Source: Frankiales bacterium
GTDB lineage: Bacteria > Actinomycetota > Actinomycetes > Mycobacteriales > SCTD01
DNA: 64,000 nt
Direction: 5' to 3'
Assembly: GCA_025966135.1 (NCBI GenBank)
Contig: JAOPVP010000038.1
Coordinates: forward strand, 309-64,308
The translations under genes and the position numbers were made by a program. Below are positions 1-64,000 of the stretch, in pieces. Numbering within the stretch: position 1 is the stretch's first letter; each line of letters starts with the position of its first letter. Below the pieces are notes generated by a model that had not been told where the DNA came from, did no database searches, and worked only from the letters and a program-made list of their open reading frames with translations.

Positions 1-884
1 CCTTCCGGGAGCAGTCCGCTGGGGCGCAGGCGCATCATCAAGACCAGCGCCGCGCCGTAGACGACGGCCTGCCAGGGGATGGCCGAGTCGCCAACAGCCT
101 GACGCAGCAGCGGCTCCAGCAGTCCGACGACGATCGCGGCGATGACGGTGCCCGTGAGGTTGCCGATACCGCCGAGGACCACGACCGAGACCACGAGGAT
201 CGACAGGTCGAGGGTGTAGTTGCCGGGCACGACAGAGCCGTAGTAGTACGCCGCCATCGCACCGACCGCACCGGCGATGGACGCGCTGATGCCGAAAGCC
301 AACAGCTCGGGTACGACGGGGTTCTTGCCGACGCTGGCGACCGCGGTGTCGTATTCGCGGATGCCCTTGAGGAGCCGGCCGAACGGCGACTCTCCGAGCG
401 CGGCGCAGATCGCGAGCGCCAGGAGCGCAACGACAAGCATGACCCAGAAGAACTGCTGGGGCTTGATCAGCGAGGTCCCGAACAGGCTGATCGGCGGGAT
501 CCCTGACAACCCGTAGGGACCGCCGGTCACGCCGTCGAGCACACCCATCAGCTGGTTGCCCACCAGCTGGAAGGCCAGGGTGAGAAGGATCAGGTACTCA
601 CCGCGGACCAGGCGCACGGCAGGCAGCGAGATGAGCAGCGCAGCGAGGAAGGCGACGACTGCCGCCACGAGCGCCGCGACCAGCCAGTTCCACCCGAGCC
701 CCGACGGTCCCCCCAAGCCCCCACCCGACGGGAGCACGAGCCGGGCAGCCGTGAAGCCGCCGATCCCGAAGAAGATGGCGTGCGCCATCGACACGCGACC
801 CGCGTAGCCCACGAGGAGGTTGAGCGACACCCCGAGTGCGATGTAGATGAGGATGGTGATGCCGATATCGGCGACATATGCCAT
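1..884 (-). CDS. Branched-chain amino acid ABC transporter permease (LivM-like), truncated by left window edge
   Basis: Not in the ORF track because there is no stop in the window. Manual translation from ATG 884 gives MAYVADIGITILIYIALGVSLNLLVGYAGRVSMAHAIFFGIGG...LVLMMRLRPSGLLPEG; it follows the LivH-like gene. Confidence 0.9.
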   Translation of the reverse strand, partial: MAYVADIGITILIYIALGVSLNLLVGYAGRVSMAHAIFFGIGGFTAARLVLPSGGGLGGPSGLGWNWLVAALVAAVVAFLAALLISLPAVRLVRGEYLILLTLAFQLVGNQLMGVLDGVTGGPYGLSGIPPISLFGTSLIKPQQFFWVMLVVALLALAICAALGESPFGRLLKGIREYDTAVASVGKNPVVPELLAFGISASIAGAVGAMAAYYYGSVVPGNYTLDLSILVVSVVVLGGIGNLTGTVIAAIVVGLLEPLLRQAVGDSAIPWQAVVYGAALVLMMRLRPSGLLPE

Positions 885-886
885 GA

Positions 887-1762
887 CTAAACAGCCGCCT
901 TCCCCAGCAGGCCCTGGGGCCGGACGAGCAGTACGAGGAACATCACGCCGAAGACCACGACCGGGCCGTAGTCGACCTGAAGGAACAGGGCGCTCCAGCC
1001 GCTCACGAGACCGAGCAGGATGCCGCCGAGCGCGGCGCCCCGAAGAGAGCCGATGCCACCGAGGAACGCGGCGATGAAACCGGTCAGGGTCGGCGCCAGT
1101 CCCATGGTCGGGGTCGCGACACCGTTGGTCGTGAACAGCAACCCAGCCACGGAGGCCAACGCGGATCCGATCCCGAGCACCGCCAGGTAGACGCGCCGGC
1201 TGTCGATGCCGACAGCGGCGGCCATCGTGGCGTTGGTCCGCATCGCCGTGATGGATCTACCGAACCGCGTCTTGTCGATGAACACGATGACGGCAACGAC
1301 GAGGACGAGCGCGATGATGAAGGCCAGTACGTCGTGCTGGGAGATCGTCACCGAGCCGATCTGGTGGGTCGGGTTCTTGTAGGCCGGCAGCGCCTTGTTG
1401 TCCGGGCCGAAGACGATCTGCAACAGGTTCGGGAACGCCACGCTGATGCCGAGCGACACCAGGAAGATCGTCAAAAGCGTGGCGTTCCGCCGGCGCATGG
1501 GCCGGTAGGCGAGCACCTCGATGAGCAGGCCAAACCCCGTACCCGCGACAAGCCCGAACGCACAGGCAGGTAGCAGGGGCAGTCCCCACTTCTGGGACGA
1601 CCACACAGCTGCGTAGGCAGCGGCGGCATAGGGGACGGCATTCGCGAGATGGAAGATCTTCGTCGTCGCATAGATGACGCCGAAGCTCACACCCAGGAGT
1701 GCATACGTCGCCCCCACGACCAGGCCCGACACCGTGAGCTGGGCGAGGAGTTGAAAGTCCAT
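887..1762 (-). CDS. Branched-chain amino acid ABC transporter permease (LivH-like)
   Basis: GLVVGATYALLGVSFGVIY...HLA, TRFGRSITA, LGGIGSLRGAALGG, VRPQGLLG motifs. Confidence 0.92.
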   Translation of the reverse strand: MDFQLLAQLTVSGLVVGATYALLGVSFGVIYATTKIFHLANAVPYAAAAYAAVWSSQKWGLPLLPACAFGLVAGTGFGLLIEVLAYRPMRRRNATLLTIFLVSLGISVAFPNLLQIVFGPDNKALPAYKNPTHQIGSVTISQHDVLAFIIALVLVVAVIVFIDKTRFGRSITAMRTNATMAAAVGIDSRRVYLAVLGIGSALASVAGLLFTTNGVATPTMGLAPTLTGFIAAFLGGIGSLRGAALGGILLGLVSGWSALFLQVDYGPVVVFGVMFLVLLVRPQGLLGKAAV

Positions 1763-1787
1763 CGAGTCTCTCCGGAAACCTGAGGGT

Positions 1788-3155
1788 CTAGACCAGGGCC
1801 TGACGGGGGTCCTGGCTGGCAGCGACCTTCTGGATCGCCTGGATCTTCACCGGTTGGCCGTTGACGACCTTGAAGACGCCCATCGGCTTGGAGATCGTGT
1901 GGTCGCTCGGGTTGAACACGACCTCGCCCGTCGTCCCCGCGCTGCCGCCGTAAAGGGACTTGAACTTCGGGTTCTTCTCCAGTGCAGCCTCCAGCGCCGT
2001 GGTGCTCGTCGGGTCTCCACCGTCGGCGATGACCCGGCGGACGAGCTCCCAGACGAAGAAGACCTCTTCGTAGTAGTTCGCGCCGTAGTACTCGGGGGCC
2101 TCGCCGTAGGCCTTCTTGTAGCCGTCGACGAAGATCTTGTTCCAGGGGTTCGGGTTGGTCGGGTCGTAGAAGTCGGTGGCGAAGTTGTAGCTGTCGTAGG
2201 TGCTCCCTGCGACCTTGGCCGCCTGAGCGGTGAACTCGATACCCATGATCGGCACCTTCACGTTCGCCTCACGCAGCTGCTTGACGAGGTAGCCGGGGTC
2301 ATCCCCGAAGCTGAAGGTGAGGATGGCGTCGGGGTTGCTCGCCTTGATGCGCGCGACCAGCGAGCTGAAGTCGGTCGCACCGACGTCGTGCTGCTCGTTG
2401 GCGACAACGCTGCCGCCGGTGAGCTTGGCCCAGGCGGCCGGGGCGATGACCTTGGCGCCCTGGACGCCGTTCTCCTTGGTGCCGATGATCGCGAGCCGCT
2501 TCGCGTTGGGGTAGGTCTTGGCGATCCAGGCGAGACCGCCGGGGCACGGGTCGTCGCCGAAGATCATGCGGGTCTGCCAGAGGAAGGGCTTGCCGACCTG
2601 GCCCGGGCTGGAGCCACCGCCGTTGAAGGAGAGCAGCTTGTTCTGGGCGATGAGGGGCACGATGGCCTCGCTCGGTGCGCCGTACGACGTCTGCAGGATC
2701 TTGATGTTGTTCTGCGACAGCATCTGCCGGGTGCCGCTGAGCGCAGCGGGCACCGAGCCGCTCTTGTGGTCGGCGATGGTGATGCGGTAGTCGATGCCGT
2801 TGGCGGCCTTGATCTGCGCCGCGGCCAGCTTGGCGCCCGAGCTCATGACCTTGCCGAAGAAGGAGCCCTGGCCGGTCATGGCGAGGAGCATGCCCGCGGG
2901 CACGACCACGCCGGCGCCCCCCGGCTTGCCGCCGGGGCCAAAGATCGTCGTGAGTCCCTGCGCCGCTGCGGCGTCCGCCGCGCTCAGGGTCGGCGCCGAG
3001 CTGCCCGTCGAGGACTTCGACGACGAGCCGCCGCAGGCCGCGAGCAGCCCCGCGAGACCAGCCAGCCCTCCCGCGGCCAGCAGGTTACGGCGCGAAAGAC
3101 TCGCGTCGCCGAGGGACCGCAGCCCCTCGCGGGCGAACTCGCGACGATCATTCAT
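1788..3155 (-). CDS. ABC substrate-binding lipoprotein (LivJ/K-type) with Tat signal
   Basis: SRRNLL twin-arginine motif followed by LLAAC lipobox; DFSSLVARIKASNPDAI motif. Start set at ATG 3155. Confidence 0.88.
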   Translation of the reverse strand: MNDRREFAREGLRSLGDASLSRRNLLAAGGLAGLAGLLAACGGSSSKSSTGSSAPTLSAADAAAAQGLTTIFGPGGKPGGAGVVVPAGMLLAMTGQGSFFGKVMSSGAKLAAAQIKAANGIDYRITIADHKSGSVPAALSGTRQMLSQNNIKILQTSYGAPSEAIVPLIAQNKLLSFNGGGSSPGQVGKPFLWQTRMIFGDDPCPGGLAWIAKTYPNAKRLAIIGTKENGVQGAKVIAPAAWAKLTGGSVVANEQHDVGATDFSSLVARIKASNPDAILTFSFGDDPGYLVKQLREANVKVPIMGIEFTAQAAKVAGSTYDSYNFATDFYDPTNPNPWNKIFVDGYKKAYGEAPEYYGANYYEEVFFVWELVRRVIADGGDPTSTTALEAALEKNPKFKSLYGGSAGTTGEVVFNPSDHTISKPMGVFKVVNGQPVKIQAIQKVAASQDPRQALV

Positions 3156-3227
3156 CTCATTTCTCGCTTTCGTAGAAGGCACGGGTTGACGGGCAGAACG
3201 GCGACTCAGTGCGGCGGAGGCGGGGCG

Positions 3228-4007
3228 TCAAGCCACGCCGCCATCGACGATCAAGACCTGGCCTGTCATGTACGACGAGGCGTCGGAGACCAGGTAGAGA
3301 ACGCTGGAGGCGATCTCCTCAGAGGAGCCCTGACGACCGAGCGGGACGATCTCGCTGACGGCCTTCTCCTGGGCTTCCCGGCCACCCATGAAGCTGATGG
3401 CTGGTTGGTTGAACGGCGTGTCGATCCAACCGGGGCAGATGGTGTTGACCCGGATCTGGTCGGGCGCCAGCTCCGCGGCGAGCGCCCGGCCGAAGCCGAC
3501 GATGGCGCCCTTCGACGCCGAGTAGGCCGTCATGCCGGGGCCGCCCTTCACTGCGGCGAGGGAGGCGGTGAGAGCGATGACGCCTCCCCCGGACTGCTTG
3601 AGGTACGGAACGACGTGCTTCGCCCCGAGGAAGCAGTGCCGCGGGTTGACGGTGAACAACGCGTCCCAGTCCTGGGCCTCGAAGTCCGTCACGCGACCCG
3701 AGCGCTGCAGGCCCGCGTTGAAGAAGGCGATGTCGATGCCCCCGAGGCGCTCTGCGGCCGTGGCCGTGAGGTTGGCGACGGCCTCCTCGCTCGAGACATC
3801 GGTCTTGACGACGAACGCCTCGCCTCCCTCGGCCTCGATGAGGCGAACGGTCTCCTCGGCACCGGACACATCCAGGTCACCGATGGCGATACGGGCTCCG
3901 TGCTGGGCGAGCAGGATCGCCGTGGCCCGCCCGATGTTGCCGGCTGCGCCGGTCATGACGACGCGCTTGCCTACCAGCTGCCTGAGGTCTGTCATGGCCG
4001 ACGTCAC
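3228..4007 (-). CDS. Short-chain dehydrogenase/reductase (SDR)
   Basis: TGAAGNIG, NAG, YSASK catalytic motif, RVNTICPG, VDGG terminus. Confidence 0.95.
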   Translation of the reverse strand: MTSAMTDLRQLVGKRVVMTGAAGNIGRATAILLAQHGARIAIGDLDVSGAEETVRLIEAEGGEAFVVKTDVSSEEAVANLTATAAERLGGIDIAFFNAGLQRSGRVTDFEAQDWDALFTVNPRHCFLGAKHVVPYLKQSGGGVIALTASLAAVKGGPGMTAYSASKGAIVGFGRALAAELAPDQIRVNTICPGWIDTPFNQPAISFMGGREAQEKAVSEIVPLGRQGSSEEIASSVLYLVSDASSYMTGQVLIVDGGVA

Positions 4008-4420
4008 TGAGCGATGGCGGCCGCACCGGCCGTGGCGATCTCGTGGTCCTGGTCGGGCGAGCCGCCCGCCACACCGACCGCGCCGACGACCTTGCCGTCG
4101 ACGGTGATCGGAACACCGCCGCCGAACGTGACGAGCGCCCGACCGGCCGCGAGGTGCGCGACCTGCAGCCCGAACAGGGGGGCTCCCGGCTGGGCCGCTC
4201 CCTCTACGTCCTTCGTCGCGCAGTTGAGGGAGCGCGAGGTGTAGGCCTTGGCCTGAGAGATGGCGACGCTGGCAAGCAGCGCGTCGTCCATGCGAACGAA
4301 CGCGAGCAGCTCGCGACCCTCGTCCAAGACCGAGATCGAGGAGGGTGAGCCGATCTCGCGTGCCTTGGCGAGGGCCGCCTCGACCACCGCGTTGGCCGCG
4401 TCAAGCGTCAGTGATGCCAC
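4004..4420 (-). CDS. GlcG/HbpS (DUF336) heme-binding family protein
   Basis: VRMDDA, AKAYTS, FGGGVPI...VVGAVGVAGG..DQD motifs. Confidence 0.9.
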   Translation of the reverse strand: MASLTLDAANAVVEAALAKAREIGSPSSISVLDEGRELLAFVRMDDALLASVAISQAKAYTSRSLNCATKDVEGAAQPGAPLFGLQVAHLAAGRALVTFGGGVPITVDGKVVGAVGVAGGSPDQDHEIATAGAAAIAQ

Positions 4421-4447
4421 AGGGTTCTCCTTCGTGATGATTCGGGA

Positions 4448-5254
4448 TTAGAAGTTGGTCGAGAGCGCGATCGGTCGCACGGGAGAGCCAGTCACTCCGC
4501 GCAACTTCATGGGCAGGCAGACGAAGACGAACTCGTGGCAGCCGGCCGACGCGAGCCCCTCGAGGAACAGGTTCTCGACGATGTAGATCCCGGCCTCGAT
4601 GATGAGGACGGTGTGAGAGGGCAACGAGCCCAGCTCGGGGTCGACGTTTGGGTGGTAGTCGAAGGCGACGTTGTCGGCGCCGCAGAGGAAGGGCTCCCGG
4701 GCCGCGAGCCACCGGGCGCCGTCGGCCCCGACCCCGGCGCCCTCCAGGTACGACTCAGGGTCGTTGAAGATCGCACCTGTCCCGGTCCGTACCAGCAAGC
4801 AGTCACCGGGACGAACGGTGAGCTGCTGCGCATCGACGGCGGCCTGCAGGTCGTCGCCCGTCACGAGATAGCCGGCCGGGAGGCGGTCCACGCCCTTGGC
4901 CGCGGCCACGTCCAGCAGCAGCCCGCGCCGCAGGATCGGCCCGATCTGCTCGGCGCCGAGCTCGGTGAAGCCGGTCGGGGTCTGCACGGAGGAGTCAACG
5001 GAGACGCCCCCGAACATCTCCATCTCGAGCGCCTGGTGACACAGGGCGTCGATGTGCGTGCCCGAGTGCTCCGCCATGGTGATCGTGCCGGACGCGCTCG
5101 TCCGACCCAGACCCGGCTCGTGACGGCGGTGCAGCGTGTAGAGGAAGCCAGGCCAGTGACCCGAGAAGATCGGGGCCCCGATGTACCGGTCGTGCTCGAG
5201 CTCGAACACAGTTGCCGCGCACAGCCGCTCAAGAAGGTCGTCGACGCCGCTCAC
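4448..5254 (-). CDS. Cyclase family metallohydrolase (kynurenine formamidase/isatin hydrolase-like)
   Basis: HSGTHIDA (HxGTHxD), LLVRTG, IVENL, GSPVRPIA. Confidence 0.92.
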   Translation of the reverse strand: MSGVDDLLERLCAATVFELEHDRYIGAPIFSGHWPGFLYTLHRRHEPGLGRTSASGTITMAEHSGTHIDALCHQALEMEMFGGVSVDSSVQTPTGFTELGAEQIGPILRRGLLLDVAAAKGVDRLPAGYLVTGDDLQAAVDAQQLTVRPGDCLLVRTGTGAIFNDPESYLEGAGVGADGARWLAAREPFLCGADNVAFDYHPNVDPELGSLPSHTVLIIEAGIYIVENLFLEGLASAGCHEFVFVCLPMKLRGVTGSPVRPIALSTNF

Positions 5255-5451
5255 GAAGGCTGCTCCCCGGGAAGCCCCAGAGCGGTCCCGGCTCGGAACC
5301 AGTCTCCACCGGCAACGCTGTTGATGAGCACCTGCACGCGCTCCGGGTCGGAGCCCAGCGACCGCTCGACGGCGGCTGTCAGCTCGCGTGCGAGGGTGGA
5401 TTTGACTTCCTCAGAGCGCCCCTCCAAGAGGTACACCTGGATGACCGGCAC
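5251..5451 (-). CDS. 4-oxalocrotonate tautomerase family protein
   Basis: GTG at 5451 after RBS GGGAGG gives (M)PVIQVYLLEGRSEEVK...VQVLI, i.e. catalytic Pro-1 and Arg-11; 66 aa. Confidence 0.88.
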   Translation of the reverse strand: MPVIQVYLLEGRSEEVKSTLARELTAAVERSLGSDPERVQVLINSVAGGDWFRAGTALGLPGEQPS

Positions 5452-5496
5452 CCCGATCCTCCCTTCCATCGTCTGTGTTGCGTCGATCGTCTCGGC

Positions 5497-5530
5497 GTTT
5501 CGGCATAGTAAACACAGTCCGCACTGCGGA
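5497..5530. promoter_or_regulatory. Palindromic operator (IclR-like) upstream of the tautomerase operon
   Basis: TCCGCA-C-TGCGGA at 5518-5530 plus a weaker GTTTCGGCATAGTAAAC at 5497-5513. Confidence 0.45.
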
Positions 5531-5758
5531 ACAAGGCCTTTCGAGCGTGTTGCAGCAGATCGGGGTCCAAATGGACCTCGTCCACAGCCCTTTTGCGGCC
5601 TCTGCTCTGCTGCGCGGGGACGTCTCGGACGACGAAAGCGACCGCTGCGGCTCGTCCACGTCGCGCTCGAGGAGTACCGGCGGGCCCGTCGTTCCGGTGA
5701 CGCAAGGGCGCTGGCGTAACCACAGATCCCCACAGCTGCGAAAGAATGTCCGGGTTAG

Positions 5759-5786
5759 TGCAACCGGGCCTCGTCACCGCGCGTGT
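5759..5786 (+). promoter_or_regulatory. Putative ECF (SigE-type) autoregulatory promoter
   Basis: TGCAAC-N17-CGTGT about 40 nt upstream of the ECF sigma start. Confidence 0.45.
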
Positions 5787-5825
5787 AACGGGCAAGTGGC
5801 GCCGTACCGCTTCGGAGGGAGACCG

Positions 5826-6347
5826 GTGGAGACGTCGGGGGGGCGCACCGGGTGCGCTGCGGATGACGACTTCGACGCGTTCTACGCCGCGTCGTCGCGG
5901 GGGCTGCTCTCGCAGTTGTACGGGCTGACGGGCGACTGGGCCGAGGCTCAGGACTGCCTGCAGGAGGCGTACGCGCGGGCCTGGCAGCGCTGGTCCAGCG
6001 TTCGCGACCTCGATGCCCCTGTCGCGTGGGTGCGTGTCGTGGCCTTTCGCCTCGCGCGCAGCCGCTGGCGCCGGACGCAGCAGGGCCTGCGTCTGCACCG
6101 CGCCAACCCGACGCCCAGGTCGATCGCGGGGCCGTCGCCGGACGCGGTCGCTATCGCCTCCGCCCTCCGCAGGCTTCCCGAGGCGCAGCGCCGCGCGCTC
6201 GTCCTCCACCACCTCGGCGACCTGTCCGTCACCGAGGTCGCCCGCGAGACGGGCGTCCCGGAGGGAACGGTGAAGGCCCGCCTGTCGCGCGGCCGCGCTG
6301 CCCTCGCCGGGCTGCTTGGTGACGACATGGAGACCTCCCGTGGATGA
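5826..6347 (+). CDS. ECF RNA polymerase sigma factor (SigE family)
   Basis: FDAFYAA...AQDCLQEAYARAW (region 2) and LPEAQRRALVLHH...VPEGTVKARLSRGR (region 4); GTG 5826 after GGAGGGA. Confidence 0.93.
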   Translation: METSGGRTGCAADDDFDAFYAASSRGLLSQLYGLTGDWAEAQDCLQEAYARAWQRWSSVRDLDAPVAWVRVVAFRLARSRWRRTQQGLRLHRANPTPRSIAGPSPDAVAIASALRRLPEAQRRALVLHHLGDLSVTEVARETGVPEGTVKARLSRGRAALAGLLGDDMETSRG

Positions 6348-7329
6348 CTTCTTCGACGGCCTGCGAGCTGTTGGCGACCAGGCCGTCCTGCCGACCGCGG
6401 ACACGGTGCGGGCTCGCGGACGCCAGCGGCAGCTGCGGAAGCGAGCCCTGTACGGCGTGACGGCAGCCGCTGTTCTCGTCGCGGGCGTGACTGCCGGTGC
6501 CGCCCTGGCAGGCGGTGGCACGGACCGGGCTGTCGTCGTCCCGTCCACCCAGACGCCCACGGCGGCTCCGACCGCGTCTCCCACCCCGCCAGTCGGGCCG
6601 ACCGCCGTACCGTCCCACCGTGTTGTGCTGCCGACGGCGACGCACGTGCCCGCGCCGCCACCGGTGTGCCAGGGCGTCGCCGACTGCCACGTCGACGGCA
6701 CGGCTGATATGGATGCCGACGGGGTCCAGGACACGATCGCCGTCGTCGGTCACCCGAAGCAGGACATGTACGGCGGCTACTACTGGCAGTCGGCACCTGC
6801 CCCGGCGCCCGTGCTGCGATTGCGGACCGCGACCGCGATCTTCACCTACCGGGTGCGGCTCGACGGCCCCGCCTTCGGGCACGTCGTGCTCGGCGCCGCC
6901 CATGTCGACGGGGTGGCCGGTCAGGAGGTCCTTGTCGGGTTCCTTGACGGCGCGCACGGCTACGAGGCGACCATGGTGACCCTCCGCGGAGGCCAGCTTG
7001 TTGCCCTCCCCGCCCCCAACCCGTACCGGCTGGACCTGCCGCGCGAGGGCAGCTGGGGATCAGATGGCTCGCTCAGCCACAACATGGGTTGGCACTGCGT
7101 CAGCCCCGGCGTGGTGGAGCAGTACGAGTCCTTCAGCTCTGGTCCAGCGGGCACCGGGACCTACACGTGGACCCGCCAGCGCTGGCGCTGGTCGAGCGAC
7201 CACTGGGTCAAGGCCGGCGCCCTCGTCACGACGCACCGGGCTCCGCCGGCGTCCACGGCGAAGCGCTACTCGGGCTGGACCGGGTGCGGCACGGTCACCG
7301 AGGAGCGGCCATACGTTGGCACGCCCTGA
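6340..7329 (+). CDS. Membrane-anchored ECF partner (putative anti-sigma factor) with extracytoplasmic domain
   Basis: Overlaps the sigma stop; VRARGRQRQLRKR then one TM helix, a Pro/Thr linker and a DMDADGVQD loop. Confidence 0.7.
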   Translation: MDDFFDGLRAVGDQAVLPTADTVRARGRQRQLRKRALYGVTAAAVLVAGVTAGAALAGGGTDRAVVVPSTQTPTAAPTASPTPPVGPTAVPSHRVVLPTATHVPAPPPVCQGVADCHVDGTADMDADGVQDTIAVVGHPKQDMYGGYYWQSAPAPAPVLRLRTATAIFTYRVRLDGPAFGHVVLGAAHVDGVAGQEVLVGFLDGAHGYEATMVTLRGGQLVALPAPNPYRLDLPREGSWGSDGSLSHNMGWHCVSPGVVEQYESFSSGPAGTGTYTWTRQRWRWSSDHWVKAGALVTTHRAPPASTAKRYSGWTGCGTVTEERPYVGTP

Positions 7330-7506
7330 CGAGGTCGCCGAGAGGGGCGCCAGAAGAACCCCTCGACGGGGCATCCAGCGTGGAGAGCCGCCCGCTCCGG
7401 TGATGGGCGCGACCAGCTCGGCTCGATGATCGCCGGAGTACCCGACGAGAAGGACCTTGCAGCCCGACATCGGACCCTCGCCGTTGGCCCGGACTGCCGA
7501 CGACCG

Positions 7507-9027
7507 CTACTGCCAGGGCGAGCGCCAAGGCTGCACTGCCGTCCACACGCTCTTGACCCGCATGAACTGGGCGATTGCTTCATCACCCATCTCCAGGCCG
7601 ACCCCGCTGGCCTTGTAGCCGCCGTAGGGCGATCCCGGGTGGAGGACGTGCACGCAGTTGACCCAGACCAGGCCGGCCTGAAGAACTGGTCCGAGGCGGG
7701 CCGCGCGGGCGCCGTCGCGCGTCCAGACGGAGGCAGCCAGGCCATACTCGGTGTCGTTCGCCATGGCTATTGCTTGTTCTTCGTCGTCGAACGTGAAGAC
7801 GGAGAGAACCGGGCCGAAGACCTCTTCGCGGGCGATCTTCATCTCCGCCGTGACGTTGGCGAACACAACCGGCTCGTGGAACCAGCCTGTCGTCGGCACG
7901 TGGCCCGGCGTGTTCAGCCGATGCGCTCCGTCCGAGACGGCCGACTCGACATAGCCCCGGACGGTTTGGAGCTGACGTTCCGAGACGATCGGGCCGAGAT
8001 CGGTGGTGTCGTCCAGAGGGTCACCGATGCGCAGCCTTCCGACCCGCTGGCGTACCAGCTCGAGGAACTCCTCCGCCACGGAGGCGTGCACCAGCAGGCG
8101 CGTACCTGCGGTGCAGGTCTGGCCCGCGTTGAGAAACGCCGTGAACGTGGCGGCGTCGGCGGCGGCGGCAAGGTCGGCATCGGGAAAGACCAGGAACGGG
8201 CTCTTCCCCCCGAGTTCCAAGCTGACGGACTTGAGCAACGCCCCGCAGCGTCCGCCGATGAGCTTGCCCACGGTGGTGGAGCCGGTGAACGCGACCTTCT
8301 CCACGGCGGGGTGTTCCACGAGCGCACTGCCGGTGGTCTCGCCCGGTCCGTTGAGCACACTGACCAGCCCGGCGGGCAGTCCGGCCCTGTGCAGGATCTG
8401 ACCGAGGAGCAGCGCGGACAGCGGCGACTCCTCAGCCGGCTTGAGCACGACCGCGTTGCCGGTGGCCAGCGCCGGGGCGAGCTTCGTGGCGGCGTTCGTC
8501 AACGGGTAGTTCCATGGTGTGATGGCCGCCACCACGCCGTAGGGCTCACGGACGACGACGTTGCTGAACCCGGGCTGCACAGGGACGGCCGCTCCCCGCA
8601 ACCGATCGGTGGTGCCCGCCCAGAACTCGAAGAGCCTCGCCGCCCGCTCGACGTCTCGGGCGACCGTGTCCCTGATCGGGCGACCCACGTCCAAGGTGTC
8701 GGCCAGGCCCAACGTGTCTGCGTGACTGCGGATCTCGTCGGCCACCCCTCGGAGCAGCCGTGCCCGATCCTGCCCATCCATCCGCCACCAGGCAGCGGCG
8801 GCATCCACGGCCGCGCCGACGGCGCGCTCGACTTGCCGCGGTCCGGCGATGGACACCGCCATCAACGCGGTCCCACTGGCCGGGTCGATGGTGTCGAAGG
8901 CCCCGTCCCCATCCGTGGCCCACTCCCCAGCCACCAGGTTGGGGATCGGCTCGCTCGGGTCTCCGGGGAAGTGACGGCGTAGCTCTCGACCGGCTTGAGC
9001 ATGACGCTCGACGAGATCTGTTGCCAC
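7507..9027 (-). CDS. Aldehyde dehydrogenase
   Basis: ITPWNYP, FTGST, ELGGKSP, NAGQTC, EEVFGP; GTG 9027 after AAGGAG. Confidence 0.95.
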   Translation of the reverse strand: MATDLVERHAQAGRELRRHFPGDPSEPIPNLVAGEWATDGDGAFDTIDPASGTALMAVSIAGPRQVERAVGAAVDAAAAWWRMDGQDRARLLRGVADEIRSHADTLGLADTLDVGRPIRDTVARDVERAARLFEFWAGTTDRLRGAAVPVQPGFSNVVVREPYGVVAAITPWNYPLTNAATKLAPALATGNAVVLKPAEESPLSALLLGQILHRAGLPAGLVSVLNGPGETTGSALVEHPAVEKVAFTGSTTVGKLIGGRCGALLKSVSLELGGKSPFLVFPDADLAAAADAATFTAFLNAGQTCTAGTRLLVHASVAEEFLELVRQRVGRLRIGDPLDDTTDLGPIVSERQLQTVRGYVESAVSDGAHRLNTPGHVPTTGWFHEPVVFANVTAEMKIAREEVFGPVLSVFTFDDEEQAIAMANDTEYGLAASVWTRDGARAARLGPVLQAGLVWVNCVHVLHPGSPYGGYKASGVGLEMGDEAIAQFMRVKSVWTAVQPWRSPWQ

Positions 9028-9050
9028 GGGGACTCCTTCTAGGGTTGGTG

Positions 9051-9098
9051 CGTACCCTGCCCGACCGGCCGGGGCAGGGACCGGTCGGGCAGGGCACG
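9051..9098 (-). other. Intergenic stem-loop between the SBP and ALDH genes
   Basis: Perfect 14-bp inverted repeat CCCTGCCCGACCGG (9055-9068) / CCGGTCGGGCAGGG (9081-9094); extends to 18 bp with one G-U pair on the minus-strand RNA. Confidence 0.7.
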
Positions 9099-9109
9099 TC
9101 TGCGGTGAC

Positions 9110-10171
9110 CTAGGAACCGGTCGGCGGGTACAGGATGCTTCGGTCAAAGCTCCCGACGTTTGCCGGCGTGATCTGAACAGGAACCAGGTACGCCTCCTTG
9201 CCGACGGGCGTGCCGTTGAGCTTCTGCGTGATCGTGTCGACCACCACCCGGCCGAGCAGCACGGAGCCGCCGACGCTGGTGTGCTGGACCCAACCCTGCG
9301 TCATGAGCTTCTCGAGGTCCGGGTCGAGGTCGACCGTGGTCACCTTCACCTCGCCCGGCTTCTTACCGGCGCTCTGCAGCGACTGCACCACGGCCTGAGC
9401 CACCACGCTGTTGAACGCGTAAATGCCCTTCACGTTCGGGTCAGCCTGCAGGATGTTCTCCGCAGCCGACAGCGAGGACGGCAGGTCAGACAGGTTGTTG
9501 AGGGCCTTGACCACCTTCACTCCGGGGCACGCGGCCAGGCCGCTCTTGACACCGACCTCACGAAGCTTGATCAAGTCGATCCCAGGAGGCCCGAGCAACA
9601 GGCCGACACCGTCACCGCTGTGGAGTTGGTCGCACAAGTACTTGCCTGAGTTGTATCCCGCCCGCTCACTGTCCTCGCCGCGCTTGAGGACCTGGTCGGT
9701 CTGCGGGAACACCCCGTCGCCTACGACGAGAACGCCGGCCTTCTGCGCTGCCAACAGGGCCGGCACGGTGCCGGTGCTGCTCGTGACCGCAATGGCGATC
9801 GCGTCGAACTTCTGCTGGACGACGTTCTCGATCTGCGAGATCTGCTTCTCGATGTTGGCGTAGCCGCCGGCGTCGAAGAAGGTGACAGTGGCGCCAACCT
9901 TGGCCGCCTCGTTGCGGTAGCCGTAGGCCTTCTGCTGGAAGTAGGGGTCCCCCGCGTTCGGGAACAGGACCGCAATCCGGTACGGCTTGTTGGCCTTGAG
10001 GCCCGGAACGACCTTCGCGATGGGCAGCGAAGCCGGGGGGCTCGCCGACGCTGTCGGCTCCGGCTGCCCAGACGACGTGGCCCCGGCGGCCTTGCTGCCG
10101 CTGCTGCCTCCGCAAGCGGCGAGCGCCAGGCTCATCACCATCGCCGGCAGGACGACCTTCATGTGCTGCAT
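9110..10171 (-). CDS. Sugar (ribose-type) ABC substrate-binding lipoprotein
   Basis: LALAAC lipobox; DPYFQ, QISQIENVVQQKFDAIAI, ILQADPNVKGIYAFN. Confidence 0.88.
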   Translation of the reverse strand: MQHMKVVLPAMVMSLALAACGGSSGSKAAGATSSGQPEPTASASPPASLPIAKVVPGLKANKPYRIAVLFPNAGDPYFQQKAYGYRNEAAKVGATVTFFDAGGYANIEKQISQIENVVQQKFDAIAIAVTSSTGTVPALLAAQKAGVLVVGDGVFPQTDQVLKRGEDSERAGYNSGKYLCDQLHSGDGVGLLLGPPGIDLIKLREVGVKSGLAACPGVKVVKALNNLSDLPSSLSAAENILQADPNVKGIYAFNSVVAQAVVQSLQSAGKKPGEVKVTTVDLDPDLEKLMTQGWVQHTSVGGSVLLGRVVVDTITQKLNGTPVGKEAYLVPVQITPANVGSFDRSILYPPTGS

Positions 10172-10233
10172 TCGAACGTGCACGTTCACCTCATGATCAG
10201 GAAAGTTGGATCGAGCCGTGGGCCGAGTCGCTC

Positions 10234-11199
10234 TCAGCGCTTGCGCCCCCCCTCGCGCAGGACTGTGAGCAGCACCGCGCCGATGGTGGCGGCGCCGATC
10301 ACGATGCGCTGGATGAACGTCGAGATACCCAACAGGTCGAGACCGTTGCTGACGATGCCGACGAGAAGCACGCCGTAGATGGTTCCGATGAGCCGCCCAC
10401 GACCGCCGAACAACGAGGTGCCACCAATGACGACAGCAGCGACCGCGTTGAGCTCCATGCCCTGGCCGAGAAGGGGCTGACCGGAACGGACGCGTGCGGT
10501 GAGGATGACACCGCCCAGCGCAGCGCAGAGCCCGCTCAGCAGGTACACCTTGAGCTTCGTCCGGGCGACCCCGATGCCCGCGAGTCTCGCTGCTTGCTCG
10601 TTGCCGCCAACGGCGTAGACGTGAGTTCCGAAGCGAGTCCGGTACAGCAGTACCGAGATGACGACGAACACGGCGGCCGCGATGACCACCGGGATCGGGA
10701 TCGGACCCGCGAAGCCGATTCCGAGCTTGAAGAACCACGAGTCGGGGAGCTGGAAGATCGGATCCCCGTTGGTGATGGTGAGTGCCGTGCCGCTCACCAC
10801 GGAGAGCATCCCCAGCGTGACGATGAACGGGGTGACCGCCGTGAACCCGATGATCAGTCCGTTGACCAAGCCGACGAGCAGGCCCGCGCCCAGAGCCATG
10901 GCGATTCCCCAGAGGGGATTGCCGTCTCGGAGACCGGTCGCGGTGAGGACGCTTGCGAGCGCGACCACGGAGCCGACCGACAGGTCGATGCCGGCGGTGA
11001 GGATGACCACGGTCTCGGCTGTGGCGATCAGGGCAAGCACCGCCACCTGCCGCGCGACGTTGGAGAAGTTCGTCGTGGCAGCGAAGTTCGGGGCTTGTAC
11101 GGAGAAGAAGACGACCAGCGCTACGAGCACCGCGGGCAGACCCGCGACCTCCCAGTTCAGCCGCGGTAACCGAAGGCGGGTCGTGGTTTCGGCGGTCAT
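10234..11199 (-). CDS. Sugar ABC permease (RbsC-like)
   Basis: GIDLSVGS, PFIVTLG, YAVGGNEQAARLAGI, ELNAVAAVVIGGTSLFGGRG. Confidence 0.95.
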   Translation of the reverse strand: MTAETTTRLRLPRLNWEVAGLPAVLVALVVFFSVQAPNFAATTNFSNVARQVAVLALIATAETVVILTAGIDLSVGSVVALASVLTATGLRDGNPLWGIAMALGAGLLVGLVNGLIIGFTAVTPFIVTLGMLSVVSGTALTITNGDPIFQLPDSWFFKLGIGFAGPIPIPVVIAAAVFVVISVLLYRTRFGTHVYAVGGNEQAARLAGIGVARTKLKVYLLSGLCAALGGVILTARVRSGQPLLGQGMELNAVAAVVIGGTSLFGGRGRLIGTIYGVLLVGIVSNGLDLLGISTFIQRIVIGAATIGAVLLTVLREGGRKR

Positions 11200-12701
11200 G
11201 CCGCCCCCTTCTCGTGAGTCAAGGCGGCGTTGAGGAGCGCCTCAGGGGAAACGCTGGCGGAGGAGAACTCGGCACTGATGTGGCCCTGACGCATCACCAG
11301 GATGCGGTCGCTGAGCCCCACCACCTCGGGAAGCTCGGAGGAGACGACCACGACGGCCTTGCCTTCGGACGCGAGCGCCGCCACGAGTTCGTAGATCTCT
11401 ATCTTGGCCCCGATGTCGACACCTCGGGTGGGCTCATCCAGCAGGAGGACGCGACTGCCGGCGGCCAGTGTCCGTGCGATGACAACCTTCTGCTGGTTGC
11501 CACCGGACAGCGTCCCGACGGCCGTCGTTCCACTCGGCGCCTTGATGCTCATCGCGGCCATGAAGCGTCCCCCCAGAGCCGCGACCCGCGAGCGTCGGAG
11601 AACTCCCCCGGATGTGCACTGGTCCAGAGCAGAGAGGCTGATGTTCTGCTGGATGTTCATGGGGAGCACCAGACCCCAGGCATGGCGGTCCTCCGGGACG
11701 AGAGCCAAGCCGCGGGCGAGGGACCGGGCAGGGGTGCCGCCGTCGAGCCGGTGCCCTTCCAGCTCGATCGTGCCGCTCGCCCGGTCCAGACCGAAGAGGC
11801 CGCGCAGCAACTCGGTCCGTCCCGCGCCAACGAGCCCGAAGATGCCGAGCACCTCGCCGGCGTGCACGTCAAAGGAGACGTCATCGACGCTGCCGGGAAT
11901 CGTGATGTTGCGGACCTTGAGCAGCGCGTCGCCGTGCGTCGTCCGGCGCGGTGGGAACTCCTCGCCCACCTCCCGGCCGACCATCAGCCGGACCAGCTCG
12001 GGCAGAGGGGTAGACGCGGGCAGCCCGTGGCTGACGATGCGGCCGTCACGCATGACGGTCACGCGGTCCGCGATCTGCTCCAGCTCCTCCAGCCGGTGGG
12101 AGATGTAGATGACGCCGACGCCCTCGGCCGTGATCTGCCGGACCCGGGTGAACAGCTCACTGGTCTCCTGCTCGGACAGCGAAGAGGTGGGTTCGTCCAG
12201 GATGAGCACCCGAGGGAGGCGCGAGAGCGCACGCACGATCTCGACAACCTGGCGCACAGCAAGGCTGAGTCGTCGCACCGGCAGGTTCGGGTTGAGCTGC
12301 AGGCCGAGCGCGGCGAGCAGCTCCGAGGCCCGCCGGTTCATGGCGTCCTCGTCCAGGAAGGGTGTTCCCGAGTGCACGAGCTCCTGGCCCAGGAACAGGT
12401 TCTGGGCGACAGTGAGGTCAGGAACCAGCGACAGCTCTTGGTGCACCGTGCTGATCCCGGCGTGCTGTGCGGCGTGCGGTGTGGCGAGCACGACCGGGTG
12501 GCCGTCGATCGCAATGGATCCGCTATCAGGTTGGACGGCGCCGGACAACATCTTGACCAACGTCGACTTGCCGGCGCCGTTCTCGCCGAGCAGGACGTGC
12601 ACCTCTCCCGGCAGCACGTCGAGGTCAACCCCGTCGAGCGCACGCACACCGGGGTAGGTCTTGGTCAGGCCGCGCACCGACACCGCCGACGTCGCGGTCA
12701 T
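11196..12701 (-). CDS. Sugar ABC ATP-binding protein (RbsA-like)
   Basis: GENGAGKS, LDEPT, PEDR, LSGGNQQK, DEPTRGVD; ATG 12701 overlaps the upstream stop. Confidence 0.95.
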   Translation of the reverse strand: MTATSAVSVRGLTKTYPGVRALDGVDLDVLPGEVHVLLGENGAGKSTLVKMLSGAVQPDSGSIAIDGHPVVLATPHAAQHAGISTVHQELSLVPDLTVAQNLFLGQELVHSGTPFLDEDAMNRRASELLAALGLQLNPNLPVRRLSLAVRQVVEIVRALSRLPRVLILDEPTSSLSEQETSELFTRVRQITAEGVGVIYISHRLEELEQIADRVTVMRDGRIVSHGLPASTPLPELVRLMVGREVGEEFPPRRTTHGDALLKVRNITIPGSVDDVSFDVHAGEVLGIFGLVGAGRTELLRGLFGLDRASGTIELEGHRLDGGTPARSLARGLALVPEDRHAWGLVLPMNIQQNISLSALDQCTSGGVLRRSRVAALGGRFMAAMSIKAPSGTTAVGTLSGGNQQKVVIARTLAAGSRVLLLDEPTRGVDIGAKIEIYELVAALASEGKAVVVVSSELPEVVGLSDRILVMRQGHISAEFSSASVSPEALLNAALTHEKGAA

Positions 12702-13885
12702 GCGCACTGCTCCAGGAGATGGACCACATCTGCATGGGTGACCGGTCGTGGGCTGCCGGCGACGACAAGATCCTGCATGACGGCATCGGCCAGCCCCGAG
12801 TAGTGCTGGGGCGTCACACCCAGGTCCTCGAGCCGAGCCGGGAGTCCAAGGCCGACGACGAGGGCCTCGACGGCATCTGCAGCTGCGGCGGCAGCTGCGG
12901 CGTCGGTGAGTCGCGTGGTGTCGACGCCGAGCGCGTCGGCAATCCGAGCCTGCTTGCTCGATGTCGCCGGCCCGAGCCAGCGCATCACCGAAGGCAGCAC
13001 GACGCACGACGTCCAACCGTGCTGCACACCATGCCGAGCACCGATCTGATGGCCGATCGCGTGGGACAAGCCCAACGTCAAGTTCATCTCACCGAAGTAC
13101 GACGCCCAGGCGCCGAGCTGCGCTTCACTGCGCGCATCGAGGTCCTGGGGGTCGCCGATGGTGGCAGGCAAGGCACGGGACAACCGGCGTATCGCGTCAA
13201 GGGCGAGAGCGTCAGTGACGGGGCCGCTTCGCGGGGAGTACACCGTCTCGATGGCGTGGTCCAGAGCCCTCATTCCGGTGCTTACCCAGAGCTCTGCGGG
13301 GGTGGTGACGCCGAGCTCTGGGTCCAGCAGGACCGACCGTGGCGTGAGCTCATCCGCAATCAGCAGGTCCTTGGTCCCGCGCTCGATGCTCGTCACGGCC
13401 CCGCAGTTGGCGAACTCAGCCGCCGACAGCGTTGTCGGGATGGCGATGATGGGCAGGGCCCGCCCGCTCGTCGGAGGCAGCTCCGTCCCGCTCGGCGGAT
13501 GGAACACTGCCCGCCAGCGCTGGAGCTCCATCACGTCACGGAGCCCCTCGCCAGCGGCCAGGGCAAGTGCCCGGCCGGCGTCGACGACACTCCCTGCACC
13601 GAGTGTCACGAGGATGTCAGGCTTGGTCTCGTTCAGCAGGTCCAGTCCTGGCTGCAGGCACGCGTAGGGCACGTGCGGTCGGACGCCGTCGAACACGCCC
13701 ACGCAACGCGAACCGAGCATCGACTCAACACGCTCGCCGAGCTCGGGCCGCCGGCGAACCGTGGGCGACGTCACGATCAGGGCGCGCTGCCCACCAAGGC
13801 GATCGAGCTCACCGAGCAGCTCGTTGAGCGAACCACGGCCGTAGTGGACGCTGTCCATGGGTAGGTAGTAGAAGTGCCCACTCAT
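12698..13885 (-). CDS. Iron-containing alcohol dehydrogenase (maleylacetate reductase-like)
   Basis: GAGSVVD, IPTTLSAAE, ALDHAIE, SHAIGHQIG...HG. Confidence 0.88.
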   Translation of the reverse strand: MSGHFYYLPMDSVHYGRGSLNELLGELDRLGGQRALIVTSPTVRRRPELGERVESMLGSRCVGVFDGVRPHVPYACLQPGLDLLNETKPDILVTLGAGSVVDAGRALALAAGEGLRDVMELQRWRAVFHPPSGTELPPTSGRALPIIAIPTTLSAAEFANCGAVTSIERGTKDLLIADELTPRSVLLDPELGVTTPAELWVSTGMRALDHAIETVYSPRSGPVTDALALDAIRRLSRALPATIGDPQDLDARSEAQLGAWASYFGEMNLTLGLSHAIGHQIGARHGVQHGWTSCVVLPSVMRWLGPATSSKQARIADALGVDTTRLTDAAAAAAAADAVEALVVGLGLPARLEDLGVTPQHYSGLADAVMQDLVVAGSPRPVTHADVVHLLEQCA

Positions 13886-15069
13886 GACTGCGCGTCTCCG
13901 TGCCAGCCGTTCTCGAAGAGGTCATCGATCAAGGCGGTGAGACCCGCGACTCCCGCTGGTATCGAGCGCTCGTCCACATCGAAGAGCCCGTCGTGGAGCG
14001 GCCGTGCCGGGCGCAGACCCGACGGGTCGCGCACTCCGAGCTTGACGTAGAGCCCGGGGCGCTGCTCGGCGTAGAGCGCGAAGTCGTCGGTCGTCATGGG
14101 TGGCTGGTCGAGGGCAACGAACGACACCTCGTCCGACACCGCAGGCGCGGCGAGCGCGCGCGCGACCAGCCGCGCATCGTTGCGAACGGCTGGCATGTCG
14201 TTCTTCCAATCGACCTCTGCGATAACGCCCGCCGCGCTCGCCAGGCCGTGAACCACACGCTCCACGGCACTCCGAAGACGCTTGGCGTCGTGCTCGTCAA
14301 TGGTACGGATCGTGCCGGTGAGCTCGGCGGCGGAGGGCACGATGCTCTGCGATTGGCCGGCCTGGAACGTGCCGACGTTGAGCGCGGCGCGACTGCCAGC
14401 GTCGACGGCACGACCGAGCAGCTGGTGAAGGGATCCGACGATGGCGCTCGCGGCGAGCAGCGCGTCACGGCCGTCGCTGGGAGTGGCAGCGTGGGCACCC
14501 GTGCCGGTGACCTTGATCTGAAAGGCCAGCTTCGCGGCCATGGCGACCTCGCGGTCGATGCCGATGACCCCCGCGTCCAGTGTCGGCCAGCAGTGCAGTC
14601 CGAGGACCACGTCGACGTCCTCGAGTACCCCTGTTTCGAGCATCTCCCGCCCACCGCTCGTCTCGCCGAACGGGATCTCCTCGGCGGGCTGAAACACGAA
14701 GGTGATCCGCCCGCGCCGAACAGCTCGCGAAGCCAAGGTCTCCGCGACTCCGAGCACCACGGTGGTGTGCACGTCATGGCCGCAGGCGTGCGCAACACCC
14801 GGGGTCGTCGAGGCATAGTCGACGGACTTCAGGTCAGCTGTCGGCAGGGCGTCGATGTCGGCACGGAGGACCACATGCGGATGCGCGCTCTCCCCTTCCA
14901 GGGTCGCGACGACGCCGGTACGCGCCTGTCCCGTCCGCGGTTCGAGCCCAGCCGTGCGCAGCCGCTCGGCCACCAGCTTGGCGGTGCGCAGCTCCTGAAA
15001 CCGCAGCTCCGGCGACCGATGCAGGTCGCGTCGGAACTCGATCAAGTCGTTCGTCAGCCGGGGGTCCAA
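13882..15069 (-). CDS. M20 family amidohydrolase
   Basis: RRDLHRSPEL, LRADIDAL, HACGHD, FQPAEE, LHDGLFDVDE; TTG start after AAAGGA. Confidence 0.93.
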   Translation of the reverse strand: MDPRLTNDLIEFRRDLHRSPELRFQELRTAKLVAERLRTAGLEPRTGQARTGVVATLEGESAHPHVVLRADIDALPTADLKSVDYASTTPGVAHACGHDVHTTVVLGVAETLASRAVRRGRITFVFQPAEEIPFGETSGGREMLETGVLEDVDVVLGLHCWPTLDAGVIGIDREVAMAAKLAFQIKVTGTGAHAATPSDGRDALLAASAIVGSLHQLLGRAVDAGSRAALNVGTFQAGQSQSIVPSAAELTGTIRTIDEHDAKRLRSAVERVVHGLASAAGVIAEVDWKNDMPAVRNDARLVARALAAPAVSDEVSFVALDQPPMTTDDFALYAEQRPGLYVKLGVRDPSGLRPARPLHDGLFDVDERSIPAGVAGLTALIDDLFENGWHGDAQS

Positions 15070-15143
15070 GAGACGTCCTTTATTAGACCTAAATTCAGAC
15101 GCACGAACCTGCCGGAGGTGGCGCGACTTGTCAAGGGCGGACG

Positions 15144-16397
15144 TCAGCGACGCGGAACGAGCCGGTCCACATCGATCCTGTAGACGGCTTGGGGGCGACC
15201 CGCGCGGGGCGGACCCTCGACTCCGCGGACGGTGGCAACCCCCGCGGTTTGAAGCGTCGTGAGCATGCGGCGCGCCGACCGGGCTCCGCAGCCGTAGGCA
15301 ACAGCGAGCTCCCGCGCTGTGAACGAGGCGGGGTCCAGTCCGCGCAAGGCGACGGTGAGCCTTGCGAGGGTGAGGGATCTCAAGCCCACCTCCCGCGCGT
15401 GTGCCAGAACGAGGCCGTCCGTCTCCCGCAAGCCGTAACCCGGGACACCGGTCGCCTCGAGACCGAGCACACTCCCGTCAGTCAACACGGTGAAGGGGCC
15501 GTGGCCGGCGCCTCCGAGGGCGAGGGCCCGCCGGGCGTTTGCCTCGGCATCAAGCACCGTCGCGCCCGCGCCGTAGCCTGCCGACCACCCCTCCGGGACG
15601 GTGGCGGCACCACCCGGCATCAGGGATCGCACTGCGGCGATGGTCGTGTGGACCACCCAGGTCCCGTCCTCCGCCGGCCGGGCCACTCCACGAAGCTGCT
15701 CGGAGAAGCTACGCACGTGCGGAGGGGCGGCGCGACGACGTCGCGTGTCCAGGGGGCGCAACACGGCGGCCGCGAGCTGCGAGCCCTCCACCTCGGCCAT
15801 CCTCATGGCTGACGCTGCGCGGGAGAGCGCCTGCCGCAGCGTCGAGCGGGTGTGCTCGATGCGCAGGACGGGTGCACCCATCTGATCCAGGGTGCGATTG
15901 ACAGCGCCCAAGCAGGTGAGGCTCAGCGCTGCTCGCCCGTCGCCGAGCGCATCAAGGTGGAATTGCACCACCTCGTCCATGGACCGAAGTCGGCCCAGTC
16001 CTGCATCGAGCGAGAGCACCTCGAACGTCGGCGCAACCCCAAGGTCTTGGAAGACCTCCGCCACGACGTCCTCGTCGATGGTGTCGACGCTGACGGCCGG
16101 GATCTCGCCTCCGGTGCGCAGCAGCACGACCGACAACGTCCGGTACAGGTCGATGGCCGTGTGCGGAACATAATCGACCGTCGCCTGCAAGACGTGCTCG
16201 TCTTCCACCGCGCGACTGAAGGGGACGCGTCCGGTGAACAGCAGCACTCGGCAGAGCTGGTCGAGATCGCGGGAGATCGACGGCACCTGGTCGACGTTGC
16301 TGTAGGCCCTGCCGATCACCTGATCAGCAAGGCCGATGTCAGCCGCTACTTCCAGGACCCGAGCCACAGAATCAGGAGAACCGACAACTCCGATCAC
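15144..16397 (-). CDS. Atypical transcriptional regulator with C-terminal winged HTH
   Basis: N-terminal IGVVGSPDSV...LLFTGRVP sensor-like region; C-terminal TARELA...RSARRML...GRPQAVY; GTG 16397 after GGAGG. Confidence 0.7.
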   Translation of the reverse strand: MIGVVGSPDSVARVLEVAADIGLADQVIGRAYSNVDQVPSISRDLDQLCRVLLFTGRVPFSRAVEDEHVLQATVDYVPHTAIDLYRTLSVVLLRTGGEIPAVSVDTIDEDVVAEVFQDLGVAPTFEVLSLDAGLGRLRSMDEVVQFHLDALGDGRAALSLTCLGAVNRTLDQMGAPVLRIEHTRSTLRQALSRAASAMRMAEVEGSQLAAAVLRPLDTRRRRAAPPHVRSFSEQLRGVARPAEDGTWVVHTTIAAVRSLMPGGAATVPEGWSAGYGAGATVLDAEANARRALALGGAGHGPFTVLTDGSVLGLEATGVPGYGLRETDGLVLAHAREVGLRSLTLARLTVALRGLDPASFTARELAVAYGCGARSARRMLTTLQTAGVATVRGVEGPPRAGRPQAVYRIDVDRLVPRR

Positions 16398-16571
16398 CGA
16401 TGTGTTCGTCCCTCCGACTTGTCTGGGGCACCAGGAGGCCCTGGACCCTGCGCCCCGTAGGTGCAACGCCGCGGATAGTAGGCCCAGCAGCGCGCCATCA
16501 CGACCAGCATCCTGCAGGGCTTCCGCTCAACGGACTGCTTGAGACCTGCTGCGTCGGGTAGCGCATCCCCC

Positions 16572-16865
16572 ATGAGCAACTTCCTGTCGGTCTCGCCTGT
16601 CACGCGCAGTTTCGACTGGACGTTCCGGAGCCGTGCGACGGGGAGGATCACGATCGCGCAGGCACCGAATGTGTCGCTCGTGCTGTTCCTGGTCCTCCGG
16701 TTCGCCCAGGCCTTGGCTGCACCATCCTCCACAGTTCACGACGTCCTGCACTGGGCGGGCGATGCGGCGCTCGCCTGGTGGGCGCTGCATGAGGTGTTGG
16801 TCGGGGTCAACCCGTTCCGCCGCCTTCTCGGTGGGGCCGTTCTGGCCTATCTGCTCGTTGGCTGA
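16572..16865 (+). CDS. Small hypothetical membrane protein
   Basis: RSRATGRITIAQAPN...GVNPFRRLLG with hydrophobic segments; resembles a conserved actinobacterial small protein. Confidence 0.65.
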   Translation: MSNFLSVSPVTRSFDWTFRSRATGRITIAQAPNVSLVLFLVLRFAQALAAPSSTVHDVLHWAGDAALAWWALHEVLVGVNPFRRLLGGAVLAYLLVG

Positions 16866-16899
16866 CCTGCCCCGGAGTGAACGGCGTGCGTGTTGCCGG

Positions 16900-18534
16900 T
16901 CAGAACTCCCCACTCCGTCTTAGGGCCCTCGGCCGACCGTCAGGGTCGTAGACACGGAGGTAGACCTGCGTCGCCCAGCGGGTCTTGGTGCTCGACAGTG
17001 CGGGGTCAACGAGGGGGCGCAGACGACCGGGCGGCCGCGGGCCGGCTCGGCCGCAGTCGCGCCAGGCTTGCAGCGCTGTGGCCGACCGACGCAGCGCATC
17101 GAAGGCGTCAAGCGGGTCGATCAGCCCGTCGTCGTCCCTGCGATCGAGGTGCTCGCGGATCAGCTGCAGCCGTAGGTCGCGGGCGTAGGTGCGCGCCCCG
17201 TCCCCGAGCCCACCCGGGTCGAGGGGCGACCGCGGGTCGCGGGTGTCGTCGAGCACCGCGGCGCTGAGCTCCGAGTCGTGCGTCCACGACCGGCGGTTGA
17301 AGTTGTCCGAGCCGATAGTGGCCCAGGTGTCGTCGACGACGCAGACCTTGGCGTGCACATAGACGGGTGTGCCGCTCGAGTTCTCGACCCCGTAGAACGC
17401 GACGCGGTCCCCACCCGCCTCCCGCATCCTCGACAGCGCCCTGTCACGACCGACGAGGTTCGGCGGCATCGAGAAGCGCCCGTCCTGGTCTGGGTGGTGG
17501 GGCAGCACCGCGACGACGTGCAGCCCGGGCTGCACCCGTAACGCGTCAGCGAAGGTGCTCGCGACTTCGGTCGACCACAGGTACTGGTCCTCGACGTAGA
17601 CCAGGCACCTGGCCCGCCGAAGCGCCTTCGTGTAGCCGTGCGCGACACTCCGTTCGCCGTCCGGCGCAAACGGGTAGCTGCCGAGCCGCTTCGGGTAGGT
17701 CCGGAGCAGCTGTACGGCATGCGTCCCGACCGGTCGCGGGTCCGGAAGCTGCGGCGGCAGCTTCCCTGCGTGCCGGTCCTCGCGACGGGCCCGCTCGGCG
17801 ATCCAGTGCAGCGGGTTGCGCGTCAACGGCTGCGGGTCCTCCCAGCGTTCGCGGAAGACGGCCTCGACATCGCCGACGACCGGTCCTCGCAGGGCCACCA
17901 TCACGTCGTGCCATGGCGGCTGTGGGCCGTAGACCTTCGCCATCAGCTGCGGCTGCGGGTCACCCCGGTGATCGGCGTCGTCGCGCCGGCCGTGGCAGAG
18001 GTCGATGCCACCGACGAAGGCGACGTCAAGGTCCGGGCGGCCGGGATGCCGCAGCACCACGAACTTCTGGTGGTGTGAACCTCCGGTGCGCACCCGCATG
18101 TCCAACAGGCACTCGCCCCCGGCCGCCTCGATCACTTCGCCGAGATGCCGGTTCTCGGCAGCGCTGAACGCCAGCTTGTCGAGGTGGGAACGCCAGAGCA
18201 GCCCACGTACGTCGACGCCGCTTCTGGCCGCCTGGCAGAAGGTCCGCGAAACCGCGCTATCGGCGTGACCGGTGAGGCGCTGATCAGGATCCCCGCGCCA
18301 GTCTGTGAACAGCAACACGTCGCCGCGCCGGAGCTGTGTCACACAACGATGCAGCTCCGCGAAGTAGGTCGACCCGTGCACCAGCGGCCTAGCGACATTG
18401 CCCGTCGACCAGGCCACGCCGCCGGGATGCCTGCCGTCCAGGCGAGACGCCGGGTTGCGACGCTCACCAGCACTGAGGAACCAATCCAGAACGGCCACGG
18501 TGTCCGTGACCTGCCCCGCGGCGCCTGGCACCAA
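16900..18534 (-). CDS. Phospholipase D-like protein
   Basis: HQKFVV...FVGGIDL (degenerate first HKD) and HAKVCVVDD...IGSDNFNRRS. The start may be slightly downstream. Confidence 0.9.
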   Translation of the reverse strand: MVPGAAGQVTDTVAVLDWFLSAGERRNPASRLDGRHPGGVAWSTGNVARPLVHGSTYFAELHRCVTQLRRGDVLLFTDWRGDPDQRLTGHADSAVSRTFCQAARSGVDVRGLLWRSHLDKLAFSAAENRHLGEVIEAAGGECLLDMRVRTGGSHHQKFVVLRHPGRPDLDVAFVGGIDLCHGRRDDADHRGDPQPQLMAKVYGPQPPWHDVMVALRGPVVGDVEAVFRERWEDPQPLTRNPLHWIAERARREDRHAGKLPPQLPDPRPVGTHAVQLLRTYPKRLGSYPFAPDGERSVAHGYTKALRRARCLVYVEDQYLWSTEVASTFADALRVQPGLHVVAVLPHHPDQDGRFSMPPNLVGRDRALSRMREAGGDRVAFYGVENSSGTPVYVHAKVCVVDDTWATIGSDNFNRRSWTHDSELSAAVLDDTRDPRSPLDPGGLGDGARTYARDLRLQLIREHLDRRDDDGLIDPLDAFDALRRSATALQAWRDCGRAGPRPPGRLRPLVDPALSSTKTRWATQVYLRVYDPDGRPRALRRSGEF

Positions 18535-18660
18535 GCCTGGTCAGCATCGCCTCGCGGGACCAGTGTTCAACACCACAGTCCAGCATGTCGGAAATCGTCA
18601 GGTATCCCTCCACGTTGCGGCCTGACAATGAGTAAGCCACGACACCAGGAGCTCGCGCAC

Positions 18661-19884
18661 GTGACCGCCGCTGAACAGCCCGTAACAAGCGGGGCGCCCG
18701 CCCGCAGTCTCAACGTTCTGACCTTCGTGCTGGCCACAGCCTGCGGGCTCTCCGTCGCGAACCTGTACTACGCGCAGCCACTGCTCGACCTGATCGCGCG
18801 CTCGTTCCACACCAGCCAGAGCAACGCAGCTGTCGTGGTCACCGCCACCCAGCTCGGCTACGCCCTTGGACTCGTCGTGCTGCTCCCCCTCGGCGATCTC
18901 CTCGACAACCGCAAGCTCACGTCGCGCACCCTGCTCGTCACGGCACTGGCGCTCGCCCTCGCCGCCGTGGCACCGAGCCTGGGGCTGTTCGTCGTCCTGT
19001 CCGTCCTGATCGGCACCGCCTCGGTCGTGGCGCAGATCCTGATTCCCTTTGCCGCCCACCTGGCACCCGACGCCGAGCGGGGACGCCTTGTCGGGCGGGT
19101 CATGAGCGGCCTGCTGTTGGGCATCATGCTCGCCCGCACCGTGTCCAGCCTCCTCGCCGCAGCCTGGGGTTGGCGATCGATCTACGTCGTGTCGGCCGCG
19201 TTGATGCTGCTCCTGTCGTTCGTCCTGAGCCGCATGCTTCCGCCCCGGCGCCCCGACCACACCGCCAGCTACCGGCAGCTGATGAGCTCGCTCGTGCACC
19301 TTGTGCGTTCCGAACCCGCGCTGCGCCGCCGTGCCGCGGGCCAAGCCCTGATGTTCGGGACCTTCTCCGCGTTCTGGACTTCGATCGCGTTCGAGTTGAT
19401 CGCCCAACACGGGCTCTCCCAGACAGGCATTGCGATCTTCGCCCTCATCGGTGCCGCAGGCGCTGCCGCTGCCCCTGTCGCTGGACGGCTCGGCGACGCC
19501 GGTCATGGCCGCATCGGCAGCGGGTTGGCCTTCCTCCTGGCCGCGGCCGCGATGCTGCTCGCCGACCTCGCAGCCCGCAACCTGGTCCTGCTGGCCGTAG
19601 CCGGCGTGCTGCTCGATCTCGCCGTCCAGGTTCACATCGTGCTGAGCCAGCAGGAGATCTACCAGCTTCGCCCCGATGCCCGAGCACGCGTCAACACCGT
19701 GTTCATGGGCACCGTGTTCCTCGGCGGCGCGGCCGCATCAGCCGTGTCGGGCCTGTTGTACGACAATGACAAGTGGGCCGGCCCCACCCTTTTCGGAGCC
19801 TGTCTGGCCGTCGCCGGATTCTTCCTCTGGCTCGGCTCGACCCTGCAGGCACGGGTCGGCACCCACGTCCCGGCCGCGGCCTAG
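18661..19884 (+). CDS. MFS transporter
   Basis: ANLYYAQPLL, PLGD, ERGRLVGRVMSGLLLG, RARVNTVFM; GTG 18661 after AGGAG. Confidence 0.92.
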   Translation: MTAAEQPVTSGAPARSLNVLTFVLATACGLSVANLYYAQPLLDLIARSFHTSQSNAAVVVTATQLGYALGLVVLLPLGDLLDNRKLTSRTLLVTALALALAAVAPSLGLFVVLSVLIGTASVVAQILIPFAAHLAPDAERGRLVGRVMSGLLLGIMLARTVSSLLAAAWGWRSIYVVSAALMLLLSFVLSRMLPPRRPDHTASYRQLMSSLVHLVRSEPALRRRAAGQALMFGTFSAFWTSIAFELIAQHGLSQTGIAIFALIGAAGAAAAPVAGRLGDAGHGRIGSGLAFLLAAAAMLLADLAARNLVLLAVAGVLLDLAVQVHIVLSQQEIYQLRPDARARVNTVFMGTVFLGGAAASAVSGLLYDNDKWAGPTLFGACLAVAGFFLWLGSTLQARVGTHVPAAA

Positions 19885-20631
19885 ATGGGACCTGGACAAG
19901 CCGCCCTGCTCGCGGGGGCGGGGCTCATCGCCGGGACGGTGAACACCATCGCGGGAGCGGGGTCTCTGCTCACATTTCCGGCACTGCTCGGCGCGGGCCT
20001 CGCACCGCTGGCTGCCAACGTCACCAACTGCCTCGGTGTCATCCCCGGCAGCGTCAGCGGCGCGTACGGGCTCCGTGCCGAGCTTCGCGGCCAACGCCAA
20101 GCGCTGGTGCGATGGTCCGTCTGGGTGGGCGCGGGCTCGCTCGCCGGGGCGGTGCTCCTTCTGACGCTGCCAGGCGGGGCTTTCAACCGCATCGTTCCGG
20201 TGCTCGTCGGGCTGGCGGGCCTGCTGGTGCTCGCGCAGCCCCTCATCGTGCGACGTATCCGCGATCGAGCGGCAACCTCTGCGGCGACGAGTCCGGTGGT
20301 GGGTGCCATCGGTGTCTACTCCGGGTACTTCGGCGCAGCACAGGGTGTCTTGCTCGTCGGCGCACTGGGTGTGCTTGCACCTCAGCCACTCCGCAAGGTC
20401 AACGCCATCAAGAACATCTTGGCTGTGATCGGAAACGGCGTGGCGGGCCTGGTCTACGCGCTGCTGGCGCCGGTGAACTGGACCGCAGTCCTGCTTCTCG
20501 CCGTAGGCAGCGCCTGCGGCGGGCCGATTGGCGCGGCGCTCGCCAAGCGGGTGCCTGCGGGCCCCCTGCGCGTGGGGATCGCTGCTGCCGCGCTCATCGT
20601 CGCCGTACGACTTGGTCTGTCTGCCTACTGA
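19885..20631 (+). CDS. Sulfite exporter TauE/SafE family protein
   Basis: AGTVNTIAGAGSLLTFP, ANVTN, GVYSGYFGAAQG, NAIKN. Confidence 0.88.
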   Translation: MGPGQAALLAGAGLIAGTVNTIAGAGSLLTFPALLGAGLAPLAANVTNCLGVIPGSVSGAYGLRAELRGQRQALVRWSVWVGAGSLAGAVLLLTLPGGAFNRIVPVLVGLAGLLVLAQPLIVRRIRDRAATSAATSPVVGAIGVYSGYFGAAQGVLLVGALGVLAPQPLRKVNAIKNILAVIGNGVAGLVYALLAPVNWTAVLLLAVGSACGGPIGAALAKRVPAGPLRVGIAAAALIVAVRLGLSAY

Positions 20632-20731
20632 CGACCCACGTGGGACAGTCCGGAGCAGGAGCTGATGTTCTCTGGTGGAGCCTCGTCCCCGGCGCTACCC
20701 GCGAGCCAGTTCGAGCAGCACGAGTTCGAGC

Positions 20732-20990
20732 TCAGCAGAGGTCCGGGAGGTCCCGCACCGGGATCAGTCCGCTGATACCTGAGCCCATCCCGACGGGTAC
20801 GTGGACGGTGCCAAGCCCACCGACTTCGTCGAACAGCTCCCGGGCGTAGGTCGCCACACCCAGGACAAGATCGGGGATGAGAGGGCGGGACGGCCTCGAG
20901 GTCGCGTTCGAGGGCCAGTTCCACCGAGCACTCCCGCGCTGCCTCGAAGTCGTGACCGCGTTCGATCAGCTCCGCCCCGATGCCGCGCAA
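20732..20990 (-). pseudogene. Internal fragment of a PLP-dependent threonine dehydratase-family gene
   Basis: LRGIGAELIERGHDFEAARE...VPPSHP, then a one-base frameshift, then DLVLGVATYARELFDEVGGLGTVHVPVGMGSGISGLI and a premature TGA. Confidence 0.7.
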
Positions 20991-20991
20991 C

Positions 20992-22254
20992 TCAGCGGCA
21001 GGTGGTGGGCGTCTGCGTCGTACGTCGCTTGGCGGCGAGAAGGCGACGGACCGCATCTCCCACGCGCTGACGGACGGCGGTCGACGAGTGAACGGCGGCG
21101 AGGACGGTCTGGTAGGCGCTGGGCAGATCCGGGCTCATGAGCAGCATGTCGTCACCAGCAGCCAGGGCGCGAAGTGCCACCTGCCCGGGGCTCCCAGCGG
21201 CACGCATGGGCAGCATCCACAAGGAGTCGGTGACGACAAGACCGTGGAAGCCGCCCTGGTCGCGCAAAAGGGAGTTCACGAGAACGGGTGACAGCGACGC
21301 CGGCACTCCGCTCGGGTCGATCGCCGGAAAGGCGAGGTGGCCGACCATCACAGCTCCGACCTGAGGCAGCGCGGCAGCAAACGCCGCCCGATCGGACGCA
21401 CTCCACGCCTGCCGGGTCTCCCGGATGACGGCGAGCGCAAGGTGGCTGTCCGTGGAGGTCGAGCCGTGCCCGGGCCAGTGTTTGACGGTGGCGAGCACAC
21501 CTGCCGACTGCAGCCCCTGCACGGCCGCCAGCACGTCCTGGGCGTCGGCGACGGCGTCGGGTCCGAAACTGCGGTCGCCGATGATGCCGGAGCTGCTGGT
21601 GGTGACGTCGGCGACCGGGGCGAGGTCCTGGTTGACGCCAACGGCCCTCAGCTGCGCGCCCAGTTGGGCGTAGGAGCAACGCATCGCCGCTGGGGTCATC
21701 CCGGCCGACTGCCGTTCGGCAGCGCGGCTGGGCAGAAAGTGCAGCCGCTGGACTCGTCCGCCTTCCTGGTCGGTCGAGATCAGCAGCGGCACACCACTGT
21801 CACCCAGAGCGGTGTGCTGCAGGCCTTTCGTCAGCCGGAGCAGCTGCGCGGCGCTGTCCACGTTGCCCGTGGAGAGGCTGGCGCGAGCGGGGTCGAGGTT
21901 GTTGTGGTCGAGCAGGATGACGCCACCGAGGTGCCAGGCACGCACGACCTCGGCCGGGGTCTGGACGCCGTACAGGGCCTTGTTGGCGCGTCGTTGTGCG
22001 GCCGTCGCGGTGTAGGCATCGCTCCCGTAGACGTAGGTGGTGAACAGCTGCCCGACCATCAGCTCATCGCTCAGCCCGGCAGGGTTGCGAGCCGAAGTGA
22101 CTGGTGACGGTGTGGCGGTCGGCCGGAGGACGGCTTCCTGTGGAGGACGCGTCGGGGACGGTGCCGAGCAGGCCGCCACCGACAGCACCAGCGCCACGAC
22201 GTACCGGAGGGATGGCGCGGAGCGGAGCACGCTGCGAGTAACACGCGCCGGCAC
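20992..22254 (-). CDS. Glycoside hydrolase family 3, beta-N-acetylhexosaminidase (NagZ-like) lipoprotein
   Basis: DQEGGRV, KHWPGHGSTSTDSH, VTDSL; LSVAAC lipobox. Start uncertain. Confidence 0.88.
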   Translation of the reverse strand: MPARVTRSVLRSAPSLRYVVALVLSVAACSAPSPTRPPQEAVLRPTATPSPVTSARNPAGLSDELMVGQLFTTYVYGSDAYTATAAQRRANKALYGVQTPAEVVRAWHLGGVILLDHNNLDPARASLSTGNVDSAAQLLRLTKGLQHTALGDSGVPLLISTDQEGGRVQRLHFLPSRAAERQSAGMTPAAMRCSYAQLGAQLRAVGVNQDLAPVADVTTSSSGIIGDRSFGPDAVADAQDVLAAVQGLQSAGVLATVKHWPGHGSTSTDSHLALAVIRETRQAWSASDRAAFAAALPQVGAVMVGHLAFPAIDPSGVPASLSPVLVNSLLRDQGGFHGLVVTDSLWMLPMRAAGSPGQVALRALAAGDDMLLMSPDLPSAYQTVLAAVHSSTAVRQRVGDAVRRLLAAKRRTTQTPTTCR

Positions 22255-22283
22255 GCCGTCGTCAAGCCTTCTCGCCTTGCCCA

Positions 22284-23192
22284 TCAGCCGAGCCGGACCC
22301 CCCATTGGAGCGTCAGGCTCTGCTGCGGATCGAGCACCATGAGGTCCTGCCCGGTCTGCAGCGCGTTGGGTGGTGCCGTCATCGGTTCGACGGCAAGACC
22401 GCGGCGGCGACGTTCGGGGGTCAGCGTGTCCCCGGTGAAGATCTCCAGGTACGGGTAGCCGACCCCAGCCCACAGCTCGACGGTGCTGCCGTCAGCCCGT
22501 TGCAGGCGTACGACAGCGTGCCCTTTGCTGTCGCGGTGCAGATCGCCGTACGCCTCATCCAGCTGCAGTCCGCCGATGAGGCGCGCCTCACGGAAGTCAT
22601 GCTCGGTGCCTTCGACCTGGCGACGGCTGACGGGGATCCCGCGCTCGTCGGTGGGCAGGAAGGTGTCGGCGGGGACCTGCAGCGTGCAGGTGTCGAGCAG
22701 CCCGGCACCGGCGGACAGGTAGGGGTGGGCGCCGGCCGCGGCTGGGCAGGGCTCAGATCCCACATTGGTCAGCGTTGTCCGCACGCTCAGCCCGTCGCCG
22801 GAGAGGGTGTACTCCAGGTCGCAGCGCAACAGGAACGGCCAGCCGGGCTGGGTGGGCAGCCGGTGGCGGAGGTGGACGCCGCTGGCGGTGAGCTCGAGCA
22901 GCTCCCAGTTCGCCCAGCGCGTGAGGCCGTGGATGGCGTTGTGCCGGTCAGGCTCAGTCAGCGGCAGCTGGTGGTTGGTTCCCTGCCAGCTGTAACGGCC
23001 GTCCGCGACGCGGTTCGGCCAGGGCAGCAGGGCCTGGCCGCGGGCCCCGTCGCACATGGCCGTGACCTCGAAACCGTCGAGCACGTCGACCTCACCGACA
23101 CGGTAGCTACGCAGTCCGCCCCCGACCTCGGTCACGATGGCCTCGTGAGCGTGGTGCGTGAGGACGAACTGCCGCCCTGATGGGTGCTCCAC
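22284..23192 (-). CDS. Aldose 1-epimerase family protein
   Basis: LLPWPNRVADGRY, NAIHGL, GAHPYL, LAVEPMT. Confidence 0.92.
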   Translation of the reverse strand: MEHPSGRQFVLTHHAHEAIVTEVGGGLRSYRVGEVDVLDGFEVTAMCDGARGQALLPWPNRVADGRYSWQGTNHQLPLTEPDRHNAIHGLTRWANWELLELTASGVHLRHRLPTQPGWPFLLRCDLEYTLSGDGLSVRTTLTNVGSEPCPAAAGAHPYLSAGAGLLDTCTLQVPADTFLPTDERGIPVSRRQVEGTEHDFREARLIGGLQLDEAYGDLHRDSKGHAVVRLQRADGSTVELWAGVGYPYLEIFTGDTLTPERRRRGLAVEPMTAPPNALQTGQDLMVLDPQQSLTLQWGVRLG

Positions 23193-23273
23193 GCCTGTTC
23201 CCTTCGGACGGGGGCCGCGCTGCCGACTCCCTGGCGTACCCGTGGTCGTGCCGCACCTTCTCAGAGTGCCGCA

Positions 23274-24305
23274 CTACCCGGCGGCGGAGCCGGAACCGGC
23301 GTCCCGTTGTGCCATCCGGGCCCGCTGCGGTTCGATGACATAGCGAGGGTCCTTGGTGGAGGCCACTCCGGCCTCGAACACCCCGAACCGCTGCAGCGCG
23401 CCGCCAGCCAGCAACGCTGCCCCTGAGGCGACCGCCACTGTCCTGCTGCGGCCCGCGCCCAGGAGGGTGCCGGCCAGTCCACCGGCCGTGAGCAGCTCAG
23501 AGGCGTGGCGCAGTTGGTGTGCCTTACCCGTCCGGTACGCCTGCGCGACCAGGTCGAGTCGCTCCTCGAGCACCCGGGAGGCCACCAGCTCCTGGATGGC
23601 GCCGTAGACGGCGAGACCCCTGGCCGGACCGGCCTCGCCCCGGGGCGCCAGCACCATGGCGAGGCCACCGGCAGTGGCGGCGGCGGAGCCGGTGAACAGG
23701 AACGGCAGCTCGCGACGCGCCTCGTGCCAGGCTGGCGCGGCGGTCTGCGACAGCAGCACGGCCGGGTAGGAGGCGACGGCAGGAGCGAGAGCGGCAGCGG
23801 CCAGCCCGGCCGGTCGCGCAGCTCGACGAACCAGGCGCCCTGGCAACGTGGTCCGCCACCGCGTCGGCACGAGCTCGCGCATCGCCGCGATGCCGACGCC
23901 TGGGGCGTACGCGGTCAGCACCCAGGTGCCCACACTCATCGGCGAGGTCGGCTTGGCTACCCGCAGCATGTGGTGGAACCGCTCCGGACGCCCGAGGTCC
24001 GAGACCAGGAAGTAGGTGCTGGCAAGCAAGCTGGCCAGCGCGGACAACCAGCCCGCCCGGCGCAGCGCCGGCCGCCCGGTGAGCTCCGCACCGGCGCCGA
24101 GCACGGCGGAGCCGGCGGACAGACCGCCGGTGAACAGGTACGCCGCGATCTTCCACTCCCACACCGGCGGCTTGAGGACCGGACGTCCGTAGTAGGAACG
24201 AAACTCCGCCGGCGGGACCATCAGCTCCTCGCCGCGGCCCCGCCGGCTCCTTGCGAACGTGCGGGTGCCTGTCTCGAGTGCGCGGCCGTCACCGCCCTGC
24301 GTCAT
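23274..24305 (-). CDS. NrfD/PsrC family membrane anchor of formate dehydrogenase
   Basis: SYYGRPVLKPPVW, YLFTGG, DLGRPERF, SPMSVGTW. Confidence 0.9.
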   Translation of the reverse strand: MTQGGDGRALETGTRTFARSRRGRGEELMVPPAEFRSYYGRPVLKPPVWEWKIAAYLFTGGLSAGSAVLGAGAELTGRPALRRAGWLSALASLLASTYFLVSDLGRPERFHHMLRVAKPTSPMSVGTWVLTAYAPGVGIAAMRELVPTRWRTTLPGRLVRRAARPAGLAAAALAPAVASYPAVLLSQTAAPAWHEARRELPFLFTGSAAATAGGLAMVLAPRGEAGPARGLAVYGAIQELVASRVLEERLDLVAQAYRTGKAHQLRHASELLTAGGLAGTLLGAGRSRTVAVASGAALLAGGALQRFGVFEAGVASTKDPRYVIEPQRARMAQRDAGSGSAAG

Positions 24306-25336
24306 CGTCGGCCGGCCGCGACGAAGACTGCCACCGCCGCAGTGACGAACGCGGCGCACGCAGCGCCGGCGTGCCGCCACATGTCCACCAGGTCTCGGCT
24401 TGCGACGATCGGGTCGGGCGGCAGGCCGTACACCTCGGGCTCATCGAGGAGCAGGAAGAAGGCGGCCGAGCCGCCGATGCCGTCGTCGGGGTCCTCGCCG
24501 TAGAGCCGGGCCTCGGGAACGCCCCGCTCGTGAAGTTGCTCGACCCGCGCCGCCGCCCGCTCCCGCAACTCGTCCAGAGGGCCGAACTGGATCGATTCGG
24601 TAGGGCAGGCCTTCGCACACGCCGGCTCGAGCCCGTCCTGGAGCCGGTCGTAGCAGAGCGTGCACTTGTTCGCGCGGCCGTCCTGCGGCCGGCGATCGAT
24701 GACGCCGAACGGGCAGCCGGAGACGCAGTAGCCGCAGCCGTTGCAGATGTCCTGCTGCACCACGACGGTCCCGAACTCGGTCCGGAACAGCGCCCCGGTG
24801 GGGCACACGTCGAGGCATGCCGCGTGGGTGCAGTGCTTGCAGACATCGCTCATCATCAGCCAGCTAAAGTCGGTGCGGCTCTCGGCACCGGTGGCGGCCC
24901 CAGGCAGCGACAGGGAGGGCATCCCGAGGTCAACCGTCGTGGTCCCGAGCTCACCGCCACCACGCTCGGTGTCGCGCAGACCGGCAGCCACGGTGGCCTC
25001 CATGTGCGCGACGCCCGAGGCGCCTGTCGGCATCCCCTCCACGCCGGAGACCTGCCCCCCAAGGGGCGCCTCCCGCTCGATGAAGGCCACGTGCCGCCAG
25101 GTGTTGGCTCCGAGCATCCCGCTGTTGTCCAGCGACATCCCGAGCAGGTTCATCCCGTCGTCCGGGACCAGGTTCCACTCCTTGCACGCCACCTCGCAGG
25201 CCTTGCACCCGATGCACACCGAGGTGTCGGTGAAGAAGCCGACCCGCGGCGGGTGCTCGACGTGACCTGCGTCGGCCGCAGGGTCATCGAGCCGGCCGTA
25301 CAGCCGGTGCCGCCCCGGCTCGTGGTCGGTGCTCAT
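24302..25336 (-). CDS. Formate dehydrogenase iron-sulfur (beta) subunit
   Basis: CIGCKACEVAC, CKHC..ACLDVCP, CNGCGYCVSGCP, CTLC...PACAKACP; C-terminal hydrophobic tail. Confidence 0.93.
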   Translation of the reverse strand: MSTDHEPGRHRLYGRLDDPAADAGHVEHPPRVGFFTDTSVCIGCKACEVACKEWNLVPDDGMNLLGMSLDNSGMLGANTWRHVAFIEREAPLGGQVSGVEGMPTGASGVAHMEATVAAGLRDTERGGGELGTTTVDLGMPSLSLPGAATGAESRTDFSWLMMSDVCKHCTHAACLDVCPTGALFRTEFGTVVVQQDICNGCGYCVSGCPFGVIDRRPQDGRANKCTLCYDRLQDGLEPACAKACPTESIQFGPLDELRERAAARVEQLHERGVPEARLYGEDPDDGIGGSAAFFLLLDEPEVYGLPPDPIVASRDLVDMWRHAGAACAAFVTAAVAVFVAAGRR

Positions 25337-28300
25337 GTCGCTGCCGCCTCTCCGTGCTCCGGGTCCTCCGCAGCCGCCCGGCGGCGGTACGCGGCGACGT
25401 ACTCGAGTAGTTCCGGCCCGCGCGGCCGGCGGCCGGGGCGCACGTCGCAACTCGCGACCTTGCTCTCCTGGATGAGCACGTTCGGCTCGGCGGTGATGCC
25501 GAACAGGTCGTTGACGACGTCGCCTACGACCAGGCCGACGTTCCCCCAGTGGTAAGGCATCCACACCTGGTGCACCACGCGGCCGGCGACCCGCAGGGGC
25601 ACCAGGCGGTCGGTCACGAGCACCCGGGCCTCCACCGCTGTACGGCTGGTGATGACATGCGCCCAACCCAGGTGCTCGAGGCCGCGCTCACGTGCCAGCT
25701 CCGGTGAGACCTCGACGGTGAGCGCCGGCTGGAGCTCTGCGAGGTACGGCAGGTGTCGGCTCATGCCGCCGGCGGTGTGGTGCTCGGTGAGCCGGGCCGT
25801 CGTCAGGATGTAGGGAAAGACCCGCGACTGCACTGGGTTCAGCGGATTGTCCGGCCGCGCGTAGTCCTTGCGGGTCGGCGAGGCCTGCTGCCCGTACAGG
25901 AGGTTGCGCACCGGCGACTCGCGCGGCTCGTAGTGCGTCGGGAGCGGCCCGTCCACCAGTCCGCTCGGGGCGAACAGCCAGCCCTTGCCGTCGGCCTGCA
26001 TCACGAACGGGTCGTCGCCACGGAGCGCTGCGGGACCGACGGCATCCCCGGGCGGCACGTAGTCCGGCGGCTTGCTCCTTTCGAAGTCAGGAACGTCCTC
26101 GCCGACCCACTCGGCGCGGGAGGCGTCCCACCACACGCAAGCCTTGCGCTCGCTCCACGGCCGACCCTCCGGGTCCGCCGATGCGCGGTTGTAGAGGATG
26201 CGCCGGTTGTACGGCCAGACCCAGCCCCACTCGTGCGCGTAGAGGTCCTGGTCCAACCGCGAGGTGCGGCGTGCCGCGTGGTTCAGCCCACCCGCGAAGA
26301 CCCCGCTGTAGATCCAGCATCCGCAGGAGGTCGACCCGTCGGCCTTCAGCTCGAGGTAGCCGTCCACCAGCCGCCCGGTCGTCAGGTCGTGGCCGCTCAC
26401 CCGGCGCAGCACGTCCTCGGCGGACGGCTCGCCGCCGGGCGCGTCGTAGTCCCACGCGAGGTCCAGCAGCGGGCGGTCCCGCTCGTCCGTCGACGCGGCG
26501 AGCCGCTCCCGCAGCCGGCGGCCGAGGTGGTACATGAACCACAGGTCCGACCGCTGGTCGCCCTTCGGCTCGACCGCCCGCTCGCGCCACTGCAGCATCC
26601 GCTGGGTGTTGGTGAAGGTCCCCTCCTTCTCCACGTGCGAGGCAGCCGGGAAGAAGAAGACCTCTGTGCGGCAGTTCTCGGGGGTGATCTCTCCGGTCTC
26701 GATCTCCGGCCCGTCCTTCCAGAAGCTGGCGCTCTCGATCATCACGAGGTCGCGCACGACCAACCAGTCCAGGTTGGCCAGGCCGAGGCGCTGCACCCGT
26801 CCGTTCACCGACCCGACAGCCGGGTTCTGACCAAGCAGGAAGTAGCCGAAGACCTTGCCATCGACCATGTCCATCGCGGTGCGGTACGTGCCGTGGTCGC
26901 CGTCGATCCGCGGGAGGTAGTCGAAGCAGTAGTCGTTGTCGGCCGTCGCGGCGTCGCCCCAGTACTCCTTCAGCAGCGAGACCAGGTAGGCGTCTGCGTT
27001 GCGCCAGAACCCCTTCTGCTTGTCGGCACGCACGCTCTCGACGTACGACGTCAGGTCGGTGTGCGTCCGGGCCGACGGCATCGGCAGGTAGCCGGGCAGC
27101 AGGTTGTACAGGGTGGGGATGTCCGTCGAGCCCTGGATGCTGGCGTGGCCGCGCATCGCCATGATGCCACCGCCGGGCCGACCGATCTGCCCCAGCAGCA
27201 GCTGCAGGATCGACGCCGCCCGGATGTTCTGGGCACCAGTGGTGTGCTGCGTCCAGCCGACGGCGTAGACGACTGCGCTGGTGCGCTCCCGCCCGGAGTT
27301 GCGGGTCCACGCCTCGCACACTCGCGCGAACTGTGCCCGGGGGACGCCGCACACCTGCTCCACCATCTCCGGCGTGTAGCGCGCGAAATGCCGCTTGAGC
27401 ACCTGGTACACGCACCGTGGGTCCTGCAGAGTGGGGTCGGCGGCGATGTCACCGGTCACCCCCTCCAGCCGCGGGCCGCCCGACCCGAGCTGGTGGCCGA
27501 TGCCGGTCTCCTTGGCCTCCCCCGCATCGAACCCGCCGAGGTGCTGGGCCGGGTCGGCACTGCGGTACCGCCAGCTCCTCGGGTCGTAGCTCGCCGACTC
27601 GGGCTCGTAGCCGCTGAACAGCCCGTCGAGGTCTTCGGTGTCCTGGTACTCGTCGGTGAGCAGGAAGGACGCGTTCGTGTAAGCCACGACGTACTCGCGG
27701 AAGTCGAGCTCGTTGTCGAGGACGTGCTTGATGACGCCGCCCAGGAAGGCGATGTCGCTGCCTGCCCGGATCGCCACGTGAACGTCCGCCAGCGCACTGG
27801 TGCGGGTGAACCGCGGATCGATGTGGATGACCGTGGCCCCACGGGCCTTCGCCTCCAGCACCCACTGAAAGCCCACCGGGTGCGCCTCGGCCATGTTCGA
27901 ACCCATGATCACGATGCAGTCCGAGTTGGCGAGGTCCTGCTGGAAGTCAGTCGCCCCGCCGCGACCGAACGAAGCCCCCAGACCGGGGACGGTGGCGCTG
28001 TGTCATATCCGGGCCTGGTTCTCGATCTGCACGGCGCCGAGCGCGGTGAAGAGCTTCTTGATGAGGTAGTTCTCCTCGTTGTCCAGCGTGGCCCCGCCAA
28101 GGCTCGCGATCCCCATCGTCCGGCGCAGCCGGTGACCGTGGTCGTCGTGCTCCTGCCAGCCCTTGGCCCGTGCGTCGAGGACCCGGTCGGTGACCATGTC
28201 CATCGCGGCGTCGAGGTCGAGCCGCGTCCAGCTGGTCGCGTACGGCGCGCGGTACAGCACGTGCTGCTCGCGCTGAGGCCCGGTCACGAGCTGCTTGCTC

Positions 28301-28572
28301 GCGGACCCCTTCGGGCAGAGCCGGCCGCGGGAGATCGGGCTGTCCGGGTCGCCCTCGATCTGCACGACCTGGTCGTCCTTGACGTACACGTTCTGCCCGC
28401 AGCCCACCGCGCAGTACGGGCACACCGAGCGGGCAACCCGGTCGGCGGTCGCAGTGCGAGCCACCAACTGCTCGGTGCCCTTGGACTCGGCGGACTTGCC
28501 ACGGCCGAGGGGGTCGGTGCCCGTGAGCTGGCGGTACACCGGCCAGGCATCCAACCAGGTCCACCTGCTCAT
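25333..28572 (-). CDS. Formate dehydrogenase alpha subunit, selenocysteine-containing (UGA at 28003-28005), about 1079 aa
   Basis: ORFs 28003..28593 and 25333..27912 share a frame across one TGA: IENQARI-U-HSATVPGLGASFGRGG; CPYCAVGC...LCPKG Fe-S motif; MRGHASIQG. Confidence 0.93.
27974..27990 (-). promoter_or_regulatory. Bacterial SECIS-like hairpin
   Basis: GUCCCC-GGUCU-GGGGGC begins 12 nt 3' of the in-frame UGA. Confidence 0.75.
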
Positions 28573-28758
28573 GGCGCTCCCCTTCCGAGGCATGACGCAG
28601 CCGGGTCATGCGGCGCTCCACCGGGGTATAGCCACGGGTCTGTGGCCCAAACGCAGCCGCGCTACCGAATGACAGAGCTGCGCGAGCCGTACGGCGACGA
28701 CCTCACCTCCGGGACGCCCTCCGTCAGGCGACCCGTCCTGGCGGGCGCTTCGTGCCGG

Positions 28759-29772
28759 TCACGCGGATGCGCCCGCGATCGTTGCGGTCCGACCGGCGAA
28801 ATCATCGACCGTGGCCAGGCTGAAGACCCCGTGATCGCTGCCCAGTCCCTGCACGACCTGCGCTGCGGTTGCGGTACCCAGGACAGCGGCTTCCCGCTCC
28901 GACCTACCGAGCAACCTGCCCACCAGGAAACCCGCCGAGAAGGCGTCGCCGCACCCCGAGGTGTCCACCACGTCGGCGGCGAACGCCGGCACCCTGGTCG
29001 TTCCGTCAGCGGACACCACGACCGCTCCGTCGGCGCCGCACGTGATGGCGACACAGCCCACGCCGACCGCGAGCAACGCACGACCGGCCGCCTCGATGTC
29101 GGCCTCCCCCGTCAGCCCCAGGGCCTGGTCGCGGTTGGGTAAGAGGTAGTCGATGTGCTGCCAGGCCGGCGAGATCCAGTCGAACATCCCGGGATCTCCG
29201 GGGGCAAGCATGTCCACCGACGTGGTCAGCCCCAGCTCGCGGGCCCGCTCGAGGACGACGGCAGCGTCGGGGCCGCCCAGGAACTCCGGTCCACCGAGGT
29301 GCAGATGGTCCACCTCAGCGACCACTCCCCAGGGAACGTCGGCGGCGGTGTACGTGCCGTTCGCGCCGATGACGTGGAACGCGGGCCGGTCGCCGTTGGG
29401 ATGGATCGGCAGCACACTGGCGGACGTGGCAGCATCGGGCCGCACGAGCAGGTGAGTCGGGTCGACGCCGGCCGTGCGAAGGAGCGACAGCAGCATGGTG
29501 CCGGCTGGGTCGTCGCCCAGGGCACCGGCGCTGCTGACGCGGGCACCGAGCTTGGCGAGCGTGACAGCAGTGCCTCCGGCAGTACCGGCGGCACTGAACC
29601 GGATGTGGTCTACGAGCTGGGCGTCCTGTCCCCTTGGCAAGGACTCGACGGCATGGACGAGGACGTCCAAGACGTGCACGCCCATGGCTAGGATCTTCAG
29701 GTCCGCTGGCACGACCGCACTGCCGCCTGTCAGTGCTTCGCTCGACGTCGGTTTTGTCGCCGCATCTGCCAT
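28759..29772 (-). CDS. PfkB family carbohydrate kinase
   Basis: AGTAGGTAVTLAKLG, PNRDQA, VVDTSGCGDAF. Confidence 0.92.
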   Translation of the reverse strand: MADAATKPTSSEALTGGSAVVPADLKILAMGVHVLDVLVHAVESLPRGQDAQLVDHIRFSAAGTAGGTAVTLAKLGARVSSAGALGDDPAGTMLLSLLRTAGVDPTHLLVRPDAATSASVLPIHPNGDRPAFHVIGANGTYTAADVPWGVVAEVDHLHLGGPEFLGGPDAAVVLERARELGLTTSVDMLAPGDPGMFDWISPAWQHIDYLLPNRDQALGLTGEADIEAAGRALLAVGVGCVAITCGADGAVVVSADGTTRVPAFAADVVDTSGCGDAFSAGFLVGRLLGRSEREAAVLGTATAAQVVQGLGSDHGVFSLATVDDFAGRTATIAGASA

Positions 29773-29784
29773 GTGCCCGACCGT

Positions 29785-29815
29785 ACTACATGAACGCAAA
29801 TCGTGTTCATGTAGT
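29785..29815. promoter_or_regulatory. Palindromic operator (probable TetR site) between divergent kinase and aldolase genes
   Basis: Perfect ACTACATGAAC-N9-GTTCATGTAGT. Confidence 0.75.
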
Positions 29816-29865
29816 GTCCATTGCATGAGCACTTCGAGCGCAGCTGCGACCCGCGGGCGCCACTG

Positions 29866-30519
29866 ATGCTCGAGCCGCTACGGGAGGCCGTCGCGGCAGC
29901 CTGTCGCCGCCTGGCCGTTGACCGGCTGGTGATAGGCACAGCCGGAAACCTGTCTGCCCGCAGCGGCGACCACGTCGTCATCACGCCTACCGGGCTCACG
30001 CTGGCGGCAGCCGCGCCGGAGGACCTGACCGTGATCGACCTCGAGGGGCGAGTGGTCGAAGGTCGTTACGCCCCCACCTCCGAGGTGCAGCTGCACCTGG
30101 CCATCTACACCGCTCACGCTGCCGGTGCGGTCGCGCATGCGCACCCGCTGGACTCGACAGCCGTTGCCTGCACCGTCGCTGAGCTGCCTGCCTGGCACTA
30201 CACGACAGCAGCGCTCGGTGGGCCGGTGAGAGTAGCGCCGTACGCGACATTCGGTAGCCGAGAGCTCGCGGACGGAGTGCTCACCGCGCTGGAAGGCCGG
30301 ACTGCGGCGCTGATGGCTCACCACGGCAGCGTGGCCTATGGCGACACGGTCGACCAGGCGTGCGACCGGATCGAGCATGTGGAGTGGCTCGCGGGGCTGC
30401 ACACCCGGATCACCCAGCTCGGCGGGGGACGTCCACTTAGCCCGTCGGAGCTCGAGGACGTCGTCACGGCCGCCATCCAGCGCAGCTACGGCGCGCCACG
30501 AGCGTTGGCTGAGGACTGA
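29866..30519 (+). CDS. Class II aldolase/adducin family protein (FucA-like)
   Basis: GTAGNLS, ITPTG, PTSE..LH, HAHP, YATFGS, AHHG (Zn ligands). Confidence 0.92.
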   Translation: MLEPLREAVAAACRRLAVDRLVIGTAGNLSARSGDHVVITPTGLTLAAAAPEDLTVIDLEGRVVEGRYAPTSEVQLHLAIYTAHAAGAVAHAHPLDSTAVACTVAELPAWHYTTAALGGPVRVAPYATFGSRELADGVLTALEGRTAALMAHHGSVAYGDTVDQACDRIEHVEWLAGLHTRITQLGGGRPLSPSELEDVVTAAIQRSYGAPRALAED

Positions 30520-30526
30520 GTCGCCG

Positions 30527-31186
30527 GTGAGCCCCGCAGCAGCCGACCCGCGGGTCCGACGTCAGCCTCAGCAGGCGCGCAGCCGTCTGCGCGTGGGGAG
30601 GATCCTCGACGCCGCTGAGGACCTGCTCGTCTCGCAGGGGTACGACGCGCTCACGATTCGCCAGCTGGCCGCAAGCGCCGGCGTCCCGACAGGCACGATC
30701 TACCAGTTCTTCCCCGACAAGCAGGCCATCGTGGACGTCCTGGCCGAGCGGTACCTGACACTGTTCTCCGACACCATGGCCGCGCTGGAAGTACGGGAGC
30801 CCTTTGGCTCGCCCGAGGAGCTGGTCGAGGTGCTGGTGGACACCTTTGCCGACCTCTACCGGCGCCACCCCGGCTATCGAGCGCTGTGGCTCGGCCGACA
30901 CCTGAGCCCGGAACTGCTCCGCGCCGACGAGCAGAACAACGACGATCTCGCCGAAGGTCTTTGGCGTCTGCTGCTTGCCCACGGCTTCGCCGGCGAGGGC
31001 GACCGCGACCTGCAGATCGGTTGCCGTGTCGCGGTTCTCATCGCGGACGCCCTGCTCCGGGCCGCGTTCCGGGCCTCCCCGGACGGTGACCCTGACGTGA
31101 TCGCGCACGCCAAGCTGGTGGAGAACAGCTACGTCGCCAACTTGCTCCATCGCCAGAACGGTGCCGTCGGAGGGCGCACGCAGTAG
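30527..31186 (+). CDS. TetR family transcriptional regulator
   Basis: RRQPQQARS..RILDAA...LTIRQLAASAGVPTGTIYQFFPDK. Confidence 0.93.
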   Translation: MSPAAADPRVRRQPQQARSRLRVGRILDAAEDLLVSQGYDALTIRQLAASAGVPTGTIYQFFPDKQAIVDVLAERYLTLFSDTMAALEVREPFGSPEELVEVLVDTFADLYRRHPGYRALWLGRHLSPELLRADEQNNDDLAEGLWRLLLAHGFAGEGDRDLQIGCRVAVLIADALLRAAFRASPDGDPDVIAHAKLVENSYVANLLHRQNGAVGGRTQ

Positions 31187-31388
31187 GGCTTGGACGACGG
31201 GTCCAGACCTGACGGTTACCGACATGAGCCCCTCTCGCCCAGGCGCGTGAGCGGCCGCTGATCCCCCGCTGCTCACCGCCGTACTGCTTGTTCCGCTCGG
31301 CGAACCGCTGCGCGTGGGTGGAACGCGCTCCTGTCCCCAACCCTGGGTTGTCGAAGTCCCGTGCAGCAGGACTCTCGAAAGGGTTAGG

Positions 31389-31416
31389 TGAACCCGACAT
31401 GGGTTCATGTTAGGTT
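31389..31416 (+). promoter_or_regulatory. Second TGAAC-N9-GTTCATGT operator abutting a -10 element (TAGGTT)
   Basis: TGAAC-CCGACATGG-GTTCATGT at 31389-31410; TAGGTT at 31411-31416, 7 nt before GTG 31424 (leaderless geometry). Confidence 0.65.
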
Positions 31417-31423
31417 GGGCGAC

Positions 31424-32818
31424 GTGGCAACTCCCCCTTCGACTCCCCCCGATCACACCTTCGACGTTGCCGTTGTTGGCGCTGGGATCGCTGGGCTCGT
31501 GGCAGCCCGGCAGCTAGCTGCTCTCGGACTGGACGTCGTTGTCCTCGAGGCCCACGAGTCGGTCGGCGGAAGGACCCGCAGCGCCCAGGTCGCAGGCGTC
31601 ACCGTGGACCTCGGCGGCACCTTTGTCGGTCCGACCCAGGACCGAGTCATCGCGCTCGCGGCCGCCCTCGGCTGCCGGACACATCCAACCTGGGTACAGG
31701 GCAAGAGCGTGGTTCGCTGGCACGGCTCGCGACGCCGTTACTCCGGGACCATCCCTCGCGTCCCGGTCACGACGCTGCTCAACACCGAACGGGTCCGGCT
31801 GCTGTTCGACCGTGCCGCGAACAGGCTCGGCGCAGACGGCATGGGCAGGTCAGAGCAGGACGAGATCAGCCTCGGCACGTGGCTGACGAGGGTCCGTGCA
31901 GGCCAGGGCGCGACGGCACTGCTCGCGGCCGTCGCCAGGACGACCTGGGGCTGCGAACCCGACGAGGTGTCCCTTCTGCATGCCCTGCGATATGTCAAGG
32001 GGTGTGGCGGCATCAACCGGATGCTCGACACCGAGGGGGGTGCGCAGCAGGACCACTTCGCAGCCGGTGCCCAGGAGATGAGCCTGCGGATGGCCGCGGA
32101 GCTGAACGTCTACACCGCCTGCCCGGTCAGGTCTGTCAGGCATACCGCGGGCGAGGACGTCGTCCTCGAGACCCCGCACGGCGACCTGGTGGCCCGGGCC
32201 GTCGTCGTCGCTGTGCCTCCGGCCATGCGAAACAGGATCGTCTTCGATCCGCCGCTGCCGTCCGGCTATCAGGCACTGTCGCAGCGCTGGCCCCAGGGCG
32301 CACTCACCAAGGCCTACGCCGTGTACGAGAAGCCGTTCTGGCGCGATGACAACCTGAGCGGACAGACGCTGAGCGACGACGGTCCTGTTTTCATCACGCT
32401 CGACGCCAGCCCCGAAGACGCGAGCCGGGGGGCGCTGCTCGGCTTCATCGGAGGCGACTACGCCCGGCGCTTCGACGCTCTCCCTCAAGCCGAACGGCGG
32501 CTGCAGGTCCTCCAGTGCTTCGCCGAACTGTTCGGCCCGGCCGCGCTGCAACCGCTGGGCTACATCGACCAGAGATGGGCGTCCGAGCCGTGGATCGGCG
32601 GCGGGCCGACCGCGCATCCCGGCCCCGGGGCACTGACCGGCTACGGACGTTGGATGGCCGAGCCCGTCGGTCGCATCCACTGGGCGGGCACAGAGACCGC
32701 CGACGTCTGGTCCGGTTTCATGGACGGCGCAGTGCGTTCCGGCGAACGCGCCGCGACCGAGGTCGCGGCGCACCTGGCCGTGCGGACAACCGACGACGAA
32801 ATGGCGGCAAACGCGTGA
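31424..32818 (+). CDS. Flavin monoamine oxidase family protein
   Basis: VVGAGIAG, VGGRT, DLGGTFVGPTQ, HWAGTETA..SGFMDGAVRSGERAA. Confidence 0.92.
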   Translation: MATPPSTPPDHTFDVAVVGAGIAGLVAARQLAALGLDVVVLEAHESVGGRTRSAQVAGVTVDLGGTFVGPTQDRVIALAAALGCRTHPTWVQGKSVVRWHGSRRRYSGTIPRVPVTTLLNTERVRLLFDRAANRLGADGMGRSEQDEISLGTWLTRVRAGQGATALLAAVARTTWGCEPDEVSLLHALRYVKGCGGINRMLDTEGGAQQDHFAAGAQEMSLRMAAELNVYTACPVRSVRHTAGEDVVLETPHGDLVARAVVVAVPPAMRNRIVFDPPLPSGYQALSQRWPQGALTKAYAVYEKPFWRDDNLSGQTLSDDGPVFITLDASPEDASRGALLGFIGGDYARRFDALPQAERRLQVLQCFAELFGPAALQPLGYIDQRWASEPWIGGGPTAHPGPGALTGYGRWMAEPVGRIHWAGTETADVWSGFMDGAVRSGERAATEVAAHLAVRTTDDEMAANA

Positions 32819-33243
32819 CCTGGTCGACGGAATCCACCTGCGAGACGACCGCGACGGCACAGGCCGTCTGGGACCGCTGGACAACGGCGTCGAGTTGGTC
32901 CGAGGACGACGCGAGCTGCCAATGGGCAACGCTCGAGGAACCCCTGAAGGTGGGGTCGAAGGGCAAGGTCAGGACAACCGGGCCGGCCCAGAACTTCACG
33001 TTCACCGAGGTCGTCCCGCTGAAGAAGATGACCTTCACGATCAGCCTCCCCCTGGCCGTGCTGGCCTTCCCGCACACCTTGGGCGCGGGCAGCTCTCCGA
33101 GCACCGTCCGCGTCACGCACGGGATCGTCATCACCGGTCCGCTCGCCCCGGTCTTCGGGTTCCTGGTCGGTCGCAAGCTCGCCCGGGAGCTGCCTCGGGT
33201 CGTTCGGTTGGTGACGGAGCACGCCGTCCTGGCTGAGGCCTAG
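32815..33243 (+). CDS. SRPBCC (polyketide cyclase/START-like) protein
   Basis: ATAQAVWDRWT..SW, VTHGIVITGPLA..F; GTGA overlap with the oxidase stop. Confidence 0.75.
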   Translation: MTWSTESTCETTATAQAVWDRWTTASSWSEDDASCQWATLEEPLKVGSKGKVRTTGPAQNFTFTEVVPLKKMTFTISLPLAVLAFPHTLGAGSSPSTVRVTHGIVITGPLAPVFGFLVGRKLARELPRVVRLVTEHAVLAEA

Positions 33244-33409
33244 GACCACAGCTGGCCACCGAGTGTCATCTGGCGCCATCAAGCCCAGGGCTGACTGCAC
33301 CGACGATCTGAACACCGGTCTGGCTCAACAGCTGAGCGCAACCGAACGTGGCCTCTGGATGGGTTGACCGTTGCGAACGCTCCGCAAGCCCACGATGCGT
33401 GTGGGTGAC

Positions 33410-34162
33410 TCACCGCCCGGCGGCGAAGGTGTGCCAGGCTGCCGGCTGCCTGCTCGCGACCGCGGCTCCGACGGCCACCACGGCGACCACCGCGACCACC
33501 GCACCTAGAGCAGCCGGGACGCTGACACGCAGGACCAGCAGCGCACCGCCTACTGCGCCGAGCAGCATGGCGCCTACGGACAAGCCGCGGCGCAGCGCCA
33601 CGCGCAGGTTCCGGTTACGGAGGTCGGCTGCGACACCGGTCAGCGTCATCGTGAGCACTGTGGTGGTGAGGTCGGGCACCGCGAGGCGGCGTACGGCGGC
33701 GTTCTGCAGACCGAGCGCGACCGCGGCCAGTGCGACGACGCAGTCCCGCGGGACCGTGCCCAAGTCGTCTCCGACTACGACGGTGATGACCAGCGCCGCC
33801 ACGAGGAACAGCACTTCCGCAGTGGCGACGTTGCGGGCCAGGCGACCACGATGGGCGCCGAAGCGGCTGTTGGCCGCGCCGCCCAGAGCGGCGCCAACCA
33901 GGAACCCGACCAGGGCGACGAGCGAGGCGTCGAGCACGAATCCCGGTGCGCCGGCGAGGGCGAAGCCGGTGAAGGCGATATTGCCCGTCATGTTCGCCAC
34001 GAACACCCGTCCCAGGCGCAGGATGCTGACCGCGTCAACGATGCCGGTCGCGACGGTGAGCCCGAGCAGGAGCGCCGGAAGGGGGCCGTGAGCTGGGTCG
34101 GCGAAGTAGTCAGCTGTCCAGCTGACGCGGACGGTGTTCCTCTCACCTGGTCTGCTGGTCAT
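33410..34162 (-). CDS. YoaK/DUF1275 family membrane protein
   Basis: TGIVDAVS, VFVANMTGN, GLQNA, TTVLTMTLT. Confidence 0.9.
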   Translation of the reverse strand: MTSRPGERNTVRVSWTADYFADPAHGPLPALLLGLTVATGIVDAVSILRLGRVFVANMTGNIAFTGFALAGAPGFVLDASLVALVGFLVGAALGGAANSRFGAHRGRLARNVATAEVLFLVAALVITVVVGDDLGTVPRDCVVALAAVALGLQNAAVRRLAVPDLTTTVLTMTLTGVAADLRNRNLRVALRRGLSVGAMLLGAVGGALLVLRVSVPAALGAVVAVVAVVAVGAAVASRQPAAWHTFAAGR

Positions 34163-34269
34163 GCGACCTCCCATCGGTGGTGCGAGGTCAGCATGACAGC
34201 GGGGGCACAGAAGCTAAAGGCTCCAGCGAAGCCATCGTCGAGCTGGTCGCCAGTCGGAGCCTTGGATGC

Positions 34270-35346
34270 TCATCCCCTGACCCGATGACGGCGAACCGGA
34301 CCAGTTGACTTCCGGACCACGAGCGGGCACGGCAACAGCAGGCAGCGTGCATCCGGGGTTGACGCGTCCTCGATCCGTTCCTGAAGCAGGCGCGCCGCTT
34401 GGACGCCCATTTCGCGTTTCGGCAGGTGGACCGTCGTCAGTGCAGGCTGAACTCTGGTCATGAACGGCATGTCGTTGAAGCCGACCACAGAGACGTCTTT
34501 CGGGCACGTCAGGCCCGACGCACGCAAGGCGTCGATGACACCGAGGGCCAGCAGATCATTGCCGGCAACGATCGCGGTGGGTGGCTCATCCGCTCCGGCA
34601 AGCAGCTCAGAGATCGCGGCCTGACCAGCGGCTTCGCTGTATCCGGCTGCGAAAAGCACCGGGCAGTCGTCCGCGGACAGACCGGCTGTTGCTGTTGCGT
34701 CGACGAATGCGCGGTGTCGGATGAGGCCCGTGGACAGCTCCTGGGGGCCGGCGACGTGCCCGATCCGACGGTGACCGAGCTCGGTCAGGTGCAGGACGGC
34801 GTCGCGGATGCCGGCCGCCTCGTCACCTGCGACTGCCGGCAAGAGCCGCTTGTCGGTGAGGCGATTGACCAGGACAGCGGGGATTCCATGCGCTGCGGCC
34901 TCCTCCACCAGGGGGTCTACCCGGCGTGCCGTTGCCAGGACGAACCCGTCGCACTGCCGCGCCCGCAGTGCCGCAAACAGCCGCAGCGCCCGGTCTGAGT
35001 CATTGTCGGTGTTGACGACGAGCGCGATCAGGCCATTCGCCCCGAGCACCTCCTCGACGCCCCGGACGATAGGTGGGAACAAGGGGTTCGTGAGGTCCGG
35101 CAGCAGGAGGCCGACGGTGAACGACCGCCGAGTGCGCAGGCCCCGGGCCAAGGTGTTCGGCTGATAGCCGAGCTCGCTCGCCGTGGCCATGATGCGGCGC
35201 ACCGTCGCTGCCGCCACCCGGTGACGGGTGTCCGGGTTGAGCGCCTTGGAGGCAGTGCCCGGATGCACACCCGCGGCGCGAGCGACGTCAGCCAACGTCA
35301 CACTCACCCCGGCGCCGGGGTCGGGGATAGCCGAGTGCGCGGTCAT
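34270..35346 (-). CDS. LacI family transcriptional regulator
   Basis: TLADVARAAGVHPGTASKALN, LGYQPNTLARGL, LGHRRIGH, SVVGFND, LTTV. Confidence 0.95.
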   Translation of the reverse strand: MTAHSAIPDPGAGVSVTLADVARAAGVHPGTASKALNPDTRHRVAAATVRRIMATASELGYQPNTLARGLRTRRSFTVGLLLPDLTNPLFPPIVRGVEEVLGANGLIALVVNTDNDSDRALRLFAALRARQCDGFVLATARRVDPLVEEAAAHGIPAVLVNRLTDKRLLPAVAGDEAAGIRDAVLHLTELGHRRIGHVAGPQELSTGLIRHRAFVDATATAGLSADDCPVLFAAGYSEAAGQAAISELLAGADEPPTAIVAGNDLLALGVIDALRASGLTCPKDVSVVGFNDMPFMTRVQPALTTVHLPKREMGVQAARLLQERIEDASTPDARCLLLPCPLVVRKSTGPVRRHRVRG

Positions 35347-35410
35347 GACGGGTGCCCTTTCCCATTTGTTCGAAGTGGTTGACGCAACCTCGCACGCGAG
35401 TTAACTTTCG

Positions 35411-35582
35411 CGCAACCGATTGTCGTGCGTGTCGCCAGATCGTTGCAGGAGCTCACACATCGCCATTCGGCCCGCGGCACTGCGTCATGGCGCAACGACG
35501 ACGCAGCAACGGATTTGCATTCCTTCACTCACGAGCAGAACGCCACAGGAAGGTCACTGCATGTACGACAATCGATTGTCGT
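35411..35582. promoter_or_regulatory. Two LacI-type operators
   Basis: CGCAACCGATTGTCGT (35411-35426) and the perfect palindrome ACGACAATCGATTGTCGT (35565-35582). Confidence 0.7.
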
Positions 35583-36811
35583 TCAGAACCCGAAATCGTC
35601 TCGGCCTCGCTGCCGCTGCCATGGGCCTCATGGTCAGTGTCAGCGCCTGCTCCGCGTCGGCCACCTCCAGTTCGTCCACCAGTTCGACCACGTTGGTCAT
35701 CGGCGTCTCCCTGTCGCTGACCGGCGACTTCGCCGACCCCGGCAAGGCCGTTCAGCGCGGCTACCAGGTGTGGGCGGACGGGGTGAACGCCAAAGGCGGC
35801 ATCCTCGGCCGCAAGGTCGAGATGAAGATCGTCGATGACCTCTCCAGTCCCAACCAGGTGGTCACCAACTACCAGAACCTCATCTCCCGCGACCATGTCG
35901 ACCTCGTCTTCGGTCCGTTCTCGAGCCTGCTGACGGTCCCGGCATCCCAGGTGGCCAACCGGTATCACTACGCGTTCGTCGAGTCAGCAGGTGGCGGGCC
36001 CAAGGTGTTCGCCCAGAACCTGCACAGCCTTTTCTTCGTGCAGCCCGCCCCGGTCGTGGAGCAGGGCAACGTGTTCGCCGACTACATCCTGTCTCTCCCC
36101 GCTGGTCAGCGGCCCAAGACGGCCGCCTATCCCTCGCTGGACGACCCGTTCGCCAAGCCCATCGCTGACGGCGTGCAGAAGCGGTTCGAAGCCGCTGGGA
36201 TCAAGACGGTCTACTCGGGCACCTATCCCGCCGAGACACCGGACCTCACACCGATCATGGCGAAAATCGCAGCTGCCAAGCCCGATGTCATCGTCTCCGG
36301 GACCCAGTCCCAGGACGCCTATCAGCAGGTCAAGTCGCTCGTCCAGCTCCATTTCAACCCCCGCTGGCTGTTCATGAGCAACGGTGCCAACTCCCCGACC
36401 GAGTTCCCCGACAAGGTCGGAAAGGGCAACACCGCCGGAGTGTTCTCAGCCGGTGACTGGTTCGCCGACTCCAAGGCGGCCGGCAGTGCAGACTTCGTCA
36501 AGGCGTACATCGCGAAGTTCGGAGGGACCGCCGCCGGCATCGACAACTCGTCCGCGGAGGCGTACGCGGCGGGCCAGGTGATCGAGCTCATCGCGAAGCG
36601 CACGGGACGAGTCGACAACCAGACGATCATCAACTCCCTGCACAGCGGAACCTGGCCGACGCTGCTGGGTGACCTGTCCTGGAACAGCGTCGGCGCGCCG
36701 CAGGGCAGCTACCAGCTCGTGCAGTGGATCGGCGGCGCCCTCAAGCCCGTCTTCCCTGCGTCGGTGGCGCAGGCGGCAGCCGTAGTCCCCAAGCCCAACT
36801 GGGCCGGATAG
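35561..36811 (+). CDS. Branched-chain amino acid-type ABC substrate-binding lipoprotein
   Basis: ATG 35561 after AGGAAGG; VSAC lipobox; SLTGDFA, NAKGGILGRKV, GPFSS. Confidence 0.92.
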   Translation: MYDNRLSFRTRNRLGLAAAAMGLMVSVSACSASATSSSSTSSTTLVIGVSLSLTGDFADPGKAVQRGYQVWADGVNAKGGILGRKVEMKIVDDLSSPNQVVTNYQNLISRDHVDLVFGPFSSLLTVPASQVANRYHYAFVESAGGGPKVFAQNLHSLFFVQPAPVVEQGNVFADYILSLPAGQRPKTAAYPSLDDPFAKPIADGVQKRFEAAGIKTVYSGTYPAETPDLTPIMAKIAAAKPDVIVSGTQSQDAYQQVKSLVQLHFNPRWLFMSNGANSPTEFPDKVGKGNTAGVFSAGDWFADSKAAGSADFVKAYIAKFGGTAAGIDNSSAEAYAAGQVIELIAKRTGRVDNQTIINSLHSGTWPTLLGDLSWNSVGAPQGSYQLVQWIGGALKPVFPASVAQAAAVVPKPNWAG

Positions 36812-36824
36812 GAGGCACGCGCAC

Positions 36825-37703
36825 ATGCACGCACTCATCCAAGGCCTCATCCTCGGTGTTCTCACCGGCGGCGTGTACGCGCTCATGGCGTCGGGTCAGA
36901 CCTTGATCTTCGGAATCATGAAGGTCGTCAACCTGGCGCAGGGCGCGTTCGTGATCGCCTCGGCGTACCTGGCGTTCACGCTCTTCACCAGGTTCGGCAT
37001 CGATCCCTTTCTCGCGGTCCTCATCACGACACCGCTCATGTTCTGCATCGGCGCCGCCGGCCAGTGGCTGTTCCTGCGCCCGCTGCGGCGTGAGAACGCC
37101 GCCGAGCTGTCGCTTCTGGTCACGTTCGCGCTTGCCCTGCTGATCGAGGGCATCTTGTCGGTCACCTACTCGACCACGTATCGCAGCATCAACACCGGAT
37201 ACGCGAACAAGTCCTTCGAGGTGGCGGGCTACACCGTCTCGGCGGTGCGTCTGTACGGCTTCCTGCTGTCGATTGCCCTCCTTGGCTTGCTGTACGGGGT
37301 ACTGCAGAAGACCCGATTCGGGCGAGCGATCCGGGCAACCGTGCAGAACCCGCAGTCCGCGGCCCTGCTCGGTGTCGATGCCACGCGCGTGCAGGCGTAC
37401 GGCTTCGGCCTGGGTATCTCGACCGCCGCGGCATCCGGTTCGATCTTCGGGCTGCTCTACCCCTTCCAGTCAGGCAGCCACTACGACCTCATCTCGCGCC
37501 TGCTGTCGGTGGTGGTGCTGGGTGGGCTCGGATCGATCGGCGGAGCGGTCTTGGCCGGCATCGCGATCGGCGTCGTGTCCTCCGTGGCCGCAGTCCTGTG
37601 GTCACCAACCTGGTCAGAGATGAGCTTCTTCGTGGTCCTCCTCCTTGTCCTGCTCGTACGGCCACAAGGCATGTTCGGTCGCGTCGAGCGAGGTGCCGTA
37701 TGA
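36825..37703 (+). CDS. ABC permease (LivH-like)
   Basis: GGVYALMASGQTLIFGIMKVVNLAQG, TRFGRAIRA, VRPQG. Confidence 0.93.
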   Translation: MHALIQGLILGVLTGGVYALMASGQTLIFGIMKVVNLAQGAFVIASAYLAFTLFTRFGIDPFLAVLITTPLMFCIGAAGQWLFLRPLRRENAAELSLLVTFALALLIEGILSVTYSTTYRSINTGYANKSFEVAGYTVSAVRLYGFLLSIALLGLLYGVLQKTRFGRAIRATVQNPQSAALLGVDATRVQAYGFGLGISTAAASGSIFGLLYPFQSGSHYDLISRLLSVVVLGGLGSIGGAVLAGIAIGVVSSVAAVLWSPTWSEMSFFVVLLLVLLVRPQGMFGRVERGAV

Positions 37704-38812
37704 CCACCGCGAGCATGCACCAGAGTCGACTGGTTACCCCGGCCGGGCTCACCCGCGCGTCTGCCTTCACGGCCCTGCTCGTCGCGTTGCCGCTCGTGTT
37801 CAATGCGCACTGGATGGTGAACCTGCTGTTCTTCACCGTCCTGTACGCCGCGATGTCGGTGGCCTGGAACCTGATCGGCGGATACGCGGGGTACCCCTCG
37901 CTCGGCCATGCCGCGTTCTTCGGGTTGGGCGCCTACGGGGTCTCGCTGGTCTTCACGGGAAGCCAGGTCCTCTCAAACGGCTACGAGCCCTTCCTCCTGC
38001 TGCCCCTGGTTGGACTCGGCGCCGGCCTGATCGCACTCCCGATCGGCCTGATCGCCATGCGCACGCGGGCAGACGTCTTCGCCATCGTCACGATCACCCT
38101 GCTGTTCGTCGCGCAAACCCTGGCCTTCAACCTCAAGGGCCTCACCGGTGGGGCACAGGGCGCCAGCGTCGCGCCTCCCCCGTTCCGGCTGGAGATTTTC
38201 GAGCAGCCCTTCTACTTCGCGGCTGCTGCCCTGCTGCTGCTGGCGATGGGACTCACCTACCTCGCCGTCCGGACCAAGATCGGCCTGGCGCTGACCGCGA
38301 TCCGGGCCGATGAGGACAAGGCCCGCGGGATCGGCATCCGCACCACTGCTGTGAAGCTGATGGCGTTCTCCGTCAGCGTCGGCCTCGTGGCGATGGCCGG
38401 TGGGATCTGGGCGTACTACGTCGGTTTCGTCTACCCGCAGTTCGCCGTCGACCCGTTGCTCACGATCGCCATCGTGCTGATGACCTTCCTCGGCGGACGC
38501 GCCACGCTTTGGGGACCGGTGCTGGGTGCCGCCATCCTGATGCCCGCGCAGCAGCTGCTCGCCTACTACGTGGGCGGCAGCCGGCTGTACCTGATCGCCT
38601 ATGCCGCGATCTTCCTGTTGATCATCCTGCTGCTGCCTCGCGGAGTCCTGCCGACCGTGTTCCACCGACGTCGCCTGTCAGCTCTCGCGGCAACGGCCAG
38701 CCAGGCCGAGGCCCAGGCAGTGCCCTCGACAGGTCCTGAGGTTCTGCGGCCTCCGACCGTCATGGCGTCAGAACCGAGCTATGTCCAGACGTCAGCGGGT
38801 GAGCGCCGATGA
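37700..38812 (+). CDS. ABC permease (LivM-like)
   Basis: AWNLIGGYAGYPSLGHAAFFG, AIRADEDKA, GPVLG. Confidence 0.93.
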   Translation: MTTASMHQSRLVTPAGLTRASAFTALLVALPLVFNAHWMVNLLFFTVLYAAMSVAWNLIGGYAGYPSLGHAAFFGLGAYGVSLVFTGSQVLSNGYEPFLLLPLVGLGAGLIALPIGLIAMRTRADVFAIVTITLLFVAQTLAFNLKGLTGGAQGASVAPPPFRLEIFEQPFYFAAAALLLLAMGLTYLAVRTKIGLALTAIRADEDKARGIGIRTTAVKLMAFSVSVGLVAMAGGIWAYYVGFVYPQFAVDPLLTIAIVLMTFLGGRATLWGPVLGAAILMPAQQLLAYYVGGSRLYLIAYAAIFLLIILLLPRGVLPTVFHRRRLSALAATASQAEAQAVPSTGPEVLRPPTVMASEPSYVQTSAGERR

Positions 38813-39540
38813 CGGCTCTCCTGGACGTCACCGGCATGACGAAGCGGTTCGGACACCTCACGGCTGTCGATGCCTGTTCGTTCTCCGTCGCTGAGGGGAG
38901 CATCACGGCTCTCATCGGCCCGAACGGCTCAGGCAAGACGACGGTCTTCAACCTCATCACTGGCTATCTGCCAACGGACAGCGGCTCCGTCGCGTTCGAC
39001 GGCCGCTCGATCGCGGGAGCTGACCCGGGCGGTCTGTACCGCCAGGGGCTGTCCCGAACCTTCCAGCAGGCGCGGGTCTTCGGGGACCTCACGGTGCAGG
39101 AGAACCTGGTGGTCGCAGCGGGAGGCAGCTGGCGAAGCGTCTTCGGTCGACGCATGTCGCGCAGCGATCGGATCCGGGCCGCCGAGTTGTTGGAGGAGTT
39201 CAAGCTCAGTCACGTGGCGGACCTGTTCGCCAGCGAGCTGTCCTGGGGGCAGCGCAAGCTCCTTGAGTTCGCTGCCGTCCTCATGAGCAGACCCCGACTG
39301 GTGCTGCTCGACGAGCCGACCGCGGGCGTCAACCCGCTGCTGATCCAGACCATGGCAAGCCACATCCGTTCCTACAACGCGACCGGAGTCACCTTTCTCA
39401 TTGTCGAGCACGACATGAGCTTCGTGATGACGGTGTGCGACCAGGTGATCGTGCTCGATCGAGGCAAGACCATCTGCGTCGGCACCCCAGAGGCAGTCCA
39501 GTCAGATCCCCGCGTGCTCGACGCCTACCTGGGCGACTGA
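38809..39540 (+). CDS. ABC ATP-binding protein (LivG-like)
   Basis: GPNGSGKT, RTFQ, LLDEPTAG, VEHDM, AYLG. Confidence 0.95.
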   Translation: MTALLDVTGMTKRFGHLTAVDACSFSVAEGSITALIGPNGSGKTTVFNLITGYLPTDSGSVAFDGRSIAGADPGGLYRQGLSRTFQQARVFGDLTVQENLVVAAGGSWRSVFGRRMSRSDRIRAAELLEEFKLSHVADLFASELSWGQRKLLEFAAVLMSRPRLVLLDEPTAGVNPLLIQTMASHIRSYNATGVTFLIVEHDMSFVMTVCDQVIVLDRGKTICVGTPEAVQSDPRVLDAYLGD

Positions 39541-39552
39541 GGAGGTAGCAGC

Positions 39553-40389
39553 ATGACCACCGCAATCAACGCTGATGGACAGCGCAAGCCCCCGTTGCTC
39601 GAGATCGACGACGTGGTTGCCGGCTACGGCGCCGGCGTGATTCTCAAGGGCGTCAAGCTCGTGCTGCACCGCGGCGACGTGATGTGCCTCATCGGCCCGA
39701 ACGGGGCCGGCAAGTCGACCGTGCTCAAGACGGTGTCCGGCCTGCTGCGTCCGAAGGACGGCGCAGTCCGCCTCGAGGGTGAGGACGTCACCACGGAAGC
39801 CCCGAAGGCCAAGCTCCGCCGCGGTGTGGTGCACGTGCCGCAGGAGCGGAGCCTGTTTCCCGGCATGACGGTCTGGGACAACTTGCTCATGGGCGGCTAC
39901 CTGATGCGCAACAACAAGATCCTGCACGCGCGTATCGACGAAGCAGCCCAGATGTTCCCCATCATCACCAGCCGGCGCAGCGCACACGCAGGATCGCTCT
40001 CCGGCGGGGAGCAGAAGCAGGTCGAGTTGGCTCGCACCCTGCTGTTCGACCCGAAGCTCATCCTGCTCGACGAACCGTCGATCGGTCTCGATCCGAAGTC
40101 ACGCCGGCTGGTCTTCGACGCGATCAGAAGCCTGGCCGCGGCGGGTCGAACGATCTTGCTGGTGGAGCAGAATGCCAGGTCGGGCTTGGCCGCGTCCGAC
40201 CAAGGAGCCGTCCTCGAGTCCGGCCTCGTGCGGCTGACCGGTCCCGCCGCACACCTGCTGGGTGACCCCGAAGTGGCCCGCCTCTACCTGGGCGCCTCTC
40301 AGCACGCCCGCCCTTCCAACAATGCCCCTGCCCTTTCGTCCGCACTGGCAGCAGTCGCGGCACCTACTCCACAGGAAGAGCTGACATGA
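39553..40389 (+). CDS. ABC ATP-binding protein (LivF-like)
   Basis: GPNGAGKS, LSGGEQ, LLDEPSIGL, VEQNA. Confidence 0.95.
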   Translation: MTTAINADGQRKPPLLEIDDVVAGYGAGVILKGVKLVLHRGDVMCLIGPNGAGKSTVLKTVSGLLRPKDGAVRLEGEDVTTEAPKAKLRRGVVHVPQERSLFPGMTVWDNLLMGGYLMRNNKILHARIDEAAQMFPIITSRRSAHAGSLSGGEQKQVELARTLLFDPKLILLDEPSIGLDPKSRRLVFDAIRSLAAAGRTILLVEQNARSGLAASDQGAVLESGLVRLTGPAAHLLGDPEVARLYLGASQHARPSNNAPALSSALAAVAAPTPQEELT

Positions 40390-41321
40390 CCAATGCTTCT
40401 GCGCCCACCATCGGCTGGATCGGTACGGGCCGGATGGGTTACGCAATGGCGGAACGACTTCTCAAGGCTGGTCACAAGGTCAGCGTCTACAACCGCACGC
40501 GCGCCAAGGCCGACCCGCTCGCTGCACATGGCGCGGTCGTCATCGACACGATTGCAGAGCTCGCCAGCTGCGACATTGTGTTCTCGATGGTGTCGGCATC
40601 CGCTGACCTGCTGCAGGTAACAGTGGACGACGACGGGGTGCTGAACCAGGACCTCGCGCCGCGGATTCTCATCGACTGCTCAACTGTCGCGGTCGAGGCA
40701 TCCGAGCAGGTTCGTGATGCAGCCGCCACGCGCGGCACCACGTTCTTGGTCGCGCCAGTCTCGGGAAACGGCAAGGTTGTCAAAGCCGGCAAGCTGACCA
40801 TGGTCGCCTCGGGGCCACGTGAGGTGTTCGACGAGGTGGAGGCGGTTCTGCGTTGCATCGCGAAGGAGGTGACCTACGCCGGTGACGGTGACGTGGCCCG
40901 GCTCGTGAAGCTGGCTCACAACATCTTTCTCGGAGTGGTCACCCAGTCGCTGGCCGAGATCACTGTCTTTGCCGAGAAGGCCGGGGTGCCACGGTCGGCG
41001 TTCCTGGAGTTCCTCAACTCCTCGGTGATGGGCTCGACCTTCACCCGCTACAAGACACCTGCGTTCGTCAGCCTCGACATGACGCCCACGTTCACCCCCG
41101 TCTTGCTGCGCAAGGACTTCGATTTGGGCCTGGCAGCCGCGCGCACGCTTGAAGTGCCGATGCCGCTTGCCTCCGCGACCAGCCAGCTGGTCCAGCAGGC
41201 CATCGGCCGCGGGCACACAGATTCCGATTTCGCGGTCCTGCTGCTGGAGCAGGCGGCGGGGTCCAGTCTTCAACTCGTCGCCGAGAGCGTCACGGTCTCT
41301 GACGGTCTGGAGAGTGCGTGA
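40386..41321 (+). CDS. NAD(P)-dependent beta-hydroxyacid dehydrogenase (3-hydroxyisobutyrate DH family)
   Basis: GWIGTGRMG, YNRT, APVSG, KLAHN, KDFDL. Confidence 0.9.
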   Translation: MTNASAPTIGWIGTGRMGYAMAERLLKAGHKVSVYNRTRAKADPLAAHGAVVIDTIAELASCDIVFSMVSASADLLQVTVDDDGVLNQDLAPRILIDCSTVAVEASEQVRDAAATRGTTFLVAPVSGNGKVVKAGKLTMVASGPREVFDEVEAVLRCIAKEVTYAGDGDVARLVKLAHNIFLGVVTQSLAEITVFAEKAGVPRSAFLEFLNSSVMGSTFTRYKTPAFVSLDMTPTFTPVLLRKDFDLGLAAARTLEVPMPLASATSQLVQQAIGRGHTDSDFAVLLLEQAAGSSLQLVAESVTVSDGLESA

Positions 41322-41358
41322 TGCCCGCCCGTCGAGGGAAGCGACCGGAGTGAGCAGC

Positions 41359-42603
41359 ATGACAAAAGGCGTTCCGATGCCCGCACCGGGGCACATGGGA
41401 GTCGACTTCGAGCAGCGGGTGGACTTCAGCCGGCTACGCGACTACCGCGTCGGTCGGGCCAAGGCGGCATTGCAGGCGAGCGAGTGCGGAGCGTTCCTGC
41501 TGTTCGACTTCTACAACATCCGCTACACGACGCAGACCTGGATTGGCGGAGCGCTCGGCGACAAGATGACCCGCTACGCCCTCCTGACCCGCGACGGCGA
41601 GCCGATGCTGTGGGACTTCGGCTCCGCGACCAGGCACCACAAGCTCTTCTCGCCATGGCTCGAGCCCGAGAACTGCCGTCCCGGGATGCTGGGTTTGCGG
41701 GGTGCCATCGCGCCGACAGCCGGCCTGATGGAGTCAGCGGTCCGTGAGCTCAAAGGCCTGCTGGAGGATGCCGGAGTTGCGGATGCGCCCATCGGCGTGG
41801 ACATCATCGAGCCGCCGTTCCTGTTCGAGATGCAACGGCAGGGTCTGAGGATCGTCGACGCCCAACAGCTCATGCTCGACGCTCGCCAGATCAAGTCTGC
41901 CGACGAGATCATGCTGCTGACACAGGCCGCCGCGATGGTCGATGGCGTCTACCAGGACATCGTCGATGTCCTGAAGCCCGGCATCCGCGAGAACGAGATC
42001 GTCGCCCTCGCGAACAAGCGCCTCTACGAGATGGGATCGGACCAGGTCGAGGCGGTCAACGCGGTATCGGGCGAGCGGTGCAACCCCCACCCGCACAACT
42101 TCACTGACCGCCTCATCCGACCGGGTGATCAGGCCTTCTTCGACATCATCCATTCCTTCAACGGCTACCGGACGTGCTATTACCGCACGTTCAGCGTCGG
42201 TAGCGCCACCGAGAGCCAACGCGACGCCTACAAGAGGGCGCGGGCCTGGATGGATGCGTCGATCCAGATGATCAAGCCCGGCGTGGGCACCGACGAGGTG
42301 GCCAGGGTATGGCCGGCAGCCACGGAGTTCGGCTTCGAGAACGAGATGGCAGCCTTCGGACTGCAGTTCGGGCACGGTCTCGGGCTCGGGCTCCATGAGC
42401 GTCCCATCATCTCCCGGCTCAACAGCATAAGGGAGCCGATCGAGCTCCAGGTCGGCATGGTCTTCGCGCTGGAGACCTACTGCCCGGCAAGCGACGGCTA
42501 CTCGGCTGCGCGCATCGAGGAGGAGGTCGTCGTCACCGAGGACGGTCCTCGAGTCCTCACGCTGTTCCCCGCGCAGGACCTCTTCATCGCCAACCCCTAC
42601 TGA
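41359..42603 (+). CDS. M24 (pita-bread fold) hydrolase, Xaa-Pro peptidase/creatinase-like
   Basis: NIRY, RQIKSADE, FFDII..GYRTCYYRT, GHGLG..HE, ALETY, RIEE. Confidence 0.88.
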   Translation: MTKGVPMPAPGHMGVDFEQRVDFSRLRDYRVGRAKAALQASECGAFLLFDFYNIRYTTQTWIGGALGDKMTRYALLTRDGEPMLWDFGSATRHHKLFSPWLEPENCRPGMLGLRGAIAPTAGLMESAVRELKGLLEDAGVADAPIGVDIIEPPFLFEMQRQGLRIVDAQQLMLDARQIKSADEIMLLTQAAAMVDGVYQDIVDVLKPGIRENEIVALANKRLYEMGSDQVEAVNAVSGERCNPHPHNFTDRLIRPGDQAFFDIIHSFNGYRTCYYRTFSVGSATESQRDAYKRARAWMDASIQMIKPGVGTDEVARVWPAATEFGFENEMAAFGLQFGHGLGLGLHERPIISRLNSIREPIELQVGMVFALETYCPASDGYSAARIEEEVVVTEDGPRVLTLFPAQDLFIANPY

Positions 42604-42631
42604 ACTCACTTCTCTCTGGAGGGCACTACCG

Positions 42632-44092
42632 ATGGCTGACAACCGGGCCGGCTTTCTGGCCGACCTACCGACGGACCTGTACATCGACGGGAAGTGGGTT
42701 CCTGCGGCGGACGGTGGACGCTTCGACGTGCTTGATCCCGCAACAGGGGACCTCCTCGTCTCGGTGGCGGACGGTTCGGTCACCGACGCTGGGCACGCCG
42801 TCGACGCAGCAGCCGCCGCAGCCGGGGAGTGGGCGGCGACCGCCCCACGAGTCCGCGGAGAGATCCTGCGTCGAGCTTTCGAGCTGATGACGGCGCAGGC
42901 AGAGGATCTCGCACGCCTGATCTCCCTCGAGAACGGCAAGGCTCTTCCGGACGCCCGCGGTGAGGTTGCCTATGCCGCGGAGTTCTTCCGCTGGTACGGC
43001 GAGGAGGCGGTCCGCACGACCGGCACCGCCGTCACGGCCCCCTCGGGTGCCAACAAGATTCTGGTACTCCATCAGCCGGTCGGGATCTGTGTCCTGGTAA
43101 CGCCATGGAACTTCCCCGCCGCGATGGCTACCCGCAAGATCGGCCCCGCCTTGGCAGCGGGCTGCACGGTGGTGCTCAAACCGGCCAGCGACACCCCGCT
43201 CACGGCGCTGGCCATGGCCAGAATCCTCGAGGCAGCAGGGGTGCCGCCCGGTGTTGTCAATGTCCTTCCGGCCCGGCGGTCAGGCCAGGTGGTCTCGTCA
43301 ATGCTGCACGACCCACGCGTTCGCAAGCTCTCGTTCACTGGGTCCACCGAGGTGGGTCGGACGCTCCTGCGAGAGGCAGCGGACATGGTCGTGAACACCT
43401 CGATGGAGCTCGGCGGGAACGCGCCGTTCATCGTCTTTGCCGACGCTGATCTCGAGGCAGCCCTCGACGGCGCCATGATCGCGAAGATGCGCAATGCCGG
43501 CGAGGCATGTACGGCCGCCAACCGCTTCTACGTCGAGTCCTCCGTCGCCGACGAGTTCAGTCGCCGCCTGGCAGCGCGCCTTGAGGCCCTGGTCGTCGGA
43601 CCCGGTACGCAGGAGAGCACACAGGTCGGCCCCTTGGTCAACGAGGAGAGCGCGACCAAGGTCGCCGACCTGGTCCGGAGCGCGCTCGACGAGGGTGCGC
43701 AGATCATCACCGGGGGTAGCCGGCCCGACCGGATGGGGTTCTACTTCGAGCCCACGGTCCTGGTGAACGTGCACCCTGACGCCGCGATCCTCAGCGAGGA
43801 GATCTTCGGTCCAGTCGCTCCCATTGTCACGTTCGAGACCGAGGCGGAGGCCATCCGTCAGGCGAACGGGACCGAGTACGGCTTGGTGGCCTACGTCTAC
43901 ACGCGTGACCTGGCCCGTGGACTGCGTGTCAGCGAGGCACTGGAGTCGGGGATGGTGGGGCTCAACCGTGGGCTCGTCAGCGACCCAGCGGCTCCGTTCG
44001 GGGGGGTCAAGCAGAGCGGGATCGGCCGCGAGGGCGGTCATTCAGGAGTGCTCGACTACCTCGAGCCCAAGTACATCGCCGTCCAGTGGTAG
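42632..44092 (+). CDS. NAD(P)-dependent succinate-semialdehyde dehydrogenase (GabD-like)
   Basis: EFFRWYGEEA, PWNFPAAM, ELGGNAPF, KMRNAGEAC, PFGGVKQSGIGREG. Confidence 0.92.
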   Translation: MADNRAGFLADLPTDLYIDGKWVPAADGGRFDVLDPATGDLLVSVADGSVTDAGHAVDAAAAAAGEWAATAPRVRGEILRRAFELMTAQAEDLARLISLENGKALPDARGEVAYAAEFFRWYGEEAVRTTGTAVTAPSGANKILVLHQPVGICVLVTPWNFPAAMATRKIGPALAAGCTVVLKPASDTPLTALAMARILEAAGVPPGVVNVLPARRSGQVVSSMLHDPRVRKLSFTGSTEVGRTLLREAADMVVNTSMELGGNAPFIVFADADLEAALDGAMIAKMRNAGEACTAANRFYVESSVADEFSRRLAARLEALVVGPGTQESTQVGPLVNEESATKVADLVRSALDEGAQIITGGSRPDRMGFYFEPTVLVNVHPDAAILSEEIFGPVAPIVTFETEAEAIRQANGTEYGLVAYVYTRDLARGLRVSEALESGMVGLNRGLVSDPAAPFGGVKQSGIGREGGHSGVLDYLEPKYIAVQW

Positions 44093-44664
44093 GCCCCGGA
44101 GGGGGGATAGAGGGCCAGACTGGGCTGCCCGGGCTGAGAGGCGTGGACCACATCGGCTTCACGGTTCCCGACCTCGAGCAGGCAAGGGCATTCCTCGTGG
44201 ATGTGCTCGGGTGCGAATACATGTACAGCTTGGGTCCGTTCCAGGACGACGGCGCCTGGATGCAAACGCAGCTCAACGTCCACCCTCGGGCGGTGATGCA
44301 GCGACTGCACTTCTTCCGCTGCGGCAGTGCCGCCATCTTCGAGGTCTTTCAGTACGCCGCACCCGCTCAGAGCGCCCTGCAGCCGCGGAACAGCGACGTG
44401 GGCGGACACCACGTTGCTCTCTATGTCGAGGATCTCGACGTCGCGATCGAGCACCTCCAAACGCACGGTGTAGCCGTGCTGGGAAACCCGGTCGCCAGCA
44501 GGGGCCCGAGCGCTGGGCAGAGGTGGATCTACTTCCTCGCTCCGTGGGGGATGCAGTTCGAGCTCGTGTCCTACCCGGGCGGCAAGGCGTTCGACCACGC
44601 TCCCCCGGAGACCACCCAGAGCGCCGACAGGGCGATGTCCGACCACCCTGCCCGCGCCCTCTAG
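44086..44664 (+). CDS. VOC (glyoxalase/epimerase) family protein
   Basis: DHIGFTVPDL, FEVFQY, HHVALYVED, PWGMQFEL. Start uncertain. Confidence 0.85.
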   Translation: MVGPGGGIEGQTGLPGLRGVDHIGFTVPDLEQARAFLVDVLGCEYMYSLGPFQDDGAWMQTQLNVHPRAVMQRLHFFRCGSAAIFEVFQYAAPAQSALQPRNSDVGGHHVALYVEDLDVAIEHLQTHGVAVLGNPVASRGPSAGQRWIYFLAPWGMQFELVSYPGGKAFDHAPPETTQSADRAMSDHPARAL

Positions 44665-44703
44665 CCCCAGTCCCTCCCTCCTTCGCATGACCCTGGAGAC
44701 ATC

Positions 44704-46884
44704 ATGAGCGTGCACAACCGGCTCGAGCCCGCATCGCCGTGGGTCGAAGTCGTCGCGACCACCGAAGACTGGGACCTGGCGGCGCCGCATCTGCTCAAGA
44801 CGATGCTGGGTCAGCTCGTCGTGATCCGTGCGTTCGAGGAGTACGTCCTCGAGCTCGCCGGTGCCGGCTTGATCCACGGGCCGGCCCACTCGAGCATCGG
44901 GCAAGAGGCTGGAGCGGTCGGATCGGTCCTCACGCTCACGAGCCGGGACGCGGTGAACGGGTCGCACCGCGGTCACCACCAGTTCCTGGCCAAAGCCATC
45001 TCCCACGTGGCCCCCAAGGGACTCGACCCCGACGAGGAACTCCCGGACGACATTCGGGAGCTGCTGCTGCGCAGCCTGGCCGAGATCTGCGGACTGTCAC
45101 GCGGCTTCAGCCATGGCCGGGGCGGTTCCATGCACCTGCAGTGGAAAGAGGCGGGAGCCATGGGAACGAATGCGATCGTCGGTGGTGGCGTACCCCAGGC
45201 AGCGGGATTCGCCTGGGCAAACCGCCAAGCCGGCACCGACGCTGTGTCCGTCACCTACTTCGGTGACGGCGCCGTCAACATCGGATCCACGCTGGAGACC
45301 TTCAACCTGGCCTCCGCCTGGCGCCTGCCGGTCTGCTTCTTCATCGAGAACAACCAGTACGCCGTCTCCACGAACATCACGGAGGCCACCGGCGAGGCAC
45401 GCCTGTCGGCACGCGGCCTGGGGTTCAACATCCCCAGCTGGAAGGTCGACGGGATGGATCCGCTTGCCGTCTACCTGGCGACGCAAGAAGCCGTGGATCA
45501 CATGCGGGCTGGCAAGGGGCCCACCATGATCGAGGCGGACGTCTACCGCTACTTCCACCAGAACGGCCCCTTCCCCGGGAGCGCCTTCGGGTATCGCACG
45601 AAGGAAGAGGAGACGGCGTGGCGGCAACGGGATCCGATCAAGCAGCTCTCCGGCCACCTCGTGCGCCGCGGGATCACAACTCAGAAGGCGATCACCGCAG
45701 CCACCGCTCGAGCGAAGCGCGTCATGGCCGAGCTCGGTGACGTCCTGCTTGAGCCACTGCCGGGGGGGAAGCCCGGTCAGCGCCGCATCAAGCCGGATGA
45801 GTGGCCGGACCCAGCGTTCCGCGACGTCGGCGTCCGCGGCGACCTCAGCGAGTTCGCCGATGCCCCCCTTGCCGACCGGGACACCTACACCGGACAGGTT
45901 GCCCAGCAGAAGTTCATCGACGCGGTCGCAGGGGTGATGGCGCGTCGGATGGCGACCGATGACTCGATCGTCGTGATGGGAGAGGACATCCACCGGCTCA
46001 ACGGAGGCACCAACGGCGCGACACGTGGTCTCAAGGAGACCTATCCAGACCGCATCCTCGGCACCCCCATCAGCGAGAACGCCTTCGCGGGACTTGGCGG
46101 TGGCATCGCGATCGACGGGAGGTACAGGCCTGTCGTGGAGTTCATGTACGCCGACTTCATGTGGGTCGCCGCCGACCAGCTGTTCAACCAGATCGGCAAG
46201 GCCCGGCACATGTTCGGCGGAGACGGCGCCGTGCCGCTGGTGCTCCGCAGCAAAGTCGCGATGGGAACGGGGTACGGCTCGCAGCACTCCATGGACCCTG
46301 CTGGCGTGATGGCCACCGCCCCGGGCTGGCGCATCGTCGCACCATCGACGCCGTTCGACTACGTCGGCCTGATGAACAGCGCGCTCAGGTGCAACGACCC
46401 CGTCGTCGTGCTGGAGCACGTCGACCTGTACACCTCAACCGGTGAGGGCCCGGTCGACGATCTCGACTACTGCCTCCCGGTCGGCAAGGCGGCGATCCGC
46501 CGCAGTGGTTCCGACCTCACGATCATCTCCTACCTGGCGATGGTGAACTACGTCCTCGAGGCCGTCGAATCCCTGGGGACCGTGGACGCGGAGGTGATCG
46601 ACCTGCGCTGGCTCGATCGCGCAAGCGTCGACTGGGACACCATCGGCGAGAGCATCAAGCGGACGAACAGAGTGCTCATCGCCGAGCAGGGCGCGGTCGG
46701 CACGTCCTACGGCGGTTGGCTCGCGGACGAGATCCAGCGCCGGTACTTCGACTGGCTCGACGCGCCGATCCAGCGGGTCACCGGCGCAGAGGCGTCGCCC
46801 AGCATCAGCAAGGTGCTCGAACGAGCCGCTATCGCCCAGACCGACGAAGTCATCGCGAAGCTCATCGAGATGGCAGGGCCCTGA
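44704..46884 (+). CDS. Fused alpha/beta TPP-dependent 2-oxoacid/acetoin dehydrogenase E1
   Basis: HSSIGQE, HRGH, GRGGSMH, GDG...ENN TPP motif; GEDI, TPISE, SQHS in the beta half. Confidence 0.93.
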   Translation: MSVHNRLEPASPWVEVVATTEDWDLAAPHLLKTMLGQLVVIRAFEEYVLELAGAGLIHGPAHSSIGQEAGAVGSVLTLTSRDAVNGSHRGHHQFLAKAISHVAPKGLDPDEELPDDIRELLLRSLAEICGLSRGFSHGRGGSMHLQWKEAGAMGTNAIVGGGVPQAAGFAWANRQAGTDAVSVTYFGDGAVNIGSTLETFNLASAWRLPVCFFIENNQYAVSTNITEATGEARLSARGLGFNIPSWKVDGMDPLAVYLATQEAVDHMRAGKGPTMIEADVYRYFHQNGPFPGSAFGYRTKEEETAWRQRDPIKQLSGHLVRRGITTQKAITAATARAKRVMAELGDVLLEPLPGGKPGQRRIKPDEWPDPAFRDVGVRGDLSEFADAPLADRDTYTGQVAQQKFIDAVAGVMARRMATDDSIVVMGEDIHRLNGGTNGATRGLKETYPDRILGTPISENAFAGLGGGIAIDGRYRPVVEFMYADFMWVAADQLFNQIGKARHMFGGDGAVPLVLRSKVAMGTGYGSQHSMDPAGVMATAPGWRIVAPSTPFDYVGLMNSALRCNDPVVVLEHVDLYTSTGEGPVDDLDYCLPVGKAAIRRSGSDLTIISYLAMVNYVLEAVESLGTVDAEVIDLRWLDRASVDWDTIGESIKRTNRVLIAEQGAVGTSYGGWLADEIQRRYFDWLDAPIQRVTGAEASPSISKVLERAAIAQTDEVIAKLIEMAGP

Positions 46885-46886
46885 CG

Positions 46887-48242
46887 ATGGCAAGGATCTT
46901 CCGGATGCCCGAGATCGCCGCAGCCGCGACCGAGGCAGTCCTGCTGAAGTGGCCAGTGGCCGAGAACAGCCCGTTCTCCGCCGGGGACGTCATCGCCACC
47001 GTCGAGACCGAGAAGGCGCTGGTCGACGTCGAGGCCGACGCAGACGGCATCATGCTCAAGATCCTGGTCTCCGAGGGTGCTGCCGTCGAGGTGGGAGCGC
47101 CGATCGCCCTCCTAGGTGATCCTGGCGAGAAGGTCGACGACCTCAAGGCTCTGCTGGCAGAGCTGGGACTGCCGGCACGAGAGAGCGGGGTGACGGCCGC
47201 GCCGGACCGCGACGCTCCTCACAGCCACGGCGGGAGCGCGGCCCCATCAGAGGCCAGCCTCGAGGTCGTGGCGGCCCCAGCCAGAAACGGTCACGAGCCC
47301 CTTGCGGGTTCCTCACCCAGCACCAGAATCTTCGCCAGCCCCCTGGCACGAAGACTGGCGAAGGACGCCAAGCTCCCGGTGGAGCACATCCAAGGGACAG
47401 GTCCGGGAGGTCGGATCATCCGGCGCGATGTGGAGGAGGCGACCGCCAAGCGGACTGCCCTCACTGCGGCGTTGCAGCCCACTGCAGTCGTGGAGCCGTC
47501 TGCTCGACCCCAGGCTGCGCCGAACGCGGCGGCGGCACCCGCCTCCGTGGCTGCGAGAGCTCTCGCCTACGTCGACACGCCGCATTCCCGGATGCGCCAA
47601 GCTATCGCCGCCCGGCTCACCGAGAGCAAGCAGTCGATACCTCACTTCTACCTGCGTGGCACGTGTCGGGTCGGCAGGCTCCTCAGTCTCCGCGCAGAGC
47701 TCAACGCCAGTAGCCCCACCAGGGTCTCGGTCAACGACCTGGTCATCAAAGCCGCCGCCAGGGCACATCTGCTGGTACCGGCGATCAACGTCATCTGGAC
47801 GCCGGAGGCGATCCGAAGCTTCTCGACGGTGGACGTCTCGGTGGCCATCGCCACCGAGCGTGGCCTCGTGACACCCGTGCTGCGCTCGGTCGAGCAGATG
47901 TCTGTGTCCGCGGTAGCGGCTCAGGTCCAGGATCTCGCAGGCCGGGCGAAGAGCGGCACCCTCCGGCAGGACGAGATCGTCGGTGGCGCGCTCAGCATCA
48001 CGAACCTCGGCATGTTCGGGACCGAGGAGTTCTCGGCGATCCTGAATCCTCCGCAAGCAGCCATCCTCGCAGTAGGTGCCGCCCGGAAGGAGCCGGTCGT
48101 GAAGGGCGGGAAGGTCAAGGTCGGTCACGTGATGCGGGTAACCCTGTCCGTCGACCACCGGCCCGTCGACGGCGCCGTCGCTGCGGAGTGGATGAGAACC
48201 TTCATCTCCCTCGTCGAGGACCCGCTTCAGATCCTCGCGTAG
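46887..48242 (+). CDS. Dihydrolipoamide acyltransferase E2
   Basis: ETEKA lipoyl-Lys, ASPLARRLA..GTGPGGRI, TNLGM, DHRPVDG. Confidence 0.95.
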   Translation: MARIFRMPEIAAAATEAVLLKWPVAENSPFSAGDVIATVETEKALVDVEADADGIMLKILVSEGAAVEVGAPIALLGDPGEKVDDLKALLAELGLPARESGVTAAPDRDAPHSHGGSAAPSEASLEVVAAPARNGHEPLAGSSPSTRIFASPLARRLAKDAKLPVEHIQGTGPGGRIIRRDVEEATAKRTALTAALQPTAVVEPSARPQAAPNAAAAPASVAARALAYVDTPHSRMRQAIAARLTESKQSIPHFYLRGTCRVGRLLSLRAELNASSPTRVSVNDLVIKAAARAHLLVPAINVIWTPEAIRSFSTVDVSVAIATERGLVTPVLRSVEQMSVSAVAAQVQDLAGRAKSGTLRQDEIVGGALSITNLGMFGTEEFSAILNPPQAAILAVGAARKEPVVKGGKVKVGHVMRVTLSVDHRPVDGAVAAEWMRTFISLVEDPLQILA

Positions 48243-48299
48243 CCCGGCGAGCAGGCAGCGTGGCCAACCCCATCGGGAGCCGCGCGGTCAGCCCGTTCT

Positions 48300-49472
48300 T
48301 CACCCGCGTCCGAGCTCATCCCCCGCGTCAGGGGCGCCTCCCATCATCCGCACCATCGGGATGCCGCCGGTTCGGACGAACCGCACCAGGAGGAGGAGTG
48401 CCAGCGCGAGGAAGACCACGTTCAGCACCGTCGTGTAGTTCCACATGACGTTCACCTCGACCACCTTGGCGTTGCGGCTGTCCGGCACCAGCCCGAGCCC
48501 ACCGAAGATGAGCTCGACGACATACGCTGCTGCGACCATGGCCACGGAGAAGGTGGCCGTGATGAACAGCATCATCCGCGTGCCGTAGTACTTCCGGTAG
48601 ATCACCAGGATCGGGAGAATGATGAGGTCGGCGAAGATGAACGCGAGCACGCCGCCGAAGCTGATCCCACCGTTCCACAGCACAGCTGCCAGCGGCACGT
48701 TGCCGATGCTGCAGGTCGAGGACAGAACTGCCACCAGCACACCTGCCACCGGACCCCACACCTTCGCACCGACTGGATGGTCGGCGAGGAACAAGGTCTG
48801 CCACCAGCTGTCCGGCACCCACGCGCCGGCCGCTCCCGCTAACAACAGGCCGATGGCGATGTCGCGGATGACCGCGGCCCACTCCATCGCGAAGATGTGC
48901 GACACCGAGGTGAAGCCGGCGTCGGAGAACAGCCGTGACCAGACCGTTCCTTCCCGGCGGATACTCATGTCCATCGCGGCGTGGCCTTCCATCGATCCCG
49001 CCAAACCCTGCTCGGCCTGCCGTCGGGCATGGTCCAGCAGCGGACGAGTGAGGAACCGCCGGAACAGGGACACGAGCAGCACGATCATGATCGGCCCGCC
49101 GACGAACTCGGCAGTGGTGAACTCCCAGCCCAACAGGAGCGCCAAGATGATGCCCAGTTCGATCACCAGGTTGGTCGAAGCGAGCTCGAAGGCCATCGCC
49201 GCGGTGAAGCTCGCGCCCTTGCGGAACAGCGACCGGGCCAGGGCCACCGCGGCATAGGAACAGCTCGACGAAGCGATGCCCAGTCCCGTGGCCACCGCCA
49301 AGGTCTTAGGCCGGTCATCGCCGAGCAGACCGACGATGGTCTCCCGGCGGACGGTGGCCTGAACGATCGCGGCCAGCGTGAAACCGAGAACCAGGCTCCA
49401 GGTCACCTCCCAGGTCATGCCGCCAGCCAGGGACAGCGCGTGGCTCAGGCCGTGCAGCGCGTCGCTCACCAT
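48300..49472 (-). CDS. Permease (DUF318-like)
   Basis: SSSCSYAA, ASTNLVIELG, CSIGNVPLA, FIFADL; His/Met loop MEGHAAMDM. Confidence 0.85.
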   Translation of the reverse strand: MVSDALHGLSHALSLAGGMTWEVTWSLVLGFTLAAIVQATVRRETIVGLLGDDRPKTLAVATGLGIASSSCSYAAVALARSLFRKGASFTAAMAFELASTNLVIELGIILALLLGWEFTTAEFVGGPIMIVLLVSLFRRFLTRPLLDHARRQAEQGLAGSMEGHAAMDMSIRREGTVWSRLFSDAGFTSVSHIFAMEWAAVIRDIAIGLLLAGAAGAWVPDSWWQTLFLADHPVGAKVWGPVAGVLVAVLSSTCSIGNVPLAAVLWNGGISFGGVLAFIFADLIILPILVIYRKYYGTRMMLFITATFSVAMVAAAYVVELIFGGLGLVPDSRNAKVVEVNVMWNYTTVLNVVFLALALLLLVRFVRTGGIPMVRMMGGAPDAGDELGRG

Positions 49473-49510
49473 CTCTACCCTCACCTCGACAGCCACCAGA
49501 CTGTGCCCAC

Positions 49511-49553
49511 CCGGGGACTATCGCGGTCAGGGTGGGACCGCGATAGCCCCCGG
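49511..49553 (-). other. 18-bp stem-loop upstream of the permease
   Basis: Minus strand CCGGGGGCTATCGCGGTC-CCACCCT-GACCGCGATAGTCCCCGG with one G-U pair. Confidence 0.6.
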
Positions 49554-49754
49554 CCAAGGTGCACCTGGCACGTATGACTGGAGGCGTGCCGGCCTGAGCC
49601 ACGTGATGGTGCGCGGCAGCCGGGGCCGCAGCTCGTCGGCTGCGAGATCGGGCGGGGCAGTCATCGCGTCCCCACGTCCGGGACCTGGATTCAAGTATCA
49701 GGCGTGATCGCCCGATACCGCGAGAAAGTCCTCTGCCGAGCAACCGAAGGTCCC

Positions 49755-51086
49755 ATGCGCATCTCCGGCCAGCGAGTCCTGGTCCTCGCCCTGGCCCTGG
49801 CCGCTACGGTCGCGCTGCTCACTGTCGCTGTCGTCCTCGGCCGGCCGTTGGCGGGCTGGTTCGCCGGTGCAGCCATCGGCGTACTGGTTGCTCTTCTGCT
49901 CACCGAGCACTTGGCGCTGATGTCGGCATGGCGCCAGCTGGCCCGTGAACACCACGACACAGGCGCACTACAAGGACGACTCGACGCGGCTGCTGCCACC
50001 AGCGGCGGCTGGTTGTACACCCTGGACACGAACAGTCGGTTCGTCTACTCCAGCGACGCCAGCATGGACTGCTTGGGATTCTTGCCGGAGGAGCTCCTGG
50101 GGACCGAGGCAAGCGCCTTGCTCAGCCCGGACGAGCTGGGTCTCATCGAAAGCCGCCTTGGGCATCCTCCCCAGGGAGTGAACACCCTTGTGGTGCGAGG
50201 CCGGCACCGCAACGGCGAGGACCGCTGGCTCGAGTGCTCGATCGCGGCCGTCGTCGACGCCACAACCAAGGCTCCGATCGGATGGACCGGAACAGCTCGG
50301 TTGTTGACCAACGCCAAGCACCCCGGAATCTTTCGTGAGATCCACCGCCGCGACGTCACAGAGATCCTGCGCACCGAGCAGCTCATCATCGCCTTCCAGC
50401 CGATCATCGACCTCACGACTGGGTTCGTCATCGGTGTCGAGGCACTCAGCCGCTTCCCATCCAGGCCCGCAGCCACGCCCGACGTGCTCTTCGCCGAAGC
50501 TGCCAACGCCGGTCTGGGACCCGACCTCGAACTGCTCGCGATCCGTCGGGCCCTCGAGGAGGCCCGCGTGCTCGACTCCTCACTTCACGTAGCCGTCAAC
50601 GTCTCGCCGACCGTCCTCGCGAGCCCCTCCCTCATCGACGCACTCCTGGCCAGCGGCATGGACCTGGCGCGGGTGATCGTCGAGATCACCGAGCACGCAT
50701 CCGTCGTCGACTACACCGTCCTGGAACACCCACGAAAGCGCCTGCGGGACCTCGGAGTACGCCTCGCCATCGACGACGCCGGGTCCGGGTACGCCTCCCT
50801 GCGGCACATCGTGGCCCTCGCTCCGGACGTGATCAAGATCGACCGAGCCCTCGTCACGGACCTCAACTGCGACCGGGCCCGCCGGGCGCTGGTGGGCGCG
50901 GTCGTCTCCTTCGCCAACGAGATCGGTGCAACGACGGTCATCGGCGAAGGTGTGGAGACGCAAGCCGAGCTGGACGCCCTGATTGCTCTCGGCGTCGATG
51001 CCGCGCAGGGCTACTTCATCGGGCGCCCGACCCCGTCACCGAGCGAGTGGCTCCACTGGGACTCGTCCTCCGCCGTCAGCGGCTGA
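49755..51086 (+). CDS. Membrane-anchored PAS-EAL c-di-GMP phosphodiesterase
   Basis: Two N-terminal TM segments, PAS, FQPI..VEALSRF, EITE, IDDAGSGY, KIDR, EGVE, QGY. Confidence 0.9.
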   Translation: MRISGQRVLVLALALAATVALLTVAVVLGRPLAGWFAGAAIGVLVALLLTEHLALMSAWRQLAREHHDTGALQGRLDAAAATSGGWLYTLDTNSRFVYSSDASMDCLGFLPEELLGTEASALLSPDELGLIESRLGHPPQGVNTLVVRGRHRNGEDRWLECSIAAVVDATTKAPIGWTGTARLLTNAKHPGIFREIHRRDVTEILRTEQLIIAFQPIIDLTTGFVIGVEALSRFPSRPAATPDVLFAEAANAGLGPDLELLAIRRALEEARVLDSSLHVAVNVSPTVLASPSLIDALLASGMDLARVIVEITEHASVVDYTVLEHPRKRLRDLGVRLAIDDAGSGYASLRHIVALAPDVIKIDRALVTDLNCDRARRALVGAVVSFANEIGATTVIGEGVETQAELDALIALGVDAAQGYFIGRPTPSPSEWLHWDSSSAVSG

Positions 51087-51270
51087 TCACCGAGCGTCGG
51101 GCGAGAGCCGACCGTCCGCAAGGCGGTTCGGGACCACACCTAAGCGCCTGGAACTAGTCACAGCGGCCCAGGTAGCGACGGCAGCAGCATTGACGCTTTC
51201 GGGCGGTTCTTCGGCCTTCTCCTCAATGCGACGCTGTAGGGGGTCGACGGAGGGAGAGCATCCACGACAC

Positions 51271-51323
51271 GGCGATCCCGGTGTGAGCCGGAGGCGCGCG
51301 GTCACGGGTCCAGCCGGGTTACC
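51271..51323 (+). ncRNA. Degenerate c-di-GMP-I (GEMM-I)-like riboswitch element
   Basis: GGCGAT-CCCGGT-GTGA-GCCGGA-GGCGC-GCG-GTCACGGGTC-CAGCCGGGTTACC follows the element order of GEMM-I but lacks the conserved A-tracts and the tetraloop receptor. Confidence 0.35.
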
Positions 51324-51494
51324 CAAAGGGAAGGCAGATCATCGTGCACAGCTCCACGAGAGCGTTCGGCACGATTGCGGTCACCGGCCTTCTCGCTGCG
51401 GACGGCTCGTCCCCCCTAGCCAGCAGTAACACCCGGGCGAGCGCCGCCGGCTCAGGGCGGACAGGACCGCCATGAGCTCGCACATCGGCACAAC

Positions 51495-54400
51495 GTGATC
51501 ACCCGACTGTCGGTGGGTCCGATCATGTCGCGTCGCGTCTGGTGGTGTTACCTGACAGTTCTGCTGGCTGGTCTGCCGGTCTACTGCTTCGCGGTCAGCG
51601 GTGTCGTGCAGCGAGCCATGTTCTATGGCTACGGGATCTCCTCCCTGCTGGCCATCATCGTGGGGGTACGGGTGCACCGACCCAGGCGACGCTGGCCTTG
51701 GGTCGCCTTCGCCGGCGGTCTGTTGTTGTTCGCCGTAGGCGATGTTGCTTTCGATCTGTACGCCGAGGCCGGCGACGCGGTCCCGGTCCCGTCTGCTGCC
51801 GACTTCCTCTACCTGGCGGGCTATCCGGTTCTCGCTTGGGGCATGGTGTTGCTCGTCCGGTACCGGGTGCGCGGCGCCGACCTCACGAGCGCGCTGGACG
51901 GGGTGATGGTCGCCCTCGGGGTTGGTGTCATGGCCTGGGTGTGGGTCATGGCGCCGTATGCACATGACCGGACCTTGGGCGTCGGAGCCCGGCTCGTACC
52001 GATCGCCTACCCGGCGCTCGACCTGCTGCTCGTCGCCGTGGTCGTGCGTCTGCTGCTCAGTCGTGGGGTGCGCAATCCGAGCTTTCGACTGCTCGCCGCG
52101 AGCGTCGTGGCCCTGCTGCTGGCCGACGGGTTCTATGCCGTCGCGACCCTGCACGACACCTACGTGGACGGCAGCCTCATCGACCTCGGATGGCTGGTGT
52201 CCTACGGCTTGTGGGGAGCCGCCGCGCTGCATCCATCGATGTCGCGCCTGACTGACCCCTCACCTTCCGCGGAGGCTGTCCGCAGTCCGATCGCGCTGGC
52301 TGTGCTTACCCTGGCGGCACTGACGTCGCCGGCGACGCTCATCGTCCAAGAGGCCCGCGGAGTGGGCTCCGATGAATTGCTGCTGGCGGCGTTCTCAGCA
52401 GTGATGTTCCTGCTGGTGCTGGCTCGGCTCTCGCTCCTGACACGGGCGCTGGACTCTGCCTACCGTCAGCAGGCCCACGCTGCTGCCCGCCAGGTGGCGC
52501 TCACCGACGCGGCCGTGGCGTTCGTCGGCGCGGGCGACGTCACAGCGGTCGCCCAAGCGGCCGTGCAGGCTGCGGTGACGCTGGCTGGCGACGCCACGTC
52601 GTGGGCGTCGTTCGTGGCCATGAGCCAGTCCGGCCTCATGATCGTGGCCGTGGCCGGCCCGGCACCCTTCAGCGCGGGCGAGCCTGCCGACGCCGAGCTG
52701 ACCGCCGACTGGGACGAGCATCCAACCGATGGCCCGGTGCTGATGACTCCCGACGAGCGGGACGTCGACCGCCGACGATCGTCCGGCGAGCGCCATGTCG
52801 CGCCGATAATCGTTGACGACCAGTTGCGCGGGAAGGTGGTGGTCGGCCACATCACCGCAGGCGCGGAGGCGTTCCTCCCCGCCCTCGGCTTGGTCTGCTC
52901 TCAGATGAGTCTGGCCCTGCAGAGCGTTGAGGCGACCGAGGAGAGGCTCCGGGCTCGCAATGAGCGGCAGTTCCAGTCCTTGGTCCAGAACTCCTCCGAC
53001 ATGGTGACCCTCATCGGGGCCGACGGTGTCGTGCGCTACCAGAGCCCCGGCGTCCGAGCCGTCCTCGGCCGTTCGGCTCAGTCGCTGGTCGGCCAGCCGT
53101 GGAGCCTGCTGGTCCACCCAGACGACGCCCCAACCACGCAGGCCCAACTCAGCAAGGTGATGGCCGGAGGGCGTGCCGCGACGGCCAACCTCGAGTGTCG
53201 AGTCGGCCACGCCGATGGCAGCTGGCGGGAGGTCGACACCATCATGACCAACTTGCTCGACGATCCTGATGTTGAGGCCCTCGTGCTCAACAGCCGAGAC
53301 GTCACCGATCGGCGGTCGCTCGAACGAGAGCTGAACCGTCAGGCATTCCATGACTCGCTGACTGGGCTGGCCAACCGTGCGCTGTTCCTCGACCGGGTAG
53401 CTCACGCTCTGGGCCGCGCCAACCGTGAAGCCGGACCGGTCGCACTGCTGTTCTTGGACATCGACGACTTCAAGGTGGTCAACGACAGCCTCGGGCATCC
53501 CGCCGGCGACGAGCTGCTCGTCGCCGTCGCCGAGCGCCTCAAGGCTTCGACCCGACCGGGCGACACCGTTGCCCGTCTCGGGGGTGACGAGTTCGCCCTG
53601 CTCCTGGAGTCCGGCAGGATGCCCGAATCCGCCCACGTCGTTGCCCGCCGCGTCGTCGAGGCACTCACCACACCGATCCGGATCGGCACCGACGACGTCT
53701 CCGTGCGGGCAAGCATCGGCATCGCCCTGGGCCAACCGCCGGACGACGGACCCGATGACCTCCTGCGTAACGCAGACCTGGCGATGTACATGGCGAAGCA
53801 GAACGGCAAAGGCAGGTTCGAAATGTTCCGGCCGGCCATGCATGAGGAAGCTGTCCGCCGGCTGGAGACCTCCGCCGACCTGAGGCGCGGGATCGAAGGC
53901 GGCCAGCTCGAGGTCTTCTACCAGCCCATCGTCGACGTCCACACGGCCACCGCCATCGGGGCCGAGGCCCTCGTGCGGTGGCACCACCCGAGTCGTGGGC
54001 TTGTGGGCCCGGTGGACTTCATCCCCGTCGCCGAGTCCACCGGCCTTATCGTGCCGCTGGGGAAGTGGGTACTCACCGAAGCCTGCCGGCAAGCGCAGTC
54101 CTGGCGCCGATCCGGCCTCACGGACGACAGCTTCTACATCAGCATCAATCTGTCTGCGCGCCAGCTTCAGGACCCGGCGCTACTCGACGATGTCGCTGCA
54201 GCCCTTCGAGACTCGGGTCTACCGGCCGATGCGGTCGTGCTCGAGGTCACCGAGAGCGCCGTCATACAGGACCTCGATGTCGCAGTCGCCCGTCTGCAGG
54301 CCCTCAAGGCTCTCGGCCTGCGCCTGGCAGTCGACGATTTCGGCACCGGCTACTCCTCCCTCAGCTACCTGCGGAACCTCCCCGTGGACGTCGTCAAGAT

Positions 54401-54698
54401 CGACAAGTCGTTCGTCGACCGGATCACACTCGATCCCGAAGGAGCAGCCATGGTCCGGAGCGTGCTCGATCTGAGCAGCGCCCTGGGGCTGACCTCGATC
54501 GCTGAGGGGGTGGAACAAGACGACCAACTCGCACTCCTCGACGAACTTGGCTGCGACACCGTCCAGGGCTACCTGTTCGCCAGGCCCATGCCCAGCGGTC
54601 AGTTCGCTGACGCGTTGACGAAGCTACGGACGGACGCCGCACTCCAGCGACCCTCGACCCTCCAGGGGTCGGTGGCCTCCAGGTCAAGAGCCGGATGA
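51495..54698 (+). CDS. Multi-TM sensor PAS-GGDEF-EAL protein
   Basis: Hydrophobic N-terminal domain, PAS, HDSLTGLANR, RPGD I-site, RLGGDEF, AEALVRW, DDFGTGYSSL. Confidence 0.95.
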   Translation: MITRLSVGPIMSRRVWWCYLTVLLAGLPVYCFAVSGVVQRAMFYGYGISSLLAIIVGVRVHRPRRRWPWVAFAGGLLLFAVGDVAFDLYAEAGDAVPVPSAADFLYLAGYPVLAWGMVLLVRYRVRGADLTSALDGVMVALGVGVMAWVWVMAPYAHDRTLGVGARLVPIAYPALDLLLVAVVVRLLLSRGVRNPSFRLLAASVVALLLADGFYAVATLHDTYVDGSLIDLGWLVSYGLWGAAALHPSMSRLTDPSPSAEAVRSPIALAVLTLAALTSPATLIVQEARGVGSDELLLAAFSAVMFLLVLARLSLLTRALDSAYRQQAHAAARQVALTDAAVAFVGAGDVTAVAQAAVQAAVTLAGDATSWASFVAMSQSGLMIVAVAGPAPFSAGEPADAELTADWDEHPTDGPVLMTPDERDVDRRRSSGERHVAPIIVDDQLRGKVVVGHITAGAEAFLPALGLVCSQMSLALQSVEATEERLRARNERQFQSLVQNSSDMVTLIGADGVVRYQSPGVRAVLGRSAQSLVGQPWSLLVHPDDAPTTQAQLSKVMAGGRAATANLECRVGHADGSWREVDTIMTNLLDDPDVEALVLNSRDVTDRRSLERELNRQAFHDSLTGLANRALFLDRVAHALGRANREAGPVALLFLDIDDFKVVNDSLGHPAGDELLVAVAERLKASTRPGDTVARLGGDEFALLLESGRMPESAHVVARRVVEALTTPIRIGTDDVSVRASIGIALGQPPDDGPDDLLRNADLAMYMAKQNGKGRFEMFRPAMHEEAVRRLETSADLRRGIEGGQLEVFYQPIVDVHTATAIGAEALVRWHHPSRGLVGPVDFIPVAESTGLIVPLGKWVLTEACRQAQSWRRSGLTDDSFYISINLSARQLQDPALLDDVAAALRDSGLPADAVVLEVTESAVIQDLDVAVARLQALKALGLRLAVDDFGTGYSSLSYLRNLPVDVVKIDKSFVDRITLDPEGAAMVRSVLDLSSALGLTSIAEGVEQDDQLALLDELGCDTVQGYLFARPMPSGQFADALTKLRTDAALQRPSTLQGSVASRSRAG

Positions 54699-54776
54699 CG
54701 CCGTCGAGATTGCACCCACGACAGTCGTACCCCTCGGGGACGGCGGGCGTCAGCGTTCCACGGGTACCGTCGCGGC

Positions 54777-55151
54777 ATGCCTGACATCCCTGTCCGCAAG
54801 GTTGCCGGCCAGGCCTTGACCCCCGGCGCTACCACACCCGGCATCGTGCGCGAGCAGGCCCTCGTGGCCGGCGACCTCTGGTCCGGCCGGGCGCGCACCG
54901 AGGCTGGCGTCACCAGCGGCTGGCACCACCACGGCGACCACGACACCGTGATCTACGTCGTGCACGGCGCGATCGCCGTCGAGACCGCGGACGGGGTCGT
55001 GCAGGGCGACCCCGGCGACTTCCTTCACGTGCCCGCCCATACGGTGCACCGCGAGAGCAACCCCACAGACGGCAGCGCAGAGGTCGTGCTCGTGCGCCGC
55101 GGCACCGGACCCGTCGTCATCAACGTCGACCCCCCGGCCGGAGCCGGCTGA
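54777..55151 (+). CDS. Cupin domain protein
   Basis: SGWHHHGDHDT and PGDFLHVPAHTVHRE. Confidence 0.88.
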   Translation: MPDIPVRKVAGQALTPGATTPGIVREQALVAGDLWSGRARTEAGVTSGWHHHGDHDTVIYVVHGAIAVETADGVVQGDPGDFLHVPAHTVHRESNPTDGSAEVVLVRRGTGPVVINVDPPAGAG

Positions 55152-55365
55152 CCCCCACCCTCCTCGGGGCCGACACGGCCGTGCTCGGCCGTCGCCCTGA
55201 TCGTGCTGAGTGCCACGGGCCTGCGCTGACTCGCTGCATCGTCATACTGACCACCGGTTGAGTATTCAGTGGCGCTGCCCTTGAGCCAGGCCGTAGGACC
55301 GCGCGTACCGTGATGCGTACGGTTCCGCCTCCCGCTCCTGAACGGCCAGCCCCCAGGAGATCACC

Positions 55366-55507
55366 TTGCCGGTCCAACAGCGGCCCCCTACCGGCCCGAT
55401 CCGCAGCATGGGTGCCAGGGCGCCTCGACAGACTGCCCTGGAGCTACCTGGTGGGCAACGCGCTGACGGCCCTCTTGCCGAACTTCGTCCTGTTCGCCCT
55501 CACCAGG
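55366..55507 (+). pseudogene. Remnant of an MFS transporter gene
   Basis: AGGAG then TTG: MPVQQRPPTGPIRSM, a frameshift, then VPGRLDRLPWS joined directly to YLVGNALTALLPNFVLFALTR. Confidence 0.55.
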
Positions 55508-55544
55508 GGCGTCCCACGACGGTCAGCCCGCGAGGTGCCGCCCG

Positions 55545-56942
55545 GTGGGGCTGACCGGCCTGCTCGCAGCAGACCCCACGCAGCTGCTTCCCGCCCGGGA
55601 GCAAATGGCCTTCACGCTCGGCTTCCACATCATCGTGGTGCCGTTCGGCACGGCCTTGCCGTTCTTGATGATGGTCGCGAACTACAGGGGCCTGAGGTAC
55701 GCCGACCGGGACGCGCTGCTGCTCGCTGAGCGCTGGTCGAAGGTGGCCGCGGTGCTGTTCGCGGTCGGTGCTGTGTCCGGCACCGTCCTGTCGTTCGAGA
55801 TGGGTCTGCTGTGGCCCGGTCTGATGGGCCGCTTTGGTGCGGCGTACGGCATCCCATTCGCCCTCGAGGGGATCTTCTTTTTCCTGGAGGCCATCTTCAT
55901 CTCGATCTACATCTACGGCTGGAAGCGGTTGCGGCCGTGGCCGCACTTCTGGTCCGGCCTGCCGGTCGTCCTCGCAGGTGTCGGGGGCACGGCATCGGTG
56001 GTGGCCGCGAACGGGTGGATGAACCTGCCCGGCGGGGTCACCGTGCGGGGCGGTCGGGTGGTCGACGTCCGACCGCTCGAGGTCTTCTTCAACCGCGCCT
56101 TCTGGTACGAGTTCCTGCACATGTTCCTGGCGGCCTACATCGTCGCCGGTTTCGTCGTCGCTGCGGTCTACGCGGTCGGGCTGCTCAGGGGCCGCCGCGA
56201 CCGCTACCACCGAGTGGGCTTCCTCATTCCCTTCACCATCGCCGCGGTGGTGACACCGGTCCAGGTGCTCGTCGGGGACCTCGTCGCCCGTGAGGTGTTC
56301 CACCGCGAGCCGGTGAAGTTCGCGGCGATGGAGGCGCTTCAGCACACGCGGGACCACGTCCCCGAGACGCTCGGCGGAGTGGTCGTCGACGGCAAGGTGC
56401 GGTACGGCGTCGAGGTGCCGGACCTGGCCTCCCTGCTGGCCGGGTTCTCGCCCGCGACCCGCGTCCAGGGACTGGACGCCGTACCGCCGGCCGATCAGCC
56501 CTCGCAACACCTGGTGAACGTCGTACACCTGTCCTTCGACATCATGGTCGCGCTGTCGCTCCTGCTGCTCGCCCTGGTCGGGTGGTTCGGACTGAGCTGG
56601 TGGCGGCGCCGGGATCTGCCTCCCAGCCGGTGGTTCCTCCGGGGAGCTGCCTCAAGCGGGGTCCTGGCGGTGGGGGCACTCGAGACGGGCTGGATCGTCA
56701 CCGAGGTGGGTCGACAACCGTGGACGGTCGTCGGCCTGCTGCGCACTGTGGACGCCGTCACGACACACGGCAACGTCTGGCTCTTCTTCACCGGGGTGCT
56801 CATCATCTACATGGCGGTCGGTGCCGGCACTGTGCTGGTGCTGCGCGAGATGCACCGCCGCTGGCAGGCGCAGGACGACGTGGTGGTGCCGTACGGGCCC
56901 CCTGAACGCGGCAGCCCCGCGCGCGAGGCAGTGCCGCCGTGA
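55545..56942 (+). CDS. cydA: Cytochrome bd-type oxidase subunit I
   Basis: FHII, GAVSG..LSFE, LEGIFFFLEA, FLHM, PVKFAAME, FDIMV, EVGRQPW. Confidence 0.93.
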   Translation: MGLTGLLAADPTQLLPAREQMAFTLGFHIIVVPFGTALPFLMMVANYRGLRYADRDALLLAERWSKVAAVLFAVGAVSGTVLSFEMGLLWPGLMGRFGAAYGIPFALEGIFFFLEAIFISIYIYGWKRLRPWPHFWSGLPVVLAGVGGTASVVAANGWMNLPGGVTVRGGRVVDVRPLEVFFNRAFWYEFLHMFLAAYIVAGFVVAAVYAVGLLRGRRDRYHRVGFLIPFTIAAVVTPVQVLVGDLVAREVFHREPVKFAAMEALQHTRDHVPETLGGVVVDGKVRYGVEVPDLASLLAGFSPATRVQGLDAVPPADQPSQHLVNVVHLSFDIMVALSLLLLALVGWFGLSWWRRRDLPPSRWFLRGAASSGVLAVGALETGWIVTEVGRQPWTVVGLLRTVDAVTTHGNVWLFFTGVLIIYMAVGAGTVLVLREMHRRWQAQDDVVVPYGPPERGSPAREAVPP

Positions 56943-57934
56943 GCGACGCCGCCGCCGCGATCCTCCTCACCGGGATACTGCTGTACGTCGTGTTCGCGGG
57001 TGCCGACTTCGGAGCCGGCTTGTGGGGCCTGACCGCTGGAGGCCTGACTCGCGGGCGCCAGCCACGCGCCTTCATGGAGGCCGCCATCGGCCCGGTCTGG
57101 GAGGCCAACCACGTGTGGCTGATCTTCAGCCTTGTGGTGGCCTGGACGAGCTTCCCCTCCGCATTCGCCGCCGCGATGACAACGCTCTACGCGCCCCTCG
57201 GGCTCGCGGCCCTCGGGATCGTCCTGCGCGGCACCGGGTTCGCCTTCCGGAGGGTCGTGATCCGCAGCGAGCAACAGCGCGTCGCAAGCGCCGCGTTCGA
57301 GGTCTCGTCGATCATCACTCCGTTCTTCCTCGGCACGGTGGTCGGCGCTCTCGCCTCCGGGAGGGTGCCTGCCCAGGGCGGGGGGGATGCCCTTCGGAGC
57401 TGGACCGGAGCCACGTCCTTGCTCGCCGGCGGGCTTGCCGTTTCGGCCTCCGCCACTCTGGCCGCGGTGTTCCTCGTCAAGGACGCCCGGCTCAGAGGGG
57501 TCGTCGGCTTGCAGAGCTACTTCGCCCGGCGTGCTCGCGCCTCCGCCGCCGTCGTACTCGTCCTGTCCCTGGTCGGCCTCGCGGTGCTGTCGCACGACGC
57601 GCACCGCCTGACCACTCGTCTGCTGGGCAGAGGACTTCCCCTGTTGCTGCTGGCCCTGGTGGCCGGACTGGGGGCCCTGCTCCTGCTGCGCGCCGGGCGG
57701 CCGTGGGTCGCCCCGCTGCTCGCCGTCGTCGCGGTGGCGTCGCTCGTACTCGCCTGGGGGATCGCGCAGTACCCGTACGTCCTCGGCACCCACCTGAGCA
57801 TCGCCGAGGCCGCTGCACCCAGGCCGACGCTGGTGTCGGTGGCGGTCATCTTCGGCGCCGCCTTGCTGGTCTGCGTGCCGTCGCTGACACTGCTCTACGT
57901 CCTCCACCAGCGCGGGCGACTCGTCGAGCCTTAG
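56939..57934 (+). CDS. cydB: Cytochrome bd-type oxidase subunit II
   Basis: ADFGAG, PVWEANHVWLI, LRGTGFAFR; overlaps the cydA stop. Confidence 0.9.
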   Translation: MSDAAAAILLTGILLYVVFAGADFGAGLWGLTAGGLTRGRQPRAFMEAAIGPVWEANHVWLIFSLVVAWTSFPSAFAAAMTTLYAPLGLAALGIVLRGTGFAFRRVVIRSEQQRVASAAFEVSSIITPFFLGTVVGALASGRVPAQGGGDALRSWTGATSLLAGGLAVSASATLAAVFLVKDARLRGVVGLQSYFARRARASAAVVLVLSLVGLAVLSHDAHRLTTRLLGRGLPLLLLALVAGLGALLLLRAGRPWVAPLLAVVAVASLVLAWGIAQYPYVLGTHLSIAEAAAPRPTLVSVAVIFGAALLVCVPSLTLLYVLHQRGRLVEP

Positions 57935-58021
57935 CAGGAGAGCAACAGAGGACGGGCCTTCCAGTGCTCCAGCACCAGATGCGTCAGCTCAGCCGGCGCC
58001 GGTCCACCAGAAGCAGACTCC

Positions 58022-59284
58022 CTAGCTCGCCGTCGTGCTGGGGCGGCCGGCCAGCACACTGACGCCGGCGAGCAGCGCGAGCACGATCCCCGCGAACCAC
58101 GTCATCACGGTGGTCTCGGTGGTGTAGCGGGCCGCGATACCAATGCCGATGACGGGGGCTGCCAGGCCGAGATAGGAGATGAGGAAGAGACCGGCGAGGG
58201 CTTCGCTGCGCTTGGCCGGACTGGCCATGGCTGCGACGGCCCCGACTGAGGACTTGAACAGCACCCCAGCACCGACACCTACGACGATCCCGGCGACCAC
58301 GAACGCGCCGAGGTTGGCGGTGTGCATGCTGATCGCGAGGACGACCACCCCTACGGCCTCAGCAATCAGCCCCACGAGCCTGCGCGCCCGTGCCTCGAGC
58401 CGACCGGTGAGCGTCTGCGCGAGGGCAGCGGCGCCGAACACGCTGAACGCGATCAGTCCCGCCAGCGCCCGCGACGGGTGATGCAGGGTCCCGCTGATGA
58501 AGCCGGGGGCCAGCGAGGTGAACAGTCCGAAGACCGCGAACGACGCGAAGCCGGCCGCGGAAGCGGCGAGGTAGCCCGCCGGGTCGCCGTGGTCGGTGCT
58601 GATCCGCTGCGGCCGGTACACCGGCTTCACGAACCCCTCCTCGACGGTCTCAGGCGTGAGGACGACGGCGGCGATGCCGACCAGCAGCAGGACGCCGAAG
58701 ACGATGTAGGGCAGGCGCAGCGGTGCGCCCAGGTACTGGGCGAGGATGCCGGAGATGAGCGGCCCGACGCCGATGCCGCCGATGTTCGCCGCCGTGGACA
58801 CGATCTCGAACCGCTGCGCTGTAGCGCCGGGGCGGTGGATGCTGTGCAGCTCCTGCATGTGTGCGGTCGCGGTCGCGGTGACCATGCCGACACCGAGGCC
58901 GCTGATCACCCTGGCAACGATCAGGACCGACAGCGGCGGCTCGACGATGAACAGGGCGGCGGCGGCCAGCTCGAGAGTCAACGCGGCCAGCAGGACCTTC
59001 TTGCGGCCGACCCAGTCCGAGACGTGCCCGGCCAGCAGCAAGCTCGCCAGCACGCCGGCTGCATATGTGGCGAAGACGACGGTGACCATGAAGGTGGAGA
59101 AGCCGTCGCGCGCCTGGTACAGCGGGTAGAGCGGCGTCGGGACGGCGGCGAACGCCATGGCGGTGAGGAACGCGAAAGCGATGAACCAGAAACCGAGGCC
59201 GTGTTTGCGGGCCGACCGGGCGTCCTGCGACACGGCAGCAGCGGAGGGTGAGCGAGGAGCGCGCGAGGGCGCGAACGACGGCAT
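58022..59284 (-). CDS. MFS transporter
   Basis: PTPLYPLY, VFATYA, GHVSDWVGRK, about 12 TM segments. Confidence 0.9.
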   Translation of the reverse strand: MPSFAPSRAPRSPSAAAVSQDARSARKHGLGFWFIAFAFLTAMAFAAVPTPLYPLYQARDGFSTFMVTVVFATYAAGVLASLLLAGHVSDWVGRKKVLLAALTLELAAAALFIVEPPLSVLIVARVISGLGVGMVTATATAHMQELHSIHRPGATAQRFEIVSTAANIGGIGVGPLISGILAQYLGAPLRLPYIVFGVLLLVGIAAVVLTPETVEEGFVKPVYRPQRISTDHGDPAGYLAASAAGFASFAVFGLFTSLAPGFISGTLHHPSRALAGLIAFSVFGAAALAQTLTGRLEARARRLVGLIAEAVGVVVLAISMHTANLGAFVVAGIVVGVGAGVLFKSSVGAVAAMASPAKRSEALAGLFLISYLGLAAPVIGIGIAARYTTETTVMTWFAGIVLALLAGVSVLAGRPSTTAS

Positions 59285-59369
59285 GGAGGATCTCCCATTC
59301 TTGACGTTGCCTGATCGGGCTTGAGCGGGCTCCGCCGCCCCGGGTCGGACACCGGGGCGGCGGAGGACT

Positions 59370-60059
59370 TCAGACCAGCTGTCCGCGGGCCTCGGCCCAC
59401 TTGACCTCGGCTCCGGCCCCGTCGCCACCGGTGGCCTCCGCCTGGGCGCGGAACACCGACTCGACGACCGCGGCGTAGCCCGGGCTCACACTCCCGTAGA
59501 CGGCCGCCCAGTCGGCCGCGTCGTCACGGGCCCAGGTCTGCTGCAGCTCTGCGGCCACGCCGAGGACATCGACGACCTTCACGCCGGCGCGGCTCAGGCG
59601 CTCGATCGAGATCCGCTGGGCCTCCTCGGAGTAGGTGCCCGAGGCATCGATGACGGCGTACACCTCGTAGCCCTCGGCCAAGGCCGCCAGCGCGGGCTCC
59701 ACGACACAGATGCTGGTCATGATGCCGGCGATGAGCAGCGTACGGCGGCCGGTGTCTGCGACGGCGCGGCGGAAGCCCTCCACGTCCCACGCGTTGATCT
59801 GGCCCTGACGCCGGACATACGTCGCCTTCGGCGCGTTGTCGAGCACCTCCGGGATGAGCGGGCCGTTGGGCCCGTCAGGCACCGACGCGGTGGCGATCAC
59901 GGGGACGCCGGCCAGGGTGGCGGCCTTGGCCAGGACGGCGACGTTGTTCCGCAGCTCGTGGACGTTGGTGTGATTGACGATCTGCAGCAGTCCGCTCTGG
60001 TGGTCGACCAGCAGCAGCACGCTGTCCGCGGGGTCGATAAGGCCATTGTTGTTCGACAC
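59370..60059 (-). CDS. Isochorismatase family cysteine hydrolase (YcaC-like)
   Basis: LLVDHQ, GPNGPLIPE, RQGQINAW, TSICV, DASGT; GTG 60059 after AAGGAGAG. Confidence 0.9.
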   Translation of the reverse strand: MSNNNGLIDPADSVLLLVDHQSGLLQIVNHTNVHELRNNVAVLAKAATLAGVPVIATASVPDGPNGPLIPEVLDNAPKATYVRRQGQINAWDVEGFRRAVADTGRRTLLIAGIMTSICVVEPALAALAEGYEVYAVIDASGTYSEEAQRISIERLSRAGVKVVDVLGVAAELQQTWARDDAADWAAVYGSVSPGYAAVVESVFRAQAEATGGDGAGAEVKWAEARGQLV

Positions 60060-60202
60060 GGTCTCTCTCCTTCGATGAGGGAAGGCAGCGCACCACTGCA
60101 TGTGTGCGGTGCCAGCAGCTCCGTCCGCTGCTACTGACCTGTTCAACCAGACGCCCGGACTGATTGCTTCCGATCTTGAAGAGATGAATCGTGATGACGA
60201 TA

Positions 60203-60217
60203 ATCTCTCATGCAGAT
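60203..60217. promoter_or_regulatory. Possible LysR box
   Basis: ATC-N9-GAT (T-N11-A) just upstream of the LysR gene in the divergent region. Confidence 0.35.
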
Positions 60218-60235
60218 GAGCGACCGAGGAGGATC

Positions 60236-61096
60236 ATGGATCTCCGCCAGATGCAGTTCGTCGTCGCGGTCGCCGAGGAAGGTGGCTTCAGCGCAGCAGC
60301 ACGACGCTTGCACGTCGTGCAGTCCGCAGTGTCCGGCACGGTCCGGGTTCTGGAGCGCGAGCTGGGAGTGAAGCTGTTCCACCGGACCACACACCGGGTA
60401 TCCCTGACCCCCGCGGGCGAGGCGTTCCTGCCGGCGGCACGGGCGACGCTGCAGGCCGCCGAGCAGGCCCGCGCAGCTGTCGATGTGCTGAAGGGCGAGC
60501 TCCGCGGCCAGATCAAGGTCGGTGTGATGCAGGGCCTCTATGCCGGTCTGCACGAAGCCCTGGCCAGCTTCCACGAGCAACACCCCAGCGTGGTGGTCAA
60601 GCTTCGGCAGGCGCAGGCCGAGGACATCCGGCAGGCCGTCCGCGACGGCACCGTCGACCTGGCGTTGGTCGCGCTGGACCGCGAGCAGCAGCGCGGACTG
60701 GAGACCCGGCTGCTGTCGCAAGAGGAGCTGGTCCTGATCACCGCACCGACCCGTCGCCTACCGAAGGGCAGATCGGTGACCCTCGCGGAAGTAGCCACCC
60801 TGCCGCTGGTGGATTTCCCAGTCGGGTGGGCGATCCGCTACTCGGTCGACCGCGCCTTTCGCGCGGCGCTTGTCGAACGCACCACGACGTTCGAGGTCAA
60901 CGATGTGCTGGCGGCCACGGACCTCGTCCGTCATGACCTGGGCGTCTGCATCCTGCCGGAGTCGCTCGCCGCGCGCTTCCCCGACCTGGCCGTCCGGCGG
61001 TTCACCGCGCATGCGCCCACGTGGAAGGTGATGGTGGTGCGCCCCCGAGGCGAGGCATCGCCCGCGGTCGCCGCGCTCCTCCGCCACATCAAGTAG
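60236..61096 (+). CDS. LysR family transcriptional regulator
   Basis: MDLRQMQFVVAVAEEGGFSAAARRLHVVQSAVS..LERELGVKLF.RT..V.LT.AG. Confidence 0.95.
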   Translation: MDLRQMQFVVAVAEEGGFSAAARRLHVVQSAVSGTVRVLERELGVKLFHRTTHRVSLTPAGEAFLPAARATLQAAEQARAAVDVLKGELRGQIKVGVMQGLYAGLHEALASFHEQHPSVVVKLRQAQAEDIRQAVRDGTVDLALVALDREQQRGLETRLLSQEELVLITAPTRRLPKGRSVTLAEVATLPLVDFPVGWAIRYSVDRAFRAALVERTTTFEVNDVLAATDLVRHDLGVCILPESLAARFPDLAVRRFTAHAPTWKVMVVRPRGEASPAVAALLRHIK

Positions 61097-61165
61097 GTGG
61101 CAGGTCGCAAGCGAGACCGGCGGGGAGGCGGGACGGGTCACCCGGGCTCGCCGGTGGGCACATCG

Positions 61166-61801
61166 TCAGGGGCGCAGGCGGAAAGGTGGGTATCCGTCGG
61201 TGACCAGGATGAAGGCGTACCCGAGGACGCGGTTGTGCCAGCGAATCACGCCCTCGACGTAGTCGAAGAGCCCGCGCGGGTAGCGGCCCGTGAACAGGAT
61301 GGCGAACCACGCCCCGATCACCACGAAGAGCAGGCCGACGTACAGGAAGAAGAGGACGACGTAGTGCGGAATCGCAAGGAACCACTTCACCAGCGGTAGC
61401 CAGCGGTTCAGCCCCTGGTGCGCGTCGGGGTAGCTGAAGTCCAGGTGGACCGACTGCTGCTCATCGGTCGAGGGGTAGCGGTCATCCATCAACGCGACGT
61501 ACACGCCGACGCGGTTGGTGAAGCGCAGCAGTTCGAGATTCCAGTCAAACCACCAGCGCGGGTACTTCTGCCGGAACAGGATCATCAGCAGCGGAGGCAA
61601 GAACAACAGCCCCGTGCCGCCAACCGCGATGACGGTCGTGCCCGAGCCGGTGCCGACGCCGCCGCCGCTCCGGTAGCCGCCGATGGTCGCGAGCACGATG
61701 GCGATCGGGATGACCGCGAAGATGCGAAAGGCCGTTGTGAGACGGTCGAGCTCACGGTCCGGGTAGTCGACTGAGAACCGCACAGGATGGTCGTCGTTCA
61801 T
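61166..61801 (-). CDS. DUF4389 domain membrane protein
   Basis: Two internal repeats: YPRWWFD..RV..Y..DRYP and YPRGLFD..RV..Y..DGYPPF. Confidence 0.88.
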   Translation of the reverse strand: MNDDHPVRFSVDYPDRELDRLTTAFRIFAVIPIAIVLATIGGYRSGGGVGTGSGTTVIAVGGTGLLFLPPLLMILFRQKYPRWWFDWNLELLRFTNRVGVYVALMDDRYPSTDEQQSVHLDFSYPDAHQGLNRWLPLVKWFLAIPHYVVLFFLYVGLLFVVIGAWFAILFTGRYPRGLFDYVEGVIRWHNRVLGYAFILVTDGYPPFRLRP

Positions 61802-62172
61802 GTCATCACTCCTGTCACCGGTCCTGGTCTGCTTTCGCTCCCAGCAGCCGCTTGTTGAAGCTGGTCACGTCCCTGTTGCCGGCCACCTCGGCTAGGTCGG
61901 ACCCGGGCCGGATGACCGCAGAAGTGCGAGCGGCCTCGGGTCGCGCCCATCTGGCAGGCCCCGGCGATCACCTGAGACTCGCGCGAGGCCGCAGACAGGT
62001 GACCCTTCCGGTGGTTCACGCAAGGTATCGCGCTGGCCCCAGTGGTGGGGTTCACGGCTTGGAGAGTTGAACCGGGAGAGGTCCTCGATCCCGGTCACGA
62101 TCTTCATCTCCCGCCCGTCGGGCAGGGTGTGACAGCGGGCTGTCGCTCCGGTGGGTGACAGCGAGGCATGAC

Positions 62173-63189
62173 ATGCACCACGATCTGCCGGTGACCCCTC
62201 TGCCGCTGTTGCTGTTCGACGGCGACCGGACCACCGAGGTGATGGCCCAGGCCGACGGACGCGACCTCCGCCTGGACGCCGCAGCCGTGCTCGCGGCGAC
62301 CGGCTGGGAGCTGGCGCCGTACGGCCTGTGCCGGGGCGACGTGTGCATCCCGGAGAGGCTCACCGACCCGGTGCCCCTCCGCGCGCTCGCCGCCGCGCTG
62401 CAGCGGCCGCTTGCGGTCGAGGTCCTGGCGGACCGGGCCGTGGCCATCCTGGGGGAAGCCGGCGGTCGGACCGTCCGGGCAGGCGACGTCGCACCGGCTG
62501 TCACGCTGCCCGACGTCGACGGCCAACCGGTCACCATCACCGGCAGCGGGCGCAAGACTGCCGTCGTCGCCTGGGCGACGTGGTGCGGCTGCCGCTACGA
62601 GCTGCCCGCCTGGAAGGCGCTTGCGCAGGAGCTGGCCCCCGAGGGCCTCGACGTGATCACGGTCGCGCTCGACGCGGACCCTGAGGCGGTGCGTTCCTGG
62701 GCCGAGACAGCGGGCCTGCCCGTGGTCGTGGACCGCGAGCACCGGCTCTGCGACCTGTTCGGCGTCGTCAACGTGCCCTCCACCGTGTGGCTCGACGAGC
62801 AGGACCGGGTCGTCAAACCACCGACGATCGCACCCGGCGACGACCAGTTCGTCGAGTTCACCCAGGTGCCGTCCGACCAGCACCACGAGGCGCTGCGCCG
62901 GTGGGTCCGTGAAGGCGTCCTGCCGGCGGTGCCGGGCGACGGCCCCGACGACGAGCGCCTGCGCACGGCCCGCACCGAGCGCCGCCTCGCTGCCTGGTTG
63001 CACCGCCACGGCCAGCTCGACGCCGCGGAGCAGCACTTCGAGGCGGCGGTCGCCAGGGCGCCGCTCGACTTCACGATCAACCGCGCCTCGATGCCCCTGC
63101 GGGGCCAGGACCCGTTCGGGACCGAGTTCTTCACGCTCTGGGAGGAGTGGCAGCAGGCCGGGCGGCCCGGCTACCAGGCCACCACCTGA
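62173..63189 (+). CDS. Thioredoxin-fold redoxin (ResA/TlpA-like), Cys form of the WAxxUGC family
   Basis: APAVTLPDVDG, AWATWCGCRYELPAW, VNVPSTVWLDE, GQDPFG; N-terminal GWEL..GLCRGDVCIP domain. Confidence 0.8.
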   Translation: MHHDLPVTPLPLLLFDGDRTTEVMAQADGRDLRLDAAAVLAATGWELAPYGLCRGDVCIPERLTDPVPLRALAAALQRPLAVEVLADRAVAILGEAGGRTVRAGDVAPAVTLPDVDGQPVTITGSGRKTAVVAWATWCGCRYELPAWKALAQELAPEGLDVITVALDADPEAVRSWAETAGLPVVVDREHRLCDLFGVVNVPSTVWLDEQDRVVKPPTIAPGDDQFVEFTQVPSDQHHEALRRWVREGVLPAVPGDGPDDERLRTARTERRLAAWLHRHGQLDAAEQHFEAAVARAPLDFTINRASMPLRGQDPFGTEFFTLWEEWQQAGRPGYQATT

Positions 63190-63247
63190 GAAGTCCCTGA
63201 CTGTGCCACCCGCCGCCTACCGCACGTAGGTCCTCGCGGCCCTCTCA

Positions 63248-63820
63248 TCACACGGGTTGAGGCACCTCCCGTAGTGGTGCGAGCGCCGCGCTCCACGCCA
63301 GCAGCTGCTCGATCAGGGTGTCAAGGGCCTGCACCTGGTAAGCGCCGGGCGCCAGGTCCGTGAAGTTGACGAAGTCGGTGAACATCGAGAGCGCGACGTT
63401 CGTGCGGACGTCCGCCATCTGCAGCTCCCCGGCGATCAGCCGAAGGTGCTCTGCGGCGCGGGCACCGCCCACTGCGCCGTAGGAGACGACACCAACGGCC
63501 TTGTTGTTCCACTCGGCGTACAGGTAGTCGATCGCGTTCTTGAGAACCCCTGAGGTGGAGTGGTTGTACTCCGGCGTGACGAAGATGAAGCCGTCGTACT
63601 GGCCGATGGTGGCGGCCCAGTCGCGCGTGTGCTGGTTCTGGTACTGACCCATCGACGGCGGCAACGGCTCGTCCATGTGCGGCAACGGATAGTCGACCAG
63701 GTCGATCAGATCGAACTGGGCGTCGTCGCGCTGGGTCGCGATGCCCATCACCCAGCGGGCGACTTGTTCGCCTCTGCGGCCCGGGCGAGTGCTTCCGAGG
63801 ATGACGCCGATCCTGGTCAT
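63248..63820 (-). CDS. NADPH-dependent FMN reductase
   Basis: GSTRPGR, VTPEYNHS.SGVLKNAID, VSYG..GG.RA. Confidence 0.93.
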   Translation of the reverse strand: MTRIGVILGSTRPGRRGEQVARWVMGIATQRDDAQFDLIDLVDYPLPHMDEPLPPSMGQYQNQHTRDWAATIGQYDGFIFVTPEYNHSTSGVLKNAIDYLYAEWNNKAVGVVSYGAVGGARAAEHLRLIAGELQMADVRTNVALSMFTDFVNFTDLAPGAYQVQALDTLIEQLLAWSAALAPLREVPQPV

Positions 63821-63888
63821 GTGCTGCTCCACTGTCTGATGTCTCGGAGTGATCTCACGTGGCGAGCCCGTCCTCGAGCGACGGGCAG

Positions 63889-63942
63889 ACTTGAATGTTC
63901 AACTTGAACGTACTCGCATGACTTGAACTGTCAAGTCATGCG
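63889..63942. promoter_or_regulatory. Tandem TTGA-N4-TCAA operators (MarR-like)
   Basis: ACTTGA-ATGT-TCAACT (63889-63904) and the perfect CGCATGACTTGA-ACTG-TCAAGTCATGCG (63915-63942); TATGGT -10 at 63944-63949. Confidence 0.7.
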
Positions 63943-63955
63943 TTATGGTTCTCGC

Positions 63956-64000
63956 ATGCCGCGCTCCACCGCCAAGTCATCAAAGACGGCCACGCCCGAG
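63956..64000 (+). CDS. Start of a divergent gene (possibly a regulator), truncated by right edge
   Basis: ATG 6 nt after TATGGT; MPRSTAKSSKTATPE is open to the window end. Identity inferred from context only. Confidence 0.35.
   Translation, partial: MPRSTAKSSKTATPE

Follow-up and report, generated by a model that had tools for sequence, protein, structure and literature searches.

A candidate PLP-independent route for phytosphingosine-type bases in an actinomycete TetR-linked gene cluster

The five genes located near the centre of a 64,000-nucleotide stretch of DNA from a Frankiales bacterium, a high-GC actinobacterium (the whole stretch is here called the window), encode a PfkB-family kinase, a FucA-type class II aldolase, a TetR-family repressor, an MAO-family amine oxidase and an SRPBCC protein. 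The best reading of this set is the conversion of a phytosphingosine-type base to its 2-oxo derivative, then to the 1-phosphate and finally to dihydroxyacetone phosphate (DHAP) and a fatty aldehyde, for which we see about an even chance of being correct. The substrate, the order of the steps and every reaction are what we infer, and the earlier interpretation as amine oxidation, C1 phosphorylation and aldol cleavage is supported, each computational check which it had suggested having turned out in its favour. The route would be PLP-independent and would serve long-chain 2-amino-1,3,4-triols, namely phytosphingosine-type sphingoid bases released from plant or fungal ceramides. A cytoplasmic FAD amine oxidase, fed with substrate by the lipid-binding SRPBCC protein, would convert the C2-NH2 group to a 2-ketone with formation of NH4+ and H2O2; the PfkB kinase would phosphorylate the C1 hydroxyl of the lipid-tailed ketose, an analogue of 5-alkyl-5-deoxy-D-ribulose; the FucA-type Zn aldolase would split the C3-C4 bond of the 2-oxo-1-phosphate to DHAP and the fatty aldehyde, which an aldehyde dehydrogenase (ALDH) would oxidize to the fatty acid. 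Against this reading, sphinganine and sphingosine do not possess the 4-OH which the aldolase step needs. Such a route was not found in the literature searched, in agreement with the original prediction, which knew of no described pathway with this enzyme set; if true, it would be an undescribed way of feeding the amino-alcohol backbones of sphingolipids into the common metabolism of sugar phosphates and fatty acids.

The kinase gene (28759–29772, minus strand) is divergent from the aldolase (29866–30519) and tetR (30527–31186) genes, which are followed by those of the oxidase (31415–32818) and the SRPBCC protein (32815–33243), all four on the plus strand; all five genes are thus arranged and placed as predicted. 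The GTG 30527 of tetR lies 7 nt past the aldolase stop codon (30517–30519), which suggests that the two genes are probably co-transcribed, and no terminator-like site was found on the plus strand between tetR and the oxidase gene. The claim that both promoter regions carry the same operator was confirmed, since a 22-nt palindrome, TGAAC-N9-GTTCATGT, occurs in each of them. Site 1 (29788–29812, ACATGAACGCAAATCGTGTTCATGT), a perfect palindrome of the form ACATGAAC-N9-GTTCATGT, is located within the 93 bp that separate pfkB from the divergent aldolase gene, and site 2 (31386–31410, AGGTGAACCCGACATGGGTTCATGT), of the form AGGTGAAC-N9-GTTCATGT, is directly upstream of the oxidase start or overlaps it. 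With up to one mismatch allowed, the pattern gave three strand matches in the window, which are the two operator sites; the number expected from 100 shuffles of the window was 0.01, and none of the shuffles (0/100) reached three matches. The looser pattern TGAAC-N9-GTTCA occurs four times in the whole 3.7-Mb genome, two of these being sites 1 and 2, and AT-rich inverted repeats related to the operator were recognized by eye in the promoter regions adjoining 14 TetR_C_22 orthologues in other genomes. Repression by the TetR protein is likewise what we infer: the TetR_C_22-type repressor probably binds both palindromes and would silence pfkB, aldolase-tetR and oxidase-SRPBCC as long as neither a lipid-like amine nor the oxo product of such an amine is present.

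The kinase reading frame (28759–29832, minus strand) reaches GTG 29832, the probable start being ATG 29772, which gives a protein of 337 aa. It matches the PfkB family (Pfam PF00294) with 154.6 bits and contains the motif DTSGCGD. No NCBIfam equivalog cut-off was reached, the top model being ribose-1-phosphate kinase (105.8 against 330), and the top PDB match was YdjH (3h49, E 3.8e-27). To our knowledge, no PfkB kinase with a lipid-tailed substrate is known. The aldolase reading frame starts at 29821, with ATG 29866 as probable start (217 aa), and matches Aldolase_II (Pfam PF00596) with 158.2 bits. The alignment with E. coli FucA showed that N29, T43, G44, S72, E73, H92, H94, Y113 and the histidine of the HHG motif are all kept, the FucA Zn ligands, E73 and Y113 being among the retained residues; the predicted FucA-type identity therefore agrees with an intact set of catalytic residues. 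The top NCBIfam models were ribulose-1-phosphate aldolase (158.8 against 300) and FucA models, every one below its cut-off, and the third-best PDB match was the Bacillus thuringiensis aldolase 6btd (1.7e-30). Enzymes of the FucA type form and split 3,4-diols of D-erythro configuration, and C3/C4 of D-ribo-phytosphingosine are configured in this way. The repressor contains the Pfam domains TetR_N and TetR_C_22; its relatives (30–41% identity) adjoin the aldolase-kinase pair in 14 of 26 kinase-anchored loci, and contig C88 of the same genome has an S1P-lyase operon with a 37%-identical paralogue at its head.

The oxidase matches Amino_oxidase (Pfam PF01593) with 230.4 bits, and its PDB matches include the MAO 8p84 (9.4e-85) and human MAO-B (about 1e-74). 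Compared with MAO-B, the equivalent of Lys296 is kept, Cys397-Tyr398 is replaced by Gly-Pro and Tyr435 by Phe. The reading frame begins at GTG 31388, a codon inside operator site 2, and TTG 31415 or GTG 31424 is therefore a likelier start. No signal peptide was recognized on the window oxidase, which has about 20 residues ahead of GxGxxG and is predicted to be cytoplasmic. Among the SRPBCC-linked oxidases the N-terminus is too short for a signal peptide in 13/13 of those read, whereas the oxidases without an SRPBCC neighbour carry twin-arginine (Tat) signals in 11/11 scorable cases. When the oxidase is exported, its step has to precede that of a kinase in the cytoplasm, and the need for a helper in the cytoplasm alone is consistent with a hydrophobic substrate. 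The SRPBCC start codon, GTG 32815, overlaps the TGA of the oxidase gene (GTGA), and by this overlap the two genes are predicted to be translationally coupled. The profile match of the SRPBCC protein was below threshold (Polyketide_cyc2, 22.0 bits against a cut-off of 27.4); the AlphaFold model, calculated from a 12-sequence input, showed a helix-grip fold (pLDDT 95.3), for which Foldseek returned 3ijt as the best match (TM 0.86), followed by PR-10, PYR/PYL and START proteins. We propose that it is a lipid-binding helper. Convergent with its gene is one for a DUF1275 membrane protein (33410–34174, minus strand; Pfam PF06912, 111.7 bits), whose membership in the system is uncertain; a 43%-identical DUF1275 protein, encoded inside the kinase/oxidase/GH5 cluster of locus L129, is the sole second case seen.

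The co-occurrence of the oxidase with the kinase and aldolase was found in other genomes as well, in several gene orders. Among 80 oxidase-anchored loci the SRPBCC gene directly follows the oxidase in 12, and kinase and aldolase are also present in 10 of these 12 compared to none of the other 68. The four genes occur together in at least four orders: aldolase-kinase-oxidase-SRPBCC in Rhodococcus; oxidase-SRPBCC-aldolase-kinase in genome G366; TetR, MFS and then aldolase-kinase-oxidase-SRPBCC in genome G601; and, in Microbacterium, kinase-aldolase-ALDH, then MFS and esterase, then TetR divergent from oxidase-SRPBCC. Relatives of the kinase (54–65% identical) were found in 26 of the 400 genomes of the class sample. 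Of the resulting 26 kinase-anchored loci, 18 have the aldolase next to the kinase, 14 an Amino_oxidase gene and 3 more a native-amine-dehydrogenase-like gene, which brings the loci with a deaminating enzyme near the kinase to 17/26; in a more distant kinase group (43–48% identity) a HemL-like class III aminotransferase adjoins in 12/12 loci. Different deaminating enzymes thus fill the same position. Two of the aminotransferase-linked loci, L158 and L159, look biosynthetic and not catabolic. The linked aldolase is absent in 8 of the 26 loci, mostly of one family, and is encoded elsewhere, in uninformative surroundings, in 3 of the 4 genomes of that family searched. Four large-genome (g22) loci with TetR-aldolase-kinase showed no oxidase within 9 kb. 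Conservation of the five-gene neighbourhood was thus found in part: the linkage recurs, but the five genes are not kept as one fixed set, and the type of TetR differs between lineages.

Ceramidase and ALDH genes and a candidate lipid transporter, for which the original prediction proposed to look, were all encountered. A neutral ceramidase gene forms an apparent single operon with oxidase-SRPBCC in Nocardioides (permease-neutral ceramidase-oxidase-SRPBCC on one strand at L021, and similarly at L018; Ceramidase_alk, 165–166 bits against a cut-off of 32). The ALDH gene lies inside the Microbacterium cluster, together with an MFS gene, and outside the cluster, on contig C102, in the genome of the window. 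In L144 and L145, both of one genus, an S1P-lyase homologue (3mad, 1.3e-82) and a transporter with MFSD2A as top PDB match (1.6e-17) stand beside kinase-aldolase-TetR, and L144 also carries the oxidase. A GH5 gene is found beside the kinase in L129, L131 and L135; the L129 cluster represents one lineage in which an endoglycoceramidase-like GH5 adjoins both kinase and oxidase, and 7/8 PDB matches of the L129 protein are, by title, endoglycoceramidases or a sterylglucosidase. No more than 7 loci, belonging to 3 lineages, have sphingolipid marker genes as neighbours. The genome of the window itself contains a neutral ceramidase, an endoglycoceramidase-like GH5 and the S1P-lyase operon headed by the paralogous TetR_C_22 gene. 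The kinase was not found in 22 genomes of the same genus, most of which do have a ceramidase or an S1P lyase: the S1P-lyase orthologue is present in 6–7 of them, and about 11 give a strong ceramidase match. Sphingolipid use in this genus therefore does not depend on the module. Ceramidase was found in 9 of 26 kinase holders and in 17 of the 362 genomes that gave no kinase match, an enrichment which is not independent because it comes mostly from one family.

The same enzyme logic could act on a small polar amino-polyol, such as a 2-amino-2-deoxy-alditol or a serinol-like compound, instead of a lipid, which we regard as rather unlikely. PfkB kinases and FucA-type aldolases normally use small sugars, and the top family and PDB matches of both proteins are sugar enzymes; moreover, a peptide/opine-type SBP_bac_5 ABC transporter occurs at the distant locus L100, and an ALO/VAO-type FAD oxidase, of a family which includes alditol oxidases, at L129 and L018. 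Against this, hydrophobic ligands are typical of MAO-family oxidases and SRPBCC proteins, and a small polyol leaves unexplained the ceramidase, S1P-lyase, MFSD2A-like and endoglycoceramidase-like GH5 neighbours as well as the restriction of SRPBCC to oxidases without a signal peptide. It is unlikely that the kinase acts first, as a sphingoid-base 1-kinase, followed either by S1P lyase or by deamination with oxidase or aminotransferase to the 2-oxo-1-phosphate for the aldolase. The direct adjacency of kinase and S1P-lyase genes in L144 and L145 speaks for this order, as the substrate of the lyase has to be a 1-phosphate and these two clusters showed no second kinase gene, and the kinase-aminotransferase pairs of the distant group (12/12) resemble known cases in which an amino-alcohol kinase is paired with a PLP enzyme. 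The Tat signals in 11/11 oxidases without SRPBCC indicate, however, an unphosphorylated extracellular substrate, we know of no MAO-type active site that accepts phosphate esters, and the lyase operon in the genome of the window is on a separate contig with its own TetR and without a kinase.

Two unrelated modules under one repressor, oxidase-SRPBCC detoxifying a hydrophobic amine and kinase-aldolase catabolizing a deoxy-ketose or similar sugar, would agree with the four loci that have TetR-aldolase-kinase without the oxidase, with two Nocardioides loci that have oxidase-SRPBCC without kinase and aldolase, and with the separate transcription units of the two halves in Microbacterium. We consider this very unlikely, since the genes are found linked in four or more orders, single-strand arrays included, other deaminating enzymes take the position of the oxidase, and no isomerase or sugar transporter accompanies kinase-aldolase in the window. 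Finally, the oxidase could convert ethanolamine, supplied by the S1P lyase or by hydrolysis of N-acyl-ethanolamines, to glycolaldehyde, which the aldolase would join with DHAP to a pentulose 1-phosphate; this reading seems highly improbable. The top NCBIfam model of the aldolase, below cut-off, is ribulose-1-phosphate aldolase (sugar to and from DHAP and glycolaldehyde), the Nocardioides oxidase has a permease of the amino-acid type and an amidase-like homologue of ceramidase as neighbours, and phosphoethanolamine is the product of S1P lyase. Kinase and SRPBCC nevertheless have no part in this scheme, a lyase product formed inside the cell would be out of reach of Tat-exported oxidases, and the endoglycoceramidase-like and MFSD2A-like neighbours indicate a lipid moiety.

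The phytosphingosine route proposed here can be compared with several known systems. In E. coli, YdjH/YdjI are a PfkB ketose kinase and the aldolase working with it; there too a PfkB kinase supplies the ketose phosphate from which retro-aldol cleavage releases DHAP. The similarity is nevertheless low, YdjH works with an aldolase of another class II family, and the amine step, TetR and SRPBCC are absent. The sphingoid-base kinase and S1P lyase of eukaryotes and some bacteria have the same input, a long-chain base, and the same type of output, a fatty aldehyde and a small phosphate ester, and homologues of the lyase adjoin kinase-aldolase-TetR in L144/L145 and occur on contig C88 of the window's genome. 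S1P lyase is PLP-dependent and cleaves C2-C3 with phosphoethanolamine as product, whereas the proposed route would be PLP-free, would remove nitrogen first and cleave C3-C4 to DHAP, and would require the 4-hydroxyl. The sphBCD genes of Pseudomonas aeruginosa comprise, as far as the cited account goes, SphC, described as FMN-linked with a cytochrome c partner, and SphD, a predicted PLP aldolase, without PfkB kinase, class II aldolase, MAO-family oxidase or SRPBCC (PMC11893366). The 2-amine of the sphinganine-like fumonisins is converted to a ketone by an Aspergillus flavin amine oxidase (PMC10746191) and by the aminotransferase FumI of Sphingopyxis (PMC3136697), the same alternative pair of deaminating enzymes as found beside the kinase here. 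Since fumonisins have no C1 hydroxyl, a kinase or aldolase step is absent, and these enzymes act in detoxification, with no known contribution to the formation of DHAP. The DHAP shunt, or 5-deoxyribose salvage, consists of a kinase, an isomerase and a FucA-like class II aldolase, and both it and the proposed route would end with a FucA-family aldolase that converts a compound of the D-ribulose-1-phosphate type, unusually substituted at C5, to DHAP and an aldehyde (PMC6079011); the B. thuringiensis enzyme of the shunt is the 6btd found among the PDB matches of the window aldolase. Compared to the shunt, the isomerase is absent here, the ketone would arise when an amine is oxidatively deaminated, the PfkB-type kinase would phosphorylate C1 of the ketone directly, and the proposed substrate has a lipid tail.

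The genome of the window is a draft in 108 contigs (3.7 Mb, 70% GC, completeness 91%). The arrangement put forward in the original prediction, with pfkB divergent from an aldolase-tetR pair and followed by an oxidase-SRPBCC pair, was recovered, four of the five genes (all but that of the SRPBCC protein) being confirmed outright by Pfam and the fifth by its modelled fold. The PfkB kinase gene lies on the minus strand from 28759 to 29772 or 29832, and the divergent Aldolase_II gene on the plus strand at 29866-30519. The TetR regulator (TetR_N, 54.3 bits; TetR_C_22, 59.7 bits) follows on the plus strand with a GTG start at 30527, 7 nt past the aldolase stop. The Amino_oxidase gene extends from 31388 or 31415 to 32818 (plus strand), and the GTG start of the fifth gene, on the same strand, overlaps its stop codon (GTGA). 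None of the five proteins reached an NCBIfam equivalog cut-off.

The prediction that both promoter regions carry a common operator also held. The first site, a perfect palindrome ACATGAAC-N9-GTTCATGT, occupies positions 29788-29812 within the 93 bp that separate pfkB from the aldolase gene, and the second, AGGTGAAC-N9-GTTCATGT, lies at 31386-31410 directly before the oxidase. With at most one mismatch allowed, the 22-nt pattern had no match in the window beyond these two, against an expectation of 0.01 per window, and the observed count was reached in none of 100 shuffles. The looser pattern TGAAC-N9-GTTCA occurs four times genome-wide, two of the occurrences being these sites. The promoter regions beside 14 TetR_C_22 relatives in other genomes each contained, among their four top-ranked inverted repeats, an AT-rich palindrome of like form, the likeness being judged by eye; examples are AGATGAACTGAGCGTCATATTCATGT (locus L094), GAACCTGAACATGTGTCAGGTTC (L144) and TGAACGTGACTTTGTTTCACGTTTA (L092). 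The strict pattern GAAC-N7-13-GTTC was matched by the two window sites and in L144 only. A sigma-70 consensus scan of 28600-33500 gave no sites, and the sole terminator-like site of this region lies inside tetR on the minus strand.

Other gene sets flank the module. A molybdopterin oxidoreductase gene (25333-28593, minus strand; Molybdop_Fe4S4, Molybdopterin and Molydop_binding domains) is one open frame apart from a lone TGA codon at 28003-28005 (ARI-TGA-HSATVPGLG), which looks like the selenocysteine codon of a formate-dehydrogenase-type alpha subunit. It is followed by genes of a 4Fe-4S subunit (24302-25666) and an NrfD-like membrane subunit (23274-24380), both on the minus strand, and a GH3 glycoside hydrolase and an aldose 1-epimerase are encoded upstream of this set (20992-23192, minus strand). 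A separate LacI-headed operon at 34270-48242, in which no TetR-type operator was seen, encodes the binding protein, two permeases and two ATPases of a Peripla_BP_6 ABC transporter together with a 3-hydroxyisobutyrate-dehydrogenase-like enzyme, an M24 peptidase-family protein, an ALDH (540 bits), a glyoxalase-fold protein and the E1 and E2 components of a 2-oxoacid dehydrogenase.

The kinase scored 154.6 bits against PF00294 (cut-off 25.8), and its translation contains VVDTSGCGDAF, corresponding to the C-terminal anion-hole and catalytic-Asp motif DTxGxGD of the PfkB family. All 22 models listed for it, among them the named sugar-kinase equivalogs (ribokinase, ribose-1-P kinase, IolC, tagatose kinase, FrlD, KdgK), remained below cut-off, the top NCBIfam model among the matches listed being NF053626 (105.8 against a cut-off of 330); the nearest solved structure is that of E. 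coli YdjH. The aldolase gave 158.2 bits against PF00596 and possesses the zinc-binding His triad together with Glu73 and Tyr113 (E. coli FucA numbering). Alignment with the FucA 1fua/1dzy series showed that N29, T43, G44, S72, E73, H92, H94, Y113 and the HHG histidine are kept, the phosphate-binding residues included. The protein is expected to function as a DHAP-dependent aldolase and not as an epimerase, dehydratase or decarboxylase of its family. Its nearest structures are FucA enzymes and 6btd, the 5-deoxyribulose-1-P aldolase of B. thuringiensis, and it stayed below the cut-offs of the fuculose-P and ribulose-1-P aldolase equivalogs NF053831 (158.8/300), NF005302 (140.7/264) and TIGR01086 (112.6/400).

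Several known routes were considered for the locus and rejected. The haloarchaeal pentose-bisphosphate pathway, which supplied the top NCBIfam models for both kinase and aldolase, was set aside on scores far below cut-off. Amadori/fructosamine catabolism of the FrlD type and the inosamine/myo-inositol, riboflavin, taurine and 3-oxo-tetronate pathways were discarded for lack of their required enzymes in the locus.

The oxidase scored 230.4 bits against PF01593; it has the GAGIAG motif and the Lys that aligns with K296 of MAO-B, and its nearest structures are 8p84, a bacterial MAO, and the two human enzymes MAO-A and MAO-B. In MAO-B the FAD is linked to C397, and Y398 and Y435 form the aromatic cage. 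At the Cys397-Tyr398 position the window protein has Gly-Pro and at Tyr435 it has Phe, and because these three residues are replaced it is assigned, from its alignment, to the MAO family and not to the classical MAOs. The corresponding xGGP motif was found in all 100 related oxidases scored (from fetched loci including L002-L080, mostly Mycobacterium), with Phe or Tyr at the Tyr435 position, which suggests that the xGGP oxidases form a separate branch of the family.

The localisation of these oxidases appears to vary with the fifth gene. A twin-arginine signal, such as SRRQLLAGG or TRRGLLAAG, was present in 11 of the 11 scorable oxidases without an SRPBCC neighbour, the fragmentary L094 oxidase being left out of the scoring. 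Fifteen oxidases have such a neighbour, and in each of the 13 whose N-termini were read only about 20 residues precede the FAD-binding GxGxxG, so that none of the 13 has a signal peptide. The fifth protein itself reached 22.0 bits against Polyketide_cyc2 (cut-off 27.4, E 2.1e-4), while its L096 relative passes this model at 70.7 bits. A structure model built with 12 relatives (pLDDT 95.3) has the order beta-alpha-alpha-beta6-alpha of a helix-grip fold, and Foldseek matched it to 3ijt (TM 0.86, E 2.7e-10) and then to PR-10, PYL and START proteins; because of this modelled fold and these matches, the SRPBCC label is justified. An oxidase-SRPBCC complex prediction, run without controls, scored 0.00 and counts neither for nor against binding. 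A need for the SRPBCC protein only where the oxidase would be cytoplasmic fits a poorly soluble, membrane-active substrate.

With the oxidase as anchor, a scan of reference genomes gave 80 loci at 50-58% identity. An SRPBCC gene lies directly 3' of the oxidase in 12 of them, and in 10 of these 12 the kinase and aldolase genes occur within 7 kb; the predicted co-occurrence of the three enzymes in other genomes is thereby established. The remaining 68 loci, almost all from Mycobacterium, are stand-alone copies with no kinase, aldolase or SRPBCC gene within 7 kb. The order in Rhodococcus is aldolase-kinase-oxidase-SRPBCC on a single strand. In Microbacterium a kinase-aldolase-ALDH run is followed by an MFS transporter and an Abhydrolase_3 esterase on the other strand, and next by a TetR_C_31 regulator divergent from oxidase-SRPBCC; an ALDH, one of the companions that the original prediction had proposed to look for, stands inside that cluster. 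A metagenome scan made with the SRPBCC alignment yielded 20 loci, 18 of which show parts of the Microbacterium-type arrangement, and no further gene order was seen among the 20. Conservation of the whole five-gene neighbourhood was only partly upheld, the linkage recurring in several orders while some clusters have no oxidase and others no linked aldolase. In genome G184 (locus L095, 4311-7642) two genes follow the Tat-type oxidase, one for a benzoylformate decarboxylase (659 bits against an NCBIfam equivalog cut-off of 493) and one for an FAD-binding dehydrogenase (954 bits), a hint that the amine of this lineage is another and perhaps an aromatic one.

A search of 22 same-genus genomes did not find the kinase, which was present at E <= 1e-55 in nine of 400 genomes of a phylum sample. 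In a class sample of 400 genomes it was found in 38, of which 26 have 54-65% identity (the close group) and 12 have 43-48% (the distant group). For the close group 26 loci were fetched (six of them phylum-sample loci and the other 20 class-sample loci, with about 9 kb on each side or up to the contig end; the holders G654, G670 and G760 were left out), and for the distant group all 12 class-sample loci. Among the 26 close-group loci the kinase has as a neighbour the aldolase in 18, a TetR relative in 14 and an Amino_oxidase gene in 14 (one fragmentary); three further loci have a native-amine-dehydrogenase-like gene, and the nine with no deaminating enzyme in the stretch include all four large-genome loci of genus g22. 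In family f124 the aldolase is unlinked, and its neighbours (peptidase S15, enoyl-CoA hydratase, PhyH and an F420 quinone reductase) are not the same in the two genomes inspected and were uninformative. A HemL-like class III aminotransferase adjoins the kinase in all 12 distant-group loci, and the aldolase is present in three; aminotransferase, aldolase and kinase also occur together in L100 and L101, two loci from other searches, the latter with an alanine dehydrogenase. The position beside this kinase clade is therefore filled by either of two flavin amine oxidase subtypes, an amine-dehydrogenase-like enzyme or an aminotransferase, as expected if removal of an amino group makes the kinase substrate. 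The sister clade (L148-L159, L100 and L101; 40-48% identity) always occurs with the HemL-like aminotransferase together with a TetR_C_6 regulator. Beside the aminotransferase-kinase pair, L158 and L159 also encode a split transketolase, ThuA, a cyclase and a methyltransferase; these clusters may be biosynthetic.

Links to sphingolipids were found in the company of the module. Both Nocardioides oxidase-SRPBCC loci without the kinase contain a neutral ceramidase (165-166 bits, cut-off 32), an association for which the original prediction had proposed to look; in one of them, L021, TetR is divergent from permease-ceramidase-oxidase-SRPBCC. In L144, from genus g29, a Tat-type oxidase is divergent from TetR-aldolase-kinase, followed by an S1P-lyase homologue and an MFS_2 transporter, and L145 of the same genus is alike but without the oxidase. 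The top PDB match of the L145 lyase homologue is 3mad (1.3e-82), and the MFS_2 transporter finds the lysolipid symporter MFSD2A (1.6e-17) ahead of MelB, so that a putative lipid transporter, likewise among the companions to be looked for, occurs beside kinase, aldolase and TetR. Genus g29 has further neighbours of a lipid type. Upstream of the clusters in L140 and L144 lies a GMC oxidoreductase and ALDH pair, and in L139 (11017-14758) an 825-aa fatty-acid-desaturase/hydroxylase domain, with FAD, NAD and 2Fe-2S reductase domains in the same fusion, adjoins an ALDH. A GH5 enzyme adjoins the kinase in three loci of genus g378 (L129, L131 and L135); for that of L129, seven of eight PDB matches are, by title, endoglycoceramidases or sterylglucosidase. 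A GH78-like hydrolase is present in the g378 clusters as well, and L129 additionally has a DUF1275 protein.

The window's own genome encodes a neutral ceramidase (contig C51) and an endoglycoceramidase-like GH5 (C78). The window contains no S1P lyase; the genome's homologue is on contig C88, in an operon that also has an MFSD2A-like transporter and at whose head stands a paralogue of the window's TetR_C_22 regulator (37% identity). This operon (L162, 6177-17275) comprises TetR, Peripla_BP_6, MFS_2, the S1P-lyase homologue, a second Peripla_BP_6, a fused permease, two ATPases and a 433-aa protein that Pfam did not match, and its intergenic palindrome ACGTGAAGGATCCTCACAT differs from the window operator. 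Enzyme families of this kind are rare, the ceramidase family occurring in 27 of the 400 class-sample genomes; one of these, G669, is flagged unpublished, carries no kinase and supports none of the claims made here. Nine of the 26 genomes with a close kinase have the ceramidase, as do 17 of the 362 in which the kinase found no match; this enrichment is weak support, because eight of the nine genomes belong to one family.

It is tempting to speculate, as a tentative proposal, that these actinobacteria possess a PLP-independent route through lipid-tailed ketoses for phytosphingosine-type bases, composed of the divergent MAO-family oxidase (either exported by Tat or, in the cytoplasm, assisted by an SRPBCC lipid chaperone), a PfkB lipid-ketose kinase, a FucA-like aldolase and a TetR_C_22 regulator sensing the base or its oxo product. 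Oxidation of the C2 amine of a 2-amino-1,3,4-triol would give a 1,3,4-trihydroxy-2-ketone, which phosphorylation at C1 would turn into a ketose-1-phosphate analogue, to be split by the aldolase into DHAP and an aldehyde comprising C4 onward. FucA-type aldolases handle D-erythro 3,4-diols, and the C3/C4 configuration of D-ribo-phytosphingosine matches such a diol. Sphinganine and sphingosine could not be cleaved by this step because they have no 4-hydroxyl, which may explain the additional retention of an S1P lyase. A kinase-first order of the steps is quite unlikely: a Tat-exported oxidase would act ahead of the cytoplasmic kinase and must meet the unphosphorylated substrate, which favours the order oxidase, kinase, aldolase.

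Several observations count against the sphingolipid reading. The sphingolipid neighbours come from three lineages only, ceramidase and lyase genes also occur in congeners without the module, and no PfkB kinase is known that accepts lipid-tailed substrates; the incomplete clusters speak against it too, as does the biosynthetic look of the aminotransferase-linked L158 and L159. A small polar amino-polyol as the substrate, to be set beside the ceramidase, lyase and lysolipid-symporter homologues just described, is rather unlikely. That kinase-aldolase and oxidase-SRPBCC are two modules merely co-regulated is very unlikely; on one side stand the clusters that contain only part of the set and on the other the various deaminating enzymes found beside one kinase clade.

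Sphingoid bases are antimicrobial and abundant in plants, in fungi and on animal surfaces, and little is known of their consumption or detoxification by bacteria. If the phytosphingosine route is real, one lipid would yield nitrogen as NH4+, DHAP and a fatty acid without the eukaryotic pair of kinase and PLP lyase. PfkB kinases and FucA-type aldolases would extend to lipid-tailed substrates, the kinase being the first known for a lipid-tailed ketose. A widespread branch of bacterial MAO-like oxidases, so far uncharacterised, would gain a role together with its SRPBCC partners, the TetR and its operator would become candidates for a sphingoid-responsive pair, and the stand-alone xGGP oxidases of many Mycobacterium species might also act on sphingoid-type lipid amines. 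The four enzymes are small and soluble and have relatives in culturable Microbacterium and Rhodococcus, which makes the proposal directly testable.

In open-access papers and preprints (subscription journals may differ) nothing was found that brings a PfkB kinase and a class II aldolase together with a flavin amine oxidase, or that links phytosphingosine to a DHAP aldolase, in agreement with the earlier statement that no described pathway has this enzyme set. The locus is rated as a putative repressor-controlled catabolic operon from known enzyme families whose pathway is not described in the literature searched. The proposed first step has precedents: flavin amine oxidases (PMC10746191) and aminotransferases (PMC3136697) are reported to convert the 2-amine of the sphinganine-like fumonisins to a ketone. 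In P. aeruginosa the product of a sphingosine-induced oxidoreductase is reported as still not identified (PMC11893366). The DHAP shunt of 5-deoxyribose salvage combines a kinase and a class II aldolase with an aldose-ketose isomerase, whereas no isomerase was found among the scanned window genes (20992-49496). The sphingoid base kinase/S1P lyase pathway differs from the window locus in its PLP-dependent lyase, and the best-studied bacterial system, sphBCD of P. aeruginosa, consists of other proteins than the window module.
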